Assembly: GCA_963739245.1 (NCBI GenBank)
Contig: CAVTZP010000007.1
Coordinates: forward strand, 26,927-90,926
Direction: 5' to 3'
Length of the DNA stretch: 64,000 nt
DNA from: an uncultured delta proteobacterium
GTDB taxonomy: Bacteria; Chloroflexota; Dehalococcoidia; Dehalococcoidales; BS750m-G39
In this document: piece after piece, positions 1 to 64,000 of the stretch
How the letters are laid out: the number at the start of each line of letters is the position of its first letter
Position numbering within the stretch: the first letter of the stretch is position 1
Position numbers and translations under genes: made by a program
The notes under the pieces: generated by a model
The model's input: only the letters and a program-made list of their open reading frames with translations
Told to the model about the DNA's origin: nothing
Databases searched by the model: none

Positions 1-1689
1 CGGCATCAGGCTGATGGTTCCGGCCATCGGGCAGAGGAACTTGGATCCGGAATAGATTAATATATCGCGAATAGGCAGCGTCCACCCCTTGGGAACACCC
101 TTGAGGGTGGGGTCATGAGTAAGGCTTAGATGTGTCTTGACCATCATGGTAGCATACTCATCATACTTGGGGTCAGCCTCAAAAGCTTTAGCCTTGGCTT
201 CGGCTTCCGGGCTCCAGGACACACCATCAGCCCCGTAGACTACCTTGGCAACCTTATCTACTCTGTCTCTCAGCTTCATTTCATTGGGATAGAGGAACCT
301 GAAGTCATTCTTCTCCTCGCAGGCTTCTTTGACGGCGTCAGCCAGTTCCAGGGCACCAGCGCCGCCGTTAGAATAATGAGATGATGTGGCACAACGAGCT
401 CCCGCTGCCTCGGCTGCCTTGCGAACGATGGCAATCTCTTCCTTGGTATCAGTGGGGAAGCTATTGACACACACCACCGGGTTGATGCCCGAGGCTCTGA
501 TGATATTGATGTGGTGCACCAGATTGATGCAGCCCTTCTCCACTAACTCCGGTGCTGATTTCTTATAGGCTTCAGGCAGAGCTACACCAGCAACTACCTT
601 GGGACCACCGCCGTGCATCTTCAGCGACCGGACAGTGGCGACAAGCACCGACACATTTGGCTTGAGACCACTGTAGCGGCACTTGACGTTCCAGAACTTT
701 TCAAAGCCAATGTCAGCGGCAAAGCCGCTCTCGGTAACATGGTAATCAAACATCTTCAGTCCGAGGCGGTCAGCAATAATTGATGACTGCCCGACGGCGA
801 TGTTGGCAAATGGGCCGGCATGCACCATACAAGGCTGGTATTCTGCAGTACAACAGAGGGTGGGGTTAATGGTGTTGCGCATCCAGGCGGTCATGGCGCC
901 GGCTACCTCCAGGTCTCCCGTAGTAATGGGGTTCCCCTTCTTATCAAAGGCCACCGTGATGTGATTCATTCTTTCCCGCAGGTCAGCCAAATCTCTGACG
1001 ATAGACAGCATCGCCATCAGCTCCGAGCTCACCGCGATGCCAAACTTGGACTGCATCAGAAAGCCGTCCATACGCCCGCCGATGCCAATGATTATATTGC
1101 GGAGACTCTGGGCGCAGAAGTCCATTATCCAGCCCATCTCCACGCGGTTGGGGTCGACATCCAGCCGGCGCATCTTACTAAGCCTGGCTAGCTGGTCATC
1201 ATCATAGTTACGCTCGTGCTGCATCCGGGCAGTAAGGGCTACCATCGCCAGATTGTGGGCATTCATGATATCATTAATATCACCGGTAAGACCCATAGAA
1301 AACTCGGTGTGGGGGATAAGTATGGCGTTGCCGCCGCCGGCGGCGGTGCCCTTGACATTCATCGTGGGACCACCGGAAGGCTGGCGGATGCAGCCGCCAA
1401 CATTCTCCCCCTGCTTGCCCAAACCCTCCATAAGACCCATCGTGGTCGTTGTCTTCCCTTCGCCCAGGGGGGTGGGGGTAACCGCCGTCACCTCAATGTA
1501 CTTACCGTCTGGTTTATTCTTTAGCCTTTCCATAACCTTCAGGAAATCGAGCTTGGCTACCTTCCCATAAGCAAGTACTTCATCCTTTTTTAGACCCAGT
1601 TTCTCCCGCCACTCCTCTGGTGTTGGCATGTGCTCTTCTGCCGCTTCGGCAATCTGCCAATCTGCCATTTTTGACACATCGTAAGCCAT
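1..1689 (-). CDS. fhs: formate--tetrahydrofolate ligase (3' end runs off the window edge)
   Basis: Open minus-strand frame from the ATG at 1689 to position 1, absent from the ORF track because it is truncated. My translation starts [20 protein letters not shown] and contains the FTHFS nucleotide-binding signature [12 protein letters not shown]. Confidence 0.9.
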
Positions 1690-1719
1690 AGGAACCCCTT
1701 TCGTTTTAATATTTTTTAA

Positions 1720-2493
1720 TTATGATACCACAGTTGGTAACAAGGCATGGTAGATTTTTCTCACTTCACTGATAACCGGCTGACTGGCATCAAGAACCGG
1801 ACGATGGCTAAGGTCAGCATTAACTATTGCCTGGTCATAGGGGATGAAACCGAGGAATTCAAAACCGGAAAGGCTAGAGGCCAGGAATTCCCTATCTGAT
1901 TGACTCCGGACTTTGTTGGCGACTATTGCGATATTTTGTAAACCAATCTCCCCGGCCAGCTTATTGATTCTATGGGCAGTCTCAACGCTCGTTCTGCCCG
2001 GTTCCACCACTATAATCAGCTTATCCACTGCCTTAGCGGTGGCTCGCCCCAGATGCTCTACCCCAGCCTCCATGTCCAGAATAACCACTTCATTTCGTTC
2101 CAGGAGCAAGTGAGTAATCAGGGCTTGTAGCAAGGCATTTTCCGGGCAATAGCAACCACTACCCCCCTTCTTAATTCGCCCCATCACCATTAGTTTGATG
2201 CCGTTATATTCCCGAAAGTATTTTTCGGGCAAATCATCAACCTTGGGATTTAGCTTAAAAAAGCCCCCGACCTGACCGGCTGGTGCTCCAGTCCGTTCCT
2301 CAATAAGAGCGCGCATCTCAGATATAGGGGTTATCTCATCAGGATGGGGAAAGCCAAGGGTGGCTGCTAGATTAGAATTGGGGTCGGCATCTATCGCTAA
2401 AACGGCGTAGCCAGCCTCAGCAAATGTCCGGGAAAGGAGTGAGGCTAATAGGGTCTTCCCTACCCCGCCCTTACCGCTAATAGCAATCTTCAT
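1720..2493 (-). CDS. cooC: CooC/AcsF-type Ni-insertion accessory ATPase (MinD/ParA fold)
   Basis: 257 aa with the deviant P-loop SGKGGVGKT at the N-terminus and a GSGCYCPEN Cys-x-Cys metal motif. It lies immediately upstream of fhs on the same strand. Confidence 0.75.
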   Translation of the reverse strand: MKIAISGKGGVGKTLLASLLSRTFAEAGYAVLAIDADPNSNLAATLGFPHPDEITPISEMRALIEERTGAPAGQVGGFFKLNPKVDDLPEKYFREYNGIKLMVMGRIKKGGSGCYCPENALLQALITHLLLERNEVVILDMEAGVEHLGRATAKAVDKLIIVVEPGRTSVETAHRINKLAGEIGLQNIAIVANKVRSQSDREFLASSLSGFEFLGFIPYDQAIVNADLSHRPVLDASQPVISEVRKIYHALLPTVVS

Positions 2494-2615
2494 TGGAATC
2501 CTGCTTTAGGCACAATTAAAGCTAAGACTTAAAGGAGAAAACTTTCAAGCTTAGCTCCGTCAGATTGCCCGTTAGTTATTAATAAGGACTATATCTTGGG
2601 TACTAAACCATAAGT

Positions 2616-2645
2616 AGTATATCTTATCGGTGAATGAGAAGTCAA
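2616..2645 (-). promoter_or_regulatory. candidate sigma-70 promoter for cooC-fhs
   Basis: Read on the minus strand: TTGACT, 18 nt, TATACT. It sits about 115 nt upstream of the cooC ATG. Confidence 0.35.
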
Positions 2646-2661
2646 TAGATTGCGTTGTTCC

Positions 2662-3900
2662 TTATTTAGTTCTCTGCTCTTCTATCAATTTCTCCCCATA
2701 CTCAAGTAAAAGCTTGGCTCGTTCTAGGGCTATCTTCTTTGATTCAAGATAAGCCTTCAGGGCGTCAAGGGGGGTTATTTCCTCAGCTGTCCACTTTCCC
2801 AGCCTGAGGCGGGTCTCCCGCTTAATATCCTTGGCAATGGTAAGGTAATAAGCCTCTTTCATGGCATTCCTGATGTCATTGTCCCTCAGCCCACCTTCGC
2901 CCTCCGCCGGCAGGCTAATGCTCAGCCGTACTATGGCATCCTTTATCTTGTCTTGCTGCTCAGCGATAGCTTTGAGCACTGTTGCCGTCGGGCCGGTGTC
3001 CTCCGGTTTAATATCGGCACTAATAGTAAGAAATCGGCGGCCAGTCACCGGATGGAAGTCAAAGGAAATAACCCTTCCCCCCTTTTCCTTACTCGGGTCA
3101 ATTTCCACGAGGTAAAAGCCCTTATCATCCTTCTCCTCGCCGAAATCAAGTCGCTCCAGACTGCCGGGATAAACTACCGGCGGGTCACTATTCAGAACCT
3201 GGTGTTTGTGAATATGACCTAGGGCAATATAATCAAAGGCAGGATTGGCAACATCGCTCAGCAGTAAGGCATGCTCCTGCCCGATGACCATTGACCTCTC
3301 TGAGCCTACCTGGGCGCCGGAGACCCAGACATGGGCCGCCAGTATCGCCGGCAATTCCGGGGCAAGCTTTGCGATATCGGCCGCGATGACACTGCTTAGT
3401 GCCTGCTCCAGCCTCTGGTTTATCTGGTCAAGGGTTAGATTTTTGGTCTCTTCTCTAGTCAGTAGAGCGCTGCGCCTCAGCCAGGGTAAGGAGACGATTT
3501 GAACTGTCCCGCTATTGGTCGGAATACGGTATATCTCAGGGCGGTTGGAGACATAGACATTTCTCACCGCCAGGGTATCAAAGATTTCAGTGGTAGTAGC
3601 CCGGCCGATGGCATTAGGCAGGTCGTGGTTGCCGACGAGGAGAAAGATAGGAATACCGCTGGTGGAGAGGCGATTAATTCTTTTGGCAAACTCCCGCTGG
3701 TGAGTCTGGGTTGGCTCGCGGCTTCTATAAGCATCGCCGCAGAAGAGGACAAGGTCTACCTTATTCTCTATGGCAAAATCCACTACCTGGTCTAAAGCAT
3801 TTAGAAAGTCAAGCAGGCGCGAGGATAGTCCAGTAGCCGGGTCAAGATGACCATAGGTCTCAACGCCAAGGTGAAGGTCGGCAAAGTGGAGGATTTTCAA
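2662..3900 (-). CDS. sbcD: SbcD/Mre11-family nuclease (calcineurin-like phosphoesterase)
   Basis: 412 aa with metallophosphoesterase motifs HFADLHLG, GDAY and GNHD. TTG start. No sbcC-like partner is adjacent. Confidence 0.75.
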   Translation of the reverse strand: MKILHFADLHLGVETYGHLDPATGLSSRLLDFLNALDQVVDFAIENKVDLVLFCGDAYRSREPTQTHQREFAKRINRLSTSGIPIFLLVGNHDLPNAIGRATTTEIFDTLAVRNVYVSNRPEIYRIPTNSGTVQIVSLPWLRRSALLTREETKNLTLDQINQRLEQALSSVIAADIAKLAPELPAILAAHVWVSGAQVGSERSMVIGQEHALLLSDVANPAFDYIALGHIHKHQVLNSDPPVVYPGSLERLDFGEEKDDKGFYLVEIDPSKEKGGRVISFDFHPVTGRRFLTISADIKPEDTGPTATVLKAIAEQQDKIKDAIVRLSISLPAEGEGGLRDNDIRNAMKEAYYLTIAKDIKRETRLRLGKWTAEEITPLDALKAYLESKKIALERAKLLLEYGEKLIEEQRTK

Positions 3901-3917
3901 CCTCTCCCCCCCCCTAT

Positions 3918-3945
3918 TATTAAAAAGAGGGGCTTCGCCCCTCTT
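3918..3945 (-). terminator. Rho-independent terminator downstream of glyQS
   Basis: Minus strand reads AAGAGGGGC-GAA-GCCCCTCTT followed by TTTTTAATAAT, starting 7 nt after the glyQS stop. Confidence 0.7.
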
Positions 3946-3951
3946 AACTCC

Positions 3952-5331
3952 CTACTGTTTAGATGTTCCCCCCTCTTTCCATATCTTGCCGCCGGGGGGA
4001 AGGATAAATAGGTCTTCGCCTTCCAGCTTGGCTTGGAGGGTCTTCTTTAGCTCGGCGATGGGGACTCGTATCTGGTTCAGGCTGTCGCGCTCCCTGATGG
4101 TGACCTGCTTATCCTCAAGCGACTGGAAGTCAACGGTAACACAGAAGGGGGTGCCAATCTCGTCCTGGCGCCGGTAGCGCCGCCCGATTGACTGGGCATC
4201 ATCATACTGCGTCATAAAGTGCCGGCGCAGGTCAGTGTATATCTCCTTAGCCAGAGAGGCCAGGTTCTCCCGCCGGCTCAAGGGCAATATCGCCACCTTA
4301 ATTGGGGCCAGGTCGGGGTGGAGATGGAGCACCACCCGTAGTTCGCCCTCAGCCATCTCTTCATCATAGGCATCGCACAAAAAAGCAAGGCAGGAGCGGT
4401 CAACCCCAGCCGATGGCTCAATGATATAAGGGGTGATATGCTCCTTGGTCTCTTCATCATAATAGCTCAGGCTCTTGCCGCTAAAACTTGAGTGCTGAAC
4501 CAGGTCAAAGTCGCCGCGGTTGGCAATACCCTCCAGCTCCGCCCAGCCCATAGGGAATAGATAGTCAATGTCAGAGCACTCCTTGGCATAGTGCGCCAGT
4601 TCTTCTTTGCTGTGCGGGCGAAGCCTGAGGTTTTCCTTCTTGATGCCCAGCTTCGCATACCAGTTGGTGCGCTCCTCAACCCAGTAGTCAAACCACTGCT
4701 TAGCGCTATCCGGCTTAACGAAGAACTCAATCTCCATCTGCTCAAACTCGCGACAGCGGAAGATAAAGTTGCCGGTGGTAATCTCGTTGCGGAAGGCTTT
4801 GCCTATTTGAGCGATGCCGAAGGGCAGCCTCTTTCTGGTGCTATTGACCACATTCTCAAAGTTGACAAACATACCCTGAGCGGTCTCCGGACGCAGATAG
4901 ACCACACTAGCCTCGTCCTCAATCGGACCGATAAAGGTCTTAAACATCAGGTTAAACAGGCGAGGCTCGGTCAGCTCGCCACCGCAGGAGGGACAGCTAC
5001 TGCCCTTTAGCTCATCACTGCGCCAGCGCAGGTGGCAGCTCTTGCACTCAACCAGAGGGTCAGTAAAACTTTCAATATGTCCGCTGGCTTCCCACGTCCG
5101 GGGGTGCATCAGGATACTGGCATCCAGACCCACCATATCCTCGCGTTCCTGAACCACTGCCCGCCACCAGGCCCTTTTTACATTCTGTTTCAGCTCTACA
5201 CCCAGAGGTCCGTAGTCCCAGCAGCTGGACAAGCCGCCATAGATTTCGCTGCTGGGGAAGATAAAGCCGCGCCGCTGGCACAGCGAGACAATCTTTGCCA
5301 TATCAACCTTCGCTGGTGCTGACTCAGCCAC
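3952..5331 (-). CDS. glyQS: glycine--tRNA ligase (single-chain class II type)
   Basis: 459 aa with the typical N-terminus RRGFIFPSSEIYGG, class II motifs and a C-terminal anticodon-binding region. Confidence 0.9.
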   Translation of the reverse strand: MAESAPAKVDMAKIVSLCQRRGFIFPSSEIYGGLSSCWDYGPLGVELKQNVKRAWWRAVVQEREDMVGLDASILMHPRTWEASGHIESFTDPLVECKSCHLRWRSDELKGSSCPSCGGELTEPRLFNLMFKTFIGPIEDEASVVYLRPETAQGMFVNFENVVNSTRKRLPFGIAQIGKAFRNEITTGNFIFRCREFEQMEIEFFVKPDSAKQWFDYWVEERTNWYAKLGIKKENLRLRPHSKEELAHYAKECSDIDYLFPMGWAELEGIANRGDFDLVQHSSFSGKSLSYYDEETKEHITPYIIEPSAGVDRSCLAFLCDAYDEEMAEGELRVVLHLHPDLAPIKVAILPLSRRENLASLAKEIYTDLRRHFMTQYDDAQSIGRRYRRQDEIGTPFCVTVDFQSLEDKQVTIRERDSLNQIRVPIAELKKTLQAKLEGEDLFILPPGGKIWKEGGTSKQ

Positions 5332-5815
5332 GCTGCCCTCCTCTCACCTTTGACAAAATCAAGACTCCGAACATCACTAGACTAATAGTAACTAGCCCCA
5401 GAACAACTAACAGAAATACCCACATCGGCATAAGGTGTATTTGGTATGAATTGTAGCTGAAAATATCAACCATTGCAAAGCAGATTATAAACTGAGGCAG
5501 GGCAACGAAATTACCCGTAAATAAGACTAACCTCTCCGGTTTTATCTTGGTGCTCCCGGCTTGCCCGAATAAAGTGCTTAGTTTAGTTACCCCCCAAGCA
5601 ATGCCCCCACCCAGAAGGACAAAGACAAGCTGTAGCGCAAGCACCCAGAACATGGTCATCTCCCGGCTTAGCCACCTATCTGGTGTGCCATCAGGCTCAA
5701 AGTGGTAGGCTACCTCGGCAGGAAGCAGGGGGTAAAAGTAGGCTGACAAAGCCGCAGACAGGAGTAAAATGGCTATCGGCACTATGATGTAGCTCAGGCG
5801 CATATCAATTTTCAA
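5324..5815 (-). CDS. DUF1648-like integral membrane protein
   Basis: 163 aa with 4 predicted TM helices. The N-terminal segment YHFEPDGTPDRW resembles the DUF1648/SdpI-type N-terminal domain. Confidence 0.45.
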   Translation of the reverse strand: MKIDMRLSYIIVPIAILLLSAALSAYFYPLLPAEVAYHFEPDGTPDRWLSREMTMFWVLALQLVFVLLGGGIAWGVTKLSTLFGQAGSTKIKPERLVLFTGNFVALPQFIICFAMVDIFSYNSYQIHLMPMWVFLLVVLGLVTISLVMFGVLILSKVRGGQRG

Positions 5816-5816
5816 T

Positions 5817-6683
5817 TCAAAGATACGGGGCTAATACCCTCATTGGTGATACTATGTTTCGTGACAGCCCCAGGGCGTCAGGCTTGATACCCAGGGCGAC
5901 ACCGACCAGTTGCGTAAGGAAGAGGACGGGAAGGTTATACTTGGTCTTGAACCGGCTGTTGACCTGGCTCTGGTAGGCATCAAGGTTAATCTGACACAAG
6001 GGGCAGGGGGTAACCAGACATTGGGCGCCATTCTCCTGGGCATTGCGCAAAAGTTTATTAATCAGCTCCAAGGCCACCCCTGGCTCAGGCATAACCAGAG
6101 AGCTACCACAGCAACGAGCCTTCAGCTCCCAGGAAACGACATCAGCCCCAAGACTGGCTACCAGCTCATCCAGTGAGTGGGGGGACTCCGGGTCATCGAA
6201 GCCATCGGGACGAACCAACTGACAGCCGTAGTACGACGCTACCCTAAGCCCCTTGAGGGGCTTGGTTACCTTAGCCCTGATCGCCTCAGGGGTAATATCG
6301 TTATATAAGACCTCAGCCAGGTGCCGAACCCGAACTCCTCCCTTATAGTCCAAACCAGCCGCAGCCAGTGCCTCACCTACCTTCTTTTTGAGGATGGGGT
6401 ATTCCTTAAGATGGACATTGGCTCCGTGTAAGACGACAAAACAATTGGAGCACGGGGTTACCAGGTCAAGTCCGGTCTTTTCCGCCAGTACTAGATTTCT
6501 GGCGGCAATGCAGGCCGCCTCCAGCTTATCTACCGAACCGTAGGGGCTGGAGCCGCAGCAATTCCAATCATCAAGCTCAACCAAGTCCATATCCAATTCC
6601 TTGGCAACAGGTAGGACCGAAAGACCTAAGTGTGAAGCTGTAGCCTCAGCTGAGCAACCAGGGAAATAGGAATAACGTTTCAT
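5817..6683 (-). CDS. hdrB: heterodisulfide reductase subunit B-like (two CCG domains)
   Basis: 288 aa with two CCG-domain motifs: NCCGSS...PCSNC and RCCGSS...PCPLC. Confidence 0.85.
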   Translation of the reverse strand: MKRYSYFPGCSAEATASHLGLSVLPVAKELDMDLVELDDWNCCGSSPYGSVDKLEAACIAARNLVLAEKTGLDLVTPCSNCFVVLHGANVHLKEYPILKKKVGEALAAAGLDYKGGVRVRHLAEVLYNDITPEAIRAKVTKPLKGLRVASYYGCQLVRPDGFDDPESPHSLDELVASLGADVVSWELKARCCGSSLVMPEPGVALELINKLLRNAQENGAQCLVTPCPLCQINLDAYQSQVNSRFKTKYNLPVLFLTQLVGVALGIKPDALGLSRNIVSPMRVLAPYL

Positions 6684-7231
6684 TTAGCACCTCCCAGAAC
6701 CCTGGCTTTATTCAGGATAGCCCTAAGTTCGCCTATTCCCTTTATCCGGCTTGGCTTTAGTGGCAGGCGCTGATGCAAAAGTAACCCCAGCCCGACCGGT
6801 GCTAGCTTAAGGGCGGCAAAGGGATTGGTTTTAAGGAAGAGCTTGAGCATCATGCCGAGCTCATATACCCGCCCATTGCCCTTAGCTGAGTCAACAAAGC
6901 ATTGATACATCACCGGTGTCCGGCTTAGCCTGGTGCTCAAGCCATTCTTGATAGCTAGGACTTCCAGGGCATGCATAATATCCGTAGGCTTAATGTCCCG
7001 CGGGCAACGCACGGTGCAGGCATAACAAGAAGCACAGAACCACATGGAATTGCTGGATAATAACTCGTCCCTCAGCCCAGCCCGCACCATAGCAATAGTC
7101 TGCCGCGGTGCGTAGTCCCATTTGGTAGCAGTAGGACAGGAGCCGGTGCACATACCGCACTGAATACAGGAACGAATAGCCTCGCCACCGGGGACGGAAC
7201 ACACCTCATCAATAAAGCTCATCTCAGCCAT
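6680..7231 (-). CDS. hdrC: heterodisulfide reductase subunit C-like (2x[4Fe-4S])
   Basis: 183 aa with CIQCGMCTGSCP and CASCYACTVRCP motifs. Translationally coupled to hdrB by a 4-nt overlap. Confidence 0.8.
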   Translation of the reverse strand: MAEMSFIDEVCSVPGGEAIRSCIQCGMCTGSCPTATKWDYAPRQTIAMVRAGLRDELLSSNSMWFCASCYACTVRCPRDIKPTDIMHALEVLAIKNGLSTRLSRTPVMYQCFVDSAKGNGRVYELGMMLKLFLKTNPFAALKLAPVGLGLLLHQRLPLKPSRIKGIGELRAILNKARVLGGAK

Positions 7232-7246
7232 TTAGATTCCTCCTTC

Positions 7247-10200
7247 TTATACCAAAACCCCCTCTATCTCAGCCATTAATTCCCGGGTAGTAAAGTGCCT
7301 GCCAGCAATGGCGCCGCTGGGACAGGCAGCTACGCACACACCACAGCCCTTGCATAGCGTCTCGTTAACCCGGCTGACCCTCTTTTCCTCATCAAAGGAA
7401 ATGGCATGGAACGGACAGAGAGCACTACATGTCTTGCATCCGGAGCAGAACTCCTCGTCAACCACGGCCGTAGTCGCCTCAATCTCTATTTCGCCGGCAG
7501 TGATGGTAGCCAAAGCCCGGGCGGCAGCCGCTGAAGCCTGAACCACACTCTGCGGAATATCCTTGGGCGACTGACAGCAGCCGACGACGAAAATGCCATC
7601 GCTCATTGTTGCCACCGGGTCAAGCTTGGGGTGCTTCTCCAGGAAGAAACCATCGGCACTTCGACTGAGTGAAAACAGCCTAGCCATCTCATCGGCATCT
7701 GCCCTCGGTTGGAGAGCCGTGCTCAATACTACCATATCAACCGGGACACGGCGCTGGCGACCGATGAGGGTGTCCTCAACGACTATAATAAGCTTGCCCT
7801 GCTCCTCGGGACTCTCGGTGATATTGGTTACCTCCGCCGGGCGGCCACGGACAAATATTGTCCCTTCATCAAGAACGCGGTTATAGAACTCCTCAAAGGC
7901 TTTACCCACGCATCGGAGGTCAATATAGAATTCGTAGACCTGGGCTCCGGGGACATGCTCTCTTATCAGGTGACCAAACTTCATTGAGTACATGCAGCAC
8001 ACCTGCGAGCAATACTCATGATACTTCTTATCCCGGCTACCCACGCAGTGGATAACACCCACCGTCTTGGGATGGGAGCCATCCTTCAGCTTAACCTCGC
8101 CGCTGGTTGGTCCCGAGGCATTAATCAGCCGCTCAAACTCAAAGGCGGTGATGACATTATCAAGACGTCCATAGCCATAATAGTAGAGCGGAGTCGGGTC
8201 AAAGGCATCGTAGCCAGTAGCTAGGATTATGTTACCAACCTCCACCTCCACTAGCTCCTCCCTCATCTCCTGATTGATTGCCCCGGCTTGGCATATCTTA
8301 ACGCACTCCATGCACTCAGAACACACACCACAATTCAAGCAACGCTTGGCTTCGTCAATAGCCGTCTTTTCATCAAAGCCGAGCTCAACCTCGGCAAATC
8401 CCTCCCGCCTCTTAGGGTCAAGCGTTGGCATAGTATGCCTTGCCCTGGCTACTACCCCCTGCTTTGACACCTCTTTCACCCTGGTGATAGGGGCTGGTCT
8501 CCCCGCTTTCAGGTCAACCCCCCTGAGGTGGCGGTCTATTGAGATGGCGGCTTCCTTGCCCGCAGCAATGGCGGCAATGACATCGTCAGGACCGGAAACT
8601 ACATCGCCACCGGCAAAAACACCCTCAATGTTTGTCTGCAGGGTTACCTGGTCAACAGCCAGAGTCCCCCACCCGGTGTATTCAAGCTCCTTGGGCAGCG
8701 CTGCCTTATCCATCGCCTGCCCGATGGCGACAATTACACTATCAACATCCATATTGAATTCCGAGCCCTTAATCGGCATCGGGCGCCGACGGCCACTGGC
8801 ATCAGGTTCCCCCAGCTCCATCCGAATACACTGGATGCCAGTTACCCGCTCATCCTTAGCTAGAACCCTGACCGGCGCGGTCAGGAGGTGGAGATTTATT
8901 CCCTCACGCTCCACCTCATCCATCTCAGTGGAAACAGCGGGCATCTCAGCTCGGGAGCGCCGATAGACAAGAGAAACCTCTTTTGCCCCAAGGCGATGGG
9001 CTACCCTAGCGGCGTCTACCGCCGCATTGCCCCCGCCGATAACCACCACCCTCTCCCCAAGGTCAACCTTAATCCCCAAGCTAACCTGCTTTAGAAAATC
9101 CAGGGCATGGATTACACCCTTGGCGTCTTCATTAGGTATCCCCATCTTCAAACTTTCCCCGGCACCGCTAGCCAGGAATATGGCTTCATAGCCCTGACTG
9201 AAGATATCCTCAAGGTTCTTCATCGGGGCATTGGTCTTTATCTCCACCCCCAGCTCTTCAATATAGCTAATTTCATTAGCCACTACCTTCTTTGGCAGCC
9301 TGTGTTCAGGGATACCGTAGCGCAGAAGACCACCGCTTGCCGGGGCAGCCTCAAAGACGGTAACCGGATATCCTTGCCGTATCAGGTCGTAGGCGCAGGC
9401 CAATCCCGCTGGACCAGAGCCAATAATCGCTACCCTATCTTCCTTCGTCCGTTCAATCGGGGTTGCCTTCTTCCTCCCCACCTTCAGCTCGTAATCAGCC
9501 ATGAAACGCTTTAGAGCGCGGATGGAAACCGGCTCATCAACCTTCCCCCGCTCACACTCCAGCTCACAGGGGTGAGTGCAGACACGCCCGCAGACGCCGG
9601 CAAAGGGCATAGTTCGCCGCAGCACCTCAAGGGCTTCCTTAAACTTACCCTGAGAGATAAGGGCGACATACCCCTGGGCATTTACCCCGGCCGGACAGGC
9701 AGAGCGGCACGGTGGGTAGCCCCGCTTATCAACAGTAAAGGCATTGGGCACCGCCTGAGGGAAGGGCCTATAGATTGCCTTCCTCTGCCCCAGCCCAAGG
9801 TCAAACTCGTTGGGTACCGTAACGGGGCAGGAATTAGCACACTCACCACAGCCGGTGCACTTATCAATATCTACATATCTAGCCTTCTTTTTTATCTTAA
9901 CCTTGAAGTTGCCAACATACCCTGAGACATCAACCACCTGGCTATAGGACATTAGCTCAACATATGGGTGAGCCCCAGCCAGACTCATCTTAGGGGTAAG
10001 AATGCAAGCCGAGCAGTCAAGGGTGGGGAAGGTCTTATCCAGTTGCGCCATATGCCCCCCAATGCTGGGCGTTCTCTCCACCAGGTAGACCTTATGCCTG
10101 GAATCAGCAATCTCCAGTGCCGCCTGAATGCCGGCAATGCCCCCTCCCACCACCAGGGTATTGGGGTTGACCGGGACTCTCTTGGGCTCCAGGGGCTCCT

Positions 10201-10588
10201 GATAGGCAACACGCCTTATCGCGGCGCTAACCAGAGCCTTGGCTTTCTCGGTGGCAGCAGCACGGTCTTCGGTTATCCACGAGCAATGCTCCCTGATATT
10301 AGCCATCTCAAAGAGGTAGGGGTTTAATCCTGATTCCTGGCAGACCCGGCGGTAGGTTCGCTCATGCAGCGTTGGGGAACAGGAAGCTACCACCACCCGA
10401 TTAATCCCCAGCTCCTTAATATCCTGTCGGATAAGCTCCTGCCCTGGGTCAGAACACATATACATATAGCGGCGAGCAATAGCTACAAAAGGCAATTCCC
10501 GGGCAAATTCAGTAACCGCTTCCACATCCACCGTGCCCGCGATATTGGTCCCACAATGACAGACATAAACACCGATTTTGGGCTCCAC
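7247..10588 (-). CDS. hdrA: HdrA-like flavoprotein with a nested GltD/NfnB-like NAD(P)H-binding module
   Basis: 1113 aa, GTG start preceded by GGAGGA. It has an HdrA N-terminal Cys domain (VYVCHCGTNIAG), the FAD motif VVGGGIAGIQAA, and a C-terminal 2x[4Fe-4S] domain. Residues ~288-690 are a complete glutamate-synthase-small-subunit-like module (GRVCTHPCELEC, IIGSGPAGLACAY, VIGGGNAAVDAA, FAGGDVV). Confidence 0.85.
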   Translation of the reverse strand: MEPKIGVYVCHCGTNIAGTVDVEAVTEFARELPFVAIARRYMYMCSDPGQELIRQDIKELGINRVVVASCSPTLHERTYRRVCQESGLNPYLFEMANIREHCSWITEDRAAATEKAKALVSAAIRRVAYQEPLEPKRVPVNPNTLVVGGGIAGIQAALEIADSRHKVYLVERTPSIGGHMAQLDKTFPTLDCSACILTPKMSLAGAHPYVELMSYSQVVDVSGYVGNFKVKIKKKARYVDIDKCTGCGECANSCPVTVPNEFDLGLGQRKAIYRPFPQAVPNAFTVDKRGYPPCRSACPAGVNAQGYVALISQGKFKEALEVLRRTMPFAGVCGRVCTHPCELECERGKVDEPVSIRALKRFMADYELKVGRKKATPIERTKEDRVAIIGSGPAGLACAYDLIRQGYPVTVFEAAPASGGLLRYGIPEHRLPKKVVANEISYIEELGVEIKTNAPMKNLEDIFSQGYEAIFLASGAGESLKMGIPNEDAKGVIHALDFLKQVSLGIKVDLGERVVVIGGGNAAVDAARVAHRLGAKEVSLVYRRSRAEMPAVSTEMDEVEREGINLHLLTAPVRVLAKDERVTGIQCIRMELGEPDASGRRRPMPIKGSEFNMDVDSVIVAIGQAMDKAALPKELEYTGWGTLAVDQVTLQTNIEGVFAGGDVVSGPDDVIAAIAAGKEAAISIDRHLRGVDLKAGRPAPITRVKEVSKQGVVARARHTMPTLDPKRREGFAEVELGFDEKTAIDEAKRCLNCGVCSECMECVKICQAGAINQEMREELVEVEVGNIILATGYDAFDPTPLYYYGYGRLDNVITAFEFERLINASGPTSGEVKLKDGSHPKTVGVIHCVGSRDKKYHEYCSQVCCMYSMKFGHLIREHVPGAQVYEFYIDLRCVGKAFEEFYNRVLDEGTIFVRGRPAEVTNITESPEEQGKLIIVVEDTLIGRQRRVPVDMVVLSTALQPRADADEMARLFSLSRSADGFFLEKHPKLDPVATMSDGIFVVGCCQSPKDIPQSVVQASAAAARALATITAGEIEIEATTAVVDEEFCSGCKTCSALCPFHAISFDEEKRVSRVNETLCKGCGVCVAACPSGAIAGRHFTTRELMAEIEGVLV

Positions 10589-10646
10589 TTTGTCCTCCTA
10601 TGTCCGGCGCAGAATATACCAAAGGGTCTAGTTATTAAACCAAATT

Positions 10647-10675
10647 ATCTTAGCATAGGCGAATAGCAGGGTCAA
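10647..10675 (-). promoter_or_regulatory. candidate sigma-70 promoter for hdrACB
   Basis: Minus strand reads TTGACC, 17 nt, TAAGAT. It lies about 60 nt upstream of the hdrA GTG. Confidence 0.5.
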
Positions 10676-10707
10676 GACACTACCACTGCCAGAATTTGAT
10701 AAATTTA

Positions 10708-10736
10708 TTGACATTCCTATAGCGCTGTAGTAAAAT
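10708..10736 (+). promoter_or_regulatory. candidate sigma-70 promoter for the sigma-54-like/kinase/activator operon
   Basis: Consensus -35 TTGACA, exactly 17 nt, then -10 TAAAAT. It lies 22 nt upstream of the ATG at 10759 and is divergent from the hdrA promoter. Confidence 0.6.
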
Positions 10737-10758
10737 TTTTATACAGGTTAGGCAGCCA

Positions 10759-11817
10759 ATGGAGCAAAAGCAGTCCCCGCAGATGAGGCAGGAGCTAAGG
10801 CAAGTCCTCAGAATGGAGCAGGCAACCCTGCTGGAGATGCCTGAGGAGGAGTTCCAAAAGCTCATTGTCGAGATAGAGAGAAATCCCATCTTTCAAAGGC
10901 TGTACCAGAGGGAGGAGGTAATCCGCCGCCAGAGATTCCCCAGGACTGATATTTCCTCCAACTTCTATCAAATTAAACCGGAGCTAGTAGCTGATATCGG
11001 CTCACTTGATGTCGAATCTCTTCTGCTCAACAAGAAGCACATTGCCCATCAGATACAGAAACTGGGAATAGAAAAATTCAAGCGGTATTTCCTATTTCCT
11101 GAATCAGGGATGAGCGCAGAAGAAATCGCCGGGGAATGCAACCTGGCTGTTTCCGAGATGCAAAAGATTAATCGCCTCATTGATGAGTTCTCCATCTTGA
11201 GCGAGTTCTATCACCCTTCAGCTCTCAGCTCTGGAGGGGTGTATTATAGCAAGATTGCCTCAGTGGAGAAGAACCGGGAGGGCTTTATCATTGGCTACTT
11301 TTCACCCTCCCTCGCCCGGGGGAGGTATTCCATTGATTATGAAAGGTTTGAGCAATTAAAGGATACCCTAACCGCGGTTGAGATTAAGCAAATCAGGCAG
11401 TTATTAAAGAAGGTGGAGCTCGTCAATACCCGCAAGGATACCCTAACCCAGATACTGCAAGCCGTTGTTGAACGCCAAGCACTTTATCTGGAGTCTGGCG
11501 ATTTGAAGGCGCTCCTACCCTTCAACCAGAAGGAACTGGCCAGAAAGATCGGGCTTGCCCCCAGTTCAGTAAGTCGCGCCATCAGGGGCAAAAGCATTGA
11601 CACGCCGTGGGGTGAAGAAGTCCCGCTTAAGCACTTTTTCCCCAGACCGAAGAGTTTTAAGAAGGAGCTTTTAAGACAGCTTCTTGAAGCCGACAGGGAG
11701 CTTCCCTCCGATGAGGCAATCAAGGCAAGGCTACAGGATAAATTCGGTGTTGCTATCTCCCGGCGCTCGGTAGCCAACCTGAGGAAGGAACTAAAAATCT
11801 CACCAAGAAGGAGCTGA
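10759..11817 (+). CDS. rpoN: short sigma-54 (RpoN) family protein
   Basis: 352 aa. The N-terminus is region-I-like (LRQVLRMEQATLLEMPEEEFQKLIVEIERNPIF). The C-terminus has the sigma-54 DNA-binding HTH (SSVSRAIRGKSIDTPWGEEVPLKHFF) and an RpoN-box-like ISRRSVANLRKEL. Confidence 0.75.
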   Translation: MEQKQSPQMRQELRQVLRMEQATLLEMPEEEFQKLIVEIERNPIFQRLYQREEVIRRQRFPRTDISSNFYQIKPELVADIGSLDVESLLLNKKHIAHQIQKLGIEKFKRYFLFPESGMSAEEIAGECNLAVSEMQKINRLIDEFSILSEFYHPSALSSGGVYYSKIASVEKNREGFIIGYFSPSLARGRYSIDYERFEQLKDTLTAVEIKQIRQLLKKVELVNTRKDTLTQILQAVVERQALYLESGDLKALLPFNQKELARKIGLAPSSVSRAIRGKSIDTPWGEEVPLKHFFPRPKSFKKELLRQLLEADRELPSDEAIKARLQDKFGVAISRRSVANLRKELKISPRRS

Positions 11818-11818
11818 A

Positions 11819-13759
11819 ATGAGCATAGTTTATACTGACCGAGAAAAATGTAAGGGGTGCTATGCCTGCATCCGCATTTGTCCATGTAAGGCAATCAAGG
11901 TGGAGGAGGGCTTGGCCCAGGTGATAAAGGAACGCTGTATCGCCTGTGGCACCTGCCTTCAGGTCTGCGCTCCAAAGGCAAAGCAGGTGGAGAGCGACAT
12001 CGGGACAGTCTGGCAATTACTGACACAATATCCTAATGTAATCGCCGTCCTCTCCTCATCATTCCCCGCCGCCCTGCTCAAATGCAGCGCCGGACAGCTG
12101 GTAGCTGCCCTGAAAAAACTAGGGTTTAGCGAGGTTATGGAAGACTCCTTCGGTGCTGAGCTTGTTGCCAGGGAATATGCCCGGCTCATAAGTAAAGACA
12201 AAGGTAAGCCCCTTCTCTCCTCTAACTGCTCGGCAGTGGTAACCTACATTGAGAAATATCATCCTCAGCTAGTTGGCAACCTGGCGCCCATTGTTTCGCC
12301 AATGATTGCCACGGGCAGGATAATCAAATCGCAGTATAATCCCCAGGCTAAGGTAGTCTTCATTGGTCCCTGCGTAGCCAAGAAGGCAGAGAGCCGGGAT
12401 GAGAAAGTGGCCGGAGCCGTAGACGCCGTCCTGACCTTTGCCGAGCTGAAGGAGATGTTTGCCGCCAAAGGGGTTACCCCTGAAACCGAGGGAAGGGAAC
12501 CATTCTCCGGTCCCACACCCGGCATTGGTCGTCTCTTCCCATTGTCAAAAGGGCTATTCAGGGTGGCTAGACTACCCGAAGATATTGTTAAAAATGACAC
12601 GATAAACGCCCATGGGAAAGACTACGTGATTAGAATCCTTCGGGAATTCGCTGAGGGAGAAATCACCGCCAGACTTATTAACCTACATTTCTGCCATGGC
12701 TGCATTGATGGACCGGTTATTGATAATGAGCTGAGCGGCTTCAGGCGGAAGGAGCTTGTCGCCAGCTATGCTCGCAGCGAGATGAACCCGGACCAAACCG
12801 AGAAGGATATCAAGGAGTACTCCGGCACTGACCTTAAGCGCAAGTTTACCGCCCGAGGTGTGGGACTGGCAACGCCGAGTGAGGAAGAGGTCCAAAGCAT
12901 CTTAAAGAAGATTGGCAAGGAAGAGCCAAACCAGATAGACTGCGGCGCCTGCGGGTATAGCACCTGTCGGGAGCTGGCAATCTCTGTTTGCCAGGGCTTA
13001 GCTGAGGTTGAGATGTGCTGGCCATATGTGCTTCAGACGTTAAGGTCTACCCAAGAAGGCCTGATCCAAGCCGAGAAGCTGACCTCTTTGGGTCAGCTGG
13101 CAGCCTCCGTTGCCCACGAGATTAACAATCCTCTGGCCGGTGTCCTCGTCTATACCCAGTTACTAGCCAAGAAGATAAATAGCGACACATTCAGCAAAGA
13201 AAGTGCCACCGAATATCTGTCAAAGATGGAGACTGAGCTCATCCGCAGCAGCCGGCTAATCCGAAACCTTCTGGACTTTGCCCGGCAATCACCACCGAGG
13301 TTCTGGGAGGTGGACATTAACGAGGTCATTAACCGAAGTTTTGAACTTGCGGCTCACTCTGCACAACTACAGCACGTTCAGGTATTAAAAGAGCTTGACC
13401 CGGCACTGCCAAGGATTTCAGCTGATTTTGACCAGCTTCAGCAGGTTTGCACCAACCTTATTATGAATGCCATTCAGGCAATGCCAAATGGAGGTACGCT
13501 GACCATACGCACCTCGGCTGATAACACTCAGGTCAAGATAGAGGTTCAGGACACTGGTGTTGGCATTTCTCCGGAGAACATGCGCAAGCTGTTTACCCCC
13601 TTCTTCACCACCAAGCGGGAGGTGAAAGGGGTGGGGCTGGGCCTGGCGGTGTCCTATGGAATTGTCCAGCGACATCGGGGAAGGATTGAAGTGCAAAGTA
13701 AAGAGGGAGAGGGTACCACCTTTAACGTCTATTTACCACGGCACCATGAAGAAAGCTAA
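11819..13759 (+). CDS. soluble [FeFe]-hydrogenase-like sensor histidine kinase
   Basis: 646 aa, no TM segments. In order: 2x[4Fe-4S] ferredoxin motifs (CKGCYACIRICP, CIACGTCLQVCAP); H-cluster-domain-like motifs SSNCSA, GPCVAKKAE and FCHGCIDGP; a 4-Cys motif DCGACGYSTCRELAISVC; then HisKA (SVAHEINNPL) and HATPase_c (DTGVGI, GVGLGLAV). Confidence 0.8.
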   Translation: MSIVYTDREKCKGCYACIRICPCKAIKVEEGLAQVIKERCIACGTCLQVCAPKAKQVESDIGTVWQLLTQYPNVIAVLSSSFPAALLKCSAGQLVAALKKLGFSEVMEDSFGAELVAREYARLISKDKGKPLLSSNCSAVVTYIEKYHPQLVGNLAPIVSPMIATGRIIKSQYNPQAKVVFIGPCVAKKAESRDEKVAGAVDAVLTFAELKEMFAAKGVTPETEGREPFSGPTPGIGRLFPLSKGLFRVARLPEDIVKNDTINAHGKDYVIRILREFAEGEITARLINLHFCHGCIDGPVIDNELSGFRRKELVASYARSEMNPDQTEKDIKEYSGTDLKRKFTARGVGLATPSEEEVQSILKKIGKEEPNQIDCGACGYSTCRELAISVCQGLAEVEMCWPYVLQTLRSTQEGLIQAEKLTSLGQLAASVAHEINNPLAGVLVYTQLLAKKINSDTFSKESATEYLSKMETELIRSSRLIRNLLDFARQSPPRFWEVDINEVINRSFELAAHSAQLQHVQVLKELDPALPRISADFDQLQQVCTNLIMNAIQAMPNGGTLTIRTSADNTQVKIEVQDTGVGISPENMRKLFTPFFTTKREVKGVGLGLAVSYGIVQRHRGRIEVQSKEGEGTTFNVYLPRHHEES

Positions 13760-15107
13760 GGTTCTCGTTGTTGATGATGAAGCCATTATCCGCCAGTCAC
13801 TTCATGACTGGCTAAGCGACGCCGGTTACAAGGTGCTCACTGCGGAAAATGGACCAAAAGCCCTGGAGACTATTCAAAGGGAAGGTCCGAGGATTGTTAT
13901 TACTGATTTAGTCATGCCGGGGATGGATGGAATCGAGCTAATGAAGCGAGCCAAGGAGATATCCCCTGACATTGAAGTTATCGTCATTACCGCTTATGGA
14001 AGCATCCCTACCGCTATCAGCGCAATGAGAGAAGGAGCCTATGACTATATTGAGAAGCCATTCTGCCCAGAAAGGACTGAAATATTGATTGAAAAACTGG
14101 TGGAGCACCAAGGACTAATTGAGGAAAACCTTTCCCTGCACCAGAAATTGGAAGAGCGTTACCGATTTGAAAATATCATCGCCAAGAGTCCCAGAATGCA
14201 ACAGGTGATTGAGGTAATTAAGGTTGTAGCTAAGAGCAATGCTACTGTACTAATTACCGGCGAGACCGGCACCGGGAAGGAGCTGGTAGCACGGGCTATC
14301 CACTCCCAGAGCTACCGTTGTGGCAAGCCCTTTATTGCTGTCAGTTGTGCCGCCCTGCCTGAGACTCTCCTTGAGAGCGAGCTATTCGGTCATGAGAAGG
14401 GAGCTTTTACCGGGGCTTATGCTCAAAAGAAAGGGAAGTTTGAAATCGCCAGCCGGGGAACCCTGTTTCTAGACGAAATTGGCGAGATGAGCACTAATAT
14501 CCAGGTTCACCTGCTGAGGGTCCTGGAGGAGAAGGAATTCACCAGGGTTGGGGGCAATGAGCCAATTAAGGTTGACGTGCGGGTTATTTCCGCCACCAAT
14601 AGAGCCACGAAGGAGGCAATAGCCGAGGGGCGATTTCGGGAAGACCTCTATTATCGGTTAAACGTGGTCAACATTGAATTGCCTCCGTTAAGAGAGAGGA
14701 AGGAAGACATTCCCCTTTTAGCTCAGCATTTTTTGAAGGAGTTCGCCCTGGAGAATAATAAAGAAGTTAGCGGGTTTTCCTCCGAGGCTACCGATTTTCT
14801 ATTGAGATACGATTGGCCGGGTAATGTCAGGGAACTGGAAAATGCTATTGAACGAGCAGTCATACTTGCCCAAAAACCCCTAATTGAGCTTGATGACTTG
14901 CCTCAACAAACCTTGGTAGCCCCCTCAATCTCAGCGGAGAAAAACCTTAGGCAGGTGGAGAAAAACCATATTTTGAATGTCCTGGCTCAGACCAAGGGGA
15001 ATTATACCGAGGCAGCCAGAGTCCTGGGCATCTCAAGAATGACCCTCTATAATAAAGCCAGGGCATACGGAATAAATGTAAAGAAAGTAGACAAAGCCGA
15101 TAGTTAA
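13746..15107 (+). CDS. sigma-54-dependent response regulator (NtrC family bEBP: REC-AAA+-Fis HTH)
   Basis: Preferred start is MKKAKVLVVDDE at 13746, a 14-nt overlap with the kinase; the track start at 13656 is less likely. It has a receiver Asp (ITDLVMPG), Walker A GETGTGKE, the sigma-54 contact loop GAFTGA, and a C-terminal HTH (AARVLGISRMTLYNK). Confidence 0.9.
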   Translation: MKKAKVLVVDDEAIIRQSLHDWLSDAGYKVLTAENGPKALETIQREGPRIVITDLVMPGMDGIELMKRAKEISPDIEVIVITAYGSIPTAISAMREGAYDYIEKPFCPERTEILIEKLVEHQGLIEENLSLHQKLEERYRFENIIAKSPRMQQVIEVIKVVAKSNATVLITGETGTGKELVARAIHSQSYRCGKPFIAVSCAALPETLLESELFGHEKGAFTGAYAQKKGKFEIASRGTLFLDEIGEMSTNIQVHLLRVLEEKEFTRVGGNEPIKVDVRVISATNRATKEAIAEGRFREDLYYRLNVVNIELPPLRERKEDIPLLAQHFLKEFALENNKEVSGFSSEATDFLLRYDWPGNVRELENAIERAVILAQKPLIELDDLPQQTLVAPSISAEKNLRQVEKNHILNVLAQTKGNYTEAARVLGISRMTLYNKARAYGINVKKVDKADS

Positions 15108-15142
15108 GCCTTCAGCTTAAAATAGAGACGAGGCTATTGTTT

Positions 15143-15158
15143 TGGCAAGAAAATTGCA
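15143..15158 (+). promoter_or_regulatory. sigma-54 (-24/-12) promoter
   Basis: TGGCAA-GAAAA-TTGCA compared with the consensus TGGCAC-N5-TTGCW: exact spacing and one mismatch. It lies 53 nt upstream of the ATG at 15211, in the only sizeable intergenic gap of the locus. Confidence 0.75.
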
Positions 15159-15210
15159 TCTACTAAAAGTGGGAATAGGAATAGAAAGGCGGGTAACTGG
15201 AGGTAAATAG

Positions 15211-16206
15211 ATGAAACCAATACTGGTAGTAGAAGATGAAAGCATTGTGAGAGAGTCGCTCCGAGACTGGCTTACCGACGAAGGCTATCCGGTAGAGACA
15301 GTGGAGCACGGTGAAGAGGCGTTAAAGGTAATCGGGGAGCAGGACTTCAGCCTCCTCATCCTTGACATGAGGCTGCCGGGGAAAAGCGGGCTTGAGGTAC
15401 TAAGGGAAGCCAAGGCACAAAGACCAAAAATCAACAGTATCATCATTACCGCCTACCCGTCAGTAGAGACCGTAGTGGAGGCAATGAAGTTAGGCGCCGT
15501 TGACTATCTAACCAAGCCGCTTAGCCTTGACACCCTGGAAAAGCTGATTCAGCAGACCCTGGGACCAGTTCAACTGGAGATAAAGCCAAAGGCGGCACTC
15601 AAAGAAGCTACAGTTCAGCCTGCAGAAAAGGCAAAGGTTGAAGAAATCATAGCTATTGCCCCGGAGGAAATCCCGCTTCACATTAAACAGGGAAAGGAAT
15701 ACTTTGACACCGGTCGCTACGCTGAGGCGCTAAGGGAATTTGAGTCTATCCTCGCTATTGCCCCGGCCAACATTGAGACCCGGGTCTGGATTAGAAAGAC
15801 AAAGCAAACCCTGGCCGAGCCAAGGATTGAGGGAGTTGTTGTTGTAGAGGCCAAGCCCAAGGAGTGCCTCTGGATGAAGATGGGGCTGGTGTCTTATCGC
15901 ATCTGCACCCGGGATTATGACTGTCTCACCTGCGAGTTTGACCAGACGATGCAGGAGAAAATGGCGGCGGGGGAAACCCCCGAGCTTGACAAGGCATTGG
16001 CGCGATTCAGGGAGCTGCCAGGTAGTCAGCGGCTTTGCCGCTATGCCATCAAGGGCGATGTCTCCCACCGTATCTGCTCTCGCCTCTTCCAGTGCACCGT
16101 CTGCGAGTTCGGGCAGATGATGGAGGACGCCACCCAGCAAAAGCTAGCCAAGCTACAAGCACGACGGGAGGCGCTACTCAAAAAGGAGCAAAAAGCTAAA
16201 GCCTAA
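15211..16206 (+). CDS. response-regulator receiver protein with a TPR-like linker and duplicated Cys-rich C-terminal module
   Basis: 331 aa. REC domain (LVVEDESIVRESLRDWLTDEGY, LILDMRLPG), a TPR-like segment (GRYAEALREFESILAIAPAN), then VSYRICTRDYDCLTCEF ... LPGSQRLCRYA ... VSHRICSRLFQCTVCEF. Confidence 0.7.
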   Translation: MKPILVVEDESIVRESLRDWLTDEGYPVETVEHGEEALKVIGEQDFSLLILDMRLPGKSGLEVLREAKAQRPKINSIIITAYPSVETVVEAMKLGAVDYLTKPLSLDTLEKLIQQTLGPVQLEIKPKAALKEATVQPAEKAKVEEIIAIAPEEIPLHIKQGKEYFDTGRYAEALREFESILAIAPANIETRVWIRKTKQTLAEPRIEGVVVVEAKPKECLWMKMGLVSYRICTRDYDCLTCEFDQTMQEKMAAGETPELDKALARFRELPGSQRLCRYAIKGDVSHRICSRLFQCTVCEFGQMMEDATQQKLAKLQARREALLKKEQKAKA

Positions 16207-16235
16207 TCAGAACCTCCAGACTAGTGGTATTTAAT

Positions 16236-16271
16236 CAAAGGGTATGCTAAACTACAGCAGCATACCCTTTG
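16236..16271 (+). other. perfect 13-bp stem / 10-nt loop hairpin between the two receiver genes
   Basis: CAAAGGGTATGCT (16236-16248) pairs perfectly with AGCATACCCTTTG (16259-16271). No U-tract follows, and the next ATG is 21 nt downstream. Confidence 0.6.
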
Positions 16272-16291
16272 GCATGAGAAGGAGAAAACCA

Positions 16292-16909
16292 ATGGAAGCC
16301 AAGAAGAGAAAGATTCTGCTCGTAGAAGATGAGACCGTGCTGAGAGAAGCTCTGCGGGACTGGCTTACCGAGGATGGATATGATGTTGAGTGCGTTGACA
16401 GTGGCGAGAAAGCCCTGGACAGGGTCAAGAAGGAACAGTTTGGCGTCATAGTTCTTGACCTGAGGTTGCCGGGCATTGATGGCTTACAAGTTTTTGAGCA
16501 TGCCAAAGAACTCAAGTCAGAAACCAAGGGGATAATCATTACCGCCTACCCGTCAAAAGAGACCCTGGAAAAGGCGAAAAGGCTGGGGCTCCTTGACTAT
16601 TTAGTCAAGCCGTTCAAGCTTGAGGAGCTGGAGAAGTTAGTCAGAGGAGCACTGGGAGAGATCGAGGAAAAAAAATTAGGCAAGGAACACCTATGGTTAG
16701 AGCTCGGTGCTGTTTCCTATCGCCTCTGCGATCGCAACTATGAATGTGGGCACTGCGCCTTCGCCCAAGACATACAAGATAGGTTTGGCACGATAGCCGT
16801 CGTTGGCGAGGATGAGGTAAAAAGATTTAAACAGCTGCCCGGCAGTCAAAGACTGTGCCGGTATGCATCGGCACATTTTGTTAAGAAGGAAAAGGCAGGC
16901 TTAGATTAA
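16292..16909 (+). CDS. response-regulator receiver protein with Cys-rich C-terminal module (paralog of 15211..16206)
   Basis: Preferred start is MEAKKRKILLVEDE at 16292, with GGAG 8 nt upstream; the track start at 16244 lies inside the hairpin. REC domain (LREALRDWLTEDGY, VLDLRLPG), then VSYRLCDRNYECGHCAF ... LPGSQRLCRYA. Confidence 0.7.
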   Translation: MEAKKRKILLVEDETVLREALRDWLTEDGYDVECVDSGEKALDRVKKEQFGVIVLDLRLPGIDGLQVFEHAKELKSETKGIIITAYPSKETLEKAKRLGLLDYLVKPFKLEELEKLVRGALGEIEEKKLGKEHLWLELGAVSYRLCDRNYECGHCAFAQDIQDRFGTIAVVGEDEVKRFKQLPGSQRLCRYASAHFVKKEKAGLD

Positions 16910-17547
16910 GGCTTATCTGTAAAGAAACCTGCCAGCTTATCTACCACATCCCTTTGCCCTATAGCTAGAGTCAGGTCGCTGCGCGTCCTCTCCAGTACCC
17001 CGCGAACCATGTCCGTAGTATGGCGCAGACCCCCGGTTATAGCATCGGGGAAGTCTATTGTGACCAGCACGTTGTAAATATCGTCCATGGCTGACAATAG
17101 TTCCTCTCCCCGAGACAGGTCACCCTGCCTCATACTATCCAACAGGTAGCGTCTGAACTCACCGACAGCCTCACCCATTCCGTTCAGGTAGGCAACGGCA
17201 TCAATACCCAGTTCTTCAGGGTCGGGGAGACGGTTGCCGGTTACCAGGGCAAGGGTAATACTGCCCTCGGCAAACTCCTTTTGTGCATCCCTGACAAAGC
17301 CGGCATAGCTAAGCTCGCCATAGCTAGAGATAGCCGGCTCAACCTCGGTTAACAGGTTGCGGGCTGATTTGAGCAACTGCGCTGCCTGGGCAAACTCCTG
17401 GCGGTGGACAGCACGGATGGCATTGCCACAGTGACGAATTGCCTCACGACACCGGGGAAGCACCCTTTCCCTAGCCGCATCCCTAGATGATAAAGTCTGG
17501 CGAATGCGGTCAGCAATTGAATCCAAATTGTCGGTCAATCCATTCAT
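16906..17547 (-). CDS. translin-family protein (COG2178-like)
   Basis: 213 aa, all-helical, with YLNGMGEAVGEFRRYLLD resembling the translin-family core. The call is made from memory of that family. Confidence 0.5.
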   Translation of the reverse strand: MNGLTDNLDSIADRIRQTLSSRDAARERVLPRCREAIRHCGNAIRAVHRQEFAQAAQLLKSARNLLTEVEPAISSYGELSYAGFVRDAQKEFAEGSITLALVTGNRLPDPEELGIDAVAYLNGMGEAVGEFRRYLLDSMRQGDLSRGEELLSAMDDIYNVLVTIDFPDAITGGLRHTTDMVRGVLERTRSDLTLAIGQRDVVDKLAGFFTDKP

Positions 17548-18185
17548 TTGTGCACCTCAAGTTTAGCTATAATCTGTCGAGTTGCTTCTTCCATATCCTC
17601 TGCATTGAGGATGGCACTAATCACTGCCACCGCGTCGGCACCAGCCGCCAGAACCTCAGCCGCATTATCCTTGCTGATGCCGCCGATAGCCACCAGGGGC
17701 AGGCTTACTGCCTGCTTAATCTGGCGCAGCCCTTCCAGACCCACCACCACTGCCCCCTCCTTAGACGATGTTGGGTAGATTGAGCCGACGGCAATATAAT
17801 CAGCACCATCGGACTGGGCAGTGACCGCCTGGTCTACGGTATTCACCGAACAGCCAATGAGCTTGTCAATGGGTAATAGCCTGCGCGTTACCGAGACCGG
17901 CAGGTCTTTTTGACCCAGGTGTAACCCATCAGCATCAGTAGCCAAGACCAAACCGATGTAGTCATTCACGATAAAAAGCACGCCGTGCTTGGAACATAGC
18001 TCCTTTAGCCCTTGAGTTATTGACAGACGCTCGCTTTTGTCTCGGAGCTTATCACGAAACTGGATTATCTTAGCCCCACCCTGAATTAGCTGGCTGGCGA
18101 CCTCAATGTGGCTACGGCCGCCTAGAGCCTCGCTATCTATTATGGCATAAAGCCCGGTTAGCCGCCTTGCTTTATCCTGACGCAA
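17544..18185 (-). CDS. thiE: thiamine-phosphate synthase
   Basis: 213 aa, TTG start, with TMP-TENI family motifs (LYAIID, IQFRDK, GADYIAVGSIYPT, AIGGI). Confidence 0.85.
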   Translation of the reverse strand: MRQDKARRLTGLYAIIDSEALGGRSHIEVASQLIQGGAKIIQFRDKLRDKSERLSITQGLKELCSKHGVLFIVNDYIGLVLATDADGLHLGQKDLPVSVTRRLLPIDKLIGCSVNTVDQAVTAQSDGADYIAVGSIYPTSSKEGAVVVGLEGLRQIKQAVSLPLVAIGGISKDNAAEVLAAGADAVAVISAILNAEDMEEATRQIIAKLEVHK

Positions 18186-18243
18186 TAACTTAGACAGCAG
18201 CTTCTGCTCTATAGTGTAGAGGGCAAAGCGGGCTTTTTTGAAC

Positions 18244-18612
18244 TTATCGCGGGTCTAACTTGGGGGGAGTGCCCGGGATTTTAGCCAGTTCCTCCAGAAT
18301 TCTTAGCGATTCCTGAACTCTTCTGGCATTAGCCACCACCATTATCGGCAGCTCTCTCTCCTTCACCTCCCCGGGGGCTTCAATCTCAACCCCAACGTCA
18401 CCCTCAGAGTTCCGGGACTGAACAAGCTGCTGGTTAAAGGACCAATCGCCCCTCAGTATCTCATGGCGTATAGTTTTTAGCTGCTGGGTCAGACCGCCGT
18501 CATTAAGCATCAGCCGGGCGATATCTTCAAGAAGGTGAAGCCCCTCGCCGGCGCGGTTTAGATTGGCATCAATGACGCGTAGCCTTTCTCTTGACATTGC
18601 CTCTGAAGCCAC
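18244..18612 (-). CDS. ThiE-associated N-terminal domain protein (fused to ThiE in long-form enzymes)
   Basis: 122 aa. LRVIDANLNRAGEGLHLLEDIARL matches the N-terminal extension seen in long ThiE proteins. It lies 58 nt upstream of thiE, in a different frame. Confidence 0.55.
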   Translation of the reverse strand: MASEAMSRERLRVIDANLNRAGEGLHLLEDIARLMLNDGGLTQQLKTIRHEILRGDWSFNQQLVQSRNSEGDVGVEIEAPGEVKERELPIMVVANARRVQESLRILEELAKIPGTPPKLDPR

Positions 18613-18642
18613 AGGCTAATTCTAGCATAGGCACGAGGAGAG

Positions 18643-19014
18643 TTAAAGAGAAGCTTCATCCACCGCATTCTCAATCAGCTCAATTCGTGACGGCTTCCCC
18701 TTCTGGTTTAGCTCCACAGCGACAACGTCAATGCGCCATAACTGGGGCAGGTTATCATGGGTTTGCTGGTAATGAGAGGCAACTGTTATCAACCGCTCCT
18801 TTTTAGTTGCTGTAATTGACTCTTCCGGACTGCCAAACTCTTGACTTCTTTTAGTCCGAACCTCAACAAAGACCAGATAATCCTTATGCCTGGCGATGAG
18901 GTCAATCTCACCCCGAGGGCAGCGGTAGTTAGCCTCAAGGATACGGTAGCCCCGCTTCCTGAGGAAATCTCTGGCCAGCTTTTCCCCCAGGATACCGGTG
19001 TCTCTACGCTTCAT
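18643..19014 (-). CDS. yraN: YraN-family endonuclease (UPF0102)
   Basis: 123 aa with GEIDLIA and LVFVEVRTKR, restriction-endonuclease-like motifs. The rnhB-yraN neighbourhood is typical, although here a PNPOx-like gene lies between them. Confidence 0.8.
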   Translation of the reverse strand: MKRRDTGILGEKLARDFLRKRGYRILEANYRCPRGEIDLIARHKDYLVFVEVRTKRSQEFGSPEESITATKKERLITVASHYQQTHDNLPQLWRIDVVAVELNQKGKPSRIELIENAVDEASL

Positions 19015-19021
19015 TTTACTA

Positions 19022-19104
19022 ACCTCACCCCCTGTATCCCCCTCTCCTTCAAAGGAGAGGGGGAATGGTTATATAAGAGAGGCTTCGCCTCTCTTTGACT
19101 CTTC
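19022..19104 (-). repeat. ~82-nt two-hairpin intergenic repeat, copy A
   Basis: Contains the CCCCCTCTCC-TTCAAA-GGAGAGGGGG and AGAGAGGC-TTC-GCCTCTCT hairpins. It aligns along its full length with the reverse complement of 45680..45762. Confidence 0.8.
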
Positions 19105-19159
19105 TTTTTTGTCCCTCTCCACAATGGGGCCAGGGGGATAGGTTTCTAAAAAATCCCTC

Positions 19160-19576
19160 CTATAACTGAATATAGGTCTTGGGTTCAAGATTGGTGGGAA
19201 AGGTCCAGACAGTCGCCCGCCCCTTCTTCAACCAGTAAATAGCTAATACCTCATACCCTTCTTTGTCCACCAGCGGCTTTAAAAAATGGCGCTGGGCTAA
19301 TATCTCTTTTTTCAACTCCATATCTTCGTCAAGTTCAACCGTGCCACTGACCCTTATCTGCATACTGCCCTTAGGATTGTTAAAACACAGCTCCACGTTT
19401 GGATTTGCCGACAACTGCTTATATAAATCCTTTACCCTGGATGTCTGGATTATAATCCCCTTCTCATCGGCTCTGTACATACCCATAGCGCGCACATGGG
19501 GCTTGTTTCCCTCCACTGTCGCCAGATGGCAGTCGTGGTTGTCGTTCAAAAACGCCAGTACCTCAGCTTTGTTCAT
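19160..19576 (-). CDS. pyridoxamine 5'-phosphate oxidase-family FMN-binding protein
   Basis: Preferred start is MNKAEVLAFL at 19576, with GGAG upstream. The longer track ORF overlaps the rnhB 3' end. The HLATVEGNKPHVRAM motif is typical of the PNPOx-like split-barrel fold. Confidence 0.65.
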   Translation of the reverse strand: MNKAEVLAFLNDNHDCHLATVEGNKPHVRAMGMYRADEKGIIIQTSRVKDLYKQLSANPNVELCFNNPKGSMQIRVSGTVELDEDMELKKEILAQRHFLKPLVDKEGYEVLAIYWLKKGRATVWTFPTNLEPKTYIQL

Positions 19577-19592
19577 ACAAATCTCCTTTTTC

Positions 19593-20222
19593 TTAAAATA
19601 AATGCTCTTGCAGCATAATCTCCCTGACCGGCTTAAATGATTGGCGATGTATCGGGCAGGGCCCAAGCCTAGTTAAACACTCAAGGTGCTCCCTGGTGCC
19701 ATAGCCCTTATGTTGAGCCAGCCCATAGCCGGGGTAGATTCTATCAAACTCCACCATAAGCCGGTCTCGCGCTACCTTGGCGATGATGGAGGCGCAGGCT
19801 ATAGAGAAGCATAGACTATCGCCATTAGTTATCCCCTTTTGCGGCAGCCTGACCTCGGGAAGGCGCATATAGTCTATAAGTAAAGACTCGGCTGGTGGTG
19901 AAAGCCGCTCTACGGCTAGCTTCATCGCCAGGCGTGTTGCTTTAACTATACCATGAGCATCTATCAGATGATGGGGGATTAAGCCAATACCTATGGAAAT
20001 GGCTACCTCGTGGATGCGGTGAAATAAAAGCTCACGCTTGGCTGGGGTTAATTGCTTGCTATCCCTCACCTCACTAAGCCACGGGGCGTCTATGTGGCGG
20101 GGTAAAATGACGGCGGCAGCTACCACCGGGCCAGCCAGAGCACCCCGCCCCACCTCATCAATGCCGGCGATGCGCTGGTAGCCCTGTGCCGCAAGTATTT
20201 CTTCTTCAGCAAAGGACGGCAT
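19593..20222 (-). CDS. rnhB: ribonuclease HII
   Basis: 209 aa with GIDEVGRGALAGPV and the DSK motif. Confidence 0.9.
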   Translation of the reverse strand: MPSFAEEEILAAQGYQRIAGIDEVGRGALAGPVVAAAVILPRHIDAPWLSEVRDSKQLTPAKRELLFHRIHEVAISIGIGLIPHHLIDAHGIVKATRLAMKLAVERLSPPAESLLIDYMRLPEVRLPQKGITNGDSLCFSIACASIIAKVARDRLMVEFDRIYPGYGLAQHKGYGTREHLECLTRLGPCPIHRQSFKPVREIMLQEHLF

Positions 20223-21249
20223 CTATTATTCCCCCACCCAGGACAACATCGCCCTGGTAAAATACCACCGATTGCCCGGGGGTAATCGCCGACTGGGGCT
20301 TAACAAACCGAACCTCAGCCACACTATCACTGGGATGAAGTTCGGCGGCTACCTCAGGTGCCTTATAGCGGATCTTAGCCGTTATCGTCATGAATTCTTC
20401 AGGGGCCTTTCCCCGTACCCAGCTTAGCTCGGTGGCAACAAGCATACTATGTAAAAGCTGGTCTTTGGTGCCCACCACTAATCTGTTATTGGCGGCATCC
20501 AGCTTGAGCACATATAGCTGCTTGCTTGAGGTAAGCCCCAATCCATGCCTCTGCCCCACAGTATATCGTGCCAAGCCACCATGTCTGCCCAAGACCTTAT
20601 CCGTTATGTCAACTATTTCCCCGCCTTTAAGTGGAATACGCCCGGTTATAAATGACCGATAGTCATTATCGGGGATAAAACAGACATCCTGGCTATCGCG
20701 CCGGCTACTGGCAGGCAAGCCAAGCTCAGCAGCCAACCTTCTTACTTCTGTCTTACGCAGATTCCCAATGGGTAGCAACAGATGTTTAAGTTCCTTTTGC
20801 CCCAAAATGTAGAGGAAGTATGACTGGTCCTGACTCCGATCGGCTGCCTTGAGCAAGCGGTAGCCATCTGACGAGCGCCCTACTCTAGCATAGTGACCGG
20901 TAGCCATATATTCTGCCCCCATCTCCAGTGCCCTATCAAGGAGAAGACCAAATTTTATCTGCTGGTTGCAGACGATACACGGGTTTGGTGTCCGCCCCAG
21001 ACCATACTCCCGGCAGAAATAGTCAATTACCAAGCGATGAAACTCTGCCTCAAGGTCAAGCTGATAAAAAGTTATATCTAAGAGTTGGCAGGTATGCTCT
21101 AGCTCTGATATGGTGTGGGCTAGGTCAGGGTCTGACCATAGCTTCAGATAAATGCCAAAGACATTATAGCCTGCCTGTTTAAGCCGGGCGGCGGCCAGTG
21201 ATGAATCCACCCCACCACTCATGGCTACAGCTACTCGCTCTTTAGACAA
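20206..21249 (-). CDS. mnmA: tRNA 2-thiouridine(34) synthase
   Basis: 347 aa with the PP-loop VAMSGGVDSS and conserved Cys residues (NPCIVCN). Confidence 0.9.
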   Translation of the reverse strand: MSKERVAVAMSGGVDSSLAAARLKQAGYNVFGIYLKLWSDPDLAHTISELEHTCQLLDITFYQLDLEAEFHRLVIDYFCREYGLGRTPNPCIVCNQQIKFGLLLDRALEMGAEYMATGHYARVGRSSDGYRLLKAADRSQDQSYFLYILGQKELKHLLLPIGNLRKTEVRRLAAELGLPASSRRDSQDVCFIPDNDYRSFITGRIPLKGGEIVDITDKVLGRHGGLARYTVGQRHGLGLTSSKQLYVLKLDAANNRLVVGTKDQLLHSMLVATELSWVRGKAPEEFMTITAKIRYKAPEVAAELHPSDSVAEVRFVKPQSAITPGQSVVFYQGDVVLGGGIIDAVLC

Positions 21250-21250
21250 T

Positions 21251-21871
21251 CTAGCTCCCAGTTGAAAGCAGTTGGCTTACTCTTTGCCAGATAATCCTAG
21301 TAATTTGCCCTTTAGGCTGGCTGGCATCCACCACCAGCCATCGCTGTGGCTCAGTGGCGGCGAGCTTGAGGTAGCCCTCTCGCACCCGGTGGTGAAAGGC
21401 TAACTCTTCCTGCTCAAAGCGGTCTTGCCTTTTTCTTTTGCGGGCAAGCCCATCTTCGGCTGATATATCCAGCAGGATGGTAAGGTCAGGCCTCAGTCCC
21501 TGAGTGGCAGCATTATTAGTCGCCTTGACCATTTCCAAGTCCAGTCCCCGCCCATAGCCCTGATAGACAGTAGTAGAGTCGGCATAGCGGTCGCAGATAA
21601 CAATCTTCCCGCTTTTTAGATTAGGTTTGATTACCTCGCTTACTAACTGGGCACGGGAGGCATTAAACAGCAAAAGTTCAACGAGTGGCGATATATCTAT
21701 ATCCTGAGCCCACTTCAGCCAGCGACCGAGCTTGTTACCAAGGGGGGTGCCACCGGGCTCATGGGTCAAGACAACAGGGACAGCTAACTTTAGCAGCCTT
21801 CTATATAGCTCTTTCGCCTGGACACTCTTGCCACTCCCCTCCCCTCCCTCAAAGGTTATAAATAGGGACAT
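21251..21871 (-). CDS. tmk: dTMP kinase
   Basis: 206 aa with FITFEGGEGSGKS and DRY motifs. Confidence 0.9.
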   Translation of the reverse strand: MSLFITFEGGEGSGKSVQAKELYRRLLKLAVPVVLTHEPGGTPLGNKLGRWLKWAQDIDISPLVELLLFNASRAQLVSEVIKPNLKSGKIVICDRYADSTTVYQGYGRGLDLEMVKATNNAATQGLRPDLTILLDISAEDGLARKRKRQDRFEQEELAFHHRVREGYLKLAATEPQRWLVVDASQPKGQITRIIWQRVSQLLSTGS

Positions 21872-21885
21872 TTATTAACCCCCTA

Positions 21886-23448
21886 CTACTTATAAATTGT
21901 CACCCGCCGATGGGGTTCTTTGCCCAGGCTTCTTGACAAGAGGTCGTTTCGCTCGGCAACGAGGTGCTGTAACCGCCGGATATAGGCGCTCTGGGGGCTA
22001 AGCTCCACCACCCCCCTCCCAATCTTTACCTGCTCAACTGCCTCCTCTGCCTCGCCAAGGGCAAGCTTCAGACGGCTGGTTCTGCCGGTGCCGAGGCTAG
22101 GGTAGATAGTATCTAATAACTGCCTGACTTGAGCCGGGGTATTGCTCTTGAGGACGTAGATGGGCAGGCTGGCCGCTTCAGCATCCTTGACCCTCTGCGG
22201 CTTCCGCCGATAGTAGCTTTTAGAGGTTACAAGCAGACTGGCATCTTTTAGGTTGCCGACTATATCCAGGCTCAGTCTTAGCTCTTTCGCCGCCTGCTCT
22301 ATTCTCCCCCGATTTACGCCAAAGAGGTAAAGCCGGGGCGGTTCACCCTCCCTAACCTGCCTTCTTTGGGTAGCTTTCTGCATCATGACCGCCGGAGCTT
22401 GCTTTTCTCTCCTGACCTCCCCCGACTTATCCAGCCAGCGAACCTCAATAGCGACCGGCTGACCACGCAGGATGGCATCAACCGCCTCACTGACGTCAGG
22501 ATGAATGGCTACCCTGTCCCGGTCCTGAATCTCAACGACAATAGCAAAGGTTGGCGGTGACTTCCGCTCCAGTATAGACTTCTGCGTGCCTCTTCGTTTT
22601 GCCTCTTCATCACCAAGGGTTACCGACTGGATACCCCCGATGAGGTCAGACAGGGTAGGGTTCATCATCAGGTTTTCCAGGGTGTTGCCGTGGGCGGTGC
22701 CGACAAGCTGAACCCCACGCTCAGCGATAGTCCTCGCCGCCTGAGCCTCAAGCTCGGTGCCAATCTCATCAATGATGATTACCTCAGGCATATGGTTTTC
22801 TACTGCTTCAATCATCACCGCATGCTGCATAGTTGGGGTTTTTACCTGCATCCGCCGGGCGTGCCCAATAGCGGGGTGGGGAATATCACCATCACCGGCA
22901 ATCTCATTTGAGGTATCAACGATGACCACCCGCTTCCTGAGGTTATCCGCCAGCACCCGGGCGACCTCACGGAGCATGGTCGTTTTGCCCACCCCGGGAC
23001 GACCTAAAAGCAGGACGCTTTTGCCAGTCTGGATGAGGTCATCGATAACCTTTATCGTGCCGAAGACGGCTCGGCCCACGCGGCAGGTAAGTCCGACAAT
23101 ACGCCCCTTGCGATTACGAATGGCGGAGATGCGGTGCAGGGTACGCTCAATCCCGGCACGGTTGTCATCGCCAAAATTGCTGACACGAGAAACGACATAG
23201 TCTATGTCCGGCTGGTCAACCTCCCTGGAGTCGAGAACTGCTTCCCGCTGAAAAAAACGGGCTTCCGGGGGGCGACTCAGGTCAAGGACTACCTCCAGTA
23301 ACTGGCTAATATCCTCCTGCTGAATTAATGGCTGGCGAATATGGGGCGGTAAAACGTTAAGCAGGGCATCTAAATCGTCGGTGATTACCTTCTGCAATAA
23401 CCCCCTCCTAAACGATATCCAGGAAATAGCGGTGGAACCTAGTGTCAC
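21886..23448 (-). CDS. R3H-domain AAA ATPase (SpoIIIAA/Ycf45-like)
   Basis: 520 aa with Walker A GRPGVGKTT, Walker B IIIDEIG and a C-terminal R3H-like segment. The annotated start overlaps pdxT by 41 nt, so the true start may be internal. Confidence 0.65.
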   Translation of the reverse strand: MTLGSTAISWISFRRGLLQKVITDDLDALLNVLPPHIRQPLIQQEDISQLLEVVLDLSRPPEARFFQREAVLDSREVDQPDIDYVVSRVSNFGDDNRAGIERTLHRISAIRNRKGRIVGLTCRVGRAVFGTIKVIDDLIQTGKSVLLLGRPGVGKTTMLREVARVLADNLRKRVVIVDTSNEIAGDGDIPHPAIGHARRMQVKTPTMQHAVMIEAVENHMPEVIIIDEIGTELEAQAARTIAERGVQLVGTAHGNTLENLMMNPTLSDLIGGIQSVTLGDEEAKRRGTQKSILERKSPPTFAIVVEIQDRDRVAIHPDVSEAVDAILRGQPVAIEVRWLDKSGEVRREKQAPAVMMQKATQRRQVREGEPPRLYLFGVNRGRIEQAAKELRLSLDIVGNLKDASLLVTSKSYYRRKPQRVKDAEAASLPIYVLKSNTPAQVRQLLDTIYPSLGTGRTSRLKLALGEAEEAVEQVKIGRGVVELSPQSAYIRRLQHLVAERNDLLSRSLGKEPHRRVTIYK

Positions 23449-23974
23449 TGGTCAGTTCAGGGTGAAAGGCGGAGACCAGAATCTTTCCCTGCCGGGCGGC
23501 AACGCTGGTGCCATTATCCAGCCTGGCCAGTATTTCCACGCCGTCATTTGCCTGCTCAATCACTGGCGCCCTAATAAAGACAGCGGGGAAGGGCTTTTCC
23601 CCCAGCACCGGAATAGAAAGTTCAGCCTCAAAGCTCTCCCGCTGCCGGCCAAAGGCATTACGCTTGACCGTTATATCGATAAGCCCCAGTGGTTTTATCT
23701 CCGAGTCTGAAGCTCCGCTGGCGAGAAGAATCATACCGGCGCAGGTGCCAAATATGGGCAAGCCGTTTTTACCCTGAGCTTTTATTTCGCTCATCAGGTT
23801 GTAGTCCCGCATCAGCTTGCCAATTGAGGTGCTTTCCCCACCAGGAATAATTAGCCCATCCAAGCCAGTAAGCTCAGTGGGCAAGCGGATGGGCAAGGCT
23901 TCTACCTTGAGATTGCGCAATATAGCGATATGTTCGGCAAAGGCTCCTTGCACGGCAAGGACGCCAATTCTCAT
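23408..23974 (-). CDS. pdxT: pyridoxal 5'-phosphate synthase glutaminase subunit
   Basis: 188 aa with GVLAVQGAF, GGESTS and FGTCAG (catalytic Cys). Confidence 0.9.
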   Translation of the reverse strand: MRIGVLAVQGAFAEHIAILRNLKVEALPIRLPTELTGLDGLIIPGGESTSIGKLMRDYNLMSEIKAQGKNGLPIFGTCAGMILLASGASDSEIKPLGLIDITVKRNAFGRQRESFEAELSIPVLGEKPFPAVFIRAPVIEQANDGVEILARLDNGTSVAARQGKILVSAFHPELTSDTRFHRYFLDIV

Positions 23975-23975
23975 A

Positions 23976-24884
23976 TTACCATCCTCTGCGTGCCAGCAGT
24001 TCTTCAGCGGGGATTTGCTTTATATCCAGCCCGGGCATGGCTTCTCCCAAGCTCTTGGAAACCTCAGCGATGATTTTAGGGTCTTGAAAGTGGGTAGTTG
24101 CCTTGACGATAGCCTTGGCTCTAACCTCAGGGTCTGAAGACTTGAATATGCCTGAGCCAACAAAGACACCCTCAGCACCTAGCTGCATCATCAGTGCGGC
24201 ATCGGCCGGGGTAGCCACCCCACCAGCAGCAAAATTAACCACCGGTAGCTTCCCGGCTTTATGCACCTCCGCCACCAGCTCAAAGGGTGCCCCCATTTCC
24301 TTAGCTATGGCCATCAGCTCATCCTCAGGGGTATTTACCAGCTTACGAATGGCGTCCATCACTGCCCGCATATGTCTGACCGCCTCGACAATATTGCCGG
24401 TGCCAGCCTCGCCCTTGGTTCTAATCATGGCTGCCCCCTCCCCGATACGCCGCAAGGCTTCACCCAGGTCCCGACAGCCACAGACAAAGGGAACTTTAAA
24501 GTCATGCTTCCAGATGTGGTGGGCTTCATCAGCCGGGGTAAGCACCTCAGACTCGTCGATAAAGTCCACACCAAGAGCCTCAAGCACCTGTGCCTCAACG
24601 AAGTGCCCGATGCGGCATTTAGCCATTACCGGGATAGAAACCGCTTTCATGATAGCTTCAATAATCGTCGGGTCAGCCATACGGGCTACCCCACCAGCCG
24701 CCCTAATATCCGCCGGGACTCTTTCCAGAGCCATCACGGCACAAGCACCTGCTTCTTCAGCAATCCTGGCATGCTCCGGGGTAACCACATCCATAATCAC
24801 CCCACCCTTCAGCATCTGAGCCAGGCCGGTTTTAACCTTCCAGGTGCCAGTTTCCATATTCTTCTTACCTTGCCTCAAACTCAT
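23976..24884 (-). CDS. pdxS: pyridoxal 5'-phosphate synthase lyase subunit
   Basis: 302 aa with [14 protein letters not shown] and DESEVLT motifs. The start may instead be the internal METGTW. Confidence 0.9.
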
Positions 24885-24886
24885 AT

Positions 24887-25309
24887 TTATTCCTTCGCCT
24901 CAAGTTCTTCCTCTGCCGAGGGCCGATAGATTGGCTCCCACCTTACCTTACCAGCCTCGATTAACTCTTTGACCTTCCTCTCCCGAGAGGGAAGTCTGCT
25001 AGACTTACCAGTTTTAACCTCAATAAATACTACTTCGGTCGGTTCCCCTGTTGCCAACCCCGGGAAGACTACTAGGTCAATCGGGCTCCCGATGAAACGT
25101 GCGTCAGTAGGGTCATATTTGAATTCAGGTAGATACGGAGCCATCTGTTCTGTAAATTTACCACCCAAGACTGCCCTGCTTTTTTCAATTGCTTCCCTTC
25201 GAGCTTCTTTCAGCCTCTGCTCAAATTCTTGTCCTACTTTGGACAAACGGGATATAAGCACAATTACAATAACGAAAAGGATTACGCTAACAATAATCCA
25301 CACTATCAC
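24887..25309 (-). CDS. membrane-anchored endonuclease related to archaeal Holliday-junction resolvase (COG4741-like)
   Basis: 140 aa with an N-terminal TM helix and a coiled linker. IDLVVF...FIEVKTGKS is a PD-(D/E)xK-like core. Confidence 0.5.
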
Positions 25310-25379
25310 CTAACTCCCCCTGCCTCAAGCCATAACCTCTTATAAGTGTATTTTACTACTGTCTGGCTTGGTTGGCAAT

Positions 25380-26093
25380 CTAGAGCGGTCTCTTTGCCGG
25401 TATACCGGGGCGGCGGGGGTACTTTGGGGGTGTCGGTGATACCTTATCAATCACCACCAAGTAGCGCTCATCGGCAAACTCCTCAAGGTCAACCGGCCGC
25501 ACCTCCCGTAATCTTCCCCCCAGCACACTAATGGCATAAGCCGCTTGGCTTAATTCTGATTTTATATCTCCCTTTTTCTGAGCAATAAAGCTGCCGCCAA
25601 CGGCACAAAAGGGCAAGGCTAGTTCAACGAGGACAGGTAGTGAGGCAACCGCCCGGGAAAGCACCAGATTAAAGCTCTCGCGATATTGAGCCCGGTGAGC
25701 TATCTCTTCCGCCCGCCCAACCACAATTTCAACGTCTTCCAGTCCAAGTTTCTGGTTTATATGTTGTAAGAAGGCAGCTTTTTTAGCTACTGCCTCAAGC
25801 AAAACCAGCCTTATATCAGGGAAGGCAATCTTAAGCGGGATGCCGGGTATGCCAGCGCCAGTGCCGACATCAATAAGGTGAAAGCCCATATTAATCGCCG
25901 GCTGCCAGGCTAAGGTCACCGTCAGGGAATCAAGGAAGTGCTTTATTTGCACCTCCTCGTAGTCGGTTATAGCAGTAAGGTTTACCCGCTTATTCCAGTC
26001 CACCAGCTCCTGATAGTAGATTTCATATTGGCTAAGCTGCTCTGGCGTAAGCTCCAGTCCTAACTTTTTGACTCCGGCTATTAGCTTTTCCAT
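25380..26093 (-). CDS. rsmG: 16S rRNA (guanine527-N7)-methyltransferase
   Basis: 237 aa with the SAM motif DVGTGAGIPGIPL and the GidB-type N-terminus (WNKRVNLT). Confidence 0.85.
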   Translation of the reverse strand: MEKLIAGVKKLGLELTPEQLSQYEIYYQELVDWNKRVNLTAITDYEEVQIKHFLDSLTVTLAWQPAINMGFHLIDVGTGAGIPGIPLKIAFPDIRLVLLEAVAKKAAFLQHINQKLGLEDVEIVVGRAEEIAHRAQYRESFNLVLSRAVASLPVLVELALPFCAVGGSFIAQKKGDIKSELSQAAYAISVLGGRLREVRPVDLEEFADERYLVVIDKVSPTPPKYPRRPGIPAKRPL

Positions 26094-26153
26094 ATATTAG
26101 AATTATATCATTTATTAGCCAACCTCATCCCCCTTATTTTTGGAGAGGCAAAT

Positions 26154-26182
26154 TTGCTTTTAAGGTTAAGCTTATGTTATAT
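26154..26182 (+). promoter_or_regulatory. candidate sigma-70 promoter for the thiC leader
   Basis: TTGCTT, 17 nt, TTATAT. It sits about 25 nt upstream of the riboswitch aptamer. Confidence 0.35.
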
Positions 26183-26205
26183 TTTATATGTAGAACTTAA
26201 TAGGT

Positions 26206-26298
26206 TTTACCGCTAGGGGTGCTCAAAGGCTGAGAGGCATTTTGACGCCAACCCTTGGAACCTGAACTCGGTAATACGAGCGGAGGGAAGCGGCAGTG
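26206..26298 (+). promoter_or_regulatory. TPP (THI-box) riboswitch aptamer
   Basis: Conserved TPP-riboswitch blocks appear in order: GGGGTGC, CTGAGA, ACCCTTGGAACCTGAACTCGGTAATAC and GCGGAGGGAAG. It lies directly upstream of thiC. Confidence 0.9.
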
Positions 26299-26304
26299 AT
26301 TGAG

Positions 26305-26349
26305 ACCAAGGGTTTAGAGTGAGTGCCAAAGCCCTTGGTTTTATTTTTT
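26305..26349 (+). terminator. intrinsic terminator (riboswitch expression platform)
   Basis: ACCAAGGGTTT pairs with AAAGCCCTTGGT and is followed by TTTTATTTTTT. It ends 13 nt before the thiC ATG. Confidence 0.75.
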
Positions 26350-26362
26350 GGTGGAGGCAGAA

Positions 26363-27658
26363 ATGACGCAACTGGAGCTGGCGAGGCAGGGAACTATCTC
26401 CCCCCAGATAAGCCTGGTAGCCAAGAATGAAGGGGTTGAGGCAGAGTTTATTCGTCAGGGTGTAGCCGAAGGGACGATAGTTATCCCAGCTAATACTAAC
26501 CACAAAAACCTCGTTCCTTGCGGCATAGGGCGGGGGCTTAAGACCAAGGTCAACGCCAATATCGGCACCTCCTCCGATTTTGGCAATATAGATACCGAAC
26601 TGGAGAAGCTCAAGGTAGCTACTAGCTGTGGCGCCGACACGGTTATGGACCTATCAACCAGCGGCGATATACGAGCGATTCGGCGGGCGATTATTACCTC
26701 AAGTCCCCTGCCCATAGGAACCGTCCCTATCTACCAGGCAGGGATTGAAGCCGTAGCTAGATACGGCGCCATAGTCAAAATGAACGCCGATGACCTATTC
26801 TCAACGATTGAGGAGCATGCCCGGGATGGCGTTGATTTTATGACTGTGCATTGTGGTGTCACCCAATCAGCCATTGTCCGGCTCAAGAAACAAGGGAGGG
26901 TGGCTGATGTGGTATCACGGGGTGGAGCCTTTCTCATCGGCTGGATGCTCCACAATGAGCGGGAAAACCCCCTTTACGAATACTATGACCGCCTGCTGGG
27001 GATAGCCAGGCAGTTTGATGTTACCCTAAGCCTTGGTGACGGCATGCGTCCCGGTTGCTTAGCTGACGCTACCGACCGGGCGCAGGTGGAGGAGCTACTT
27101 GTTATCGGCGAGCTGGTAGAACGAGCTCGGCAAGCCGGGGTCCAGACAATGGTTGAGGGTCCAGGGCATTTGCCCTTAAATCAGATTGAGGCTAATGTCC
27201 GATTGGAGAAGGCTATCTGCAAGGGAGCCCCATTCTACGTCTTAGGTCCGCTGGTAACCGATATTGCTGCTGGCTATGACCACATCACTGGAGCGATAGG
27301 TGGGGCTATCGCGGCCGCTAGTGGCGCCGATTTTCTGTGCTATGTAACACCAGCCGAGCACCTATCGCTACCTGACCCCGAGGATGTAAAGCAAGGGGTT
27401 ATCGCCTCGCGAATTGCCGCCCATGCCGCCGACATCGTTAAGGGGGTAAAGGGTGCTCAGGAATGGGACCTAAAGATATCCAAGGCGCGGAAGAAACTTG
27501 ACTGGGAGGAGCAAGCCAGGCTTTCCTTAGACCCCGAGCGCTCGCGCCTGGTTCACAGTAAACATGCTTCATCCGGAGTTGCCTGCAGTATGTGCGGGAA
27601 GTTTTGTGCCATGGAGTTAGTAGAAAAGTATTTAGGTATCTCGGCAATCAAGTGCTAG
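26363..27658 (+). CDS. thiC: phosphomethylpyrimidine synthase
   Basis: Preferred ATG at 26363 ([10 protein letters not shown], with GGAGG upstream). The track TTG start at 26348 lies in the terminator U-tract. ThiC C-terminal CSMCGKFC motif is present. Confidence 0.9.
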
Positions 27659-27676
27659 CTATAAAGGAGGAACAGG

Positions 27677-28471
27677 ATGACGCTATTCCATCCAGTAAGA
27701 GAAAGGGAAGTAACCAAGGCTATTGTCAGCAGCTTCCTACACCAGCTTGAGGAGTATATTGCTAGCGATGTCATTATTGTTGGTGGCGGTCCCAGCGGGC
27801 TGGTAGCGGGGAGGGAACTGAGGAAGGCTGGGCTCAAGGTCCTAATTATTGAGCGGAACAACTACCTGGGAGGCGGTTTCTGGATTGGCGGCTATTTTAT
27901 GAATAAACTCACCCTGAGGGCACCAGCCCAAGAGATGCTTGATGAGCTTGGTGTGCCCTACTCCACCGCCAGTGAAGGTCTATATGTCACTGATGCCCCT
28001 CATGCCTGCTCCAGGCTCATTGCTGCTACCTGTGACAGCGGGGTTAAGTTTCTCAACCTGACCATAGTTGAAGACATAATAGTCCGTGATGATAATAGAG
28101 TCGCCGGGGTAGTGGTTAACTGGAGCCCTATAATTCATCTCCCTAAAGAGGTCGCCGCACTAGACCCAATACCCCTGGAAGCAAAGGTGGTGATTGATGC
28201 TACCGGTCATGATGCCAGCGTGGCTAAGAAACTGGTCCAGCGCGGTATGCTCAAGATGGCTGGCGAAGGAGCACTGTGGATTAATAAATCAGAGGACGCA
28301 GTAGTTGAGTACACTAGCGAGGTCTATCCCGGCTTAATCGCCACCGGCATGGCGGTGGCCAGTATTTTCGGGCTACCCCGCATGGGGCCAACCTTTGGCG
28401 GCATGCTCCTCTCAGGGAAACGAGCCGCTGAGGTGGCGATAAAGATTGTGCCAAGGTCAGCTGTTCCCTAA
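27677..28471 (+). CDS. thi4: Thi4-family thiazole synthase (archaeal-type, non-Cys active site)
   Basis: 264 aa with FAD/NAD motif VIIVGGGPSGL and the active-site stretch VIDATGHDASV. Confidence 0.8.
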   Translation: MTLFHPVREREVTKAIVSSFLHQLEEYIASDVIIVGGGPSGLVAGRELRKAGLKVLIIERNNYLGGGFWIGGYFMNKLTLRAPAQEMLDELGVPYSTASEGLYVTDAPHACSRLIAATCDSGVKFLNLTIVEDIIVRDDNRVAGVVVNWSPIIHLPKEVAALDPIPLEAKVVIDATGHDASVAKKLVQRGMLKMAGEGALWINKSEDAVVEYTSEVYPGLIATGMAVASIFGLPRMGPTFGGMLLSGKRAAEVAIKIVPRSAVP

Positions 28472-28501
28472 TATTTAAATGATATTAAGAGGTAATCAAA
28501 A

Positions 28502-29662
28502 GTGGGTGGTTTTAATCTAGGTAAGATATTTGGCATCCAGGTGAGGTTACACTATAGCTGGTTTATTATTTTCATATTGATAACGTGGGGGTTGGTCGCC
28601 AGCTATTTCCCGGCCACACATCCAACCTGGAGTCTAACCACAAAGATAGCTGCTGGCATCATAACTAGTCTCCTGTTCTTTGCCTCAGTGCTCGCCCACG
28701 AGTTAGCTCACAGCCTCGTGGGTAGGGCTAATGGCGTCCCAGTAAAAAGTATAACCCTGCTTATCTTCGGTGGAGTGGCTGAGATGACCAAGGAGGTAAC
28801 CAAAGCCAGCGCCGAGCTGAAAATGGCTATTGCTGGCCCTGCCTGCAGTCTGGCAATCGGTGGCTTATTTGGCCTGATTTGGTTTCTAACTCGGAATACA
28901 CTTGAGCCGCTAGCGGCTATGTCTTATTATCTAGCTTTTATAAATGTGGTGCTGGCAGTATTCAATATGATACCCGGTTTCCCTCTAGATGGTGGGCGGG
29001 TGTTTCGTTCCATCCTTTGGCGAGCTACCGGTAATTATGGCCGCGCCAGCCGCATTGCCGCACAGCTGGGGCGGGGCATAGCCTACGCCTTTATCCTGGG
29101 CGGCATTTTAATAATCTTCTTGCGCCCATTTGGTGCTTCGTCTTGGTTTAATGGTCTGTGGCTGGCATTTATCGGCTGGTTTCTGAATAATGCTGCCTCA
29201 GCCAGCTACCGTCAGGTTCAATGGCGTGAAGCCCTGCATGGGCTCACCGCATCACAAATGATGACCTCCGACTACATTATAGTTCCACCAAGTATCACCA
29301 TTAACCAGCTGGTTCAAGAGCATGTCATACCTAAAGGGCACCACCTTTTCCTGGTAACTGAAGAGGACAGGTTTAAGGGAATTGTGACACTGCAAAATAT
29401 CAAGCCCATTCCTCAGTCAAAGTGGGATACGACCCAGGTCGAGAAGATAATGGTCCCCGCTGACCGGTTGAAGGTAGCCAGTCCTGACCTAGATGGCCTG
29501 AGCGTGGTTGAGCGGATGGATGAGAATGGGATAAACCAGATGCCGGTAGTAAGCGAAGGTAGGGTTATCGGGCTGGTTACCCGGGATAACCTATTGAGAT
29601 TTTTCCGCACTCGGGCTGAGCTGGGGATAAAGGGCATTTCTCACCCCCGGAGGCAAAGATGA
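28502..29662 (+). CDS. site-2 protease family (M50) zinc metalloprotease with CBS pair
   Basis: 386 aa, GTG start. It has HELAHSL, NMIPGFPLDGGRV, multiple TM helices and a C-terminal CBS-like pair. Confidence 0.8.
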   Translation: MGGFNLGKIFGIQVRLHYSWFIIFILITWGLVASYFPATHPTWSLTTKIAAGIITSLLFFASVLAHELAHSLVGRANGVPVKSITLLIFGGVAEMTKEVTKASAELKMAIAGPACSLAIGGLFGLIWFLTRNTLEPLAAMSYYLAFINVVLAVFNMIPGFPLDGGRVFRSILWRATGNYGRASRIAAQLGRGIAYAFILGGILIIFLRPFGASSWFNGLWLAFIGWFLNNAASASYRQVQWREALHGLTASQMMTSDYIIVPPSITINQLVQEHVIPKGHHLFLVTEEDRFKGIVTLQNIKPIPQSKWDTTQVEKIMVPADRLKVASPDLDGLSVVERMDENGINQMPVVSEGRVIGLVTRDNLLRFFRTRAELGIKGISHPRRQR

Positions 29663-30465
29663 ATAGTGGCAGTCAGCATCCAACCCTAGGCGAGACAGCC
29701 AGTGGTTTCCTGGCTAGCCTGTCAGCTAAAGAGGGGGAAAGAAGTCAGCAGGCAGTATATGGATTTGTTCGGTGGTATGGCTGGGAGCGCTCCTTCGCCG
29801 AACTCACTGCCCATGAGGTGGCTAATTACGCTGAGCAACTATCCCTGGCGCAGGCTAGTTACTCCCAGAACCTTGAGCTAGTACGAGCCTTTCTGGTTTA
29901 TGCCAAGAAGCAGGGCTGGAGCAAGACTAACCTAGCGGTCCACCTCAAAATCAAGAAGGTGAAAACAAGATTGCTCTCCCCGGCACGGCGGGATTTGCTA
30001 TCGGCTACTTCATTAACGCAACAGGGGTATGCTGAATTAGAGGCTGAGATCGCTGACCTTAAGAATAAACGCCTCCAGGTCATTGATGAGATGCGCAAGG
30101 CAGCGGCAGATAAGGACTTCCGTGAGAATGCGCCCCTGGACGCAGCCAGAGAGCAACGAGGACATCTGGAGGGGCGGATTATAGAGCTGGAGGAAACACT
30201 GAAATCAGCAACCATCATTGATAAGACAAAAAAGCTTGGCCTTAAGGTAACTATCGGGGACAGTATTGTCCTGAGTGACATAGTTTCTGGTGAGGAGCTA
30301 TGCTACACCATAGTCAGTTCCAGGGAAGTAGACCCGACCAAGGGTAGGATTTCAAGCAATTCACCCACCGGTAAGGCGTTATTGGGGCGAGTCCAGGGGG
30401 AAATAGTGGAGATAACGGCACCACTGGGCAGGCTTAAATATCAGATTAAGCAGATTGAGCGGTAA
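29659..30465 (+). CDS. greA: GreA-family transcript cleavage factor with a ~115-aa N-terminal extension
   Basis: 268 aa. Residues ~116-268 form a canonical GreA coiled-coil plus globular domain (DFRENAPLDAAREQ, GRISSNSPTGKALLG). The N-terminal extension resembles an integrase SAM-like/core-binding helical domain. Confidence 0.7.
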   Translation: MNSGSQHPTLGETASGFLASLSAKEGERSQQAVYGFVRWYGWERSFAELTAHEVANYAEQLSLAQASYSQNLELVRAFLVYAKKQGWSKTNLAVHLKIKKVKTRLLSPARRDLLSATSLTQQGYAELEAEIADLKNKRLQVIDEMRKAAADKDFRENAPLDAAREQRGHLEGRIIELEETLKSATIIDKTKKLGLKVTIGDSIVLSDIVSGEELCYTIVSSREVDPTKGRISSNSPTGKALLGRVQGEIVEITAPLGRLKYQIKQIER

Positions 30466-30495
30466 ATAATTAAAAGCATCGTCTCACACTATAAA

Positions 30496-30573
30496 TGGTC
30501 GGGGTGAGTGGATTTGAACCACCGACCTCAGCGTCCCAAACGCTGCGCGCTAAACCAACTGCGCTACACCCCG
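30496..30573 (-). tRNA. tRNA-Pro (anticodon TGG), CCA encoded
   Basis: Manual fold: acceptor CGGGGTG/CACCCCG, anticodon stem CAGCG/CGCTG with loop TTTGGGA, T-loop TTCAAAT, 3' ACCA. Confidence 0.85.
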
Positions 30574-30617
30574 CAAGGGGGAGTATAACAAAGCACCAGC
30601 CTTAGGTCAAACGGGGG

Positions 30618-31352
30618 CTAATCTCGGCAGTCAGGGCAGTTATCAAATGCGCTGGGGGCTAAGTTTACCTTTTTAATTATATAGTCTAGCTGTTTTTCTG
30701 GAGCCCAGAACTTGCCACAGGTTTTACACTTCTTTAGCTTGAACTCCATACCATTGCTTGGCCACTGAATGCGTCTTGTATCACCCACATCCTCAAACCC
30801 TATCGCTGCGGTAGGGCAGACATAGGCACAAGAACCACAGCCGATGCAGACATCCGAAGGCTGGTAAAAGGGGGTAGCCATCTCCCGACCAGTACCCCGC
30901 CCCACCAGGCTGATTGCTGAGACACCGACAACCTCCTGACATACCCGAACGCATAGAGCGCATAAAATGCAGTGATTATCCTCAAGCTTAAAGCCTGTCC
31001 CATCAACACCGAGCTTATGAGCCAAATCCTGCACTGCTTTATTATTAGGACACCGGGCGAGCAGTAGCTCCATAAGCATTCTACGGTTGCTGGCGATTCT
31101 CTCCGAGCTGGTCTTTACCTGAAGCCCTTCTTCCGCCTCATAAAGGCAAGATGCTACCAGTCTTTCCCTCTTACCCTTGGTAATCTCAACCAGACACAGG
31201 CGGCAGGCACCATAGGGTTTAACCGCCTCGCTAAAACATAAAGTCGGTATATAAATATTGTTATCTTGAGCCACCTCCAGTATGGTTGCTCCCTCTTTTG
31301 CTTGAACCTGTCGGCCATCAATCGTCAGTGTAATCATTTCTCCCGCCTTCAT
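30618..31352 (-). CDS. NuoG/HndD N-terminal-type Fe-S protein ([2Fe-2S] + [4Fe-4S] clusters) lacking any catalytic domain
   Basis: 244 aa. It has 2Fe-2S motif CRLCLVEI, then a bacterial-ferredoxin 2x[4Fe-4S] domain ([23 protein letters not shown]), and a C-terminal CKTCG...CPDC ribbon-like motif. Confidence 0.7.
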
Positions 31353-32821
31353 TTCCTTATCACCGCATCAAGCTTGCAGACGTCGTAGCAAGAGCCGCAC
31401 TTTATGCACTTCTTCTGGTCCAAGACCACCGGCTTCTTCTTCCCCATAAAGGTTATTGCCTCCACCGGGCAGGCTTTGACACACTGCCCGCAACCGGGGC
31501 ATTTCGCCTCATCAATGAGATAGGTGACCAGCTCCTTGCAGACGCCGGCGGGGCATCGCTTATCTTTAATGTGGGCTTCATACTCGTCCCTAAAATAGCG
31601 TAGCGTGGTTAATACCGGATTAGGCGCGGTGCTGCCCAAGGCACACAGCGAACTATCAATAAGCGTGGCCGACAGCCGCTCCAGTAAGCCAATATCGCCG
31701 TCTTTACCTTTACCCTGAGTGATGTCAGTTAATATCTGGCCCATCCTTTTTAATCCCTCGCGGCAGGGAACACACTTGCCACATGACTCACCCTCAAGGA
31801 AACTAACAAAGTATTTGGCGATATCCACCATACAGGTATCCTCATCCATAACAATCATCCCACCCGACCCCATCATCGAGCCAGCCTTGGTAAGCTGGTC
31901 AAAGTCTACCGGCAGGTTAAGCATACCCTCGGGGATACAACCGCCGGAGGGGCCACCAGTCTGCACCGCCTTGAACTTCCTCCCCTCGGGAATACCACCG
32001 CCAATATCGTAGATAATCTCCCTCAAGCTTATCCCCATCGGGACTTCCACCAGACCAGTGTTATTTATCTTACCCACCAGTGAGAAAATCTTGGTTCCTT
32101 TGCTGCCATCAGTGCCTATCTTTGAATACCAGCCAGCCCCTCGGTTGATTATCAGCGGGACATTGGCCCAGGTCTCCACATTGTTAAGATTAGTCGGCTT
32201 ATCCCATAAGCCCTTCTCCGAGGTGTGGACATACTTTGCCCGGGGCTCACCCACCTCACCTTCCAGCGAAGCCATCAGTGCCGTTGACTCCCCGCAGACA
32301 AAAGCCCCCCCTCCCCTACTTATCTTGATGCTGAAGTCAAACCCAGAACCCAGGATGTTCTTCCCCAGAAGCCCATACTCCTCAGCCTGTTTAATAGCTA
32401 TCTGGGCATTTCTTACTGCCAATGGGTATTCATTGCGAATATAGATATAGCCTTCGTGACCTCCAATAGCATAGGCACCAATTATCATCCCCTCCAGAAC
32501 ACTATGGGGATTACCCTCCATAAGGCTTCTGTCCATAAAGGCACCAGGGTCTCCCTCGTCACAATTGCAGATGATGTACTTGGTGTCGCCATATGCCCGG
32601 CGGCAGGTTTCCCACTTGGCGCCGGTGGGGAATCCCCCACCACCCCGACCCCGCAAGCCCGATTTCTTGACCTCCTCAATTATTCCCTCTGGCGGCATCT
32701 TAAAAAGGGCTTTACTCAAGGCGGCATAGCCACCCAGAGCCAGGTAGTCCTCAATTACGGTGGGGTCAATATTGCTATTGTCGCCAAGGAGAAGGCGCTT
32801 CTGTTTTTTATAGAATGGCAC
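31349..32821 (-). CDS. NuoF/HndC-like NAD(P)H-binding FMN Fe-S flavoprotein
   Basis: 490 aa with [23 protein letters not shown] and the SLBB/[4Fe-4S] region [12 protein letters not shown]. It carries an extra C-terminal 2x[4Fe-4S] ferredoxin domain. Confidence 0.85.
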
Positions 32822-33221
32822 TTCGGGTTCGTGGGTTACTTTCTCGCCGGTATCTCAGGTCAATGTAGAGTAATCTGTCAACAATATTGCCCTTAATCGT
32901 CGCCGAGACTATTTCGGGAACATCCTCACCTCTCACCTGCTGGTAAAGGATGTTTTCTGGCTTAATTACCACCAAGGTGCCTCTCTCGCAGAAGCCGGGG
33001 CAGCCGGTTACCCTGAGGCTTACCTTGCTCTGCAGCCCACGCTCTCGTAATTCTCGTTTGAAACCAGCGATAACATCCTCTGCCCCCAGCGCCAGGCAGC
33101 CAGTGCCACCACAGACAACGATGCAAGTCCTATCGGGGTCTCTGCTTTCGACTATTGATTGTCTCAACGCTTCCAGCTCATCGGGAGAGTTTAGCCTATT
33201 TACTATTGATTTCTTTTTCAT
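32808..33221 (-). CDS. HndB-like thioredoxin-fold [2Fe-2S] ferredoxin
   Basis: 137 aa with VVCGGTGC...GCPGFCE motifs. Confidence 0.65.
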
Positions 33222-33223
33222 AG

Positions 33224-33718
33224 TTACTTGTAGCTTCCCAATAAAGGTTTGACCTTATCGGTCTTCATCTGCCCTGAGTATTTCTCATCAACGATGACTA
33301 TAGGGCCCAGGGCACAGGCACCAACGCAGTTAACCGTCTCCAGGGTGTATCTAAGGTCTTTAGTCGTCTCGCCACGACTGATTGCTAACTCCCGCTCAAT
33401 CTCATCCAGGACTCTAACCGCACCCCTAACATGGCAGGCAGTACCGAGACAGACGTTAATTAGGTGACGTCCCCTCGGTTTTAGGCTGAACGCCCTGAAG
33501 AAGGTGGCGACACTATAGACCTGGGTCAGCGGGATATCTAAGCCCTGACTAACCTGTGTCAGGGCTTCACTAGGCAGATAATTATACTCCGACTGGATAT
33601 CCTGCAGGATGGATACCAACATACCACGGTCACGCTGGTGACCATCCAGTACTGATTCTACTTTCTTTTTTGTTGGCTTATCCTTGAACTTCGTGCGCTC
33701 TTTCCTTGAGCTTGGCAT
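33224..33718 (-). CDS. NuoE/HndA-like [2Fe-2S] subunit
   Basis: 164 aa with CLGTACHVRG...CVGACALGP motifs. The start overlaps the upstream beta-subunit gene by 41 nt. Confidence 0.8.
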   Translation of the reverse strand: MPSSRKERTKFKDKPTKKKVESVLDGHQRDRGMLVSILQDIQSEYNYLPSEALTQVSQGLDIPLTQVYSVATFFRAFSLKPRGRHLINVCLGTACHVRGAVRVLDEIERELAISRGETTKDLRYTLETVNCVGACALGPIVIVDEKYSGQMKTDKVKPLLGSYK

Positions 33719-34613
33719 ATTCTTTCTCCACTCTATATTGAATCTGCTTTACCGTTTCCTCAGATAGGTGCCGGAACCTACCCTGCAGCTTCATGTAATC
33801 AGCCAGCGGTCTAAGCTTGGGGAAATCAACGCTTAGCTTATACGTGCCATTCTCCACTTCATACAGCGGGAACATCCCCGTCTCCACCGCCAGACGACCT
33901 ACCCTGATGCTTAAATCAGTGGCACACCTCCAGCCGGTGGGGCAAACCGACAGGATATGAATATAGGCTGGACCCTGGATTGCCGCCCCCTTCTCCACCT
34001 TAGCTATCAGGTCAAAGGGATAGCTGGGGCAGGCAGTAGCCACATAGGGGATATCATGGGCGGCAGCAATCGCCGGCATATTCTTCTTCCAGGTAACCTG
34101 CCCGATGCTCACCTTGCCCGCAGGGGAGGTGGTAGTGGCAGCGCCAAAGGGGGTGGCTGAAGAGCGCTGTACCCCGGTGTTCATATAGGCTTCATTGTCA
34201 AAGCAAATATAAAGGAAGTTATGCCCCCGCTCCAGGGCTCCGGAGAGCGCCTGGATTCCAATATCACTGGTGCCACCATCCCCAGCCATGGCTACCACCT
34301 TAATATCCTTTTTAGCGATTCTGCCCTTCTTCATCAGCATCCCCAGCCCTGACTCTATGCCTGAAGCCACGGCGGCAGTATTCTCAAACAGGGTATGAAT
34401 CCAGGGAACGCGCCAGGAGGTATAAGGTAGCGGTGAGGAAACTATCTCCATACAACCGGTGGCGTTGGCGATTATTATGTTCTGTCCCAGTGCCTTACAG
34501 GCAAGCCTCACCGCTAGAGCCTCGCCACAGCCGATACAAGCCCGATGACCGGGGGCAAAGTTCTCCTTTTTGGTTACTAATCTGGGAACATAGATACTGT
34601 AATTCTCCATCAC
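33678..34613 (-). CDS. 2-oxoacid:ferredoxin oxidoreductase beta subunit (TPP-binding)
   Basis: 311 aa with the N-terminal Cys motif CIGCGE and TPP motif GDGGTSDIG. Confidence 0.85.
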   Translation of the reverse strand: MMENYSIYVPRLVTKKENFAPGHRACIGCGEALAVRLACKALGQNIIIANATGCMEIVSSPLPYTSWRVPWIHTLFENTAAVASGIESGLGMLMKKGRIAKKDIKVVAMAGDGGTSDIGIQALSGALERGHNFLYICFDNEAYMNTGVQRSSATPFGAATTTSPAGKVSIGQVTWKKNMPAIAAAHDIPYVATACPSYPFDLIAKVEKGAAIQGPAYIHILSVCPTGWRCATDLSIRVGRLAVETGMFPLYEVENGTYKLSVDFPKLRPLADYMKLQGRFRHLSEETVKQIQYRVEKEYAKLKERAHEVQG

Positions 34614-35785
34614 TCCCTCACCCCAAATATCTCAAACTCGTTCTCACTTCCCTTCTGTGAGATTTCTATGCCTCGATTAATAATGCTCTCAAATCCAGCC
34701 AGGGTAATATCCCTGCCCCCCAACCCGCCGACAAAGCCGATAACCTTCGGTTTCTTGGCCTCACCATATAGGGCTGACCTGACCTCGGAGCAAACTGGAC
34801 CTCCAGGACCACCAAAGGAGAGCGCCCGGTCCAGAACGATGAGCACCTCAGCACCTTTTACCGCCTGGCGAAGTTCGTCAAAGGGGAAGGGGCGCCATAA
34901 GCGAAGCCTTACTAGGCCAACACTCTTACCCTCCCCCCTCATCTTATCTACGGTGGTCATTGCCGTTTCACTAAAGCTGCCCATGGTCAGTAGCAGCACC
35001 CTGGCATCCTCACTGTGGTAGTGTTCTACCGGAGAATAATATCGCCCAAAGAGATCGCCGAACTCCTTCCAGCACTGGAGAATCACCCCTTTAGCCGCTC
35101 TCAGATTTACCTCCTGCGCCCACTTTGCCTCTGAGTAGATAATTGGTGGGGCAAAATCCCCCATGGTCACCGGTTTATCCGGATGCAGGGGTAAAGGGTA
35201 CTGATTAGGCGGGATAAACTGGTCAACCTCACTCTGCTCAGGTAAAAGTATCGGCTCAATGACATGCGACAGGTGGAAGCCATCAAGGTGAACCATCACC
35301 GGAAGTAAAACCCTGCGGTCTTCAGCGATACGAAAGGCACAGAAAACATTGTCCACCACTTCCTGACCATTTTCAGTGAATATCTGAATCCAGCCAGTAT
35401 CACGAACTGCCATAACATCGGAGTGGTCGCCCCAGACGCTCAACGGAGCTGATAACGCCCGGTTAGCCACCGCCATAACTACTGGCAGTCTCATAGATGA
35501 GGCAACATACAAGACCTCATGCATTAGCTCCAGCCCCTGACCGGCGGTAGCGGTAAAGGTTCGAGCCCCAACTGCCGCTGACCCCAGGCAGGCACTCATT
35601 GCCGAATGCTCGGATTCAACTGGAATATAGGCGGCATCTAGTTCGCCGTTGGCGACCAGCTCAGCCAGATGCTCCACAATGTGGGTTTGGGGGGTGATGG
35701 GGTAGGCAGCGACAACATCAGCATTAGCCAGTTTAACTGCTTCGCCAATGGCTACTGACACCTCCATTCCCACTTTTCTTGCCAT
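34610..35785 (-). CDS. 2-oxoacid:ferredoxin oxidoreductase alpha subunit
   Basis: 391 aa with POR_N-type N-terminus AYPITPQT and downstream transketolase-like domain II. Confidence 0.85.
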   Translation of the reverse strand: MARKVGMEVSVAIGEAVKLANADVVAAYPITPQTHIVEHLAELVANGELDAAYIPVESEHSAMSACLGSAAVGARTFTATAGQGLELMHEVLYVASSMRLPVVMAVANRALSAPLSVWGDHSDVMAVRDTGWIQIFTENGQEVVDNVFCAFRIAEDRRVLLPVMVHLDGFHLSHVIEPILLPEQSEVDQFIPPNQYPLPLHPDKPVTMGDFAPPIIYSEAKWAQEVNLRAAKGVILQCWKEFGDLFGRYYSPVEHYHSEDARVLLLTMGSFSETAMTTVDKMRGEGKSVGLVRLRLWRPFPFDELRQAVKGAEVLIVLDRALSFGGPGGPVCSEVRSALYGEAKKPKVIGFVGGLGGRDITLAGFESIINRGIEISQKGSENEFEIFGVRE

Positions 35786-36087
35786 TATTCTTTCTCCTCA
35801 ACCATGGTTATCACCTGGGTCGGGCACTCCCGGGCGCAGATGCCACACCCCTTACAGTAAAACAGGTCAGCCTCAAAATATCCCTCAGCGTTCTGCCCAA
35901 TGCACCCCTCGGGGCAAAAGATGTAGCAAATGCCACACTTTATGCACTTACTAAAATCATAGGTCGGCCTCTGCGACCGCCAGTCGCCAGTCTGGTACTG
36001 GCTAGCGTTTCCCGGCTCGGTTACTACTGAGCCGATTTCCAGGTCTTTCCAAGTCAACTCACCTTCGGGCTTGGTCATCCCCCTCAC
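35785..36087 (-). CDS. 2-oxoacid:ferredoxin oxidoreductase delta subunit (2x[4Fe-4S])
   Basis: 100 aa with CIKCGICYIFCP and CKGCGICARECP. Confidence 0.85.
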   Translation of the reverse strand: MRGMTKPEGELTWKDLEIGSVVTEPGNASQYQTGDWRSQRPTYDFSKCIKCGICYIFCPEGCIGQNAEGYFEADLFYCKGCGICARECPTQVITMVEEKE

Positions 36088-36653
36088 TCCTTTACCATAG
36101 TCTCATCGTAGGCTCTCTGCATCGCCTTAATATTTTTTTCTGCCAGGCGGCCAAAACGCTGCTGCAGCGGTTCAATCACGGATTCCAGTTTAACCACCCC
36201 AGTGGCTCTAACCAAGGCACCAATCATGGTAGTATTGGTCACCGGAATCCCCAAGACCTCCCTAGCGATAGTGGTGGCGTCAACCTTTGCCAGCTTACAT
36301 TTAGCCTTGAACCGAGCTTCAATGTCGTCAAACGACCTTCTGGTATTAATCACCAGCATGCCGTTTGGCTTAAGCCCGGAGACGACATTGACAATACTAA
36401 GTAATCCGGGGTCAAGCACCACTACTACATCAGGCTGGGTTATCTCCGCCCTTATCTTGATAGGTTCCCGGCTACTTATCCTAACAAAAGCCAGTACTGG
36501 TGCTCCCCTCCTCTCCGGTCCAAAGCTGGGGAAGGCATGGGCATACCTATCTTCACTTATTGCCGCCTGTGCCACCAGCTCGGCAGAGGTAACCGCACCC
36601 TGCCCACCGCGGCCATGCCACCTGATTTCAACAAGCCGATTTTCTTCTACCAC
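36084..36653 (-). CDS. 2-oxoacid:ferredoxin oxidoreductase gamma subunit
   Basis: Start moved to the GTG at 36653, with AGGAGG 5 nt upstream, because the longer track ORF (to 36737) runs through tRNA-Arg. Contains HGRGGQG, the gamma-subunit motif. Confidence 0.8.
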   Translation of the reverse strand: MVEENRLVEIRWHGRGGQGAVTSAELVAQAAISEDRYAHAFPSFGPERRGAPVLAFVRISSREPIKIRAEITQPDVVVVLDPGLLSIVNVVSGLKPNGMLVINTRRSFDDIEARFKAKCKLAKVDATTIAREVLGIPVTNTTMIGALVRATGVVKLESVIEPLQQRFGRLAEKNIKAMQRAYDETMVKE

Positions 36654-36679
36654 CTTAGCCTCCTGGCTAATACAGCAAA

Positions 36680-36752
36680 CGCCCCTGGAGCGACTCGAAC
36701 GCTCGCACCCAGCTCCGGGGGCTGGTGCTCTATCCATCTGAGCTACAGGGGC
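36680..36752 (-). tRNA. tRNA-Arg (anticodon CCG), no encoded CCA
   Basis: Manual fold: acceptor GCCCCTG/CAGGGGC, D-loop AGATGGAT, anticodon stem CCAGC/GCTGG with loop CCCCGGA, T-loop TTCGAGT. Confidence 0.75.
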
Positions 36753-36801
36753 TGATACAATTTAATATAATAACCGATAGCCAGTAATGATGCAAACAAC
36801 T

Positions 36802-38142
36802 TCAATGGGCAAAAGGGATAACCCAAAAGATAAGCATCAGGATGAAAGTAATGACGAGGGTTATTACCACAAAAGGAACAGTGTAGCTGAAAAATTGCTT
36901 GATACCTATCTTACAGGAATCTTCTCTTTCACATATATTCAGAGCAACAAATAGGGCGGGAGCACCGGCTACCGTCAAATTGCTGCCCAGTGTCCCTGCC
37001 CAGAGTAAAGCCCACCATAAAGGCCAGGGATTGATACCGGCTGAAGCTGCCATGTCCCGAATTAAGTTCAAAAAGACAAGGATATAGGCATCATGCTCCA
37101 CAATCCCGACAATCGGCGCCGTTACCCAATAGAGGGTTGAGGTGCCGACAATGAGGCTCTTTTGAAAAAAGGGAGCTATAGCATCAGCAATCATCTTGAT
37201 TATGCCGACATGGCTAATCCCCCCAACCAATATAAAAAGCGCTATGTAAAATAATAGCGCCCTCCAGTCCAGCTCACCAAGTATTTCCTCAAAGCTGGGG
37301 CTCTCCAGTTTTTTGCGGAATATTTCCGTTACCAGGACTAATACCACCATCCCAACAAGAGCGATAAAGCCTAGATATAGTCCGGTAAGCTGCCGAAAAG
37401 CCATAGCTAGAATAGTCATTAAAAAAAGCATAACCGCTACGGCAGCAAATTTTTTATTTTTTATGTATTCCATCGGCTTAGTGTTGGCCATTGCTAAAAG
37501 AGCCATATTATCAATAGTGCTTCCGGAATACATCTTCTTAAACTTGAACTGATAGAACAAAAAGGCGGTTAGCAAAAATGTTATGGTCAGGATGATAAAC
37601 GAGGAAGGTCTTCCCATTTGCCAGATGAACTCAGGAAATTCTATTCCAGAAACGGAATGAAGCATTTGAGGTGGCAGGTCGCCCAAAAGTAAGGCGGTAC
37701 CCATAAAATTAGCCCCCAACCCCACCCAGATTATGAAAGGGAAAGAGGCCAGTTTCATTCTTTGGGTGATATGTAGAACCAGCGGCGCCATCATCAATAT
37801 GACAACCACGTTGTCCACAAACATGGAAATAAAACCGGCAAGAACTCCGATAAGTGTTAAGAAGATGGCGATATTATTACCAGAAACCCTCAGCATAGTT
37901 ATGGCTAGATACCGGGGTACCCCCGATTTGCCAAAATAAAGGGCAATTATCCAGATGCCGAAAAGGATGGCAATGACATTCCAGTCGACAAACATAAAGG
38001 CTTGTGGTGCATTCATCACCCCAAGCAATACCATTAAAGCCACACCAACTATACCGATAACAGCCCTATCTATCTTTCCCCAGATAATCAGACCAATGGC
38101 TACAAGGAAGATAATTAAGGCGGTTAGCTGTATTGGCTCCAC
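36802..38142 (-). CDS. ArsB/NhaD-superfamily permease
   Basis: 446 aa, GTG start, about 11-12 TM helices and an internally repeated topology typical of the ArsB/NhaD (CitMHS-like) ion-transporter superfamily. Confidence 0.55.
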   Translation of the reverse strand: MEPIQLTALIIFLVAIGLIIWGKIDRAVIGIVGVALMVLLGVMNAPQAFMFVDWNVIAILFGIWIIALYFGKSGVPRYLAITMLRVSGNNIAIFLTLIGVLAGFISMFVDNVVVILMMAPLVLHITQRMKLASFPFIIWVGLGANFMGTALLLGDLPPQMLHSVSGIEFPEFIWQMGRPSSFIILTITFLLTAFLFYQFKFKKMYSGSTIDNMALLAMANTKPMEYIKNKKFAAVAVMLFLMTILAMAFRQLTGLYLGFIALVGMVVLVLVTEIFRKKLESPSFEEILGELDWRALLFYIALFILVGGISHVGIIKMIADAIAPFFQKSLIVGTSTLYWVTAPIVGIVEHDAYILVFLNLIRDMAASAGINPWPLWWALLWAGTLGSNLTVAGAPALFVALNICEREDSCKIGIKQFFSYTVPFVVITLVITFILMLIFWVIPFAH

Positions 38143-38177
38143 AGATTTAATCTCCTTCTCAGTAAAAACTATTTGAC

Positions 38178-38186
38178 ATTATAGCA
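38178..38186 (-). promoter_or_regulatory. extended -10 element (TGCTATAAT) for the permease gene
   Basis: Minus strand reads TGCTATAAT about 35 nt upstream of the GTG at 38142. Confidence 0.4.
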
Positions 38187-38200
38187 AAAAAATTGAGCTA

Positions 38201-38209
38201 TGGTATAAT
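38201..38209 (+). promoter_or_regulatory. extended -10 element (TGGTATAAT) for the tRNA-Ser pair
   Basis: TGGTATAAT ends 10 nt before the first base of tRNA-Ser(CGA). Confidence 0.55.
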
Positions 38210-38219
38210 TACGGTAATT

Positions 38220-38310
38220 GGAGAGGTGTCCGAGTGGTTCATGGTGCCGCTCTCGAAAAGCGGTCTCCGCGTTTAGCGGAGCGTGGGTTCGAATCCCACC
38301 CTCTCCGCCA
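38220..38310 (+). tRNA. tRNA-Ser (anticodon CGA), CCA encoded
   Basis: Manual fold: acceptor GGAGAGG/CCTCTCC, anticodon loop CTCGAAA, long variable arm, T-loop TTCGAAT, 3' GCCA. Confidence 0.85.
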
Positions 38311-38318
38311 TCTATTAT

Positions 38319-38405
38319 GGAGAGGTGCTGGAGTGGTCTATCAGGCACGCCTGGAGAGCGTGTGTAGCCGTAAGGTTACCGTGGGTTCGAATCCCACCCT
38401 CTCCG
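38319..38405 (+). tRNA. tRNA-Ser (anticodon GGA), no encoded CCA
   Basis: Manual fold: same acceptor and T-arm as the neighbouring tRNA-Ser, anticodon loop CTGGAGA, long variable arm. Confidence 0.85.
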
Positions 38406-38423
38406 CTTTAACTAACTTTAACA

Positions 38424-39545
38424 ATGACTAGCAAAGAACTTAAATACTGGGTTGGCTTTAGTATGATACCCCGCATCGGGCGGGTGAAACAGTCACAGCT
38501 CGAAGGCTGCTTTGGTAATCTGGAAAATGCCTGGCAGGCTACCCCGTCCGAGCTAAAACACGCCGGGCTGGACAAGGGGGTAATAAGTGCCATTACCTAC
38601 TGCCGCCCCAAGATTTCCCTGGATGAGGAGATGGAAAAGCTAGACCGCTACGGGGTAAAGGCAATCAGCTTTCATAACCCGGAGTACCCCTCCCGCCTAA
38701 AAGAGATATACGATTACCCGCCGCTACTCTATGTCCGGGGTTCCCTGCTCCCCCAGGATGAGTGGTGTCTGGCAGTGGTCGGTACCCGCCGGGCTACGGT
38801 TTACGGCCGGCAGGTGGCGGAGGAGATAGTAACTGACCTGGCGCGAAGCCAAATCACCATTGTCAGCGGCTTGGCCAAAGGGATTGACTCTATCGCCCAC
38901 CAGAGTGCCCTCGAGGCCGGGGGCAGAACTATTGCCGTATTTGGCTGCGGGCTTGATATTGTTTACCCCGCCGAGAATGCCACCCTCGCCCGTGATATTA
39001 TCCAGCACGGAGCTCTGCTCAGCGAGTACCCATTAGGCACCAGACCTAAGGCGGATAACTTCCCCCGACGCAACCGAATTATGAGCGGACTGAGCCTTGG
39101 GGTGCTGGTAGTTGAGGGTGATGAGAAAAGCGGAGCGATGATTACCGCTCGCATGGCCCTGGAGCAAAATAGAGAGGTGTTCGCCATCCCCGGCAGTATC
39201 CTGTCATCAGCCAGCCGGGGGACTAACCACCTCATCCAGGACGGGGCTAAGCTGGTTCGCAACTACACCGATATTCTGGAAGAATTGAATCTGACGGCGG
39301 TAGCTCAGCAGATAGAGCTTAAAGAGGTTATACCTGCCTCCGATACTGAAGCCTTATTATTAAAGCAACTGAGTGCTGAGCCGGCTCATATTGATGAGGT
39401 CTGCTGCAGCACCGGGCTGCCGATAGCAACGGTCAGCAGCACCCTGGCGATGATGGAGCTCAAGGGTTTGGTCAAACAGGTAGGAAATATGAATTATGTC
39501 TTATCCCGGGAAGCAAGAGAGGGATACAAAGTAAAAGTAGACTAA
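38424..39545 (+). CDS. dprA: DNA-processing protein DprA
   Basis: 373 aa with a Rossmann-like core (VVGTRRAT.YG, SGLAKGIDS, GAMITA) and a C-terminal winged-helix domain. Confidence 0.85.
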   Translation: MTSKELKYWVGFSMIPRIGRVKQSQLEGCFGNLENAWQATPSELKHAGLDKGVISAITYCRPKISLDEEMEKLDRYGVKAISFHNPEYPSRLKEIYDYPPLLYVRGSLLPQDEWCLAVVGTRRATVYGRQVAEEIVTDLARSQITIVSGLAKGIDSIAHQSALEAGGRTIAVFGCGLDIVYPAENATLARDIIQHGALLSEYPLGTRPKADNFPRRNRIMSGLSLGVLVVEGDEKSGAMITARMALEQNREVFAIPGSILSSASRGTNHLIQDGAKLVRNYTDILEELNLTAVAQQIELKEVIPASDTEALLLKQLSAEPAHIDEVCCSTGLPIATVSSTLAMMELKGLVKQVGNMNYVLSREAREGYKVKVD

Positions 39546-39546
39546 G

Positions 39547-41643
39547 ATGAAGAAGAACCTGGTCATAGTTGAGTCACCGGCCAAAGCCAGGACACTGAGC
39601 AAGCTTTTAGGTCATGATTATAATCTTAAAGCCTCAATGGGGCATATACGAGACCTGCCCAAGAGCCAGCTGGGGGTAGATATTGACCAGGGTTTTGCTC
39701 CCAAATATGTGGTGCCTCGGGGAAAGAAGAAAATTGTCCTTGAGCTTAAGCAAGCGGTTAAAACTGCCTCTACTGTATATCTCGCCACTGACCCCGACCG
39801 CGAGGGGGAAGCCATCTCCTGGCACCTGGCCCAGGTGACAAAATCAAATCGGATACCCTATCGCCGTGTCGTCTTCCACGAGATAACCAAGCCCGCTATC
39901 GAGCGCGCCTTCGCTCACCCCCGTTCAATAGACATGCAGTTGGTCAATGCCCAGCAGGCGAGGCGCATCCTGGATAGACTGGTCGGCTATAAGATTAGCC
40001 CGCTACTCTGGCGAAAGGTGAGAAGAGGTCTATCCGCCGGCAGAGTTCAGTCGGTGGCAGTGAGGATTATCGTTGACCGCGAGCGGGAAATTGAGAATTT
40101 TGTCCCCGTAGAGTACTGGTCTATCGAGGCTGAACTCGCCAAGACTCCCGACATACCAACCTTCCGAGCCACGCTGGTTGGTCTTACCGATGGCACCAAG
40201 CTAGATATTCATAACGAGAAAGAAGCAATCGAAATCACCAGTGAGCTGAAACAAGCCAGCTACAAGGTTATCAAGGTCAGTACCAAGAAGGTGACCCGCC
40301 AGCCGGCGCCACCATTTATCACCAGCACCCTGCAACAGGAGGCGTGGCGCAAACTCCACTTCCCGGCCAAGCTAACCATGCAGGTGGCTCAGGAGCTTTA
40401 TGAAGGTCTACCCATCGGTGATGAAGGAAATGTCGGGCTCATCACCTATATGCGCACTGACTCCACCAGAGTCGCCCGCTCCGCCATTGCTGAAGCCAGG
40501 GAATTTATTACCACCAAGTATGGCCCCCAGTTTCTTCCCCAGCACGCCCGCTCCTTTGCCACCAAGGTGAAGGGGGCGCAGGAAGCCCACGAAGCTATTC
40601 GCCCAACTAAGGTCTGGCGGGAGCCGTCTTTGCTTAAGCCATACCTCAGCACCGCTCAATTTAAGCTATACCAGCTCATCTGGAAACGAATGGTAGCCAG
40701 CCAGATGGCCGCCGCCATTTTTGATAACACTGCGGTCGATATTCAAGCCAGATGCCGCTATTCTAAAGCCGACTATCTATTCCGAACCTCAAGCTCGGTA
40801 ACTGACTTCCCCGGGTTTATGATTCTCTATAGTGAAAGTAAGGATGAAACTGAAGAAGAGAAGCAAATCCCCACCCTCCCCCAGCTGGAAAAGGACGATA
40901 GGCTTGAGCTTATAGAGCTTTCCCCCGAGCAGCACTTCACCCAGCCCCCACCACGCTTCACCGAAGCCACGCTGGTCAAGATGCTGGAGCAATGGGGCAT
41001 CGGGCGCCCCAGCACTTATGCCCCCATCATCTCAACTATTCAGGAGCGGGGGTATGTCACCAAGACTGGCGGCAGCTTCCAGCCGACAGAGCTCGGCATC
41101 GTGGTCAATGACCAGCTCACTAAATACTTCGCTGACATCGTTGATATTGAATTTACCGCCCACATGGAGGACGAGCTGGATAAGATAGCCCATGAAAACA
41201 AGGACTGGGTGATGGTGGTTCAAGACTTCTATATACCCTTTGAGAATAGCCTCCACAAAGCCACCGAGCTTATGGAAAAGGTAAAGCTGGAGGAAGCAAC
41301 CGAGGAAATCTGCCCCGAATGCAGTAAGCCCCTGGTAATCAAATTCGGGCGCTATGGGAAGTTCATCGCCTGCAGCGGCTTCCCTGAGTGCAGGTACACC
41401 AAGCCTTTCCTGGTTAAAGTTGGGGTTAAATGCCCTCAGTGCGGCGGCGATATTATAGAGAAGCGAAGCAAAAAGAAGCGCATCTTCTACGGCTGCAGCA
41501 ATTACCCCGATTGCCATTTTGCCATAAATCTTAGACCTCTCTCTAAACCCTGCCCAAAATGTGGCGGGCTTCTTACTGTATATAGAAGAAACTGGACAAA
41601 GTGCACCAAGTGCGAGTATAGAGGCAGGCTCAAGCAGGCTTAA
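39547..41643 (+). CDS. topA: DNA topoisomerase I
   Basis: 698 aa with a TOPRIM N-terminus (LVIVESPAKA), catalytic Tyr region (YMRTDS) and C-terminal Cys4 zinc ribbons. Confidence 0.95.
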   Translation: MKKNLVIVESPAKARTLSKLLGHDYNLKASMGHIRDLPKSQLGVDIDQGFAPKYVVPRGKKKIVLELKQAVKTASTVYLATDPDREGEAISWHLAQVTKSNRIPYRRVVFHEITKPAIERAFAHPRSIDMQLVNAQQARRILDRLVGYKISPLLWRKVRRGLSAGRVQSVAVRIIVDREREIENFVPVEYWSIEAELAKTPDIPTFRATLVGLTDGTKLDIHNEKEAIEITSELKQASYKVIKVSTKKVTRQPAPPFITSTLQQEAWRKLHFPAKLTMQVAQELYEGLPIGDEGNVGLITYMRTDSTRVARSAIAEAREFITTKYGPQFLPQHARSFATKVKGAQEAHEAIRPTKVWREPSLLKPYLSTAQFKLYQLIWKRMVASQMAAAIFDNTAVDIQARCRYSKADYLFRTSSSVTDFPGFMILYSESKDETEEEKQIPTLPQLEKDDRLELIELSPEQHFTQPPPRFTEATLVKMLEQWGIGRPSTYAPIISTIQERGYVTKTGGSFQPTELGIVVNDQLTKYFADIVDIEFTAHMEDELDKIAHENKDWVMVVQDFYIPFENSLHKATELMEKVKLEEATEEICPECSKPLVIKFGRYGKFIACSGFPECRYTKPFLVKVGVKCPQCGGDIIEKRSKKKRIFYGCSNYPDCHFAINLRPLSKPCPKCGGLLTVYRRNWTKCTKCEYRGRLKQA

Positions 41644-41645
41644 AC

Positions 41646-42588
41646 ATGCAAGAAGTCTTTAATAAATATATCCAATACCTTGAACTGGAGCGCAGTGCTT
41701 CCGCCTATACCGTGCGTAACTATATTACTGACCTTTGCGGCTCAAAAAATATTAAAGGGCTTCTTTACCTTCCTTAAAGAGAAGGGCATAAGCTCTCCGG
41801 GGGAGGTAGACAGGCAAGTTCTTCGCGATTACCTGGGCTATCTGGTGGAGCAGGGGATTGTCAAGGCAAGCATTGCCCGCAAGCTATCGGCTATCCGCTC
41901 CTTCTACCGTTATCTAGTGCGGGAAGGAATTTTAGCTGCCAACCCCATAGAAAAGGCGTCTTCACCCAAGCTAGACAAGCGCCTACCTTCGTTTCTTACC
42001 CTAAATGAGGTAGAGCGCCTGCTGAACGCCCCTGACCTTTCCACACCACAGGGGCAGCGCGACCGGGCCCTACTGGAACTACTCTACGCCTCCGGTCTCA
42101 GGGTAAGCGAGCTGGTCGGCTTAGACCTGGGAGAAATCAACCTTGGTACCAATGAAATCCGCGTCTGGGGAAAGGGCTCAAAGGAGAGGATGGTGCTGAT
42201 GGGTAATCCCGCCGCCGAGGCAGTGCGTAATTACCTTGAGCAGGGCAGGCTCAAGCTCTTGGGAGACAAAAAGAAAACCAATGCCCTGCTCCTCAATCGC
42301 TATGGGCAGCGGATACCAGAGCGAAGGGTACAGAGAATATTGGAGTATTATGCTAAAAAAGCGGGCATAGAAAAGAGGGTCCACCCTCATATACTACGCC
42401 ACACCTTCGCCACTCATTTGCTTGATGGCGGCGCCGACCTGAGGGTGGTTCAGGAGCTTCTGGGACACGCCCAACTATCCTCAACCCAGATTTACACCCA
42501 TGTCACCAAGAGCCAGGCGAGGAAGGTATATCTAGCCGCCCACCCCATGGCAAAAGAAAAAGACGATGAGCCTGAAAATAGGCAATAG
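41646..42588 (+). pseudogene. xerC: tyrosine recombinase XerC/XerD, interrupted by a +1 frameshift at an A6 run
   Basis: The ATG at 41646 gives MQEVFNKYIQYLELERSASAYTVRNYITDLCGSK, then a stop at 41775. The remainder (FFTFLKEKG ... HILRHTFATHLL ... GHAQLSSTQIYTHV) continues in the +1 frame as track ORF 41680..42588. Confidence 0.8.
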
Positions 42589-43642
42589 AATACAGAAGTT
42601 GTGCCAAGGACTAGGTGAAAGGGAGATTGACGGCATCCTTATCTCCCAACCAGAGAACCGACGCTATCTTTCTAATTTTGACGGCTCGGCTGGCTTTCTT
42701 CTGGTCACGCCAAAAAATAAAATCTTAGTCACTGATTTCCGCTATACGGCGCAAGCCAAAAACCAAGCCCGTAATTATGAGATTTTTAGCATAACCAATG
42801 ATATTAGCAACTGGTTTCCCCGACTGGTGGCTGAGCTAGATATAAAAAGACTGGGGTTTGAGGCGGGACATATGAGCTTTGCCCTGCACCGGCAGTTATG
42901 TGATATACTAAAGAAAGGCAAATCACCGCTTAAGCTTGTCCCAGTAGATGGAATGGCAGAATCCCTCCGAGCAATAAAAGAGCCTGAGGAAATCGAGTTC
43001 ATTACCAAAGCCGCCGAAATAACCGATGCTGCCATTGAATATATCCAGGATAAAATTCAACCGGGCATGACGGAGAGGCAGGTAGCCTGGGAGATAGAGG
43101 AGTTCATGCGGGAGAAAGAAAGCGAGACTATACCCTTTGATATTATCGTTGCCTCGGGACCAAACTCCGCCCTGCCCCACGCCCGACCTTCAACGAAGGT
43201 TATCAGAGCCGGCGAGCCGACAATGATTGATATTGGCGCCAGGATTGAAGGCTACTGCAGCGACCTGAGCCGGACTATCTGCCTTGGTGCCTCCGATGAT
43301 AACTTTAAGAGACTCTATGATATTGTCCTTGGCGCCCAGCTTGGGGCAATGGCTATAATTAAGGAGGGGATGAGCGGGGCTGAGGCTGATAATCTAAGCC
43401 GGGTGATTATTGAGGAGGCCGGCTATGGTGAAGCCTTTGGGCACGGCTTAGGTCATGGTGTCGGGCTTGCCCCCCACGAGCAGCCACGCCTGGGTCCAAA
43501 CTCTTCTGACCACTTATCTGACGGCATGGTATTTACCATTGAGCCCGGCATTTATCTTGACGGGTGGGGAGGGGTGAGGATTGAGGATTTGGTGGCGATG
43601 GAAAAGGGGAAGGTCAGGGAAATTTCAAAGGCCAAAAAATAA
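42566..43642 (+). CDS. pepP: Xaa-Pro aminopeptidase (M24B)
   Basis: 358 aa with a creatinase-like N-domain and the pita-bread metal ligands (DIGA, HGLGHGVG, EPG, IED). Confidence 0.85.
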   Translation: MSLKIGNRIQKLCQGLGEREIDGILISQPENRRYLSNFDGSAGFLLVTPKNKILVTDFRYTAQAKNQARNYEIFSITNDISNWFPRLVAELDIKRLGFEAGHMSFALHRQLCDILKKGKSPLKLVPVDGMAESLRAIKEPEEIEFITKAAEITDAAIEYIQDKIQPGMTERQVAWEIEEFMREKESETIPFDIIVASGPNSALPHARPSTKVIRAGEPTMIDIGARIEGYCSDLSRTICLGASDDNFKRLYDIVLGAQLGAMAIIKEGMSGAEADNLSRVIIEEAGYGEAFGHGLGHGVGLAPHEQPRLGPNSSDHLSDGMVFTIEPGIYLDGWGGVRIEDLVAMEKGKVREISKAKK

Positions 43643-43658
43643 CCACTAGGAGCCAACC

Positions 43659-44219
43659 ATGATAGACAGCGGTGAGCTAAAGAAGGGGATTATCATTGAG
43701 CTTGACGGGAAGCTATATCAAGTCCTTGACTACCAGCATATTAAAATGGGACGAGGCAGTGCCCAAATCAGGCTTAAACTTCGTGATATCCGCAGTGCTC
43801 ACACCATTGAGCGCTCCTTCCAAGCCAGTGAAAAGTTTGCTCGGGTACGTCTGGACTATCACACCATGCAGTATCTTTACAATGACGGCGATTTACATTA
43901 CTTCATGGATGAGGAGAACTTTGACCAGGTACCACTCACGGCTAACCAGCTCGGCGATGCTCTTAAATACCTGAAAGAGGGAATGTCGCTGGAGGTATTA
44001 AATCACAAGGGCGAGCTGGTGGGGGTGGAGCTACCGATTACCGTTGAGCTTCGGGTGGTTGAGACCGGGCCCGGTTTCAAGGGGGACACGGCTACCGCCG
44101 GCAATAAACCGGCTAAGCTGGAGACCGGCATCACCATCCAGGTCCCCCTGTTTGTTAGTAACGGGGATGTGGTTAAGGTCGACACACGCACCGGCGAGTA
44201 CCTAGAGAGAGTTAGTTGA
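43659..44219 (+). CDS. efp: elongation factor P
   Basis: 186 aa with the three-domain EF-P pattern. Loop sequence is HIKMGRGSAQIRLK. Confidence 0.9.
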   Translation: MIDSGELKKGIIIELDGKLYQVLDYQHIKMGRGSAQIRLKLRDIRSAHTIERSFQASEKFARVRLDYHTMQYLYNDGDLHYFMDEENFDQVPLTANQLGDALKYLKEGMSLEVLNHKGELVGVELPITVELRVVETGPGFKGDTATAGNKPAKLETGITIQVPLFVSNGDVVKVDTRTGEYLERVS

Positions 44220-44225
44220 ATCGAA

Positions 44226-44870
44226 TTGCTAAAAGCTGACCTTCACGTTCATACTAAATATTCCTTGGACTGCAACACGCCCCTGGAGAAGATAGTTAGT
44301 CGCTGCCTTGAGACTGGGATAAACTGCATTGCTATCTGTGACCACGGTACCGCCGAAGGAGCACTAAGGATGCGGGATATCGCCCCCTTCAAGGTAATTG
44401 TCGCTGAAGAAATTATGACCCCATATGGCGAAATTATGGGCATGTTCCTTAAGGAGACTATACCCAGCGGGCTGCCAGTAAAAGAGGTAATATCCCAGAT
44501 CAGGGCTCAGGGAGGATTAGTATGCATACCCCACCCCTTTGATATGCTACGCAGTTCCGCCTTGAGCAGCAATATTATAGAAGAAATAGTCAAGCAGATT
44601 GACATTATAGAAGTGTTCAATTCACGAACTCTATTTCCCCAGCATTCGGCTAAAGCCCTAGCCCTTGCTCTGAAGTATGGCATCCCAAAAAGCGCCGGTA
44701 GTGATGCCCACACCCCCAACGAGATTGGTAGCACCTATATTGAGATGCCTGAGTTTGAGGGCAAGGATGACTTCCTCAGGGCTCTGGAAAGGGGCAAGAT
44801 TTCAGGACATAGGACAAGTCCTTTAGTCCATTTTGCCAGTACCTGGACAAAGATCAAAAAGAAGCGCTAA
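44226..44870 (+). CDS. PHP-family metal-dependent phosphoesterase
   Basis: 214 aa, TTG start, with the DLHVHT, CDHGT, HP and SDAH His/Asp motifs. Confidence 0.7.
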   Translation: MLKADLHVHTKYSLDCNTPLEKIVSRCLETGINCIAICDHGTAEGALRMRDIAPFKVIVAEEIMTPYGEIMGMFLKETIPSGLPVKEVISQIRAQGGLVCIPHPFDMLRSSALSSNIIEEIVKQIDIIEVFNSRTLFPQHSAKALALALKYGIPKSAGSDAHTPNEIGSTYIEMPEFEGKDDFLRALERGKISGHRTSPLVHFASTWTKIKKKR

Positions 44871-44873
44871 CGG

Positions 44874-45681
44874 GTGGTGCCGATGTATGAACTTGGCTGG
44901 TTTTCCACCGGCAGAGACAAAGCCGCCAGGGATCTGCTGACAGTAGTTCAGCGGGGTATTACTCTGGGTGAGATTGAGGCTGAAATAGCCTTTGTTTTCT
45001 GCAATCGTGAGCCCCGGGAAGCAAAAGAGAGCGATTTATTCCTCAAATTGGTAGAGAGTTATGGCATACCTCTTGTCTGCTTTTCCTACCGCAACTTTAA
45101 AGCCGACTAAAGGCGCAGAGTGGCGGCTTGAATATGACCGCAGGACTATGGCAAAACTGGAGGGCTTCCACCCTGACCTTTGCGTCCTGGCTGGCTATAT
45201 GCTTATCGTCGGCAAGGAGATGTGCCAGCGCTATAATATGATTAACCTCCACCCCGCCGCTCCCGGCGGCCCTTCTGGAACCTGGCAGGAGGTAATCTGG
45301 CAGCTGATTGATAACAAGGCTGAGGAAACCGGGGTAATGATGCACCTGGTAACCCCGGAGCTGGACATGGGACCGCCGGTAACCTACTGCACCTTCTCCA
45401 TCAGGGGCAAACCGTTTGATAAACACTGGAAAGAAATAGAGAAACAGCCGCTAGACGAGATTAAAAAGGGTCAGGGTGAAAATAATCCCTTGTTCCGGCT
45501 CATCCGCCAGCACGGTCTGGCCAGAGAATTCCCACTGATAATAGCCACCCTCAAGGCTTTCAGCCAGGGCAAGGTTAAGATAACAGCCGACAAAAAACTC
45601 GTTGATGCTGAAGGAAAAGCGATTAAAGGGTATAATCTGACCGAAGAGATTAATGAACAGGTGGCAAGAGCAATTTTGTGA
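44874..45681 (+). pseudogene. formyltransferase (PurN-like) family gene split by a +1 frameshift
   Basis: Track ORFs 44874..45110 and 45061..45681 are the N- and C-terminal halves of one Formyl_trans_N-like protein (...GIPLVCFSYRNFKAD* and ...AEWRLEYD...DLCVLAGYMLIV...NLHPA). Confidence 0.6.
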
Positions 45682-45762
45682 AGAGTCGAAGAGAGGCTTC
45701 GCCTCTCTTAAAAATCTCCTCCCCCTCTCCTTTGAAGGAGAGGGGGATAGAGGGGGTGAGGT
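45680..45762 (+). repeat. ~82-nt two-hairpin intergenic repeat, copy B
   Basis: This is the reverse complement of 19022..19104, with about 85% identity by eye and the same two hairpins. It overlaps the stop codon of the upstream gene and ends in GGGGGTGAGGT. Confidence 0.8.
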
Positions 45763-45830
45763 AGATAAATAAATTTATCTGCTTTGACCTTGAAGGACCT
45801 CTGTCACCTCAAGACAATGCCTATGAGCTA

Positions 45831-46757
45831 ATGAAGCTTTTCCCCAATGGCGACAGGATTTTTGAGGTTATCAGTCGCTACGATGACCTGCTGACACTGG
45901 AGGAAAAAGAGGGCTATGAACCGGGTGACACCCTGGCTCTCATTGTCCCCTTCCTCATCCTCCATAATATCTCAGAGGCTAATATCTCTGCCCTAGCCGC
46001 CCAGGCCAGCCTGACCGGTGGCGCACAAAAGCTTACCTCCCAGCTTCAGCATAGCGGCTGGAGGATATTCTGCATCAGTACCAGCTATGAACAATATGCC
46101 ATCCACATTACTCAGAAACTGGGTATTTACGCCCATAATGTCGCCTGCACACCATTCCCCCTGGATAAGCTCCGGGCAACTTTATGTCAAGAAGACCTCA
46201 AGTTGCTGCAGCAGGCTGAGCAAGATATACTGACGATGCGCCCTATTGCTGATGATAAGCGGATTAAGTCAAGCCTTGACCGGTTCTTCTGGAAGAAGAT
46301 ACCGGCGACTAAGCTGGGTGCGGCAATAAGCCAGGTGAAGCCGGTTGGAGGGAGGCGTAAGGTAGCCGCTTTAACCAGATTTGCTGAGGATAATCACCAG
46401 CCATTATCTAACTGGGCGGTGATAGGTGATAGCATTACCGATTTCAGAATGCTTCAAGCAGTAGAGGAGGCGAGGGGGTTAGCCATTGCCTTCAACGCTA
46501 ATGAGTATGCCCTGCCCTACGCCACCATGGGCCTGGCTTCGACCTTCATTAGTGATTTGACGGAAATACTCCCGGTGTGGGAGCAGGGTCAGCGAAGTAA
46601 GGTGGAGAAGGTAGTAAAAGAAAAGGAGAAAAAGGGGGGCAGCGGGGATAGAGGCTACTTCCACTGGCTATCGGGCAGGAAAGACATAGACGATATTATT
46701 AAGATTCACAAGAGAATCAGGCAGGTGGTCAGGGAGGAAGCAGGAAAGCTAGGATGA
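45831..46757 (+). CDS. HAD-superfamily-like protein (start unresolved; minimal ATG-initiated ORF given)
   Basis: 308 aa from the first ATG. The frame stays open upstream to 45765 and there encodes [22 protein letters not shown], which looks like a HAD motif-I (DxD/E) segment. Confidence 0.5.
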   Translation: MKLFPNGDRIFEVISRYDDLLTLEEKEGYEPGDTLALIVPFLILHNISEANISALAAQASLTGGAQKLTSQLQHSGWRIFCISTSYEQYAIHITQKLGIYAHNVACTPFPLDKLRATLCQEDLKLLQQAEQDILTMRPIADDKRIKSSLDRFFWKKIPATKLGAAISQVKPVGGRRKVAALTRFAEDNHQPLSNWAVIGDSITDFRMLQAVEEARGLAIAFNANEYALPYATMGLASTFISDLTEILPVWEQGQRSKVEKVVKEKEKKGGSGDRGYFHWLSGRKDIDDIIKIHKRIRQVVREEAGKLG

Positions 46758-47717
46758 GTAATATTGAAGTCGTTGGGCTGGGGGCACTCAATATCGACCG
46801 TATATACAAGGTCGAGCGTATCCTTGATGATGGCGAGGCGGTGGTATTAGACGCTTGTTCATCTCCCGGCGGCTCGGCGGCTAATACCATCTACGGTCTG
46901 GCAAAACTTGGAATAAAAACTGGCTTTAGCGGGGTTGTTGGCGATGATGAGGACGGCAAGATATTGCTCCAGGATTTTCAAGCAGTAGGAGTAAATACCA
47001 GCAGAATTAAGGCTAAACATAGGGCGGAAACTGGCTCGGTATTATGCCTCAGTGACCAGTTGGGCCAGCGCTCCCTCTATGTCCTGCCAGGCGCCAATAA
47101 CCTACTCACCCTAGATGACCTTGACCTTGCCTATATCAACCAGGCAAGTATGCTCCACCTCTCCTCCTTTGCTGATGATAGGCAGTTCAAGGTGGTGCTG
47201 GAACTGATGGACAGGCTGGATTCGTCAGTCAAGCTCAGCTTTGCCCCGGGAGCGCTATATGCGGCCAAGGGGCTCAAAAACCTCGCCCCGATACTGAAGA
47301 GAACCTACCTCCTGTTCATTAACCAGAGTGAGATGCGCCAACTAACGGGGAAGGATGTTATCGCCGGAGCCGAAAGCTGTCTTAGACAGGGCTGCCAGAT
47401 TGTTGTGGTTACAATGGGGACAGGGGAAGAAATTGAAAAAAGCGACCGCTGTCGGCTATATTAGAGATTCTGAGAATGAATATGTAATCAAACCGTTAGC
47501 AGATATCGGGGCGAGTATGGATACTACCGGCGCCGGAGATGCCTTCGCCGCCGGGTTTATCTATGGGGTACTTAAGGGAAAAGGTCTTAAGGAATGCGGC
47601 CGACTTGGTAATATTGTCGCCCAATTCTGCATTAGCAAAATAGGAGCACGCAAGGGTTTACCTACTCTAAGCGAACTGACTCAGCGCTACCAGGAGCTTT
47701 ATAACCAAAAGCTATAG
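46754..47717 (+). pseudogene. PfkB-family carbohydrate/nucleoside kinase split by a +1 frameshift
   Basis: Track ORFs 46754..47464 (ribokinase-like N-terminus VVGLGALNIDRIY) and 47355..47717 (C-terminal DTTGAGDAFAAGF motif) join if one base is removed between 47416 and 47441. Confidence 0.7.
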
Positions 47718-48323
47718 CTACTTTGGAGCCGGCTTAGTCAGGACCTCATCTATAAGACCGTACTCCACTGCCTGTTGCGGATTAAGGTAGAAGTCACGGT
47801 CAGTATCGTGGGCTATCTTTTCCAAAGGTTGCCCGGTATGCTTAGCCAGAAGACCCTGAATTACTTCTTGCATCCGCATAATCTCGCGGGCAGCTATGAC
47901 CACATCGGCGGCTTGCCCCTGCACCCCACCGTATGCCTGATGCAGGTGAATAGTAGAGTTAGGTAAAGCATATCGCTTGCCCTTGGCTCCGGCACAAAGC
48001 AGCACCGTGGCCATACTAGCCGTCATACCAACGCTGATGGTAGACACCGGTGCGCGTATTAGCTGCATTGTGTCATAAATCGCCAGACCAGCGGAGATAT
48101 TACCTCCCGGGCTCTGAATATACATGCTGATGTCTTTATCCGGGTCCTCTCGGTCCAGATAAAGAAGCTGAGCGATTATAGTATTAGCCACCGGGTCATT
48201 AATCGGCGTGAATAACATAATTATGCGCTCTTTTAACAGTAGGGAATATATATCCCAAATTCTTTCACCCCTTGGCCCGCTCTCAATCACACCGGGGATA
48301 ACATTCATTGGTTGGACATTCAT
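47718..48323 (-). CDS. clpP: ATP-dependent Clp protease proteolytic subunit
   Basis: Preferred ATG at 48323, with GGGAGGAG immediately upstream; the track GTG at 48356 adds 11 aa. Ser/His motifs are GMTASMA and HLHQ. Confidence 0.9.
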
Positions 48324-48373
48324 CTCTCTCCTCCCACTAGCTTTTTTATGGTTCACTATTATTTAATTATAAC

Positions 48374-50419
48374 TCATTCCCCAATTTTTCTCACCTGACA
48401 TGAAATGGCCTTAAACGCGGGATAACCGGAAATTGGGTCATGCTGCTCATCATCAGTCAGGATATTGGCGTTGGCTTCAACCCACCCATGTTGCAGGCTA
48501 AGCACCTTAGGATGAATATCAGGGGTGAGCTTGGCTTGCAGCTTGATGCTCCCCTTTGCCGACTCAACAACTACCCAGTCTCCATCAGCAATATCCAGGT
48601 CTTTTGCTGTATTAGTATTAATCTCAACCAAGGGTCGCGGCACCAGCTTCCTTAACCGGGCAATATCGCGATACTGGGAATGGGTGAAGGCATTTACCCG
48701 GGTGCCGGTAATCAAAACGAAGGGATACTGGGCAAGCCTAGAGGTTTCCCCCGGCTCGGTGAATGTTGGCAGGGGGGCATATCCATGCTCTGCCAGTATC
48801 TGCGAGAATAGTTCTACCTTCCCCGATGGAGTATCCAACCCCTCCTCCTCATATTTTCGCCGGTGGTCAAGCCGGTGATATATTATGCCACCGCGATTCT
48901 GCTCAAGCTGTTCTAGGGTAATGCCCGATGGCTCAAGCAGATAGGCGAGAAGCTCATTACTACTCTGCCAGGGGAAATAGTCAGCGTAGCCCATTTTTCT
49001 GCCCAGTTCCGACCATATTCGCCAATCCTCCATACACTCAGCCGGAGGCTCAACCACCCGGTCACTCAATGCAATTAGCGGTCGCCCTTCAAAGGCATAG
49101 TCCTTAAGCATTCTCCTCTCGGCGAAGGTAGTGGCAGGGAGGAAGATATCCGCCAACTTGGCGGTTTCGGTCAGAAACAGGTCAGCTACCACCAACAGGT
49201 CTAATTTCTGGAATGCTTCCTTCACCTTATTACTATTGGGCCAGGTTAAGGCAGGATTACAACCGTGAATGATTAGGGCCTTAGGCAGGTATGGTTTCCC
49301 GGTAATTATGGCCTCGGCTACTGGCATAGCCGTCGTCTCACCGATAAATCGGCTAAATATTGGATAGCGCGCCCCAATACCCTCGGCGAGGGAAACCTCA
49401 CTCTTTACCCTAAGACCGGCGTACCTCAGCATGGGGTTATAGATATTCCCCCCGCTTATATCAAGGTTGCCGGTGATAGCTATCAGGGTGGAAACAGCCC
49501 GGATATTCTGAATGCCATTGATGGAGTGGTCTAATGCTGTACCATGAGTGATGGTCGCCGGCTTCGTGGTGGCATACATCATGGCAAACTGTCTAACTTT
49601 CTCGGCAGGAACCGAGGTAATCCCTTCTACTATTTCAGGACGATACCTCTTGACATGCTCCGCTAGCTTATCAAAACCAAGGGTCCAATCTCGGACAAAA
49701 TCCCTATCATATAATCCCTCAGCTATGATTACATTCAGTAAGCCAAGGACAAGAATACCGTCAGTCCCCGGCTTAATCTGGATATGAATATCGGCTTCTT
49801 TAGCCAGTCTGGTCGCCCTGGGGTCAACGACGATTAATTTTGCCCCTCGCTTCCGGGCAGAAAGAATCCTTGCCTCCTCCCCTACCTTTGATTGCTCTGG
49901 GTTATGCCCCCAGACGACAATGCAACGGCTGTTTTCATGGTTTGCAAACACGAAAAACATTCGCCGGCTTAGAGTCAAACCATATCCGACTCCCCGGGCA
50001 ATAAAACAAAGGGAAGCCCCGCTAGTATAATTGGGTGTCCCATATAAGCTACAGAATCTGGCAGCTAGCCCAAGTGGCTCTGGGCCCAGAAGCGGCCCGT
50101 CGAAATGTACCACCAGCGCTTTAGCCCCATAACTCTCCTTTATACCAGCCAGTTTGTCGCCAATGATGTCAAAGGCTTCGTCCCAAGAGATTCTCTGCCA
50201 CCTGCCATCAACCTTCCTCATGGGATGGGTGATTCGCTCCGGGGAATATAGCAAATCTGGCAGTGCCCGCACCTTGACACATAGCCTATTGACTGGGTGC
50301 TCCTTCATCGGGGCGACTTTCACCAGCCTGCCGTTCTCCACATGAGCATCTATTCCGCAACCGCTTTGACACATATGGCAAATAGCTTTTACAACCCTGG
50401 TTTTACTTTCCCCGGTCAT
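48374..50419 (-). CDS. cytoplasmic molybdopterin (bis-MGD) oxidoreductase, DMSO-reductase superfamily, substrate unknown
   Basis: 681 aa with no Tat signal. It has an N-terminal [4Fe-4S] motif CHMCQSGCGIDA...C, a candidate Mo-ligand region GASLCFIARG, and a C-terminal beta-barrel (molydop_binding-like) region. Confidence 0.75.
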   Translation of the reverse strand: MTGESKTRVVKAICHMCQSGCGIDAHVENGRLVKVAPMKEHPVNRLCVKVRALPDLLYSPERITHPMRKVDGRWQRISWDEAFDIIGDKLAGIKESYGAKALVVHFDGPLLGPEPLGLAARFCSLYGTPNYTSGASLCFIARGVGYGLTLSRRMFFVFANHENSRCIVVWGHNPEQSKVGEEARILSARKRGAKLIVVDPRATRLAKEADIHIQIKPGTDGILVLGLLNVIIAEGLYDRDFVRDWTLGFDKLAEHVKRYRPEIVEGITSVPAEKVRQFAMMYATTKPATITHGTALDHSINGIQNIRAVSTLIAITGNLDISGGNIYNPMLRYAGLRVKSEVSLAEGIGARYPIFSRFIGETTAMPVAEAIITGKPYLPKALIIHGCNPALTWPNSNKVKEAFQKLDLLVVADLFLTETAKLADIFLPATTFAERRMLKDYAFEGRPLIALSDRVVEPPAECMEDWRIWSELGRKMGYADYFPWQSSNELLAYLLEPSGITLEQLEQNRGGIIYHRLDHRRKYEEEGLDTPSGKVELFSQILAEHGYAPLPTFTEPGETSRLAQYPFVLITGTRVNAFTHSQYRDIARLRKLVPRPLVEINTNTAKDLDIADGDWVVVESAKGSIKLQAKLTPDIHPKVLSLQHGWVEANANILTDDEQHDPISGYPAFKAISCQVRKIGE

Positions 50420-51698
50420 CTACTGAGCCTCCAGCTATCTCTGTCAGACGTTGTATGGTCTTTCGCCTAGTTAACAATTGCTTGATTGAGTTATGAGCCT
50501 GAGGTAAATCTAGCCATTTCTGCACCTCGTCTTTATTCCCGGAGACACTCTTGGCTATACTTTCTAGCTCAGTCTTTATCTCGGCATCACTAACCTCAAT
50601 CTTTTCTTCTGTGGCAACCTCTTCCAACACTAATGAGCGGGTAACCCTCTTTGTTGCTAACGGGCGCAGCTCCTCCTGCAATTCCTCCCCCGTTTTATTA
50701 ACCTGGCGAAGGTACTCCTCCAACCCACCACTCGCCTGCAGCCACCTTGCCTGCTGGTCAAGGAGTCGGGCAATCTCCACCTCAACCAAAATCGGTGGGA
50801 ATTCCATCTGGCTGATTTCAACCACCCCGTCAATTACCCGCTCCTCAAATTCCTCCTTAGTTCTCTCCTCGGCCCGGAGATGCATACTCGCTGAGATTTT
50901 CTCCCGGAGAGAGTCCAGGGTCTTTAACTCAGGGTCAATTAAGGTGGCAAATTCATCATCCAGTGGAGGAAGCCGACGCTGCTTTATCTCACTGACCTTC
51001 ACCTTAAAGTGAGCCTCCTTCCCCGCCAACTCAACCCTGGGATAATCTTCAGGGAGCTTGAGTTTAAACTCCTTCTCCTCACCGACTTTCACCCCAAGCA
51101 ACTGCTCGGCAAACCCGGGCACAGGAAGGGGCTGGTTCTGAAGAACCTCATATTGAATCCCTTGTTGATTTATAAACGGCTTCCCATCTATATTGCTTGC
51201 GATATCCAAGGTCACCAAGTCGTCAAGGGTTACTTCGCGCTCTACCGGCTCCCAGGTGCTATGCTGACGGCGTAGCTGCTCAATTACGGCATTAACATCA
51301 TTCTCGGCTATTTCTACCACTTCCGGGGTAAGCCGAATCTGATGGTAGTCACCGAGCTTGACCGTAGGTCTTAATGGGACTGTCGCCTTAAATACCACCG
51401 GGTCAGTCTGCTCTACCTCGATAGACGGGCGGGCAATAGCCTCAATCCCCTGCTCCTTAATTGCCTGCTCATAAGCCCGGGGAAGCAGACGATTCAGCGC
51501 CTCCTCAAGAAGGTTCTCCCTACCGATATGGCGTTCCAGTATCTCCCGGGGCGCTTTCCCCTTGCGGAAGCCGGGAATTTTTGCCTTCTTAACCAAGTAG
51601 TGGTAAGACTCCGTCAAGGACTCTTCTACCTCAGTCGGCTCCATCTCAATCCGCAGAAACGCCTGACTGTTCTCTATTTTCTCTTTACTTACCTTCAC
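50403..51698 (-). CDS. tig: trigger factor
   Basis: 431 aa with a ribosome-binding N-domain (GFRKGKAP), an FKBP-like middle domain and a C-terminal arm domain. Confidence 0.9.
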   Translation of the reverse strand: MKVSKEKIENSQAFLRIEMEPTEVEESLTESYHYLVKKAKIPGFRKGKAPREILERHIGRENLLEEALNRLLPRAYEQAIKEQGIEAIARPSIEVEQTDPVVFKATVPLRPTVKLGDYHQIRLTPEVVEIAENDVNAVIEQLRRQHSTWEPVEREVTLDDLVTLDIASNIDGKPFINQQGIQYEVLQNQPLPVPGFAEQLLGVKVGEEKEFKLKLPEDYPRVELAGKEAHFKVKVSEIKQRRLPPLDDEFATLIDPELKTLDSLREKISASMHLRAEERTKEEFEERVIDGVVEISQMEFPPILVEVEIARLLDQQARWLQASGGLEEYLRQVNKTGEELQEELRPLATKRVTRSLVLEEVATEEKIEVSDAEIKTELESIAKSVSGNKDEVQKWLDLPQAHNSIKQLLTRRKTIQRLTEIAGGSVDDRGK

Positions 51699-53491
51699 TC
51701 TTCCTCCCGCAGACGTAGGTGTAATTCAGCTAGTTGCTCTTCACTGACCGATGCCGGGGCATTAAAGGTTAAATCAGCCGCGCTCTGGTTCTTGGGAAAG
51801 GCAATAACCTCCCTGATTGTCTCCTCACCCGCCAGCAGCATCACAACGCGGTCAATGCCGGGGGCAACACCACCATGGGGAGGAGCACCATACTCAAAAG
51901 CCTCAAGCATATGCCCGAAGCGCTCATTAATCTCTTCATCGCTGTAGCCCAGCAACCTGAATATCTTCCGCTGAAGCTCGCTGATATGAATCCTGATGCT
52001 GCCGCCGGCAATCTCATACCCGTTGCAGACAAAGTCATAATGCTTACCCCTCACCTTCTCCGGGGCGCTATCAAGTAATGGTATATCCTCGTCCCTGGGC
52101 GCTGTAAAGGGATGATGCATCGGCTCCCATAGCCCCGTCTCTTCATTCCTGTCCAGCAAGGGAAAATCCACGACGAAGGCGAAGGCAAGCAGATTGGGGT
52201 CGGCAAGCTTCAGCCGACGGCCCATCTCCTGGCGCAGCCCGCTCAGTGCCATATCAACCAGTTTGGGTTTGCCGGCAACGATAAGCAGAAGGTCTCCCAT
52301 ATTTGCCCCCAAACGGTGCCCCATCTGCTTAATCTGGTCCAGGGTTAGAAACTTGGCAGCAACGGACTTGGCCATTTCCATGGTCAGCTCGTCCAAACTA
52401 CCGCCTCCACTGCCCAGCGCTATGGTTACCACCCCTCCCGCCCCAAGGCTCTGCACAAATTTATTTAGTTCCTCAAGCTGACGGCGAGTATAATCCCCAC
52501 AGCCGGGGGCACACATACCCTTCACCTTACCCCCCTGGTCAATAGCAGAACGAAAGATAGAGAAGTCCGACTGAGCGGCAATGTCGGTCAAATCTCTCAG
52601 CTCTAAACCAAATCTCAGGTCGGGCTTATCCATGCCGTAACGCTCCATTACCTCAGCGTAGGTAAGACGAGGGAAGGGCGTTATCATTCTCATCTCCGGC
52701 TTAATCGCCTTCACCATCGAAGTGAACAGCTCCTCCAGCAGGTTAAGGATATCCTCCTCCTCGACAAAGCTCATCTCCAGGTCAAGCTGGGTGAACTCAG
52801 GCTGGCGGTCAGCCCGGGTATCCTCATCACGAAAGCACTTGGCTATTTGAAAGTACTTCTCCACACCGGCAACCATCAGTAGCTGCTTGAGCTGCTGGGG
52901 CGACTGGGGAAGGGCATAAAACTTTCCCGGGTGTAGGCGGCTGGGCACCAGGTAGTCACGAGCCCCCTCCGGAGTACTCTTAATCAGAATCGGTGTCTCT
53001 ACCTCAATAAACCCCCGGGCACACAAAAAGTCACGCATAAACTTCACCACCTGGTGGCGGAGAAGTAGGTTCTTTTTCATCCGCGCCCGTCTCAGGTCAA
53101 GATAGCGATACTTGAGCCTGAGGTTTTCCTCCACCTCAACATCTTCATTGATATAAAATGGCGGAGTCTTTGATGGATTCAGTATAGCGGTATTATTAGC
53201 GATAACCTCAATCTCACCGGTAGGCAATTTAAGGTTCTCCGTCCCCTGAGGGCGGGGTGAAACCTTACCGCTAACCCTGACCACATACTCACTGCGCATC
53301 TCGCTGGCTATTTTATGGCAAGAAGCTGATACCTCCGGATTGAATACTACCTGAGCTATGCCTTCTCTATCGCGCAGGTCAATGAAAATCAGCCCACCGT
53401 GGTCCCGGCGGCGGTCTACCCATCCCGCCAGGGTTACCTCGGAGCCAACATCCTTTTTGCTCAGCTCGCCACAGCTATGAGTTTTAAGCAA
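51695..53491 (-). CDS. aspS: aspartate--tRNA ligase
   Basis: 598 aa with an OB-fold N-terminus, class II motifs (FRDEDTRADRQPEFTQLD, GGIRIH) and the bacterial insertion domain. Confidence 0.95.
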   Translation of the reverse strand: MLKTHSCGELSKKDVGSEVTLAGWVDRRRDHGGLIFIDLRDREGIAQVVFNPEVSASCHKIASEMRSEYVVRVSGKVSPRPQGTENLKLPTGEIEVIANNTAILNPSKTPPFYINEDVEVEENLRLKYRYLDLRRARMKKNLLLRHQVVKFMRDFLCARGFIEVETPILIKSTPEGARDYLVPSRLHPGKFYALPQSPQQLKQLLMVAGVEKYFQIAKCFRDEDTRADRQPEFTQLDLEMSFVEEEDILNLLEELFTSMVKAIKPEMRMITPFPRLTYAEVMERYGMDKPDLRFGLELRDLTDIAAQSDFSIFRSAIDQGGKVKGMCAPGCGDYTRRQLEELNKFVQSLGAGGVVTIALGSGGGSLDELTMEMAKSVAAKFLTLDQIKQMGHRLGANMGDLLLIVAGKPKLVDMALSGLRQEMGRRLKLADPNLLAFAFVVDFPLLDRNEETGLWEPMHHPFTAPRDEDIPLLDSAPEKVRGKHYDFVCNGYEIAGGSIRIHISELQRKIFRLLGYSDEEINERFGHMLEAFEYGAPPHGGVAPGIDRVVMLLAGEETIREVIAFPKNQSAADLTFNAPASVSEEQLAELHLRLREEE

Positions 53492-53559
53492 GACTGCCTC
53501 CAGATACCTTACCCCCGATTATAGCTGATGCTGGGGTTAGCTTCAACCCAAGGGGTAAA

Positions 53560-53588
53560 TTGACAAGCCCAATCTTTAGCATTATCAT
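53560..53588 (+). promoter_or_regulatory. candidate sigma-70 promoter for the COG1900 cluster
   Basis: TTGACA, 17 nt, TATCAT. The -10 ends only 9 nt before the ATG, which implies a very short or absent leader. Confidence 0.35.
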
Positions 53589-53597
53589 CTTGGGGAT

Positions 53598-54803
53598 ATG
53601 GCAAAAACAATTGAAGAAATAAACGAGAAGATAAAACAGGGCAAGGCGGTGGTGGTCACTGCCGAGGAGATAATAGGCATTGCCCGAGAGAAGGGTATTA
53701 AGAAGGCAGCCCAGGAGATAGATGTGGTTACCACCGGCACCTTCGGCCCAATGTGCTCATCTGGCGCCTACCTTAATATTGGACACTCCAAGCCGAGAAT
53801 CAAGCTCGGTGGTGGTAAAGCCTACCTTAATGACGTCCCGGCTTATACCGCATTGGCGGCGACAGACATATTTATCGGCGCCGGCGCCCTTCCCGATGAT
53901 GACCCCAGAAACAAAATCCACCCCGGCGAATTCAACTACGGTGGTGGGCATGTGATTGAGGAGCTCGTTGCCGGCAAGGATATCAGACTGGTGGCAACTG
54001 CCTATGGCACCGATTGCTACCCAAGGAAAAGGCTTGAGACCTGGATTAATATAAAAGACCTAAACGAGGCGGTACTATTTAACATCAGGAATGCCTACCA
54101 GAATTATAATGTGGCGGCAAACACCTCAAATAAAACAATCTACACCTATATGGGGGTATTGCGGGCAAACCTGGGTAATATCAATTATTGCAGCGCCGGG
54201 CAACTCTCACCATTACTTAATGACCCCTATTACCAGACCATTGGCATCGGCACCAGGATATTCCTGGGGGGTGGAACTGGCTTTGTCGCCTGGCATGGCA
54301 CTCAGCACAATCCAAACGTGCCCCGCACTGAAAAGGGAGTGCCTAAAAGAGGCGCAGGGGCGCTGGCAGTAATAGGTGACCTGAAACAGATGAGCCCGAG
54401 ATGGCTGGTGGGAACCAGCATGCTTGGCTATGGCTCTACCCTGACCGTAGGGATTGGCGTACCTATCCCCATACTCTCGGAAGAAATCCTCAGTTATACC
54501 CTAGTAACTGATGACGAGATTTTCGCCGCTATCGTTGATTATTCTGATGCTTACCCCAATCTGAAAGCGGATATCCTTGGCGAAGTCAGTTATGCCCAGC
54601 TTAAGAGCGGGAAGGTAAAGGTTAAGGGCAAAGAGGTGCCCACCGCCTCCCTGTCTAGCTATCCACGGGCTCAAGAGATTGCCAATGTTTTAAAGGAGTG
54701 GATACTAAGCGGCAAATTCTTACTAACTGAGCCAGTAGCACCCCTGCCCAGTGTCGAATCAGGTTATACCTTTAAGCCGCTCAAAGAACGCCCGATAGAA
54801 TAA
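53598..54803 (+). CDS. COG1900/DUF39-family homocysteine biosynthesis protein (archaeal sulfide-dependent route)
   Basis: 401 aa. The N-terminus (VVTAEE..., VDVVTTGTFGPMCSSGA) matches the methanogen COG1900 family as I recall it. Confidence 0.65.
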   Translation: MAKTIEEINEKIKQGKAVVVTAEEIIGIAREKGIKKAAQEIDVVTTGTFGPMCSSGAYLNIGHSKPRIKLGGGKAYLNDVPAYTALAATDIFIGAGALPDDDPRNKIHPGEFNYGGGHVIEELVAGKDIRLVATAYGTDCYPRKRLETWINIKDLNEAVLFNIRNAYQNYNVAANTSNKTIYTYMGVLRANLGNINYCSAGQLSPLLNDPYYQTIGIGTRIFLGGGTGFVAWHGTQHNPNVPRTEKGVPKRGAGALAVIGDLKQMSPRWLVGTSMLGYGSTLTVGIGVPIPILSEEILSYTLVTDDEIFAAIVDYSDAYPNLKADILGEVSYAQLKSGKVKVKGKEVPTASLSSYPRAQEIANVLKEWILSGKFLLTEPVAPLPSVESGYTFKPLKERPIE

Positions 54804-54814
54804 AGGAGACAAAA

Positions 54815-55225
54815 ATGGCTGTTTCCCGGAAAATAGTCCTGCACTTCCCCAAGCGAATTGTGGAGCGTACTATAGTCTGCCGACTGGCTAAGGACTACGA
54901 CCTTGAATTTAATATTTTAAAGGCTCTAGTTACCCCAGATGAGGAAGGGCTGCTGGTGCTGGAATTGAGCGGCGAGCAGGAAGAGTATGATAAGGGTATC
55001 AGGTATCTGACCGAGACCGGGGTGAGGATAGAATCGCTGAGCCAGAATTTTATTCGTAATGAGGAAAGGTGCACCCATTGCGGTGCCTGTGTCACCATCT
55101 GCCCCTCCGGCGCCTTTGAACTTGACCCCGCCACCAGACTGGTCAACTTTCATGACGAAAAATGCGTCGCCTGTGGGCTGTGCATAAAGGCTTGTCCCCC
55201 GCGAGCTATGGAGGTACATTTCTAG
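54815..55225 (+). CDS. NIL-domain / 2x[4Fe-4S] ferredoxin fusion protein
   Basis: 136 aa with an N-terminal NIL-like domain and C-terminal CTHCGACVTICP and CVACGLCIKACP motifs. Confidence 0.7.
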   Translation: MAVSRKIVLHFPKRIVERTIVCRLAKDYDLEFNILKALVTPDEEGLLVLELSGEQEEYDKGIRYLTETGVRIESLSQNFIRNEERCTHCGACVTICPSGAFELDPATRLVNFHDEKCVACGLCIKACPPRAMEVHF

Positions 55226-55227
55226 CC

Positions 55228-55953
55228 GTGTATGAGCCCAGGCTCTACCGCCACTGGGTCAAAGATAAAGACCTAGTCTCTTTTAATGCGGTGGTAAAGG
55301 AGACAGATTTGTATATTCGCGCCTCATCTAACCTGAAGCGAAAAGCCCTCAAGCTGGTAATGAAATATCGTGACATGCTGGAGCGGTATATTGAGCGACA
55401 TCCCTCATTCCTCACCTCCCTTGAGCCCATTGCCATTGAGGACGATGCCCCTGATATTATAACCCAGATGGCAGAATCAGCCAGAAAAGCTGGGGTTGGT
55501 CCTATGGCGGCAGTAGCCGGGGCTATCGCCGAATTTGTTGGCAGCGAGCTTCTCGCCTTCTCCCCGGAGATTATTATTGAAAACGGTGGTGATATCTACC
55601 TCAAGAGCCTGAAGCAAAGGCTGATAGGAATTTATGCCGGAAAATCGCCGCTAACTGGTAAGATTGCCCTGGAAATCAACGGGGAGGAGACGCCGATGGG
55701 CATCTGCACCTCCTCAGGAACAGTGGGGCATTCCCTGAGCTTTGGCAAAGCCGATGCCGCCATAGTTCTTTCCAAATCAGCCACCCTGGCTGATGCCGCC
55801 GCCACTGCCATCGGCAACCTCATTATCCAGCCCGCTGATATCCCTCTGGGGATTGAACTTGCCCAGAGTATTGATGGGGTGGCTGGGGTAATCATCATTA
55901 AGGATGATAAAATGGGACTGTGGGGCGAGGTAAAGGTCTGTCCAATGTCCTAG
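55228..55953 (+). CDS. UPF0280 (ApbE-superfamily, COG2122-like) protein
   Basis: Start set to the in-frame GTG at 55228, just after the upstream stop. The sequence (VYEPRLYRHWV...VKETDLYIRAS) fits the UPF0280 N-terminus, and the track ATG at 55162 would overlap the upstream gene by 64 nt. Confidence 0.55.
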   Translation: MYEPRLYRHWVKDKDLVSFNAVVKETDLYIRASSNLKRKALKLVMKYRDMLERYIERHPSFLTSLEPIAIEDDAPDIITQMAESARKAGVGPMAAVAGAIAEFVGSELLAFSPEIIIENGGDIYLKSLKQRLIGIYAGKSPLTGKIALEINGEETPMGICTSSGTVGHSLSFGKADAAIVLSKSATLADAAATAIGNLIIQPADIPLGIELAQSIDGVAGVIIIKDDKMGLWGEVKVCPMS

Positions 55954-55969
55954 AAGAAAGGGGGTATAA

Positions 55970-56209
55970 ATGGCAAAACGACGAGTAATGTTCACCTTTC
56001 AATCCAAGGTAAGCGCCGAGCCAATTATCTATAATATTGGTCAGCAGTTCCATCTAGTAACCAATATCCACCGGGCTAACGCCGCTGAGGATAGAGGCTG
56101 GATAGAAGTGGAGCTTGAGGGCGAGGAGAAGAACATTGAAGCTGGGCTTGGCTGGGCTATCGCTAGAGGGGTGAGAGTCGACTCGCTTAATAACCTGGCC
56201 GGGGTTTAA
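55970..56209 (+). CDS. stand-alone NIL-domain protein
   Basis: 79 aa, similar to the N-terminal half of 54815..55225 and to the MetN C-terminal NIL domain. Confidence 0.55.
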   Translation: MAKRRVMFTFQSKVSAEPIIYNIGQQFHLVTNIHRANAAEDRGWIEVELEGEEKNIEAGLGWAIARGVRVDSLNNLAGV

Positions 56210-57379
56210 TTAACTACTCAAATTGCGCGATTTCAGCCATTTTTGCTTCTGGCTGAGCCGTATTTGCTCATCAGTCGGCTGGTAATTTTTTAAGAAGCTA
56301 TCTTTGAAAGCAACGAAAGTGCCATCCAAGATGGCACTTCTTATTTTATTCATTAGGTTACTTATAAAGCTCAGGTTATGAATAGTAGCTAATCTATAGG
56401 CAAGCAGCTCCTCACAGTTAAACAGGTGGTGGATATAGGCGGCGGAGAAATTACGGCAGGTATAGCAATCACAGTCGGCGACAATAGGCTGCTCCATCTG
56501 GCCATAGACCGCGTTCCGAATATTCTGCCTCCCTCCCCAGGTAAAGAGACCACCGTTTCTGGCGACACGGGTCGGCAGGGCACTATCAAATATATCACAC
56601 CCCCGGGCTACCGCCCCAACAATATCCTCGGGAGAGCCTACCCCCATCAGATAACGCGGCTTACCCTCCGGCAGCAAGGCTGCCGTCTCCTCAATCATGG
56701 CCAAGGTCACCTTCTTTGGCTCCCCCAGGCTCAAGCCGCCAATAGCATAACCGGGAAAGTCCAGTGAAGTAAGGTATTCCGCCGATTGGCGCCGGAGTTC
56801 GGGAAAGACGCCGCCCTGCACAATGGCGTATAGCGCCTGGTCACGGCGCTTCTGCGCTTTCTGGCACCTATCTGCCCACCGGTGCGTTCTCTCCGTTGCC
56901 CGCTTTATCCTCTCAAAGCCGTCATCATATGCCGGACACTCGTCCAAAGCCATAATAATGTCAGCACCAAGGCTCTCCTGAAACTGAACAGCTAGCTCCG
57001 GGGTGATATGATGCTCACTACCATCAATATGAGAGCGAAAGATTACCCCGTCATCGCCTACCTGGCGCAGCCGGGCGAGGGAAAATATCTGATAGCCACC
57101 GCTGTCGGTGAGAATAGCCCCCTCCCAGCCCATAAACTTATGTAAACCACCTACCCTCTCAATCACACCGATGCCCGGTCTCAGGTAGAGATGGTAGGTG
57201 TTAGCCAGCACCATCGCTATGCCAAGACCCTTGACCTCCTCAGGGGTCAGGGTTTTAACCGCACCCTGGCTCGCCACGGGCAAAAATACCGGCGTAGCCA
57301 CGACGCCATGGGGTGTCAGGAGCTCTCCAGCTCGAGCCTTACTCTGAGAGCAGGTTTTTATTAAACGGAAGCCAGTCAC
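56210..57379 (-). CDS. tgt: tRNA-guanine(34) transglycosylase
   Basis: 389 aa with LTDSGGYQ and the zinc site CDCYTCRNF...H. Confidence 0.9.
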   Translation of the reverse strand: MTGFRLIKTCSQSKARAGELLTPHGVVATPVFLPVASQGAVKTLTPEEVKGLGIAMVLANTYHLYLRPGIGVIERVGGLHKFMGWEGAILTDSGGYQIFSLARLRQVGDDGVIFRSHIDGSEHHITPELAVQFQESLGADIIMALDECPAYDDGFERIKRATERTHRWADRCQKAQKRRDQALYAIVQGGVFPELRRQSAEYLTSLDFPGYAIGGLSLGEPKKVTLAMIEETAALLPEGKPRYLMGVGSPEDIVGAVARGCDIFDSALPTRVARNGGLFTWGGRQNIRNAVYGQMEQPIVADCDCYTCRNFSAAYIHHLFNCEELLAYRLATIHNLSFISNLMNKIRSAILDGTFVAFKDSFLKNYQPTDEQIRLSQKQKWLKSRNLSS

Positions 57380-58503
57380 TTTTGAATCAAATGGTTAGCG
57401 ATAATACTGCGCTGTATCTCCGAGATACCGACGTATATCTCAGTCATCTTAGCATCGCGGTATAGGCGTTCCAGGGGCATGGCTTTCATCGTGCCGTATG
57501 AGCCACAAATCTGCATCGCCATCCGGGTGACATCAACCGCCACCTGAGAGGCAAAGAGCTTGGCTACCGAAGATTCATATTTAATGTCCAACCCCTGCTC
57601 ACGGAGGAAGGCAGTCCGGTATACCAGCCACCGGCCCGCCTCTATCCGGCTTGCCATTTCCGCCAGGTGCCACTGGATAGTGGGCAATTTGGTAAGAGGT
57701 TTACCCATGGCCTTTCTCTGCCGGGCGTAATCTAAAGAGAGCTCCAGCGCCGCCTGAGCCACAGCTATACCCCCCACAGCTACCCCAAACCTCCCCAGGC
57801 TTATCGCTTCAAGAAGGATGGCAAAGCCCTGTCCCTCCTCCCCAAGCCGGTTTTGCTCCGGGACATAGACATCGTCAAGATATATCACCGAGGTGCCCAG
57901 CCCCCTCACCCCCATAGTCTCACATGGTTCGCGGACACTATAACCCGAAGAGGAGGTATCTATGATAAAGGCATTTAACCCCTTCCCCTCACGCCGGGTA
58001 AAGACCAGGGCTAAATTAGCTGCTGGGGCAAGGGCGACAAACTGCTTCTGGCCAGTGATGACATAGCCGTTACCGCTTTTCCTGGCCATAGTAGTAATTG
58101 CCTGTGGGTCCGAGCCGGTCTCAGCCTCGGTAAAGGCAATACTACCCAGCAGCTTGCCCTGAGCCAGGGGCACAAGGAACGTCTTTTTCTGTTCCTCAGT
58201 GCCAAAGCGAAATATCGCCTCCTCGGGGACGGTGTTTACTGCCATAATGGCGCCAACGGTCATTGATGCCTGGCAAATCTGCTCCAGGGCCAGGGCATAG
58301 CTGATATAACCCGCCCCACCACCCCCATATTTAGCCGGATAGGGCAAGCCGTGGTATCCCCGCTTGCCTATTTCCTTGGCCAGGTCAAAGGGAAATTCGC
58401 CGGTGGCATCAATTCCAGCGGCTCTGGGCTTGACCAGCTTAGTGGCAAACTCCCCCGCCACCCTTTGTAGCATCTTCTCTTGTTCGGTTAGATTAAAGTC
58501 CAT
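57376..58503 (-). CDS. acyl-CoA dehydrogenase
   Basis: 375 aa with the three-domain ACAD pattern (FTEAETGSD, C-terminal EIYVGISEIQR). Confidence 0.85.
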   Translation of the reverse strand: MDFNLTEQEKMLQRVAGEFATKLVKPRAAGIDATGEFPFDLAKEIGKRGYHGLPYPAKYGGGGAGYISYALALEQICQASMTVGAIMAVNTVPEEAIFRFGTEEQKKTFLVPLAQGKLLGSIAFTEAETGSDPQAITTMARKSGNGYVITGQKQFVALAPAANLALVFTRREGKGLNAFIIDTSSSGYSVREPCETMGVRGLGTSVIYLDDVYVPEQNRLGEEGQGFAILLEAISLGRFGVAVGGIAVAQAALELSLDYARQRKAMGKPLTKLPTIQWHLAEMASRIEAGRWLVYRTAFLREQGLDIKYESSVAKLFASQVAVDVTRMAMQICGSYGTMKAMPLERLYRDAKMTEIYVGISEIQRSIIANHLIQK

Positions 58504-58525
58504 ATCCCACGACTAGCGAGGCAGG

Positions 58526-58951
58526 CTACGGTAAATTTGGCTCACGTTCTTCGTCCAGATAACCCTGCAGGATGATAGCCGCGGCTTGAGCATCATTCCC
58601 GGCTTTTCTTCTCGTCTTTTTGCCACCAGCCGACCGTCTCAGCCGCTCCGCCATTACCGTAGTTAAACGCTCATCCCGGTACTCAACCGGGGCTTCAGTC
58701 TGCTCACATAATTTTTGGGTAAATGCCTTTACCTTCTCCGCCTGTTTACCCAGGCTGCCGTCCATAGAGCGGGGCAGACCGACAACAACTTGCCCCACCT
58801 GTTTCTGGCTGACAATATCGGTAATCGCCTTTATATCCTGGCTTTCATCCCTGCGGTTGATAACAGTAAAGGGGCTGGCTAGTATACCACCAGGGTCGCT
58901 GAGCGCCACCCCAATCCTCTTATCGCCAATATCAAGTCCCAGGCTACGCAT
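58526..58951 (-). CDS. ruvX: Holliday junction resolvase-like RuvX/YqgF
   Basis: 141 aa with LGLDIGDKRIGVALSD and DERLTT motifs. Confidence 0.85.
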   Translation of the reverse strand: MRSLGLDIGDKRIGVALSDPGGILASPFTVINRRDESQDIKAITDIVSQKQVGQVVVGLPRSMDGSLGKQAEKVKAFTQKLCEQTEAPVEYRDERLTTVMAERLRRSAGGKKTRRKAGNDAQAAAIILQGYLDEEREPNLP

Positions 58952-61563
58952 TATATTAAGCTCTTTACCAGCTTGAGGGCTTCCTCCAGCTTCTTCTTGT
59001 CCTTACCCCCCGCCTGAGCTAAGCTTGGCTTGCCTCCACCACTGCCACCGGTAACCTTAGCCACTTGCTTAACTATCTCCCCGGCGTTGTAGCCTTTAGC
59101 CACTAAATCAGGGGTTACCGCGGCAAGAAAGGCCGGTCTATCCTCATAGACTGTACCCAGAACCACTATGGCGCTCTTCAACTTATCCCTGAACAGGTCG
59201 CTCATCTCGCGCAAAACCTCGGGGCGAGAAGAGGGAATCCTGGCAACGAGCACAGTTACCCCATTGATAACCTCAGCCTGAGCCAGTAAAGACTCAGCCC
59301 TTAGCTTAGCCAGCTCACTATCCAGGGCCTGCCTCTGCTTGCGCTCTTCTTTTAGCTCGATAGACAGGCTATTTGCTTTATCTAAAACGGTCTCTGCTTC
59401 AGCGTCTAGATTGTCGGCAATCTTCTGCAAATCTGATAAGCGTTCATTAATATATGCCTCCGCCCCCCTGCCGGTAACCGCCTCAATGCGCCTTAACCCG
59501 GCGCCAATGCTACTTTCGCTGATAATGTGAAAAAGACCTATCTCGCCGGTTGAAGCGACATGGGTGCCGCCGCACAGCTCAGCGCTAATCCTGGGTTCAC
59601 CAACCCTCACCACCCGAACCACATCGCCATACTTCTCATCAAATAGGGCGATAGCCCCCTCGTCCATAGCCTTCTTATAGGGCATATCCTCAGCATCTAC
59701 CCTCAGGTTGTGGCGGATTTTGTCATTGACGATTTGCTGCACCTTTTGTATTTCCTCTTTGGTCAAGGCGGTAAGGTGAGAGAAGTCAAATCTGAGTCGG
59801 TCTGGGGCAACCAGCGAGCCCCTTTGCTGAACATGCTCGCCCAGCACCTGTCTTAGCGCCGACTGGAGTAAATGGGTGGCGGTGTGATTGCGGGCAATAT
59901 CAAGCCGCCGCTCCCTATCCACCTCAGCCTCAACCTCATCCCCAACAGTCAGGCTACCCTCAACAACTTTACCTTGATGAACAATAACATCTGGCTGGGC
60001 TTGGGAGCGAATAGTATTGGTGACAGTAAAACGCCCCTTTGGTCCCCGTATCTCCCCGGTATCCCCTACCTGCCCACCCATCTCGCCGTAGAAGGGTGTT
60101 TCAGAGAGAAAAATACCAACCTTCTGTCCCGCTGATACCGTGTTTACAGGCTCATCAACCAAGAAACCAGAAATAACAGACCTATGCTTTAGGGAATCAT
60201 AACCAACAAACTCAACATCAGTAACAGATAGGTTGGACTTTCCTGTTATTACCTTTACTTTGAACTCATGACTGGCTCTGGCTTTCCCTTTCTGCTTCTC
60301 CATCTCCCGGTTAAAACCGGCCAAATCCACAGAGAAGCCACGGTCGGCGGCAATCTCCTCCGTCAGTTCTTTGGGAAAGCCATAGGTATCATAGAGCTTA
60401 AACGCCTCTTCGCCCGAGATTTTACTTGCCCTCTGGCTGGTGGCTTCACTCATAATCCTATCCAGTAACTCCAGCCCGATGCTAAGCGTCTCGCTGAACC
60501 TAGCTTCCTCAAGCCCAGTTACTTGGAGAATGAAGTCCTGCCTCTGGACTAACTCAGGGTAAACACGCCCCATCTGTTGGATAGTAGCCCTAGCCATTTC
60601 GCCAATAAACGGCTCATTTAGCCCTAACCTCCGGCCAAAGAGGGCAGCCCGCCGCAACAGTCGCCGCAGCACATAACCCCGCCCCTCATTGCTGGGGATT
60701 ACCCCATCAGCAACGAGAAAGGTAACCCCCCGGCTATGCTCAGCAACTACCCGCATCGCATTATCTATAACCTGGTTAGAACCGTATCTCTTTCCGGTAA
60801 GCTTGGATACGCACTCCAGTAAGGGAGAAAAGAGGTCGGTTTCGTAAATAGAGGTCTTGCCCTGGACTACAGCCGCCGTCCTCTCCAGGCCCATGCCGGT
60901 ATCAATATTAGGCTTGGCCAGTAAAGTGCGGCACCCCTGTTTATCCTGGTTATACTGGGTAAATACCAGGTTCCATATCTCACAGAAGCGGCCGCAGCCA
61001 CAATTGGGGGCACAAGACGGCTTGCCGCAGCCAACCTCTTTGCCAAAGTCATAGTGGATTTCACTGCATGGCCCGCAGGGTCCGGAATCACCGGCTGGTC
61101 CCCAGAAGTTATCCTCTTCGCCAAACCGCAAAATCCTATTCTTAGGGACACCCACCTCCCGCCAGATAGCGAAGGACTCATCATCGTCAAGAAAGATAGT
61201 TACCCACAATCGCTTGGGGGAAAGCCCCAACCGCTGCGTAACAAACTCCCAGGCCCAGTTAATTGCCTCCCGCTTGAAGTAGTCGCCAACGCTAAAGTTG
61301 CCCAGCATCTCAAACAAGGTGAGGTGGGAGGGGTCGCCCACCGAGGTAATATCAGTAGCACGAAAGCATTTCTGACATGAGGCCAGACGGGGGCTGGGTG
61401 GTACTGCCTCCCCCAAAAAGTAGGGCTTGAACTGCACCATTCCGGCACTGGTCAGCAGCAGGGTTGGGTCACCCCGGGGTATCAAGGAGGAGCTGGGAAT
61501 AATCTTATGACCCTTCTCCTTAAAGAAACTCAGAAATTCCGCTCGAACTTCATCGCTGGTCAC
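58951..61563 (-). CDS. alaS: alanine--tRNA ligase
   Basis: 870 aa with class II core motifs, the editing-domain HxxxH/CxxxH (HTATHLL, CGGTHV) and a C-terminal DHHA1-like domain. Confidence 0.95.
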   Translation of the reverse strand: MTSDEVRAEFLSFFKEKGHKIIPSSSLIPRGDPTLLLTSAGMVQFKPYFLGEAVPPSPRLASCQKCFRATDITSVGDPSHLTLFEMLGNFSVGDYFKREAINWAWEFVTQRLGLSPKRLWVTIFLDDDESFAIWREVGVPKNRILRFGEEDNFWGPAGDSGPCGPCSEIHYDFGKEVGCGKPSCAPNCGCGRFCEIWNLVFTQYNQDKQGCRTLLAKPNIDTGMGLERTAAVVQGKTSIYETDLFSPLLECVSKLTGKRYGSNQVIDNAMRVVAEHSRGVTFLVADGVIPSNEGRGYVLRRLLRRAALFGRRLGLNEPFIGEMARATIQQMGRVYPELVQRQDFILQVTGLEEARFSETLSIGLELLDRIMSEATSQRASKISGEEAFKLYDTYGFPKELTEEIAADRGFSVDLAGFNREMEKQKGKARASHEFKVKVITGKSNLSVTDVEFVGYDSLKHRSVISGFLVDEPVNTVSAGQKVGIFLSETPFYGEMGGQVGDTGEIRGPKGRFTVTNTIRSQAQPDVIVHQGKVVEGSLTVGDEVEAEVDRERRLDIARNHTATHLLQSALRQVLGEHVQQRGSLVAPDRLRFDFSHLTALTKEEIQKVQQIVNDKIRHNLRVDAEDMPYKKAMDEGAIALFDEKYGDVVRVVRVGEPRISAELCGGTHVASTGEIGLFHIISESSIGAGLRRIEAVTGRGAEAYINERLSDLQKIADNLDAEAETVLDKANSLSIELKEERKQRQALDSELAKLRAESLLAQAEVINGVTVLVARIPSSRPEVLREMSDLFRDKLKSAIVVLGTVYEDRPAFLAAVTPDLVAKGYNAGEIVKQVAKVTGGSGGGKPSLAQAGGKDKKKLEEALKLVKSLI

Positions 61564-61625
61564 TTAGTATTCTCCACAGATTACAAGATATTTATCTCTG
61601 ATTTTAGTTTAACCCCTACTGGCTG

Positions 61626-62640
61626 TCAACGAGCTATCCGGCGTTGCTGGCTCAGCTCGGCAATTAGCAGATTGAGGGCTAACTCTCCGTCATATTTCCC
61701 GGTCTTAATTGCTAGGTCAGTTTCTAAAAGCTTATTATATACCTCCCTGAGCCGCTCCATGGGATACCTCTGGGCCTGGTCCAATGTTTTACGCAAGGCA
61801 AATTCCGAGGTCAAACCCAATCTATCCTGAATCTCTACCTCGGGTCTCCGCTGGCGCCTTAGCTCCCTAGCCCGAACAATCATCCGAACCTGTCGTGCCA
61901 GCATAACCAGAAGATAGGCGGGAGAGGCTCCTCTCTCTAGTAACTGCTCCAACAATTGCTCTGCGACCCCAGCCTTAAAGTCAAGGATAGCATCAACCAT
62001 AGCAAAGACACTGGTCTCCTGCGCCAGGCTAACTATCGCCTTAATATCCTCTACCTCAATACGGCGACCTAAGGTAAATAAGGCTAGCTTACTTATTTCA
62101 TTGGTCATAATCCATAGATTACCCCCCACCAGTTTAGCCAGTAAGTCCACCGCCTCGGGGGAAATGCGTGGCACCCTGCTCCGCCACCCCCCCCTTAATC
62201 CACTGACGTAGCCTATCCTCTTTAAGTATCGGGAAAGACCTTACCTCTGCCCGGGATGAAAGCTGCTTAAACAGGGGGTTACCGCCTTTTATCTTGCCAT
62301 CTATTAGGACTAGAACCGTGCAATCCGGAATTTTACTCAGACAGTCAGCAAATGACTTATCTTCCGGTTCCTTTTCAACTAGGGGGGCGGCCTTCCTCCG
62401 CCGGCGGGATTTGCCCTCGGGTTCAAAACGCCCCAGCAACCCCTGGACAATGACCAAGCGCTTCTCCGCCAGAAATGGCACCGTCTCGCAAACAGCCCTC
62501 AGTTGGTTCAGGGTAACCTGCTGACCATCAAGGATAGTGGTATTAGCCACCAACAGGGACTGGTCACCGATACCCCGTTTTAGCTCCTCAAGCGACCTGG
62601 TCAGGGAAAAATCGTCCTCACCTAATAATATATACAGCAA
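61626..62640 (-). pseudogene. holA: DNA polymerase III delta subunit, interrupted by a +1 frameshift at a G8 run
   Basis: Track ORFs 62134..62640 (N-terminal MLYILLGEDDF...VIVQGL) and 61626..62174 (C-terminal ISPEAVDLLAKLVGGNLWIMTNEISKL) are consecutive HolA segments in frames offset by one base. Confidence 0.75.
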
Positions 62641-62774
62641 GGCTCACCTTCAATATTTATAGGTTCCCCCATTTTACCACAGGAGGCATAAATAATCTCT
62701 AAGGCATCCAGCGGGATATTTGATGATGCTGGGCTATGGTGCTAAACTAAGGAGTATATTACCGAGGAGGGAAA

Positions 62775-63377
62775 ATGAAAAAGACGGAGAGATTTCTCCT
62801 TTTCATGTTCTTAGTTGCCATAGTCATAATAATGATGTTCTCAGCCTGTAGCTCGAAGCAGTGGTCTAGCCCGCCGCCAATGAGCATTGACCAAAGTAAA
62901 GAATACCAGGCAACCATCAAGACCAACTTCGGTGACATCGTGGTACAGCTTTTTCCCGAAGATGCCCCCATCGCCGTCAATAATTTCGTTTTTCTGGCTC
63001 GCCAGGGTTTCTATGACGGCGTAAAGTTTCACCGGGTGATGAAGGGCTTTGTCATTCAGGGCGGTGATCCAACGGGCACTGGAACTGGCGGACCAGGATA
63101 TAAGTTTGCGGATGAGGAAGTGACACGGGACTATATTGCGGGCACCCTGGCCATGGCCAACGCTGGCCCCAATACCAATGGCAGCCAGTTCTTCATCACT
63201 CTGGTCGACCTCAGCGGCCAGCTACCCAAGAACTATACTATCTTTGGTCTAGTTGCCAGCGGCTTTGATGTGGTACAGCAGATAGGTAATGTGTCAGTCA
63301 CCAAAGCGACAAGCGGCGAGTTGTCACTACCTACAGTTGACGTTCATATAGATAGTATTACTATCGAGGAAAAATAA
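62775..63377 (+). CDS. cyclophilin-type peptidyl-prolyl isomerase, lipoprotein
   Basis: 200 aa with a signal peptide and lipobox (MFSAC), and FHRVMKGFVIQGGDPTGTGTGGPGY. Confidence 0.85.
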   Translation: MKKTERFLLFMFLVAIVIIMMFSACSSKQWSSPPPMSIDQSKEYQATIKTNFGDIVVQLFPEDAPIAVNNFVFLARQGFYDGVKFHRVMKGFVIQGGDPTGTGTGGPGYKFADEEVTRDYIAGTLAMANAGPNTNGSQFFITLVDLSGQLPKNYTIFGLVASGFDVVQQIGNVSVTKATSGELSLPTVDVHIDSITIEEK

Positions 63378-63403
63378 AGGCAGGCTAACATTAGCCGCCT
63401 TTA
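63376..63403 (+). terminator. possible terminator hairpin after the PPIase gene
   Basis: AAAGGCAGGCT pairs with AGCCGCCTTT (one bulged A) and is followed by a short T-rich stretch, TTTATAA. Confidence 0.4.
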
Positions 63404-63425
63404 TAACCAGACTCAGGATTAAACG

Positions 63426-64000
63426 ATGAGCATTGATATCGGCATCATTGGGCTGGCGGAAAGCGGCCGGACCACCATCTTCAACGCCTTAACCAAAGGT
63501 AAAGCTGATACCAGAAGTTCCACCCCACACATTGGCATAGCCAAGGTGCCAGAGCCACGCCTCAAGGTTCTAGCCGATATGCTCCACCCCAAGAAAGTGG
63601 TGCCGGCTGAGGTGAGTTACACTGATATCGGTGCCTCAGTCAAGGCTGGGGGCAGCCAAATCCTGAACCAAGTCGGTAATGCCGATGCCCTCCTCAATGT
63701 TGCCCGAGCCTTTATCGATGACAGCGTTCCCCATGTTGCAGGTAGCATAGATGTAGATAGAGATATTGCCACTAACAATCTGGAGCTTGCCGTTTATGAC
63801 TCGGGCATTATTAGCCGAAGACTGGAGAAAATAGAGACGTCGCTGAAGGGGGCTAAGCCGACTGAGCGAGCGGGCTTTCTCCATGAGCAAGAACTGCTAA
63901 CCAGGCTCAGGACTGAACTGGAAAAAGAGACGCCCATCCGCGAACTAAGCCTGACTAGTGATGAGGTTAAAACCATAGCCAACTATCAGTTTCTCACCGC
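63426..64000 (+). CDS. ychF: YchF/Obg-like GTPase-family protein with atypical P-loop (3' end off window)
   Basis: Frame is open from the ATG at 63426 to the window edge, so it is not in the track. It reads MSIDIGIIGLAESGRTTIFNALTKG ... VPEPRLKVLADML ... YTDIG, with YchF-like motif order. Confidence 0.6.
   Translation, partial: MSIDIGIIGLAESGRTTIFNALTKGKADTRSSTPHIGIAKVPEPRLKVLADMLHPKKVVPAEVSYTDIGASVKAGGSQILNQVGNADALLNVARAFIDDSVPHVAGSIDVDRDIATNNLELAVYDSGIISRRLEKIETSLKGAKPTERAGFLHEQELLTRLRTELEKETPIRELSLTSDEVKTIANYQFLT

Follow-up and report, generated by a model that had tools for sequence, protein, structure and literature searches.

A bacterial HdrA with a nested GltD/StnC-type cassette, the probable centre of an NAD(P)H-linked HdrABC

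Four flavin-based electron-bifurcating machineries are known, of which HdrABC modules make up one; outside the methanogens, their link to pyridine nucleotides is so far mostly a matter of conjecture. Here we describe an hdrA-hdrC-hdrB gene set of an uncultured member of the Dehalococcoidales, located in a stretch of DNA of 64,000 nucleotides (the whole of which we call the window), whose HdrA holds a GltD/StnC-type cassette within its inserted ferredoxin domain. The reading that we favor, with reasonable confidence, is that this nested HdrA is a complete bifurcation-type HdrA of the "type III" or HdrL-like kind into which a self-contained GltD/StnC-type NADPH cassette has been spliced, and that it forms part of an NADPH-linked, probably ferredoxin-coupled HdrABC. 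That the product of the three genes is an NAD(P)H-linked Hdr is very likely, and ferredoxin-coupled bifurcation by it is put forward tentatively. It is plausible that the cassette acts as an NAD(P)H donor module in cis for HdrABC, possibly a bifurcating one, a role that has been proposed for nested HdrA architectures (PMC2702500, PMC9012536, PMC12054007). The nested architecture itself is already published, as HdrL (2009), as the Moorella HdrA, as HdrA9-11 of ANME-1 (2022) and as "type III HdrA" (2025), and it is widespread, so the novelty implied by a first-pass annotation of this DNA falls away. Current concepts are left unchanged and a known picture is filled in with an ordinary member of a biochemically under-studied enzyme class. 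Lacking MvhD, Flx, and Mvh, the gene set is about as simple as an NAD(P)H-linked Hdr could be, which would make it a handy target for enzymology and cryo-EM.

The nested hdrA is a single, uninterrupted reading frame that begins with GTG, 5 nt downstream of an AGGAGG sequence. When its product was compared with the PDB using phmmer, the match to a solved HdrA was split into two blocks (417 and 361 bits), with residues 2-288/289 corresponding to 5ODC_A 3-291 and residues 756-1111/1112 to 5ODC_A 293-649. In this alignment, about 467 residues lie cleanly nested at 5ODC residue 291/293, where they separate two neighboring residues in the inserted ferredoxin domain of HdrA. All four domains of a 5ODC-type HdrA are present with their cysteine ligands, namely the N-terminal domain, whose cysteines are invariant in homologue alignment A3, the TrxR-like FAD domain, the inserted ferredoxin domain, and the C-terminal ferredoxin domain (Table 1). 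E819 and K870 align with E356 and K409 of the M. thermolithotrophicus HdrA and are strictly conserved; the equivalents of these two residues serve as the criterion for bifurcating HdrA flavins (PMC9430772, PMC12054007). The NCBIfam equivalog cut-off for the CoM-S-S-CoB HdrA was not reached (NF041778, 610 bits vs. a cutoff of 1400), and those for HdrB (TIGR03288, 233 vs. 345) and HdrC (TIGR03290, 92 vs. 160) were likewise missed, so by that criterion the substrate is not CoM-S-S-CoB.

Table 1. Features of the nested hdrA, its operon, and its upstream region (positions in the window).
Feature	Position	Strand	Basis
hdrA CDS, 1113 aa, HdrA with nested GltD/NfnB-type cassette	7247..10588	-	Single ORF, split 5ODC/8RVU match, Pfam
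HdrA N-terminal domain, residues 1-140, VCHCG + CSP + HCSW cysteine motifs	10169..10588	-	Ungapped to 5ODC_A 3-141
Inserted ferredoxin domain, first cluster motif CTGCGECANSCP (C244, C247, C250, C254)	9824..9859	-	Invariant in alignment A1
Nested GltD/NfnB/StnC-type cassette, residues 289-755 (467 aa)	8324..9724	-	Fills gap of HdrA alignment
Cassette Fe-S ligands PPC294RSAC298P, C337, C341, C345; K360	9509..9715	-	Alignments
Cassette FAD Rossmann motif GSGPAG, residues 390-395	9404..9421	-	
Cassette NADP(H) site GGGNAA (518-523) + YRRSR (542-546)	8951..9037	-	Aligns to NfnB, StnC
RCLNC (R749-C753), cassette cluster ligands moved to the cassette C-terminal end, permutation point	8330..8344	-	Invariant
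Inserted ferredoxin domain, second cluster motif C756SEC759MEC762VKIC766	8291..8323	-	Aligned to 5ODC_A C293...C303
HdrA flavin-site markers E819 (FEFER), K870 (CCMYSMK)	7979..8143	-	5ODC alignment
HdrA C-terminal 2x[4Fe-4S] ferredoxin domain, C1048 to C1089	7289..7471	-	Pfam Fer4 families, 5ODC alignment
hdrC, 183 aa, 2 x CxxCxxCxxxCP	6680..7231	-	Pfam Fer4_8, NCBIfam CoB_CoM_SS_C
hdrB, 288 aa, both CCG motifs complete	5817..6683	-	Pfam CCG E 1.3e-25, TIGR03288 E 5e-69
DUF1648 membrane protein, tightly packed after hdrB	5324..5815	-	Kept in 92%-identical homologue locus L001
Sigma70-like promoter TTGACC-17-TAAGAT with TG	10675..10647	-	Consensus match; regional count not above chance
Shine-Dalgarno AGGAGG upstream of GTG start	10599..10594	-	Consensus match only

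The first-pass annotation had described this HdrA as carrying a full GltD/NfnB-type module between the cluster motifs of the inserted ferredoxin domain, and both the split 5ODC match and the Pfam domains agree with it. Within the insert, Fer4_20 (residues 292-369, E 2.6e-21, 76 bits) and Pyr_redox_2 (residues 385-677, E 1e-44, 154 bits) lie above cut-off, and NCBIfam PRK12771 reaches 542 bits on the cassette (cutoff 516). The isolated cassette matched NfnA (9n5u, E 6.5e-129), 9bov_A, StnC (8oh5_C), GltD, 5jca_L, and T. maritima NfnB (4ylf_B, E 7e-95), and its positions 6-470 align to 101-567 of StnC 8oh5_C (E 6e-106). The module had been taken to end at residue 690 (288-690; 8519..9727), a boundary that we moved to residue 755, as a segment of the form RR.F.EV..G....A..EA.RCLxC occupies residues 725-753. 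This segment is N-terminal in NfnB and GltD, and cassette positions 440-469 align to 4ylf_B 14-43, separately from the main alignment segment. The cassette is circularly permuted with respect to NfnB and GltD: there RCLxC stands at the N-terminal end, before PCxxxCP, whereas here it stands at the C-terminal end. The PPC294xxxC298P at the start of the cassette and the RC750xxC753 at its end would together give ligands that stand side by side in NfnB. C753 comes 3 residues ahead of C756, with which the ligands of the next HdrA cluster begin, and the second HdrA motif, previously placed in CLNCGVCSECMECVKIC, had to be narrowed to C756, C759, C762, and C766, with C750 and C753 ("CLNC") being ligands of the cassette.

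The cofactor sites of the cassette are well kept. Its seven cysteines and its glycine motifs are invariant among relatives of 39-59% identity, the run RCLxC-x2-C-x2-C-x2-C-x3-C is invariant across these relatives and 80 loci, and the FAD (GSGPAG) and NAD(P)H (GGGNAA) glycine motifs reported earlier proved intact on alignment. Two candidate ligands were rejected, C333, at whose position homologues have C, L, or T, and E342 as a non-Cys ligand, which was replaced by K360 on mapping to StnC K170 and the NfnB Glu. K360 occupies the position of those two residues in the alignments and is Lys in 75 of the 80 loci. In StnC, the cassette takes in electrons from NADPH without bifurcating them and passes them to another flavin, which does bifurcate (PMC10482914), and it is to this Lys-bearing, non-bifurcating kind, not to the NfnB kind, that the cassette in HdrA belongs. 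GGGNAA and YRR(S/T) align with the same motifs of the NADPH-binding NfnB (4ylf_B), NfnI-L (5jca_L), and StnC (8oh5_C); by motif analogy, the donor is probably NADPH rather than NADH. An AlphaFold2 model, computed from a 43-sequence alignment, had a mean pLDDT of 60 and a pTM of 0.38, with every Fe-S region below 50.

The HdrABC set of the first-pass annotation stands, with the addition that hdrC and hdrB lie directly downstream of the nested hdrA. The three genes are directly consecutive, and the start of hdrB overlaps the stop of hdrC. When the window was searched with HMMs made from homologous loci, no MvhD, MvhA/G, FlxA-like (PyrK-like), MetF, or MetV gene came up, and the FlxB/C-like Fe-S models gave only weak matches (E ~1e-4) to hdrC and other ferredoxin-type ORFs, in keeping with the earlier statement that MvhADG and FlxABCD genes are not adjacent. 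Nor did the window give any PyrK/NfnA-like hit, and GltB was absent from the subset of window ORFs scanned with Pfam. Partner genes may lie elsewhere in the genome, outside the window. In most relatives the nested hdrA adjoins MvhD, Flx-like, MetFV, or Mvh genes (Flx-like sets in loci L003, L008, L028, L069, and L083), so a donor in cis that needs no partner is not the general rule. Neighbor genes were grouped from greedy gene calls by clustering at 70% coverage, single linkage being too noisy on account of ferredoxin domains and antisense ORFs. As to the upstream region, no sigma54 −24/−12 site was found in the 170 bp before the nested hdrA, and control by the adjoining sensor kinase and activator through sigma54 was rejected, as matches in the window (74 observed, 62 expected) do not exceed chance.

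From these features we propose the following electron path. Besides its FAD, the cassette would have two [4Fe-4S] clusters and a dinucleotide site of the NADPH type; NADPH would reduce the cassette FAD, which would be non-bifurcating as in StnC, and electrons would then pass singly over the proximal (Lys360-type) and the distal cassette cluster and the two clusters of the inserted ferredoxin domain to the HdrA FAD. From this flavin, electrons would travel through HdrC and the two non-cubane clusters of HdrB to a disulfide or other high-potential acceptor, and the second, low-potential electron would pass from a surface cluster, proposed to be vacant because no MvhD is encoded here, to ferredoxin or flavodoxin. 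The net reaction, which would be reversible, is 2 NADPH + Fd(ox) + R-S-S-R' -> 2 NADP+ + Fd(red) + 2 thiols. In favor of this reading, the M. thermoacetica MetFV-HdrABC-MvhD complex, in whose HdrA a GltD domain breaks up the TrxR domain, oxidizes NADH with benzyl viologen (PMC9430772, PMC5861303). A point against it is that the cassette sits on the arm that carries low-potential electrons to ferredoxin in methanogens, so that direction and potentials must differ from those of the canonical enzyme.

The same features could be accommodated by a non-bifurcating NADPH:disulfide (or other HdrB-substrate) oxidoreductase, in which electrons would run from NADPH through the cassette, HdrA, and HdrC to HdrB with no ferredoxin involved. 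The transfer from NADPH (−320 mV) to a disulfide is exergonic by itself, the cassette occupies the canonical HdrA ferredoxin exit (the same argument is made in PMC12054007), non-bifurcating HdrA homologues are known (PMC9430772), and the HMM search of the 64 kb revealed no ferredoxin-docking partner or MvhD nearby. Nevertheless, we consider this account unlikely, given that the bifurcating-flavin markers E819 and K870 are strictly conserved and that the full HdrA cluster set, N- and C-terminal ferredoxin domains included, has been kept, which would be superfluous for a linear wire.

Somewhat less likely still is that the nested HdrABC is the NAD(P)H-oxidizing core of a larger complex with a partner encoded elsewhere, the best candidate for which would be a methylene-tetrahydrofolate reductase of the MetFV type from the Wood-Ljungdahl pathway, the situation known from Moorella. 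Some 5 kb separate the operon from fhs, and its counterpart in the syntenic contig L001 has cooC, folD, and cdhD close by as well. About a dozen of the 80 loci have MetF/MetV neighbors, and the locus of a 73%-identical homologue (L084) reads hdrC-hdrB-hdrA followed by NuoG/E/F-like genes, MetV, and MetF. In addition, the HdrA of the Moorella MetFV-HdrABC-MvhD complex is likewise interrupted by GltD (PMC9430772, PMC5861303). Against such a core speak the lack of MetF, MetV, and MvhD in the window, the length of the Moorella-type HdrA, which is a two-TrxR form of 1475-1500 aa and not one of 1113 aa, and the disulfide-reducing motifs of HdrB, which are intact here.

A very improbable arrangement is one with two bifurcating flavins per polypeptide, the cassette FAD acting like the b-FAD of NfnB in addition to the HdrA FAD, as has been suggested for HdrA9-11 of ANME-1 (PMC9012536). 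The cassette has about 45% similarity to NfnB and keeps, as R430, the Arg that contacts the flavin N5 in NfnB, but this Arg is also kept in the non-bifurcating StnC. Moreover, where NfnB has Glu, the cassette has Lys360, in agreement with StnC, whose FAD has been demonstrated not to bifurcate (PMC10482914), and the window holds no NfnA-like high-potential partner.

Fusion of an hdrA and a gltD-like gene through a sequencing or assembly error, the mis-join or frameshift considered in the first-pass annotation, can practically be dismissed, as the HdrA sequence before and after the insert is in a single frame, the cysteine and glycine motifs of the cassette do not vary, and full-length homologues of about 1113 aa form at least 120 clusters (72-92% identity, 100% query coverage) from independent sources (JGI, ENA, NCBI, and Logan). 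A survey of homologues for the same nesting, which that annotation had suggested, found the same HdrA/cassette junction in genomes of at least 80 GTDB species, most of them bacterial, from many phyla. The nested HdrA design is common in anaerobic bacteria and archaea, and the nearest named relatives of the protein are Dehalococcoidia/Dehalococcoidales MAGs.

Among the known systems, the closest in layout is the type III HdrA (classes A9/A10) of ANME-1 and Bathyarchaeota, which corresponds to HdrA9-11 of Chadwick et al. 2022 (PMC12054007, PMC9012536). Both would be type I HdrAs but for a GltD/NfnB-like domain of about 470-500 aa that sits within the inserted ferredoxin domain, and both have a single TrxR and conserve E356 and K409. 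The archaeal proteins are reported to have GxGxxG, which has been read as a preference for NAD+ and used to argue for NADH (PMC12054007), whereas the bacterial protein has GGGNAA (GxGxxA) and YRRSR; its locus also differs from theirs in having no adjoining mvhADG or extra hdrA paralogues. A bathyarchaeotal locus (L006) reads mvhG, nested hdrA (1138 aa), hdrC, hdrB, with 68% identity over the junction, and its cassette carries GGGNVG yet also YRRS. Type III HdrA has been considered rare, with 9 sequences (PMC12054007, PMC9012536); our survey finds this design, reported as rare and archaeal, to be widespread in bacteria.

In HdrL of Desulfobacterium autotrophicum and Syntrophobacter fumaroxidans (PMC2702500, PMC5947623; Strittmatter 2009) and in the Moorella HdrA, the TrxR/ferredoxin unit is broken by the same cassette in the same position, and both have been proposed to oxidize NAD(P)H, a reaction shown for Moorella with an artificial dye (PMC2702500, PMC5947623, PMC9430772, PMC5861303). 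They belong to a long form (class b) of about 1480-1500 aa with a second HdrA-like half, some members of which contain selenocysteine, whereas the HdrA studied here is of the 1113-aa, single-TrxR form (class a). Long-form representatives of 1475-1530 aa align continuously to its residues 144-1030. The long form usually has mvhD and an Fe-S protein gene after it, unlike the present locus. A further parallel is the proposed NAD(P)H-dependent, ferredoxin-coupled disulfide reduction by FlxABCD-HdrABC of Desulfovibrio (Ramos et al. 2015, cited in PMC5861303), where the NADH site resides on a separate FlxA linked via FlxBCD and is not fused into HdrA.

The cassette subtype is that of StnC of the Sporomusa ovata StnABC transhydrogenase (8OH5; PMC10482914), 9BOV_A, and 9N5U_A, as judged from the PPCxxxCP start, the RCLxCG end, the Lys at the proximal-cluster ligand position, and the YRR(T/S) NADPH site. 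StnC, too, has its cassette nested within an Fe-S host protein, where it supplies a bifurcating flavin other than its own, although the host is NuoG/FdhF-like and the flavin is the FMN of StnB, whereas here they are HdrA and its FAD. NfnB (T. maritima 4YLF_B; P. furiosus NfnI-L 5JCA_L) and GltD share Fer4_20 and Pyr_redox_2, two [4Fe-4S] clusters, FAD, and the NADPH site with the cassette. They differ in the Glu cluster ligand of NfnB, which is Lys360 here, and in their partners NfnA or GltB, which were not found beside the nested hdrA by the PyrK/NfnA-like HMM or among the Pfam-scanned ORFs.

Finally, a broader reading, which we regard as rather doubtful, would make the cassette a portable, circularly permuted "NADPH-to-Fe-S plug" that has been transplanted repeatedly and recently, and the HdrABC of this lineage a minimal, self-sufficient three-subunit NADPH-driven bifurcating disulfide reductase in which ferredoxin would use the vacant MvhD site. 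The two termini of such a plug would jointly bind its outermost cluster, so that it could be inserted in a loop of any Fe-S protein. A neighbor-joining tree of the cassettes, built without support values, serves as a hint only. What suggests the portable plug is the nested cassette of StnC together with cassettes 61-67% identical to this one in four other hosts: a RACo corrinoid activator (P0225), a DHODH-like protein (P0191), an HdrD-like CCG protein (P0235), and an HdrA without a flavin domain (P0146).

The nested hdrA gene of the window starts with a GTG at 10588, and an AGGAGG (10599..10594) lies 5 nt upstream. When its product was searched against all PDB sequences, the top matches were HdrA subunits of methanogen Mvh-Hdr complexes (8RVU, 5ODC, 9SFI and 7BKB, E down to 5e-232), and every methanogen HdrA match was split in two, query 2-288/289 aligning with 5ODC_A 3-291 and query 756-1111 with 5ODC_A 293-649. 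Therefore, about 467 residues interrupt the HdrA inserted ferredoxin domain between one residue and the next, past its first motif (C244TGC247GEC250ANSC254P) and immediately ahead of its second (C756SEC759MEC762VKIC766). The split alignment bears out the nesting between two cluster motifs claimed in the first-pass annotation, and so does the HMM domain mapping proposed there: Pfam assigns the central part of one uninterrupted 1113-codon frame to Fer4_20 (residues 292-369) and Pyr_redox_2 (385-677), with FAD-binding and ferredoxin families flanking them on both sides. An artefact, by mis-joining or frameshift, can be dismissed, as a word-indexed search of JGI, ENA, NCBI and Logan assemblies gave at least 120 clusters of full-length ~1113-aa proteins (72-92% identity, 100% coverage; the named examples are Dehalococcoidia/Dehalococcoidales MAGs), and the junction alignment (query 228-350) was full-length in at least 80 GTDB species genomes, a lower bound obtained from 521 tblastn-positive candidates.

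The nested architecture is thus real and, as the present analysis adds, this type of HdrA is widespread in bacteria, neither rare nor archaeal. Its bacterial carriers include Dehalococcoidia, Anaerolineae, Bacillota (among them the cultured Desulfotruncus arcticus DSM 17038), Syntrophales/Smithella, Desulfobacterales, Acidobacteriota, Planctomycetota, Actinomycetota, Thermotogae, Atribacteria and Gemmatimonadota; Bathyarchaeota, Hadarchaeota and Hodarchaeota represent the archaea. Of the best 150 matches in a protein library clustered at 50% identity, 81 bore the cassette, and a simple automated flank test classed 55 of these as nested. Two forms recurred, a compact one (~1110-1140 aa, one stretch over query 2-1112) and a long one (~1475-1530 aa, continuous alignment over query 144-1030). 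The architecture itself has already been published, and the window protein is a further example. HdrL of Desulfobacterium autotrophicum, which has an NADH site, was described in 2009 as a "heterodisulfide reductase/glutamate synthase fusion" (PMC2702500), and Syntrophobacter proteomes also contained HdrL (PMC5947623); in Moorella, the MetFV-HdrABC-MvhD complex was purified and reduced benzyl viologen with NADH (PMC5861303), and its 1487-aa HdrA has a TrxR-like domain "interrupted by a ... GltD domain" (PMC9430772); and 45% identity to NfnB was given for the HdrA insert of ANME-1 (PMC9012536). The window protein belongs to type III HdrA, described in 2025 (PMC12054007), and falls outside the long HdrL/Moorella form, and the window proteins score below the equivalog cut-offs for CoB-CoM HdrABC.

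Searched alone, residues 286-760 matched 9N5U_A "NfnA" (E 6.5e-129), 9BOV_A, StnC (8OH5_C, E 6e-106), Thermotoga maritima NfnB (4YLF_B, E 7e-95) and Pyrococcus furiosus NfnI-L, as well as GltD and dihydropyrimidine dehydrogenase, and the cassette protein passed the NCBIfam PRK12771 cut-off. Against NfnB it aligned as two segments in swapped order, cassette query 8-405 with NfnB 46-461 and 440-469 with NfnB 14-43, and is therefore circularly permuted. The segment "...RR.F.EV.LG....A..EA.RCLxC", which starts NfnB and GltD directly before PCxxxCP, here ends the cassette (residues 725-753); the order in StnC, 9BOV and 9N5U is that of the window. A GltD/NfnB-type unit had been recognized at residues 288-690; its identity stands, but the terminal RCLxC segment extends it to 289-755, and the "CLNCGVC..." formerly read as an HdrA motif supplies cassette ligands, C750 and C753. 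On these alignments, the cassette is StnC-like and permuted, with both ends predicted to form one cluster site, a description added by the present analysis. Canonical NfnB differs by the permutation, by the Lys ligand described below and by its NfnA partner, which the window cassette lacks.

Four other hosts in the 50%-identity library carry cassettes 61-67% identical to that of the window and bounded by PPCxxxCP ... RCLxC. In P0225, a RACo-type reductive activator for corrinoid proteins, the cassette separates the middle domain from the ASKHA domain; in the DHODH-like P0191 it is fused to a DHO_dh domain, and in the HdrD-like P0235 to Fd and CCG; in P0146, an HdrA without the TrxR flavin domain, it comes between the N-terminal domain and the C-terminal ferredoxin domain. 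All four cluster with the window cassette in a neighbor-joining tree computed without support values, a hint that a portable module has recently been shuffled.

C294, C298, C337, C341, C345, C750 and C753 are conserved cassette ligands, while C333 varies among homologues. K360 of the window ("LKRF") occupies the position of K170 ("LKSF") in StnC (PMC10482914), where bifurcating NfnB has Glu as a cluster ligand ("LERF"), and 75 of the 80 homologous loci share the Lys. The FAD and NAD(P)H Rossmann motifs noticed earlier are present: GSGPAG (390-395) for FAD and, as a second dinucleotide site, GGGNAA (518-523) followed by YRRSR (542-546), both of which align with the equivalent motifs of NADPH-binding NfnB, NfnI-L and StnC. 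At cassette position 541-548, YRR(S/T) occurs in about four fifths of the surveyed loci for which this site was aligned; the acidic, NADH-like C(L/I)E occurs in some 15, among them Desulfotruncus arcticus and members of the Gemmatimonadota, Planctomycetota and Actinomycetota. By analogy, also with GOGAT sequences, we tentatively take YRR to denote NADPH and CLE to denote NADH, so the family may comprise subfamilies of an NADPH type and of an NADH type. In the Bathyarchaeota "type III" locus (L006), GGGNVG is combined with YRRS, which fits poorly with the published NADH assignment.

Features of the nested hdrA region and of the rest of the window
Feature	Position	Strand	Remarks
nested hdrA	7247..10588	-	single open frame, 1113 codons
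cassette	8324..9724	-	residues 289-755; from the gap in the HdrA alignment and the NfnB alignment
hdrC	6680..7231	-	starts 15 nt after hdrA
hdrB	5817..6683	-	overlaps hdrC stop; both CCG motifs intact
DUF1648 membrane protein	5324..5815	-	after hdrB, then glyS
fhs (formate-tetrahydrofolate ligase)	1..1689	-	563 aa, 92% identical to L001 fhs; window begins inside gene
CooC-like ATPase	1720..2493	-	adjoins fhs
sigma54-like gene	10759..11817		compact, 352 aa; only Sigma54_DBD detected; Gln-rich N-terminus, RpoN-box-like SRRSVANLR
histidine kinase	11819..13759	+	646 aa; Fer4, Fe_hyd_lg_C and PF04060 FeS sensor, then HisKA and HATPase_c
sigma54 activator	13656..15107		AAA+ sigma54-interaction part absent from L001
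sigma54-type candidate site TGGCAAGAAAATTGC	15143..15157	+	one mismatch vs -24/-12 consensus
NuoF-like protein	30618..32821	-	490 aa (Complex1_51K, NADH_4Fe-4S, Fer4), with 244-aa downstream ORF
molybdopterin oxidoreductase	48374..50419	-	formate-dehydrogenase-like, 681 aa

Upstream of hdrA we found a sigma70-like promoter (TTGACC-17-TAAGAT with TG) and no sigma54 site. A syntenic contig (L001), 87% identical to the window and with an HdrA 92% identical, keeps the order hdrA-hdrC-hdrB-DUF1648-glyS and continues into fhs, cooC, folD and cdhD; in the window, Wood-Ljungdahl genes lie ~5 kb from the hdr operon. Of the 80 surveyed loci, 33 had MvhD no more than four genes away from the nested gene (directly downstream for 26 of 36 copies), 25 had HdrC next to it and 25 had HdrB; an FlxDCBA-like set (MvhD, two Fe-S proteins and a PyrK-like protein) was recurrent, roughly a dozen loci had MetF/MetV nearby and about 10 had MvhA/G. 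HMMs were built from these recurrent families; Pfam confirmed MvhD/FlpD, MetF, MetV, the PyrK-like (FlxA-like) family and two Fe-S families, and those we take to be MvhA and MvhG were named by reading their sequences. Within the 64-kb window, the MvhD, MetF, MetV, MvhA, MvhG and PyrK-like models had no match, in agreement with the lack of Mvh and Flx neighbours noted previously, and the matches of the two Fe-S (FlxB/C-like) models, to hdrC and other ferredoxin-type ORFs, were all weak (E ~1e-4). The bare three-gene form, common to the window, L001, L027 and the Bathyarchaeota locus L006, is a minority. In the window's clade, hdrC-hdrB-hdrA is joined by a response-regulator-cassette fusion in L082, by a Flx-like set in L083, and by NuoG/E/F-like genes, MetV and MetF in L084. 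The L082 fusion (10362..12593 of that locus, forward, 743 aa), directly 3' of a 77%-identical nested hdrA, combines a receiver, a Fer4_20/Pyr_redox_2 cassette and a ferredoxin domain, and resembles an NAD(P)H Fe-S flavoprotein under phospho-regulation. The NuoF-like protein and the molybdopterin oxidoreductase are further soluble redox modules of the window.

The earlier observation was thus confirmed and its interpretation, an NAD(P)H-dependent and possibly bifurcating HdrABC, supported in part. We favour an NADPH-linked HdrABC with a putative disulfide acceptor, coupled to ferredoxin reduction, or the reverse. Linkage to NAD(P)H is highly probable and NADPH rather than NADH fairly likely; coupling to ferredoxin is a tentative proposal. 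Electrons would pass from NADPH to the cassette FAD, to a proximal cluster (C298, C337, C341 and K360, by homology) and a distal one (C294, C345, C750 and C753), then through the HdrA inserted-ferredoxin clusters to the HdrA FAD, and on to HdrC and HdrB. The ligand assignment presumably follows that of the dihydropyrimidine dehydrogenase and NfnB structures. C753 lies three residues before C756 in the invariant run C-x2-C-x2-C-x2-C-x2-C-x3-C, so the distal cassette cluster must adjoin the HdrA cluster that follows. The foremost alternative is a linear NADPH:disulfide reductase. The arm that bears the cassette serves in methanogens to pass low-potential electrons to ferredoxin, a point also made in PMC12054007, so a ferredoxin site must be elsewhere; on the other side, E819 and K870, mapped from the alignment, are present in the window HdrA, and equivalent residues are markers used for bifurcating HdrA (PMC9430772, PMC12054007). 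A MetFV-linked complex, as in Moorella, comes next; the genes for MetFV or similar partners may lie beyond the window. The Lys360 signature, which groups the cassette with StnC and not NfnB, argues against double bifurcation, suggested for ANME-1 as "two bifurcation sites" (PMC9012536). In the StnABC structure, the nested StnC cassette takes NADPH electrons and, non-bifurcating itself, feeds a separate bifurcating flavin (PMC10482914); StnC is of the same subtype as the window cassette and likewise nested in a host protein, and is a direct precedent for the proposed role.

Regulatory genes lie beside hdrA. Window segments 10747..11808, with the sigma54-like gene, and ~14152..15196, with the AAA+ part of the activator, are both absent from L001, whose regulator is a 194-aa Response_reg and HTH_8 protein, so the sigma factor and the activator ATPase domain appear to have been gained or lost together. 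The candidate site, 54 nt upstream of a response-regulator/TPR gene (15211..16206), is the only intergenic -24/-12-like match near the sigma54 genes, and window-wide matches are not above chance. The histidine kinase gene is divergent from hdrA and also adjoins it in L001. Its sensor part is [FeFe]-hydrogenase-like, with H-cluster-like motifs partly kept (SSNCS, GPCVAKK and FCHGC), and the kinase may be a redox or H2 sensor.

Follow-up and report, generated by a model that had tools for sequence, protein, structure and literature searches.

Related sigma-54 systems

Canonical sigma-54 (RpoN) together with two-component pairs of the NtrB/NtrC type, such as AtoS-AtoC and ZraS-ZraR, makes use of a -24/-12 promoter, an activator with the architecture REC-AAA+(GAFTGA)-HTH, and a HisKA/HATPase kinase. 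The locus described here, part of a 64-kb window (the whole stretch of DNA that was analysed), contains the same elements, and its sigma factor has the DNA-binding half of RpoN, with ELH, HTH, and RpoN box. However, canonical RpoN comprises ~430-500 amino acids, whereas the protein found here comprises 352, lacks the acidic region II, contains one helical core-binding module only, and falls below the cut-off of every curated rpoN model. Moreover, E. coli rpoN is located in the lptB-rpoN-hpf-ptsN cluster, whereas the sigma gene here forms an operon with the genes for a kinase and an activator. Transcription responding to H2 is known from Cupriavidus necator, in which the HoxBC-HoxJ-HoxA system couples a hydrogenase-like sensor through a histidine kinase to a sigma-54 activator of the NtrC type. 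Its sensor, a regulatory [NiFe]-hydrogenase, is a protein of its own that binds to the kinase, and the system works with the general RpoN to control hydrogenase operons. In our locus, by contrast, the sensor is of the [FeFe] type and forms one protein with the kinase, and receiver proteins are the predicted targets. A portable sigma-54 unit is found on a 65-kb mobilizable plasmid of Lacticaseibacillus paracasei, which carries rpoN, a divergent gene for a sigma-54-interacting regulator, and a PTS gene, but this RpoN is full length (431 aa), the regulator is a large one of ~930 aa, and the output is sugar transport.

The rpoN2-vemR-fleQ operon of Xanthomonas also combines a sigma-54 gene with a receiver-only response regulator and a bacterial enhancer-binding protein (bEBP), and VemR has been reported to interact with RpoN2 (PMC6637908, PMC12271599). 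In contrast to our locus, the sigma factor of this operon is a paralogue of full length, present in addition to a general RpoN1, and it serves flagellar genes; the operon contains no kinase, and the receiver lacks a Cys-rich output. In Cereibacter sphaeroides, copies of sigma-54 are likewise associated with particular bEBPs and small gene sets (RpoN1/NifA, RpoN2/FleQ, and RpoN3/AprX-xrpA), but they are described simply as RpoN paralogues, and there is no histidine kinase gene near aprX (PMC11999139). Finally, no case of a group C [FeFe]-hydrogenase sensor with an adjoining partner, promoter, and sigma factor was found in PMC8163306 and PMC11406978, whereas all three can be identified alongside the sensor here.

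Organization and conservation of the cassette

The cassette of ~6 kb, from an uncultured member of the Dehalococcoidia, contains five open reading frames in the same direction (+ strand), all confirmed by an ORF map of the window: a compact sigma-54 factor of 352 aa (10759..11817), a soluble histidine kinase with a group C-like [FeFe]-hydrogenase sensor (11819..13759), an NtrC/AtoC-type bEBP (13746..15107), and the receiver proteins REC1 (15211..16206) and REC2 (16292..16909). The architecture claimed in an earlier note on this DNA, comprising a sigma factor, its sensor kinase, a GAFTGA activator, a cognate -24/-12 promoter, and two receiver proteins, was borne out, and all the elements that it named were found, far beyond what chance would give. 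The gene neighbourhood turned out to be kept as a unit in ~50 species-level Dehalococcoidia genomes. The order sigma-54, histidine kinase (HK), and bEBP, with the bEBP directly after the kinase, was present in 46 of the 48 related loci, down to a sigma identity of 38%. We see in the cassette a regulatory module that the Dehalococcoidia have conserved and that is fixed in their chromosome, with the compact sigma-54 at its centre. That it operates as a module in which the sensor kinase acts through the activator on the -24/-12 promoter and thereby on receivers with a Cys module is, in our view, reasonably likely.

The compact protein might also be the only, general RpoN of this lineage, located by chance beside one activator, with other bEBPs and many -24/-12 promoters to serve, and the cassette would then not be autonomous. 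This would fit with one Dehalococcoidia locus (L072), which has a second HK-bEBP pair 3 kb downstream, and with an Elusimicrobia locus (L075), which holds several receiver or bEBP-like genes, and also with the housekeeping genes that surround the sigma gene and its identity of 70-80% among many MAGs, as expected of a core gene. However, searches with canonical queries gave no match to a second sigma-54 gene in the 64-kb window or in 1.06 Mb of related flanks, L072 was the only Dehalococcoidia locus with a further near-full-length bEBP in its flanks, and within the window neither further bEBPs nor further intergenic -24/-12 sites were found. The 1.06 Mb of flanks contained few other exact TGGCR-N6-TTGC matches, and those inside matched genes were coding. 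In addition, 9 of 12 Elusimicrobia loci likewise have the sigma gene physically linked to an HK-bEBP pair, and two Elusimicrobia MAGs carry two divergent copies of the compact sigma gene each, every copy with its own bEBP. Judged by the window and these flanks, we consider it unlikely that the compact protein is a general RpoN, and prefer a dedicated module, perhaps an autonomous one as the earlier note had suggested.

The compact sigma-54 factor

The compact protein consists of a region-I-like N-terminus, a single helical core-binding module, a beta subdomain, a long helix, an HTH, and an RpoN box, so that, aside from region II, a helical subdomain is missing, of which the canonical core-binding domain (CBD) has two. 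The only Pfam or NCBIfam model matching it was Sigma54_DBD (PF04552, 2e-21), which was also matched by 36 of 36 sampled family members. These proteins form a discrete family of 211 representative clusters at E<1e-30, with a length of ~350-380 aa, whose hosts are Dehalococcoidia and Elusimicrobia MAGs, and a sampled member is annotated as "hypothetical protein" at NCBI. When the AlphaFold2 (AF2) model (pLDDT 83.2) was compared with the PDB using Foldseek, the best 28 matches were all sigma-54 (probability 1.0, 245-424 aligned columns), with TM values against solved sigma-54 structures of 0.3-0.4, which are low because the domain orientation differs. With hhalign, 229 columns were aligned to residues 231-477 of canonical sigma-54 of E. 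coli with a probability of 99.5%, and the first 50 residues were in register with E. coli 5-52 (weak in phmmer; probability 75% and E 2.5e-5 in hhalign). R273 in the STxSR of the HTH and R335/R336 in the RpoN box (ARRTVxKYR) are invariant or nearly so throughout the family. Over most of its length, the protein is thus truly homologous to sigma-54.

The membership of the sigma-54 family that had been claimed for this protein holds for the DNA-binding part and the fold, but not for the other domain models. Sigma54_AID (PF00309) gave no match to the compact sigma at E<=10 and none to any family member at E<=1, Sigma54_CBD (PF04963) gave none at E<=1 in any of the 36 members, and the equivalog model TIGR02395 reached 87.4 bits compared to a cut-off of 277.35. 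The alignment to the CBD (E. coli 120-250) extended over a single helical module (residues ~85-150) and the beta subdomain behind it, and the GYL and GVGAR motifs, which are invariant in the canonical N-terminal CBD subdomain, were absent and had no clear counterpart. The CBD has been called the most conserved feature of sigma-54 (PMC5095919), and we therefore treat binding of core RNA polymerase by the compact sigma as hypothetical.

The missing half of the CBD and the failure of the AID and CBD models would also be compatible with a DNA-binding regulator that is not a sigma factor, and that acts as repressor or decoy on -24/-12-like operators, while a canonical sigma-54 encoded elsewhere carries out transcription. 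That the DNA-binding half of sigma-54 can be co-opted is illustrated by locus L006, which codes for a protein of 449 aa that has Sigma54_DBD and ends in a tail in which GIY-YIG-like motifs can be recognized by eye, although Pfam gave no match. However, the family has kept a region-I-like N-terminus, through which sigma-54 touches the activator and the -12 fork junction, the gene is translationally coupled to those of the kinase and of an activator whose GAFTGA loop is intact, the sigma-54 fold matches extend over 245-320 aligned columns and hence beyond the DNA-binding part, and canonical rpoN is absent from all flanks searched. Such a regulator seems very improbable to us, and we continue with the protein as a compact sigma factor.

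The sensor kinase and the activator

The kinase matched the Pfam/NCBIfam models Fer4, Fe_hyd_lg_C (PF02906, 1.5e-49), PF04060, HisKA, and HATPase_c, and its H-box, two CxxCxxCxxxC motifs, and Cx2Cx4Cx16C motif are intact. No transmembrane or hydrophobic segment was found in it, indicating that the kinase is soluble. These domains, motifs, and the lack of a hydrophobic segment agree with the soluble [FeFe]-hydrogenase-like histidine kinase that the earlier note had described, and the HMM check of Fe_hyd_lg_C, PF04060, HisKA, and HATPase_c was positive throughout. Group C [FeFe]-hydrogenases combine an N-terminal 2x[4Fe-4S] part and an H-domain with a C-terminal Cx2Cx4Cx16C motif (PMC8163306), and the sensor has the same build, with the latter motif at residue 375, fused directly to HisKA and HATPase. 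When aligned to solved hydrogenases, TSCCP is replaced by SSNCS in L1, and MPC by GPC, so that the proton-transfer cysteine C299 is lost and M353 is changed into glycine. The same H-domain without proton-transfer cysteine, M353->G change, 2x[4Fe-4S], and Cx2Cx4Cx16C are found in TmHydS and the "histidine-kinase linked" group C1 of HydDB (PMC8163306). The sensor differs from group C in that it has no PAS domain, since the Fe-S tail runs straight into HisKA, and in its L3 motif, FCHGC, which by direct reading of the sequence is CxxC instead of the canonical Cx3C. The H-cluster ligands of L1 (the cysteine of SSNCS) and L2 (the cysteine of GPCVAKK, with the CN-binding lysine) are present. Judged by these motifs, the sensor shares the specific hallmarks of the [FeFe]-hydrogenases of group C, a putative sensory group, and it may carry a true H-cluster. 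A scan of 20 large ORFs in the 64 kb, a small part of the genome, gave no match to a HydE/F/G-type family. With its atypical third H-cluster motif, and a scan for maturases that covered these 20 ORFs, this kinase is a putative sensor of H2.

The CxxC in L3 and the loss of the proton-transfer cysteine might also mean that the sensor lacks the di-iron subcluster and does not sense H2, being a plain Fe-S redox or O2 sensor like the proteins of the Nar1/NARF type, and that the cassette tells how the ferredoxin/NAD(P)H pool is poised. In line with this, the group C1 proteins of Hydrogenedentota are reported to barely show H-cluster motifs (PMC11406978), and in 7 of the 48 loci a membrane sensor on the same transmitter takes the place of the hydrogenase-like sensor, which indicates that the sensor input is exchangeable. 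On the other hand, L1 and L2 retain their cysteine ligands to [4Fe-4S]H, and L2 also its CN-binding lysine, and the changes at M353 and C299 match those of TmHydS, which does bind an H-cluster (PMC8163306). We regard a plain Fe-S sensor as quite possible.

The bEBP contains REC (PF00072), Sigma54_activat (PF00158, 8e-75), AAA_lid (PF25601), and HTH_8 (PF02954, Fis-type HTH) domains, with GAFTGA (residue 219), Walker A, and Walker B intact, as anticipated for an NtrC-type activator. The best curated model was AtoC, with 518 bits compared to a cut-off of 714, and no equivalog cut-off was reached. Its ORF is open from 13656, and the likely start at 13746 (MKKAKVLVVDDE) gives an overlap of 14 nt with the kinase stop.

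Promoters of the two transcription units

The sigma-54-HK-bEBP operon is preceded by the sigma-70-type promoter that had been pointed out before, located at 10708..10736 (+ strand) and consisting of TTGACA (10708-10713), a 17-nt spacer, and TAAAAT (10731-10736), with 11 of 12 consensus matches. Its position is conserved: with a strict pattern, at least 30 of 52 related loci were found to have a AAATTTTCTTGACA..GTGTAAAAT element equally far from the start codon. The -24/-12 promoter expected after the bEBP gene was found at 15143..15158 (+ strand; TGGCAAGAAAATTGCA), with GG at 15144-15145, GC at 15156-15157, and a predicted transcription start near 15169. The pattern TGGCA-N6-TTGC occurs four times in the window, compared to 0.71 expected, and this is the only intergenic match; the one at 23499 was read as coding, and the other two are coding according to the ORF map. 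In ~45 of 50 loci, the exact pattern is located in the gap that separates the bEBP gene from the first gene with a Cys module, even though the sequence around it has diverged, and its conserved form is TTGGCA-AGAAAA-TTGCA; ~0.001 matches are expected by chance per intergenic region.

Directly 5' of the -24 element, most relatives have a terminator hairpin with covarying stems (-13.6 to -22.6 kcal/mol, z -3.7 to -5.8) and a T-run, so that the downstream unit needs its own promoter. The corresponding sequence in the window (15108..15142, + strand) is a degenerate hairpin with the remnant of a T-run (-8.6 kcal/mol, z -0.6). A 37-bp palindrome, 81-102 or ~155 bp upstream of the -24/-12 element, was found in 31 of the 48 loci compared to 0.8 expected; it spans the bEBP stop codon and is a candidate enhancer. 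In the window itself, only the coding half of this palindrome remains.

The receiver proteins and their cysteine module

REC1 is composed of a receiver, a TPR-like helical linker, two four-Cys modules, and a C-terminal long helix, and REC2 of a receiver and one Cys module (H..C-x5-C-x2-C ... RLCRY). The ORF of REC2 is open from 16244, and its start was put at 16292 because its homologues, which are 77-93% identical, have ~205 aa. Identity between REC1 and REC2 amounts to 50% for the receiver domains and 49% for the Cys module, and REC2 follows REC1 in a subset of the loci only. The receiver domains were confirmed, and the cysteine-rich output that had been called unassigned is indeed so: Pfam recognized only REC and a weak TPR in REC1, the tails of both proteins belong to no Pfam or NCBIfam family, and the Cys module has no sequence relative in the PDB. 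In 5.8 billion sequences, only fragments of the same proteins were found. The module is present in 57 ORFs, all directly downstream of a -24/-12 promoter, and nowhere else in the 1.06 Mb of related DNA; in locus L012, a REC-GltD-like fusion occupies the position of the first Cys-module gene. All eight cysteines of REC1 are invariant (2x[C-x12-C-x5-C-x2-C-x-F-x-Q-x-M]), which suggests that the module probably binds metal, a proposal based on these cysteines since the AF2 models of the modules are of low confidence (pLDDT ~45-57).

In two-component systems, the alpha-1 segment of the receiver docks onto the kinase. The shared REC block that had been noticed in this locus is real: its alpha-1 segment, RESLRDWLxDxGY, is common to all three receiver classes at every related locus. 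This is compatible with one kinase serving three receivers, and the kinase may transfer phosphate to all of them.

Proposed mechanism and the neighbouring hdr genes

In the mechanism that we propose, the sigma-70-type promoter would constitutively transcribe the tight compact sigma-54/kinase/bEBP operon. The metal clusters of the sensor would report H2 or a reduced electron-carrier pool, upon which the kinase would phosphorylate the activator, and the latter would remodel RNA polymerase with compact sigma-54 at the TTGGCA-N6-TTGCA promoter just downstream of its own gene, in most relatives presumably from the palindromic enhancer across its own stop codon. The sole transcription unit driven in this way would be that of the receiver proteins with the orphan, probably metal-binding Cys-rich module, although in some relatives the first of these genes encodes instead a fusion of a receiver with a GltD-like Fe-S oxidoreductase for NAD(P)H. 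The helix with which the activator would dock onto the kinase is shared by these receivers. Probably they, too, obtain phosphate from this kinase, which they might drain as feedback, and their action is probably directed not at DNA but at redox metabolism centred on the adjacent NAD(P)H-type Hdr. The cassette may represent a minimal, testable path from an H2 or redox sensor to transcription.

The hdr genes are located divergently from the cassette (5817..10588, - strand), in the order hdrA (7247-10588), hdrC (6680-7231), and hdrB (5817-6683). In HdrA (1113 aa), residues 286-786 are a GltD-like insert of the NAD(P)-binding type, which matched PRK12771 with 542 bits (cut-off 516), whereas the HdrA2 model gave 843 bits in two stretches, below its cut-off of 1100 bits. 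The models for HdrB (CCG) and HdrC (2x[4Fe-4S]) were matched as well, which makes this an NAD(P)H-type Hdr. The earlier note had linked the cassette to this Hdr, and a functional link is probable: of the 18 loci with both flanks, 12 have an NAD(P)H-type hdrA at no more than 9 kb from the cassette, in four arrangements. The link does not run through the -24/-12 promoter, however. A pattern scan gave no -24/-12 match in the intergenic region between hdrA and the cassette, and in loci with hdr downstream, a terminator and a separate sigma-70-type promoter intervene. In the window, hdrA has its own candidate sigma-70-like promoter at 10647..10675 (- strand), with TTGACC, a 17-nt spacer, TAAGAT, and TG before the second hexamer (9 of 12 matches).

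Gene content and layout of the cassette

The earlier note had read five co-directional genes from the sequence, and all five open reading frames are present. On the plus strand, the sigma-like gene (10759-11817) ends 1 nt before the kinase gene (11819-13759), and the activator gene most likely starts at 13746 (MKKAKVLVVDDE), overlapping the kinase stop, since its AtoC alignment begins at that codon. After a 103-nt gap follows REC1 (15211-16206), the first of two receiver proteins with a cysteine module, and the second, REC2, most likely starts at 16292, given that its homologues are about 205 aa long.

Most of the domains previously assigned to these proteins were confirmed with Pfam and NCBIfam models. 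These matched the kinase (Fer4, Fe_hyd_lg_C, PF04060, HisKA, and HATPase_c), the activator (REC, Sigma54_activat, AAA_lid, and HTH_8), and both receiver proteins (REC, then a tail without a family), but the models of the activator-interacting domain (AID) and core-binding domain (CBD) did not match the sigma-like protein, Sigma54_DBD being its only match. The same models place a GltD-like NAD(P)-binding module at residues 286-786 of the neighbouring 1113-aa HdrA. The activator indeed carries an intact GAFTGA loop, and the kinase, described as soluble, has no membrane segment; Walker A/B, the H-box, two ferredoxin motifs, and Cx2Cx4Cx16C are also intact in the cassette proteins. The remainder of the window is ordinary core chromosome (tRNA synthetases, topA, trigger factor, thiamine genes, and anaerobic oxidoreductases). 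A mobile cassette was rejected because of these housekeeping neighbours and the conserved synteny.

A compact family of sigma-54 proteins

A search of 1.84 billion representatives returned 211 clusters for the compact sigma at E<1e-30, nearly all of 350-380 aa and aligning end to end. As judged from sequence, the compact sigma-54 proteins are a discrete family. Their closest relatives are hundreds of metagenome proteins from Dehalococcoidia/Dehalococcoidales with 70-83% identity. The AlphaFold2 model is confident (pLDDT 83), and its best 28 PDB matches are all sigma-54. In a profile-profile comparison of the family with eight canonical RpoN sequences, 229 columns aligned to E. coli residues 231-477 with a probability of 99.5%, a stretch that comprises the end of the CBD, the beta-rich linker, the long helix, the HTH, and the RpoN box, and in which the -12/-24 recognition arginines (R273, R335, and R336) are conserved. 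The N-terminal 50 residues are in register with region I (the AID) at a probability of 75%, and the Pfam AID and CBD models did not match any member tested, even at E<=1. The acidic region II is absent, and a single helical module (approximately residues 85-150) stands against the two subdomains, with invariant GYL and GVGAR motifs, of the CBD in the eight canonical RpoN sequences. The domain boundaries of sigma-54 have been described, and the CBD has been called its most conserved part (PMC5095919). The C-terminal alignment, the register with region I, and the lone helical module together identify the compact sigma, at the level of sequence and profile comparison, as a homologue of sigma-54 in which the DNA-binding half is complete, an activator-contact region is plausible, and the CBD is halved. 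The complete DNA-binding half would also suit a DNA-binding regulator or a decoy rather than a sigma factor, a reading that we consider very improbable for a protein that also has a putative region I.

A literature search found no description of this family, which is itself new here. Francke et al. (2011) reported sigma-54 in only 'some Chloroflexi' and none in Elusimicrobium minutum. Surveys may under-count sigma-54 in Chloroflexota and Elusimicrobiota, since current annotation is blind to the compact family: some members are labelled 'sigma54-like' at JGI, and one sampled member is a 'hypothetical protein' at NCBI. A 352-aa sigma-54 without region II and with half a CBD would define a minimum for enhancer-dependent transcription, and would also serve synthetic circuits as a compact part.

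Conservation of the gene order

A scan of one genome per species (GTDB) gave 79 loci, mostly from Dehalococcoidia and about a dozen from Elusimicrobia. The gene order seen in the window recurs in relatives: among the 48 non-Elusimicrobia loci whose downstream sequence exceeds 4.5 kb, the activator lies co-directionally downstream of the sigma gene in 46, of which 39 have the hydrogenase-type kinase and 7 a variant with a match to the transmitter only. A REC1-type gene was present in 34 of the 43 loci that were long enough. This near-obligatory packaging of the compact sigma with kinase, activator, and promoter is new here. The alternative kinase has a membrane-embedded N-terminus of about 180 aa in place of the hydrogenase-like sensor, with a transmitter that is 75-90% identical (L006, 3842-5083; L002, around 7900-9155; L012, 12074-13342), and in the related loci L012-L014 both kinase types occur in tandem.

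The control region

Both promoter sequences predicted in the earlier note are present. The sigma-70-like promoter TTGACA-17-TAAAAT lies at 10708-10736, and such a promoter is found at the same place in most related loci. The -24/-12 promoter after the gap, TGGCAAGAAAATTGCA at 15143-15158, is conserved in relatives: an exact TGGCA-N6-TTGC, usually TTGGCAAGAAAATTGCA, lies between the activator and the next gene in approximately 45 of 50 loci, where the shuffle rate of the window predicts about 0.001 matches per such region. The sequence around the element diverges among loci, and the length of the region ranges from about 100 to 600 nt. The window contains four matches to this pattern (0.71 expected), of which 15143-15158 is the only intergenic one; the other three were rejected as promoters, all being coding by the ORF map and one by direct reading. 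No second sigma-54, bEBP (activator), kinase, or receiver was found elsewhere in the 64-kb window. The compact sigma could be the general rpoN of the lineage, with other targets elsewhere, a reading that we regard as rather unlikely.

Several species have two copies of the -24/-12 element in tandem, spaced 56 or 123 nt (L007, 13472 and 13595; L028, 11095 and 11151; L064, 12744 and 12800; also L039).

Most loci carry a strong hairpin and then a T-run immediately 5' of the -24 element. In relatives, this hairpin has a folding energy of -13.6 to -22.6 kcal/mol (z -3.7 to -5.8), and its stem varies in sequence between loci while pairing is kept. By these sequence features, it is an intrinsic terminator of the upstream operon. 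A protein-binding palindrome was rejected at this position, as the hairpin covaries rather than being conserved and has a T-run after it. Further upstream, 31 of 48 loci (0.8 expected) have a 37-bp palindrome, GTAAAGAAAaTAGACA..TGAcTAAtTtCTTTAC, that spans the activator stop codon. Its centre is 81-102 bp from the GG of the promoter, or about 155 bp in loci with a tandem promoter duplication. At this distance, which is typical of enhancers, the palindrome is a candidate that would be expected to act as the enhancer. In the window and its closest relatives (L001-L003), it is reduced to its coding half, the right arm being lost, and the hairpin of the window is degenerate, with half lost (-8.6 kcal/mol, z -0.6; window 15083-15142 compared to L002 10500-10570). 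This degenerate hairpin makes some read-through from the sigma-70 operon into the downstream unit likely in the window.

Receiver outputs and the cysteine module

The eight invariant cysteines of REC1 form two C-x12-C-x5-C-x2-C-x-F-x-Q-x-M repeats, with a TPR-like helical stretch before and a long helix after them, and REC2 has one such repeat. The AF2 model of REC1 has low confidence over the cysteine region. The module has no Pfam relative at E<=10 and none by PDB profile search, and when searched alone against a set of 5.8 billion proteins it returned only fragments of the same proteins, with no new domain context. An HMM of the module found 57 ORFs in 1.06 Mb of related DNA, each of them lying immediately behind the -24/-12 promoter. 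The deepest branches (L054, L063, and L069) encode the module on its own, as a protein of about 140 aa that lacks a receiver. With the eight-cysteine receivers, two-component signalling would gain a new kind of output, one linked to energy metabolism (Hdr) in subsurface bacteria that are abundant but as yet uncultured.

The sequence block that the three receiver domains had been said to share is found in all loci, as an alpha-1 segment RESLRDWLxDxGY in the activator, REC1, and REC2. It is established for two-component systems that alpha-1 of the receiver carries kinase-partner specificity, and, given this role, the shared segment makes a common phosphodonor for the three proteins plausible.

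In L012, the first promoter-driven gene encodes a 731-aa protein in which a receiver is joined to a GltD-like NAD(P)H Fe-S oxidoreductase (flavoprotein); the gene (14802-16997) lies directly behind the -24/-12 promoter, and the protein ends in a C-terminal 2x[4Fe-4S] ferredoxin. Similar fusions occur in L013 (6734-8764) and L035 (3032-5239). The L012 protein would be a response regulator whose output domain is an oxidoreductase.

Linkage to the NAD(P)H-type Hdr

A link between the cassette and the adjacent hdrACB genes had been proposed from their adjacency in the window. This adjacency is recurrent, as an NAD(P)H-type hdrA lies within 9 kb of the cassette in 12 of the 18 loci with both flanks, in four arrangements, and a linkage that outlasts rearrangement speaks for a functional tie. 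Transcription of hdr straight from the sigma-54 promoter did not stand. Where hdr follows REC1, the intergenic region consists of a terminator, a conserved promoter of the sigma-70 type with an extended -10-like element (TGTTATACT), a leader of about 90 nt, and a second, terminator-like hairpin that ends the leader; the hdrA of the window has a sigma-70-like promoter and no -24/-12 match upstream. A -24/-12 promoter driving hdr was therefore rejected, and the link is not one of direct sigma-54 transcription.

The REC1-hdr region was located at 11752-12186 in L019 and 13860-14295 in L023, and the same interval is found in L021, L027, L028, L034, L035, L038, L039, L042, L044, and L050. Its conserved leader reads CGTGCTTCAAT..GTTACGGAGAAA..GGGTGGCTACAA..GTGAGCCACCCTTTTTT, with the end hairpin about 30 nt upstream of the hdr start codon region; the leader matches no Rfam family and is absent upstream of hdrA in the window. 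It is a candidate for an attenuator or a riboswitch controlling the hdr operon. Immediately downstream of hdrB in the window, the minus strand (5324-5815) encodes a 163-aa membrane protein of the DUF1648 type; the same pairing occurs in L001-L004 and L017, and this protein may be a membrane partner of the window Hdr.

The hydrogenase-like sensor and a proposed two-layer scheme

When the kinase sensor was aligned with solved [FeFe]-hydrogenases, the first motif, TSCCP, appeared as SSNCS, with the proton-relay Cys299 lost and the cluster ligand Cys300 kept, and the second, MPCxxK, as GPCVAKK, with the ligand Cys and the Lys kept and Met353 replaced by Gly; the third, FCHGC, is CxxC rather than Cx3C. 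The Fe-S tail is joined directly to HisKA, with no PAS domain. Kinase-linked group C1 proteins have been catalogued, with H-cluster motifs that are sometimes doubtful (PMC11406978).

On balance, we favour a two-layer scheme. Compact sigma, sensor kinase, and activator would all come from a constitutive operon; reduction or H2 at the metal clusters of the sensor would lead to phosphorylation of the activator, which would drive enhancer-dependent opening of the single downstream promoter. The receiver proteins thus made would draw phosphate from the same kinase and act, via their predicted metal-binding cysteine modules, on redox metabolism around Hdr. It is quite possible, if somewhat short of an even chance, that the sensor reads the redox state without an H-cluster, which is compatible with the two-layer scheme. 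For group C [FeFe]-hydrogenases, a sensory role has so far only been proposed. Here, the fused kinase, its likely substrate, the sigma factor, and the target promoter all lie within 6 kb, and the whole path could therefore be rebuilt in vitro.

The logic of the cassette is that of NtrB/NtrC-type control, and in Cupriavidus HoxBC-HoxJ-HoxA, H2 sensing feeds an NtrC-type activator. New here are the fusion of an [FeFe]-type sensor to the kinase and the restriction of the output to an orphan cysteine module. Cereibacter sphaeroides already provides the idea of a sigma-54 copy that serves a single activator (PMC11999139), and in the rpoN2-vemR-fleQ operon of Xanthomonas a sigma-54 gene, a receiver, and a bEBP are combined, the receiver contacting the sigma factor (PMC6637908). 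A portable unit in which a full-length rpoN lies between a divergent sigma-54-interacting regulator and a PTS gene is found on the 65-kb mobilizable plasmid NZ_CP052066.1 of Lacticaseibacillus paracasei (L085, 44045-46038).

Elusimicrobia loci and other sigma-54 variants

In Elusimicrobia, a bEBP lies near the compact sigma gene in 9 of 12 loci, with the -24/-12 site just after the bEBP gene. The targets differ from those in Dehalococcoidia and are envelope-related: three small lipoproteins and an OmpA-like protein, followed by the sigma gene itself, in L076 (3866-6809); a fatty-acid/lipid operon plus a protease in L058 (12096-18844; ketoacyl synthase, methyltransferase, B12-radical-SAM enzyme, 7TM-GAF kinase, and papain-like protease); and a LysM protein in L066 (13420-15153). 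Two Elusimicrobia MAGs contain two compact sigma copies each, 47% and 38% identical and each with its own activator, although bin chimerism is possible. It is conceivable, if speculative, that compact sigma-54s are a distinct class of portable private circuits, each with its own kinase, bEBP, and promoter behind the activator, of which orthogonal copies could coexist in an ECF-like 'one sigma, one signal, one operon' manner, with core bound via the halved CBD. For sensory [FeFe]-hydrogenases, the Dehalococcoidia circuit would then be the first output that is wired from end to end, with phospho-controlled metal-cluster proteins tuning the NAD(P)H-dependent Hdr.

Divergent from the cassette in L006, a 449-aa protein encoded on the minus strand (1053-2402) matches Sigma54_DBD (6e-9), without region I and without a core-binding module. 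Its tail shows GIY-YIG-like motifs (GIYELRL..FYIGSGGNLRKRL), recognized by eye only and with no Pfam match. Here, a protein of another kind may have recruited the DNA-binding half of sigma-54.

Follow-up and report, generated by a model that had tools for sequence, protein, structure and literature searches.

The histidine kinase encoded at positions 11819 to 13759 of the 64-kb stretch of Dehalococcoidia DNA analyzed here (the window) is a Dehalococcoidia variant of an already known class of putative hydrogen sensors. Its domains, its fold and its clustering with kinase-fused homologs support placing it among the putative sensory [FeFe]-hydrogenase-like proteins, in the branch fused to histidine kinases, in agreement with a first-pass annotation of the same DNA. 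What makes the Dehalococcoidia version unusual is that it lies apart from hydrogenase genes and has a small sigma-54 circuit of its own. Only two sensory [FeFe] hydrogenases, TmHydS and TamHydS, have been studied biochemically; their signaling route is disputed, and neither has a known partner or target. The annotation had called the signal and targets of the kinase-linked class experimentally unresolved, and we likewise found no experimental characterization of the kinase-fused branch in the literature. In this branch, autophosphorylation can be measured and so provides a direct readout.

The kinase comprises the following elements.

11819 to 13759, plus strand: sensor histidine kinase, a 646-amino-acid ORF with HisKA/HATPase and an H-domain-like sensor.
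11825 to 11977, plus strand: two ferredoxin-type [4Fe-4S] motifs, C11/14/17/21 and C40/43/46/50 (Pfam, motif mapping).
12032 to 12715, plus strand: H-domain-like module, residues 72 to 299 (Pfam Fe_hyd_lg_C, AF2/Foldseek).
12932 to 13021, plus strand: C-terminal Cx2Cx4Cx16C motif, C375/C378/C383/C400 (Pfam FeS PF04060, residues 372 to 401).
13088 to 13741, plus strand: HisKA and HATPase_c, with the H-box AHEINNPL (His433) and N, G1 and G2 boxes.

As annotated, two ferredoxin-type clusters precede the H-domain-like module: Pfam places a Fer4-type dicluster at residues 3 to 53, and its eight cysteines are all invariant in A1 and A2. The module matches Fe_hyd_lg_C (PF02906) over the full length of the profile (positions 9 to 245 of 245; E 1.5e-49; 169 bits against a cutoff of 22.1), a match on which the annotation had made its assignment depend. 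An AF2 model (pLDDT 89.9, pTM 0.89) was compared with the PDB using Foldseek, and the top 50 matches were all [FeFe] hydrogenases (TMq 0.64 to 0.74, E down to 4e-22), with TMq values of 0.70 to 0.74 for HydA, CpI, DdH and CbA5H. Together with profile and fold, four candidate cubane ligands place the module in the H-domain superfamily: C137, C185, C292 and C295 correspond to CpI C300, C355, C499 and C503, are invariant or 99 to 100% conserved, and align with the canonical cysteines of 17 HydA sequences. K188 likewise corresponds to CpI K358. The motifs SSNCSA, PCVAKKAE, FCHGCIDG and CGACGYSTC begin at residues 134, 184, 291 and 375, respectively.

The annotation correctly placed a further Fe-S motif behind the H-domain, but the spacing it gave, C-x2-C-x4-C-x-C, does not hold; the conserved form is Cx2Cx4Cx16C, and all four of its cysteines are invariant among aligned homologs. 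Two N-terminal [4Fe-4S] motifs, an H-domain without C299 and this C-terminal motif make up the layout of the sensory group. C400, the last ligand, lies 33 residues ahead of the phospho-accepting His433 and is predicted to be joined by one helix to the DHp helix that bears this histidine. HisKA (residues 424 to 490) and HATPase_c (residues 536 to 641) follow, as annotated, and are fused directly to the H-domain sensor without a PAS domain. The catalytic motifs are intact (AHEINNPL with His433, NLIMNAIQA, DTGVGI and GVGLGLA), the kinase core matches that of ZraS (9jfj) with an E value of 1.4e-43, and a cognate-type regulator gene adjoins, as in HisKA two-component systems. There is no transmembrane segment (maximum Kyte-Doolittle hydropathy over 19 residues, 1.46), and the kinase is soluble and cytoplasmic.

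The annotation had reported one altered H-cluster motif. In fact, all three differ from the canonical forms: TSCCP, MPCxxKxxE and ExMxCxGGCxxGGGQP are represented by SSNCS(P), IGPCVAKKAE and LHFCHGCIDGP, M353 is replaced by G, and in motif 3 the last cubane cysteine pair has Cx2C spacing (FCHGC) instead of the canonical Cx3C (CxGGC). Most of these changes are typical of the class, a large clade marked by SSxCP, GPCxAKKxE and FCxGC, rather than private. The motif 1 consensus in 22 homologs is SS[N/T/H]CP, and the P-to-S change is private to the window protein. As the annotation stated, one motif 1 cysteine is kept (C137, conserved) and the proton-relay cysteine is lost; N, T or H takes the place of C299 in the lineage, and variation at this position is normal across the whole FCxGC clade. 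Motifs were mapped on a MAFFT alignment with 17 canonical HydA sequences from the fetched loci, which was preferred because in pairwise HMMER alignments with hydrogenases from the PDB the APS motif is misplaced and motif 3 is not reached.

Other changes are specific to the Dehalococcoidia lineage. The equivalents of CpI K358, K359, E361, S323, P324, P354, G502 and G506 are retained, and 56 of 66 class-invariant residues are kept in 122 Dehalococcoidia sequences. The changed positions include 5 of 11 mapped to the CpI 2Fe pocket, against 5 of 55 elsewhere (Fisher p = 0.008, for positions chosen post hoc). In the pocket, A230 is replaced by S and P231 by S or A, and S232 is S or P; the Q325 equivalent, M in the class, is M or T, and the M497 equivalent, L in the class, is H, Y or C. 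The Ser that replaces A230 is 99% conserved in the lineage, which suggests a new constraint and not decay.

A hydrogenase-like kinase of this kind is not a chance occurrence, since more than 120 homologs share at least 70% identity with it and 844 representatives at 50% clustering are found at E<1e-30. Members of the FCxGC clade join the H-domain directly to an output module, which may be a kinase, MCP, GGDEF or sigma-54 activator, and the window protein clusters with the kinase-fused ones. The clade looks like HydDB group C1/C2 and is distinct from the TmHydS type, which has a PAS domain and CxGGC, the C1 label being given by resemblance in architecture and clustering. Like the window protein, the "histidine kinase-linked (putative)" group C1 and the HATPase-carrying C1 proteins of Hydrogenedentota combine an H-domain-like sensor with histidine-kinase signaling, and group C1 shares its non-canonical P1 to P3 motifs. 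Group C1 members, whose function is putative, often adjoin group A3 HydABC. A published survey, which did not find the standard P1 to P3 motifs in this group, questioned whether its members sense H2.

Our survey of gene neighborhoods bears on this doubt. It covered 67 kinase-fused loci from other phyla, taken from species-representative genomes, within a radius of 10 kb. Canonical HydA lies within that distance in 49 of the 67, directly upstream in 40; at least one of HydG, HydE and HydF is near the sensor in 29; and HydA and/or a maturase is found in 54, or in 37 of the 41 loci flanked by 5 kb or more on each side. Such linkage suggests that the kinase-fused clade probably carries a real H-cluster. 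In two loci (L006 and L011), HydG-E-F lies directly upstream of an FCxGC-type sensor kinase and the locus has no HydA, so that the sensor is the apparent maturase client. That HydG-E-F adjoins Cx2C variants of motif 3, including in loci that contain no further hydrogenase, argues that the kinase-fused branch as a whole is matured. The idea that Cx2C marks a degenerate site was rejected because FCxGC-type sensors sit beside HydG-E-F in L006, L011, L015, L034, L052 and L059.

The Dehalococcoidia subfamily is an exception to this linkage. Sensory proteins of groups C and D are typically, though not always, encoded with a group A hydrogenase. We compared five loci, namely the window, L005, L008 (in the complete Dehalococcoidales genome CP070842.1), L088 (in GCA_964499445.1) and L089, and none of the five has HydA or HydE/F/G within 10 kb. 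Across the 64-kb window, no HydE/F/G homolog was found at E<1e-5 and no catalytic HydA was found. Among the best 120 matches of a HydF protein search, which carries little information on this point, none has a Dehalococcoidia name, those named being from other phyla, and a literature search for maturases in Dehalococcoidia genomes returned nothing. The stretches covered for HydEFG span 10 to 64 kb of genomes of about 2 Mb, so absence from them says little. The window does contain HydABC-like genes (NuoE, NuoF and HoxU-like), which lack an H-domain, as do those of L008; its NuoEF genes are 17 kb from the kinase on the opposite strand. The Dehalococcoidia lineage thus differs from group C1 in having no adjoining HydABC/HydEFG and in its extra substitutions around the 2Fe site, and for these reasons the H2-sensor reading stands on weaker ground in this lineage than in the class at large.

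The lineage also differs from group C1 in the module in which its kinase is embedded, the elements of which, with the divergent operon beside it, are as follows.

5817 to 10588, minus strand: divergent Hdr operon (HdrA-GltD/NfnB fusion, 7247 to 10588; HdrC-like, 6680 to 7231; HdrB, 5817 to 6683).
10675 to 10647, minus strand: sigma-70-like promoter of the Hdr operon, TTGACC-17-TAAGAT, read from sequence.
10708 to 10736, plus strand: sigma-70-type promoter TTGACA-17 nt-TAAAAT, which would serve the sigma-54-like, kinase and activator genes behind it.
10759 to 11817, plus strand: short sigma-54-like factor, 352 amino acids, with Sigma54_DBD, a weak region I and the RpoN-box-like SRRSVANLRKE.
13746 to 15107, plus strand: NtrC-type sigma-54 activator, 453 amino acids, with REC, AAA+ with GAFTGA, and HTH_8 (Pfam).
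15142 to 15158, plus strand: conserved, predicted sigma-54-type -24/-12 promoter, TTGGCAAGAAAATTGCA.
15211 to 16206, plus strand: first receiver protein, with REC, TPR and two Cys4 modules (C-x13-C-x5-C-x2-C).
16244 to 16909, plus strand: second receiver protein, with REC, one Cys4 module and the remnant of a second (Pfam, motif reading).

The conserved core order is short sigma-54, kinase, NtrC-type activator, -24/-12 promoter and two receiver-Cys4 proteins. A sigma-54-like gene lies directly upstream of the kinase, and orthologs of the first receiver follow the activator gene, in L005, L008, L088 and L089 as well; the combination of short sigma-54, activator and receiver-Cys4 proteins is absent from the other 79 loci. 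In the sigma-54-like protein, Pfam identifies Sigma54_DBD only (residues 211 to 349), the match to TIGR02395 scores 87 bits, below the cutoff of 277, and residues 210 to 350 align with residues 324 to 470 of Escherichia coli sigma-54. The elements of the sigma-70-type promoter ahead of it are kept in L005 and L008 while their flanks diverge. The activator has GAFTGA at residue 219, Walker A and the receiver Asp region; it shares 14 nt with the kinase gene, stop codon included, its start being placed by gene calls on identical contigs and agreeing with 453-amino-acid orthologs in L008 and L089. A GAFTGA activator, an RpoN-box-like sigma-54 factor (below the NCBIfam cutoff) and a promoter with -24 GG and -12 GC together make up a sigma-54 module.

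The promoter at 15142 to 15158 is conserved in three loci: L005 and L008 carry TTGGC[A/G]AGAAAATTGCA at the corresponding position, inside otherwise divergent spacers. It is the sole intergenic, correctly oriented match with at most one mismatch in the window, where sigma-54-site matches are otherwise about as frequent as expected by chance (74 observed, 62 +/- 8 expected). Perfect matches to TGGCAC-N5-TTGC at 13194, 23499 and 56310 all fall inside ORFs and were dismissed as promoters; the one at 23499 is not preserved in L005. The first receiver gene is probably a sigma-54 target. Its Cys4 module has no Pfam match at E<=1, and the homologs that a search turned up were all short fragments without annotation. 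The HdrA-GltD gene adjoins the sensor in L005 and L089 also, and the Hdr operon is tied to the sensor by neighborhood only. No sigma-54 promoter was found upstream of hdrA, in a spacer that carries conserved sigma-70-like elements in both directions. Hence, of the adjacent partners listed in the annotation, activator, sigma-54-like factor and promoter are all present, but its "targets" are only partly right, because the sigma-54 promoter probably drives the receiver-Cys4 genes and the Hdr operon has a sigma-70-like promoter. In sister loci, NAD(P)H/ferredoxin-linked Fe-S flavoenzymes carry fused receiver domains.

The reading we tentatively favor, with confidence a little short of even, is that the protein is a soluble, kinase-fused, group C-like sensor whose H-domain still holds an H-cluster and through which H2 sets the output of the sigma-54 circuit. 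We infer its cofactors, signal, phosphotransfer partners and Cys4-receiver role as follows. The sensor would consist of two N-terminal [4Fe-4S] clusters, an H-domain whose modified pocket keeps the H-cluster, and a [4Fe-4S] cluster at the C-terminal end. H2 would change the H-domain and its cluster relay in redox state or conformation and so shift the balance of kinase and phosphatase activities; the phosphoryl group would pass to the translationally coupled NtrC-type activator, which with the co-encoded short sigma-54 would fire the promoter at 15142 to 15158 and lead to expression of the two Cys4 receivers. These proteins, possibly also substrates of the same kinase, may have NAD(P)H/ferredoxin-linked Fe-S flavoenzymes (Hdr-GltD, NuoEF-HoxU-like) as their targets.

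Consistent with retention of the H-cluster are the architecture and fold, the conserved cubane cysteines and class-invariant residues, and the linkage of the clade to HydABC/HydEFG. The circuit has its own support in the intact kinase and activator motifs and in the conservation of both promoter types, sigma-54 and sigma-70. TmHydS (Thermotoga maritima, group C, subclass M2f), which binds the H-cluster, resembles the window kinase in its two N-terminal [4Fe-4S] clusters, loss of the C299 relay, M353-to-G change and C-terminal Cx2Cx4Cx16C. TmHydS-type proteins, of about 570 amino acids, have a PAS domain and CxGGC in motif 3, whereas the window protein has a directly fused kinase and a motif 3, FCHGC, one residue shorter. 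TamHydS (Thermoanaerobacter mathranii, group D, subclass M2e) shares the three-part cluster layout, including Cx2Cx4Cx16C, and a putative sensory role; it differs in having no fused signaling domain, in its pocket (M353 to S, M497 to L) and in a gene position upstream of a bifurcating hydrogenase. Its C-terminal cluster is not reduced by H2, a finding that, with the published doubt about H2 sensing in group C1, weighs against the H2 reading. Against the H-cluster stand the five loci without HydA or maturases, the altered pocket and the HydABC-like genes without an H-domain.

The same three observations would fit a cluster-only redox sensor, to which we give serious if clearly less than even credence. 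The Dehalococcoidia H-domain would have lost the 2Fe subcluster and kept the [4Fe-4S] cubane, and the kinase would report reduction of the ferredoxin/NAD(P)H pool through a four-cluster relay, with the same downstream circuit. The isolation of the five loci can be set against HydA or maturases in about 90% of well-flanked loci in other phyla, the pocket substitutions fall at positions 100% conserved in maturase-linked members, and the neighbors are redox enzymes (Hdr-GltD, GltD-like, NuoEF-HoxU-like), some with fused receivers, rather than hydrogenases. The model for such a protein is eukaryotic Nar1/NARFL, described as having the H-domain fold and the cubane cysteines without a 2Fe subcluster or hydrogenase activity. 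In the window lineage, too, the cubane ligands are kept; 5 of 11 pocket-mapped class-invariant residues have changed, but the K358, P324 and P354 equivalents are retained. Moreover, Nar1 is a cluster-assembly factor, not a signaling protein, and the window protein adds a bacterial N-terminal dicluster domain and a C-terminal sensory-type cluster. Loss of the 2Fe subcluster is also opposed by the other retained pocket equivalents and class-invariant residues and by the newly fixed Ser at A230; gene absence from 10 to 64 kb and variation at C299 carry little weight in its favor. A broader scenario, in which an H2-sensor module was cut off from hydrogenase and maturase genes and its 2Fe site lost or rebuilt to yield a [4Fe-4S] redox sensor, seems to us unlikely; A230S, P231S/A and the change of the M497 equivalent to H/Y/C are the substitutions named in connection with it. 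Through a private minimal sigma-54, activator and receivers (joined to the Cys4 module or fused to HoxU- or GltD-like subunits), this sensor would control flavin-based electron-bifurcating complexes (Hdr-GltD, NuoEF-HoxU), acting on transcription as well as on the proteins themselves.

NreB, FNR and other Fe-S kinases and regulators switch by cluster damage or ligation, and the window kinase could analogously sense oxidants, diatomic gases (O2, NO, CO) or Fe-S integrity in strict anaerobes, switching by damage to or ligation of exposed clusters instead of by H2 or redox poise. Its four Fe-S sites and the His, Tyr or Cys beside the cubane at the M497-equivalent position, potential ligands, would suit this role, which is nevertheless improbable given a neighborhood with no hint of an oxidative-stress regulon and a wider clade wired to hydrogenase operons. 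It is very improbable indeed that the H-domain is a catalytically relevant hydrogenase serving as the missing catalytic subunit of the NuoEF-HoxU-like module, a role suggested by the lack of an H-domain in the NuoE, NuoF and HoxU-like genes of the window and L008, since the proton-relay Cys is absent (relatives without it turn over slowly), the domain is covalently joined to a complete kinase core, and the NuoEF genes are distant and on the other strand.

The locus offers a compact chain that can be tested step by step, from the kinase through the activator, the dedicated sigma-54 and a single conserved promoter to two small output proteins. With its unlinked genes and remodeled pocket, the Dehalococcoidia lineage is a natural contrast to the rest of the class and could show how an H2 sensor becomes a general redox sensor; it could likewise reveal how Hdr/Nfn-type electron bifurcation is regulated in the abundant Dehalococcoidia of the subsurface. 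In the regulatory [NiFe] systems HoxBC-HoxJ-HoxA and HupUV-HupT-HupR, an H2 sensor (a group 2b hydrogenase) controls a histidine kinase and an NtrC-family activator, an outline like that of the present circuit, but they have an unrelated metal site and fold. Whereas the window protein fuses sensor and kinase, they keep the two in separate proteins, and their targets are hydrogenase genes rather than, as predicted here, receiver-Cys4 proteins.

The sensor kinase gene of the window encodes a protein with the following domains, as delimited by Pfam:

11819-13759 (+): sensor kinase ORF, 646 aa
aa 3-53: ferredoxin-type dicluster
aa 72-299: Fe_hyd_lg_C (E 1.5e-49, profile positions 9-245 of 245)
aa 372-401: FeS motif PF04060
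aa 424-490: HisKA
aa 536-641: HATPase_c

The first-pass annotation had described an H-domain-like sensor module, and both the Fe_hyd_lg_C match and structure prediction bear this out: residues 1-410 gave a confident AlphaFold model (pLDDT 89.9), whose best 50 PDB matches are all [FeFe] hydrogenases (TMq 0.64-0.74). The hydrogenase-like sensor kinase is thus real and far from chance. The H-cluster motifs lie where they had been placed (SSNCSA at 134, PCVAKKAE at 184, and FCHGCIDG at 291), and cysteines are found at 11/14/17/21, 40/43/46/50, 137, 185, 292/295, and 375/378/383/391/400. In the kinase part, the H, N, G1, and G2 boxes are all intact, the core matches ZraS (E 1.4e-43), and no hydrophobic segment was found in the protein.

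More than 120 homologues share at least 70% identity with the sensor kinase, and those named all come from Dehalococcoidia or Chloroflexota MAGs. In 22 homologues, the four putative cubane cysteines and C375, C378, C383, and C400 are invariant, and the three motifs read SS[N/T/H]CP, FIGPC[VI]AKKAE, and FC[H/E]GCIDGP, so that the P->S change in motif 1 of the window sequence is private. The C-terminal Fe-S motif is present as annotated, but its spacing is exactly Cx2Cx4Cx16C rather than C-x2-C-x4-C-x-C. Cx2Cx4Cx16C is the defining motif of the putative sensory M2f and M2e hydrogenases TmHydS (Thermotoga maritima) and TamHydS (Thermoanaerobacter mathranii), both of which, like the window's homologues, also lack the C299 proton relay; the M353->G change of TmHydS is common to the window sensor.

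An exhaustive search with the sensor module returned 844 cluster representatives (E<1e-30), and two types are separable among the best 150 of these. The first, the TmHydS type, is about 570 aa long, with CxGGC as motif 3 and a PAS domain. The second has FCxGC or CCxGC and an output domain fused directly, mostly HisKA/HATPase and otherwise sigma-54 AAA+, MCP signalling, or GGDEF domains. The window protein (FCxGC, direct kinase fusion) is of the second type, which fits the putative HydDB groups C1 (histidine kinase-linked) and C2 (chemotactic), as well as the HATPase-containing "group C1" proteins described in Hydrogenedentota. In that study, the standard P1-P3 motifs could not be found in the group C1 proteins, and the authors doubted H2 sensing. 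Surveys of Chloroflexi have also recorded group C genes. The kinase-fused class is already known, as a putative class; we found no biochemical work on its members in the literature. The closest non-Dehalococcoidia representative (P0121, 54% identity; locus L007, 432-7336) combines a HisKA_3 kinase with a LuxR-type regulator. It is divergent from the sulfate activation and reduction genes sat and aprBA, so that here the same sensor is connected with another energy pathway.

Linkage of the wider clade to hydrogenase genes was examined in 80 loci drawn from species-representative genomes that span many phyla; their sensors share 37-64% identity with that of the window. Flanks were searched with HydG, HydE, and HydF from locus L006 plus the window proteins. 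Among the 67 kinase-fused loci fetched, 49 have a canonical HydA (MPCxxKKxE) within 10 kb. In 40 it lies directly upstream of the sensor, usually following a NuoF-like HydB. One or more maturases occur in 29 of the 67, and 54 have HydA and/or a maturase, a fraction that is 37/41 where at least 5 kb is available on both sides. In L006, HydG-E-F and NfnAB-like genes lie upstream of the sensor kinase. Both this sensor and that of L011 (uncultured Clostridia MAG, 1-18045) are of the FCxGC type and lie beside HydG-E-F, and the shortened motif 3 is therefore not the mark of a dead site. This gene linkage suggests that the kinase-fused clade most likely carries a real H-cluster. The L011 order is HdrA-like, MvhD/G/A, HycI, HydG-E-F, sensor kinase, activator, Cys4 protein, NuoE, NuoF, and HoxU-GcvH fusion. 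No HydA was found in this locus, and [FeFe] maturases thus stand beside a [NiFe] Mvh-Hdr set without a catalytic HydA. Its GcvH-like domain is of note because recent work points to a role of the H-protein in the synthesis of the H-cluster. In Geobacter and related bacteria, H-domain-like modules joined to sigma-54 activator domains (L036, L041, L054, L056, L065, L069, L075, L081, L085, and L087) keep CxGGC-type spacing and have lost the K358 and A230/P231 equivalents; no HydA or maturase was found within 10 kb of these ten loci, and the modules are candidates for degenerate, cluster-only sensors.

The Dehalococcoidia are the exception. Neither HydA nor a maturase lies within 10 kb of the sensor in any of five loci, namely the window, L005 (86% identity), L089 (78%), L088 (71%), and L008 (64%, a complete Dehalococcoidales chromosome), and no HydE/F/G homologue was found in the 64-kb window. 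To map residues (CpI numbering), sensors were aligned with 17 HydA sequences taken from the retrieved loci, and a class-invariant set was defined as the 66 positions whose conservation is at least 97% in 30 kinase sensors linked to maturases (mean pairwise identity, 49%). In 122 Dehalococcoidia sequences, 56 of the 66 are kept, including all cysteines and the equivalents of K358, K359, E361, S323, P324, P354, G502, and G506, and 10 are not. Changes affect 5/11 positions that we take, from the CpI structure, to form the 2Fe pocket versus 5/55 others (Fisher p = 0.008, with the pocket set picked post hoc). The five pocket changes are A230->S (99%), P231->S/A/P, S232->S/P, M->M/T at the Q325 equivalent, and L->H/Y/C at the M497 equivalent. 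As judged by sequence, the pocket may have been either retuned or deprived of its 2Fe site. Both the remodelled pocket and the lineage-specific loss of linkage to hydrogenase and maturase genes appear to be new.

The partners that had been proposed next to the kinase (bEBP, sigma-54, and promoter) are indeed present, and the five lineage loci share one conserved core order: short sigma-54-like gene, kinase, NtrC-type activator, and receiver protein.

10708-10736: sigma-70-type promoter TTGACA-17-TAAAAT preceding the sensor operon, conserved in L005 and L008
10759-11817 (+): sigma-54-like gene, 352 aa; orthologues at L005 8905-9999, L008 8886-10001, L088 8907-10004, and L089 8893-9999
15142-15158: sigma-54-type promoter TTGGCAAGAAAATTGCA, read from the sequence between the activator and the next gene
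15211-16206 (+): receiver protein, REC + TPR + two Cys4 modules
16244-16909 (+): receiver protein, REC + one Cys4 module
Cys4 module sites elsewhere: L008 13445-14527 and 19011-20489; L010 13529-14524; L011 14051-14416 and 16762-18045

The sigma-54-like proteins are 352-371 aa long across the five loci. They have the DNA-binding domain, an RpoN-box-like motif, and a weak region I; some 125 aa that normally make up region II and the core-binding segment are missing, and the score falls below the NCBIfam cutoff. In the window protein, the sigma-54 match is confined to the last 140 residues (HTH and RpoN-box-like SRRSVANLRKE), besides the weak region I. Its gene ends 1 nt upstream of the kinase start codon. 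This short gene lies directly upstream of the sensor kinase in all five Dehalococcoidia loci and was not seen in any of the other 79. The activator carries GAFTGA and Walker A; its gene, whose true start is at 13746 (453 aa), overlaps the stop codon of the kinase. The sigma-54-type promoter recurs as TTGGC[A/G]AGAAAATTGCA at the same position in L005 and L008, in spacers that are otherwise divergent, just 3' of terminator-like hairpins. As for the adjacent targets that had been suggested, the receiver proteins are likely sigma-54 targets, with NuoE, NuoF, and a REC-HoxU fusion as probable further ones in L008; the divergent Hdr operon (HdrA-GltD/HdrC/HdrB) has its own conserved sigma-70-like promoter (TTGACC-17-TAAGAT) and no sigma-54 site, and is treated here as a neighbour of the circuit. 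A perfect TGGCAC-N5-TTGC at 23499-23513 (-), 51 nt upstream of ORF 21886-23448 and within the preceding ORF, has no conserved counterpart at the corresponding position of L005 and is probably due to chance.

The Cys4 module (about 45 aa; C-x13-C-x5-C-x2-C, core G-x-V-S-Y-R-x-C...C-x2-C-x-F-x-Q) had no Pfam match at E<=1. It occurs on receiver domains, on a TPR-histidine kinase, as a stand-alone small protein, and before the GCV_H domain of a HoxU-like protein. The Cys4 receiver outputs appear to be new, as does the short sigma-54 private to this lineage, together with its conserved promoter.

Our preferred reading, at a chance of about even, is a kinase that responds to H2. On this view, the C-terminal cluster region would relay the state of the H-domain and cluster relay to His433, which lies 33 residues after C400 along one predicted continuous helix. 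The activator would receive the signal next, followed by the sigma-54 promoter and the Cys4 receivers. Even for relatives that have been studied, the precise route is uncertain: H2 fails to reduce the C-terminal cluster of TamHydS. The main alternative, to which we give a somewhat smaller chance, is a cluster-only redox sensor acting through the same downstream circuit. The locus overturns nothing, and it makes this open question testable.

The genes at 5324-10588 (-) encode an HdrA of 1113 aa into which a GltD/NfnB-like NAD(P)H module is inserted, then an HdrC-like protein, HdrB (CCG), and a DUF1648 protein. Together these resemble an Hdr-type complex linked to NAD(P)H, with no hydrogenase encoded alongside. 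At 30618-35785 (-), PorA and PorB are followed by NuoE/HoxE-like and NuoF-like proteins and a 244-aa HoxU-like protein whose match to group A6 HydA is confined to the N-terminal Fe-S part of HydA; this NuoE/NuoF/HoxU-like set is HydABC-like, without the H-domain. Adjoining the sensor kinase module, REC is fused to HoxU-like Fer2/Fer4 domains in L008 (17013-18014) and to a GltD-like flavoprotein in L088 (6640-8877). These fusions suggest phosphorylation control of electron-transfer enzymes, and that the system may also act on redox enzymes at the protein level.
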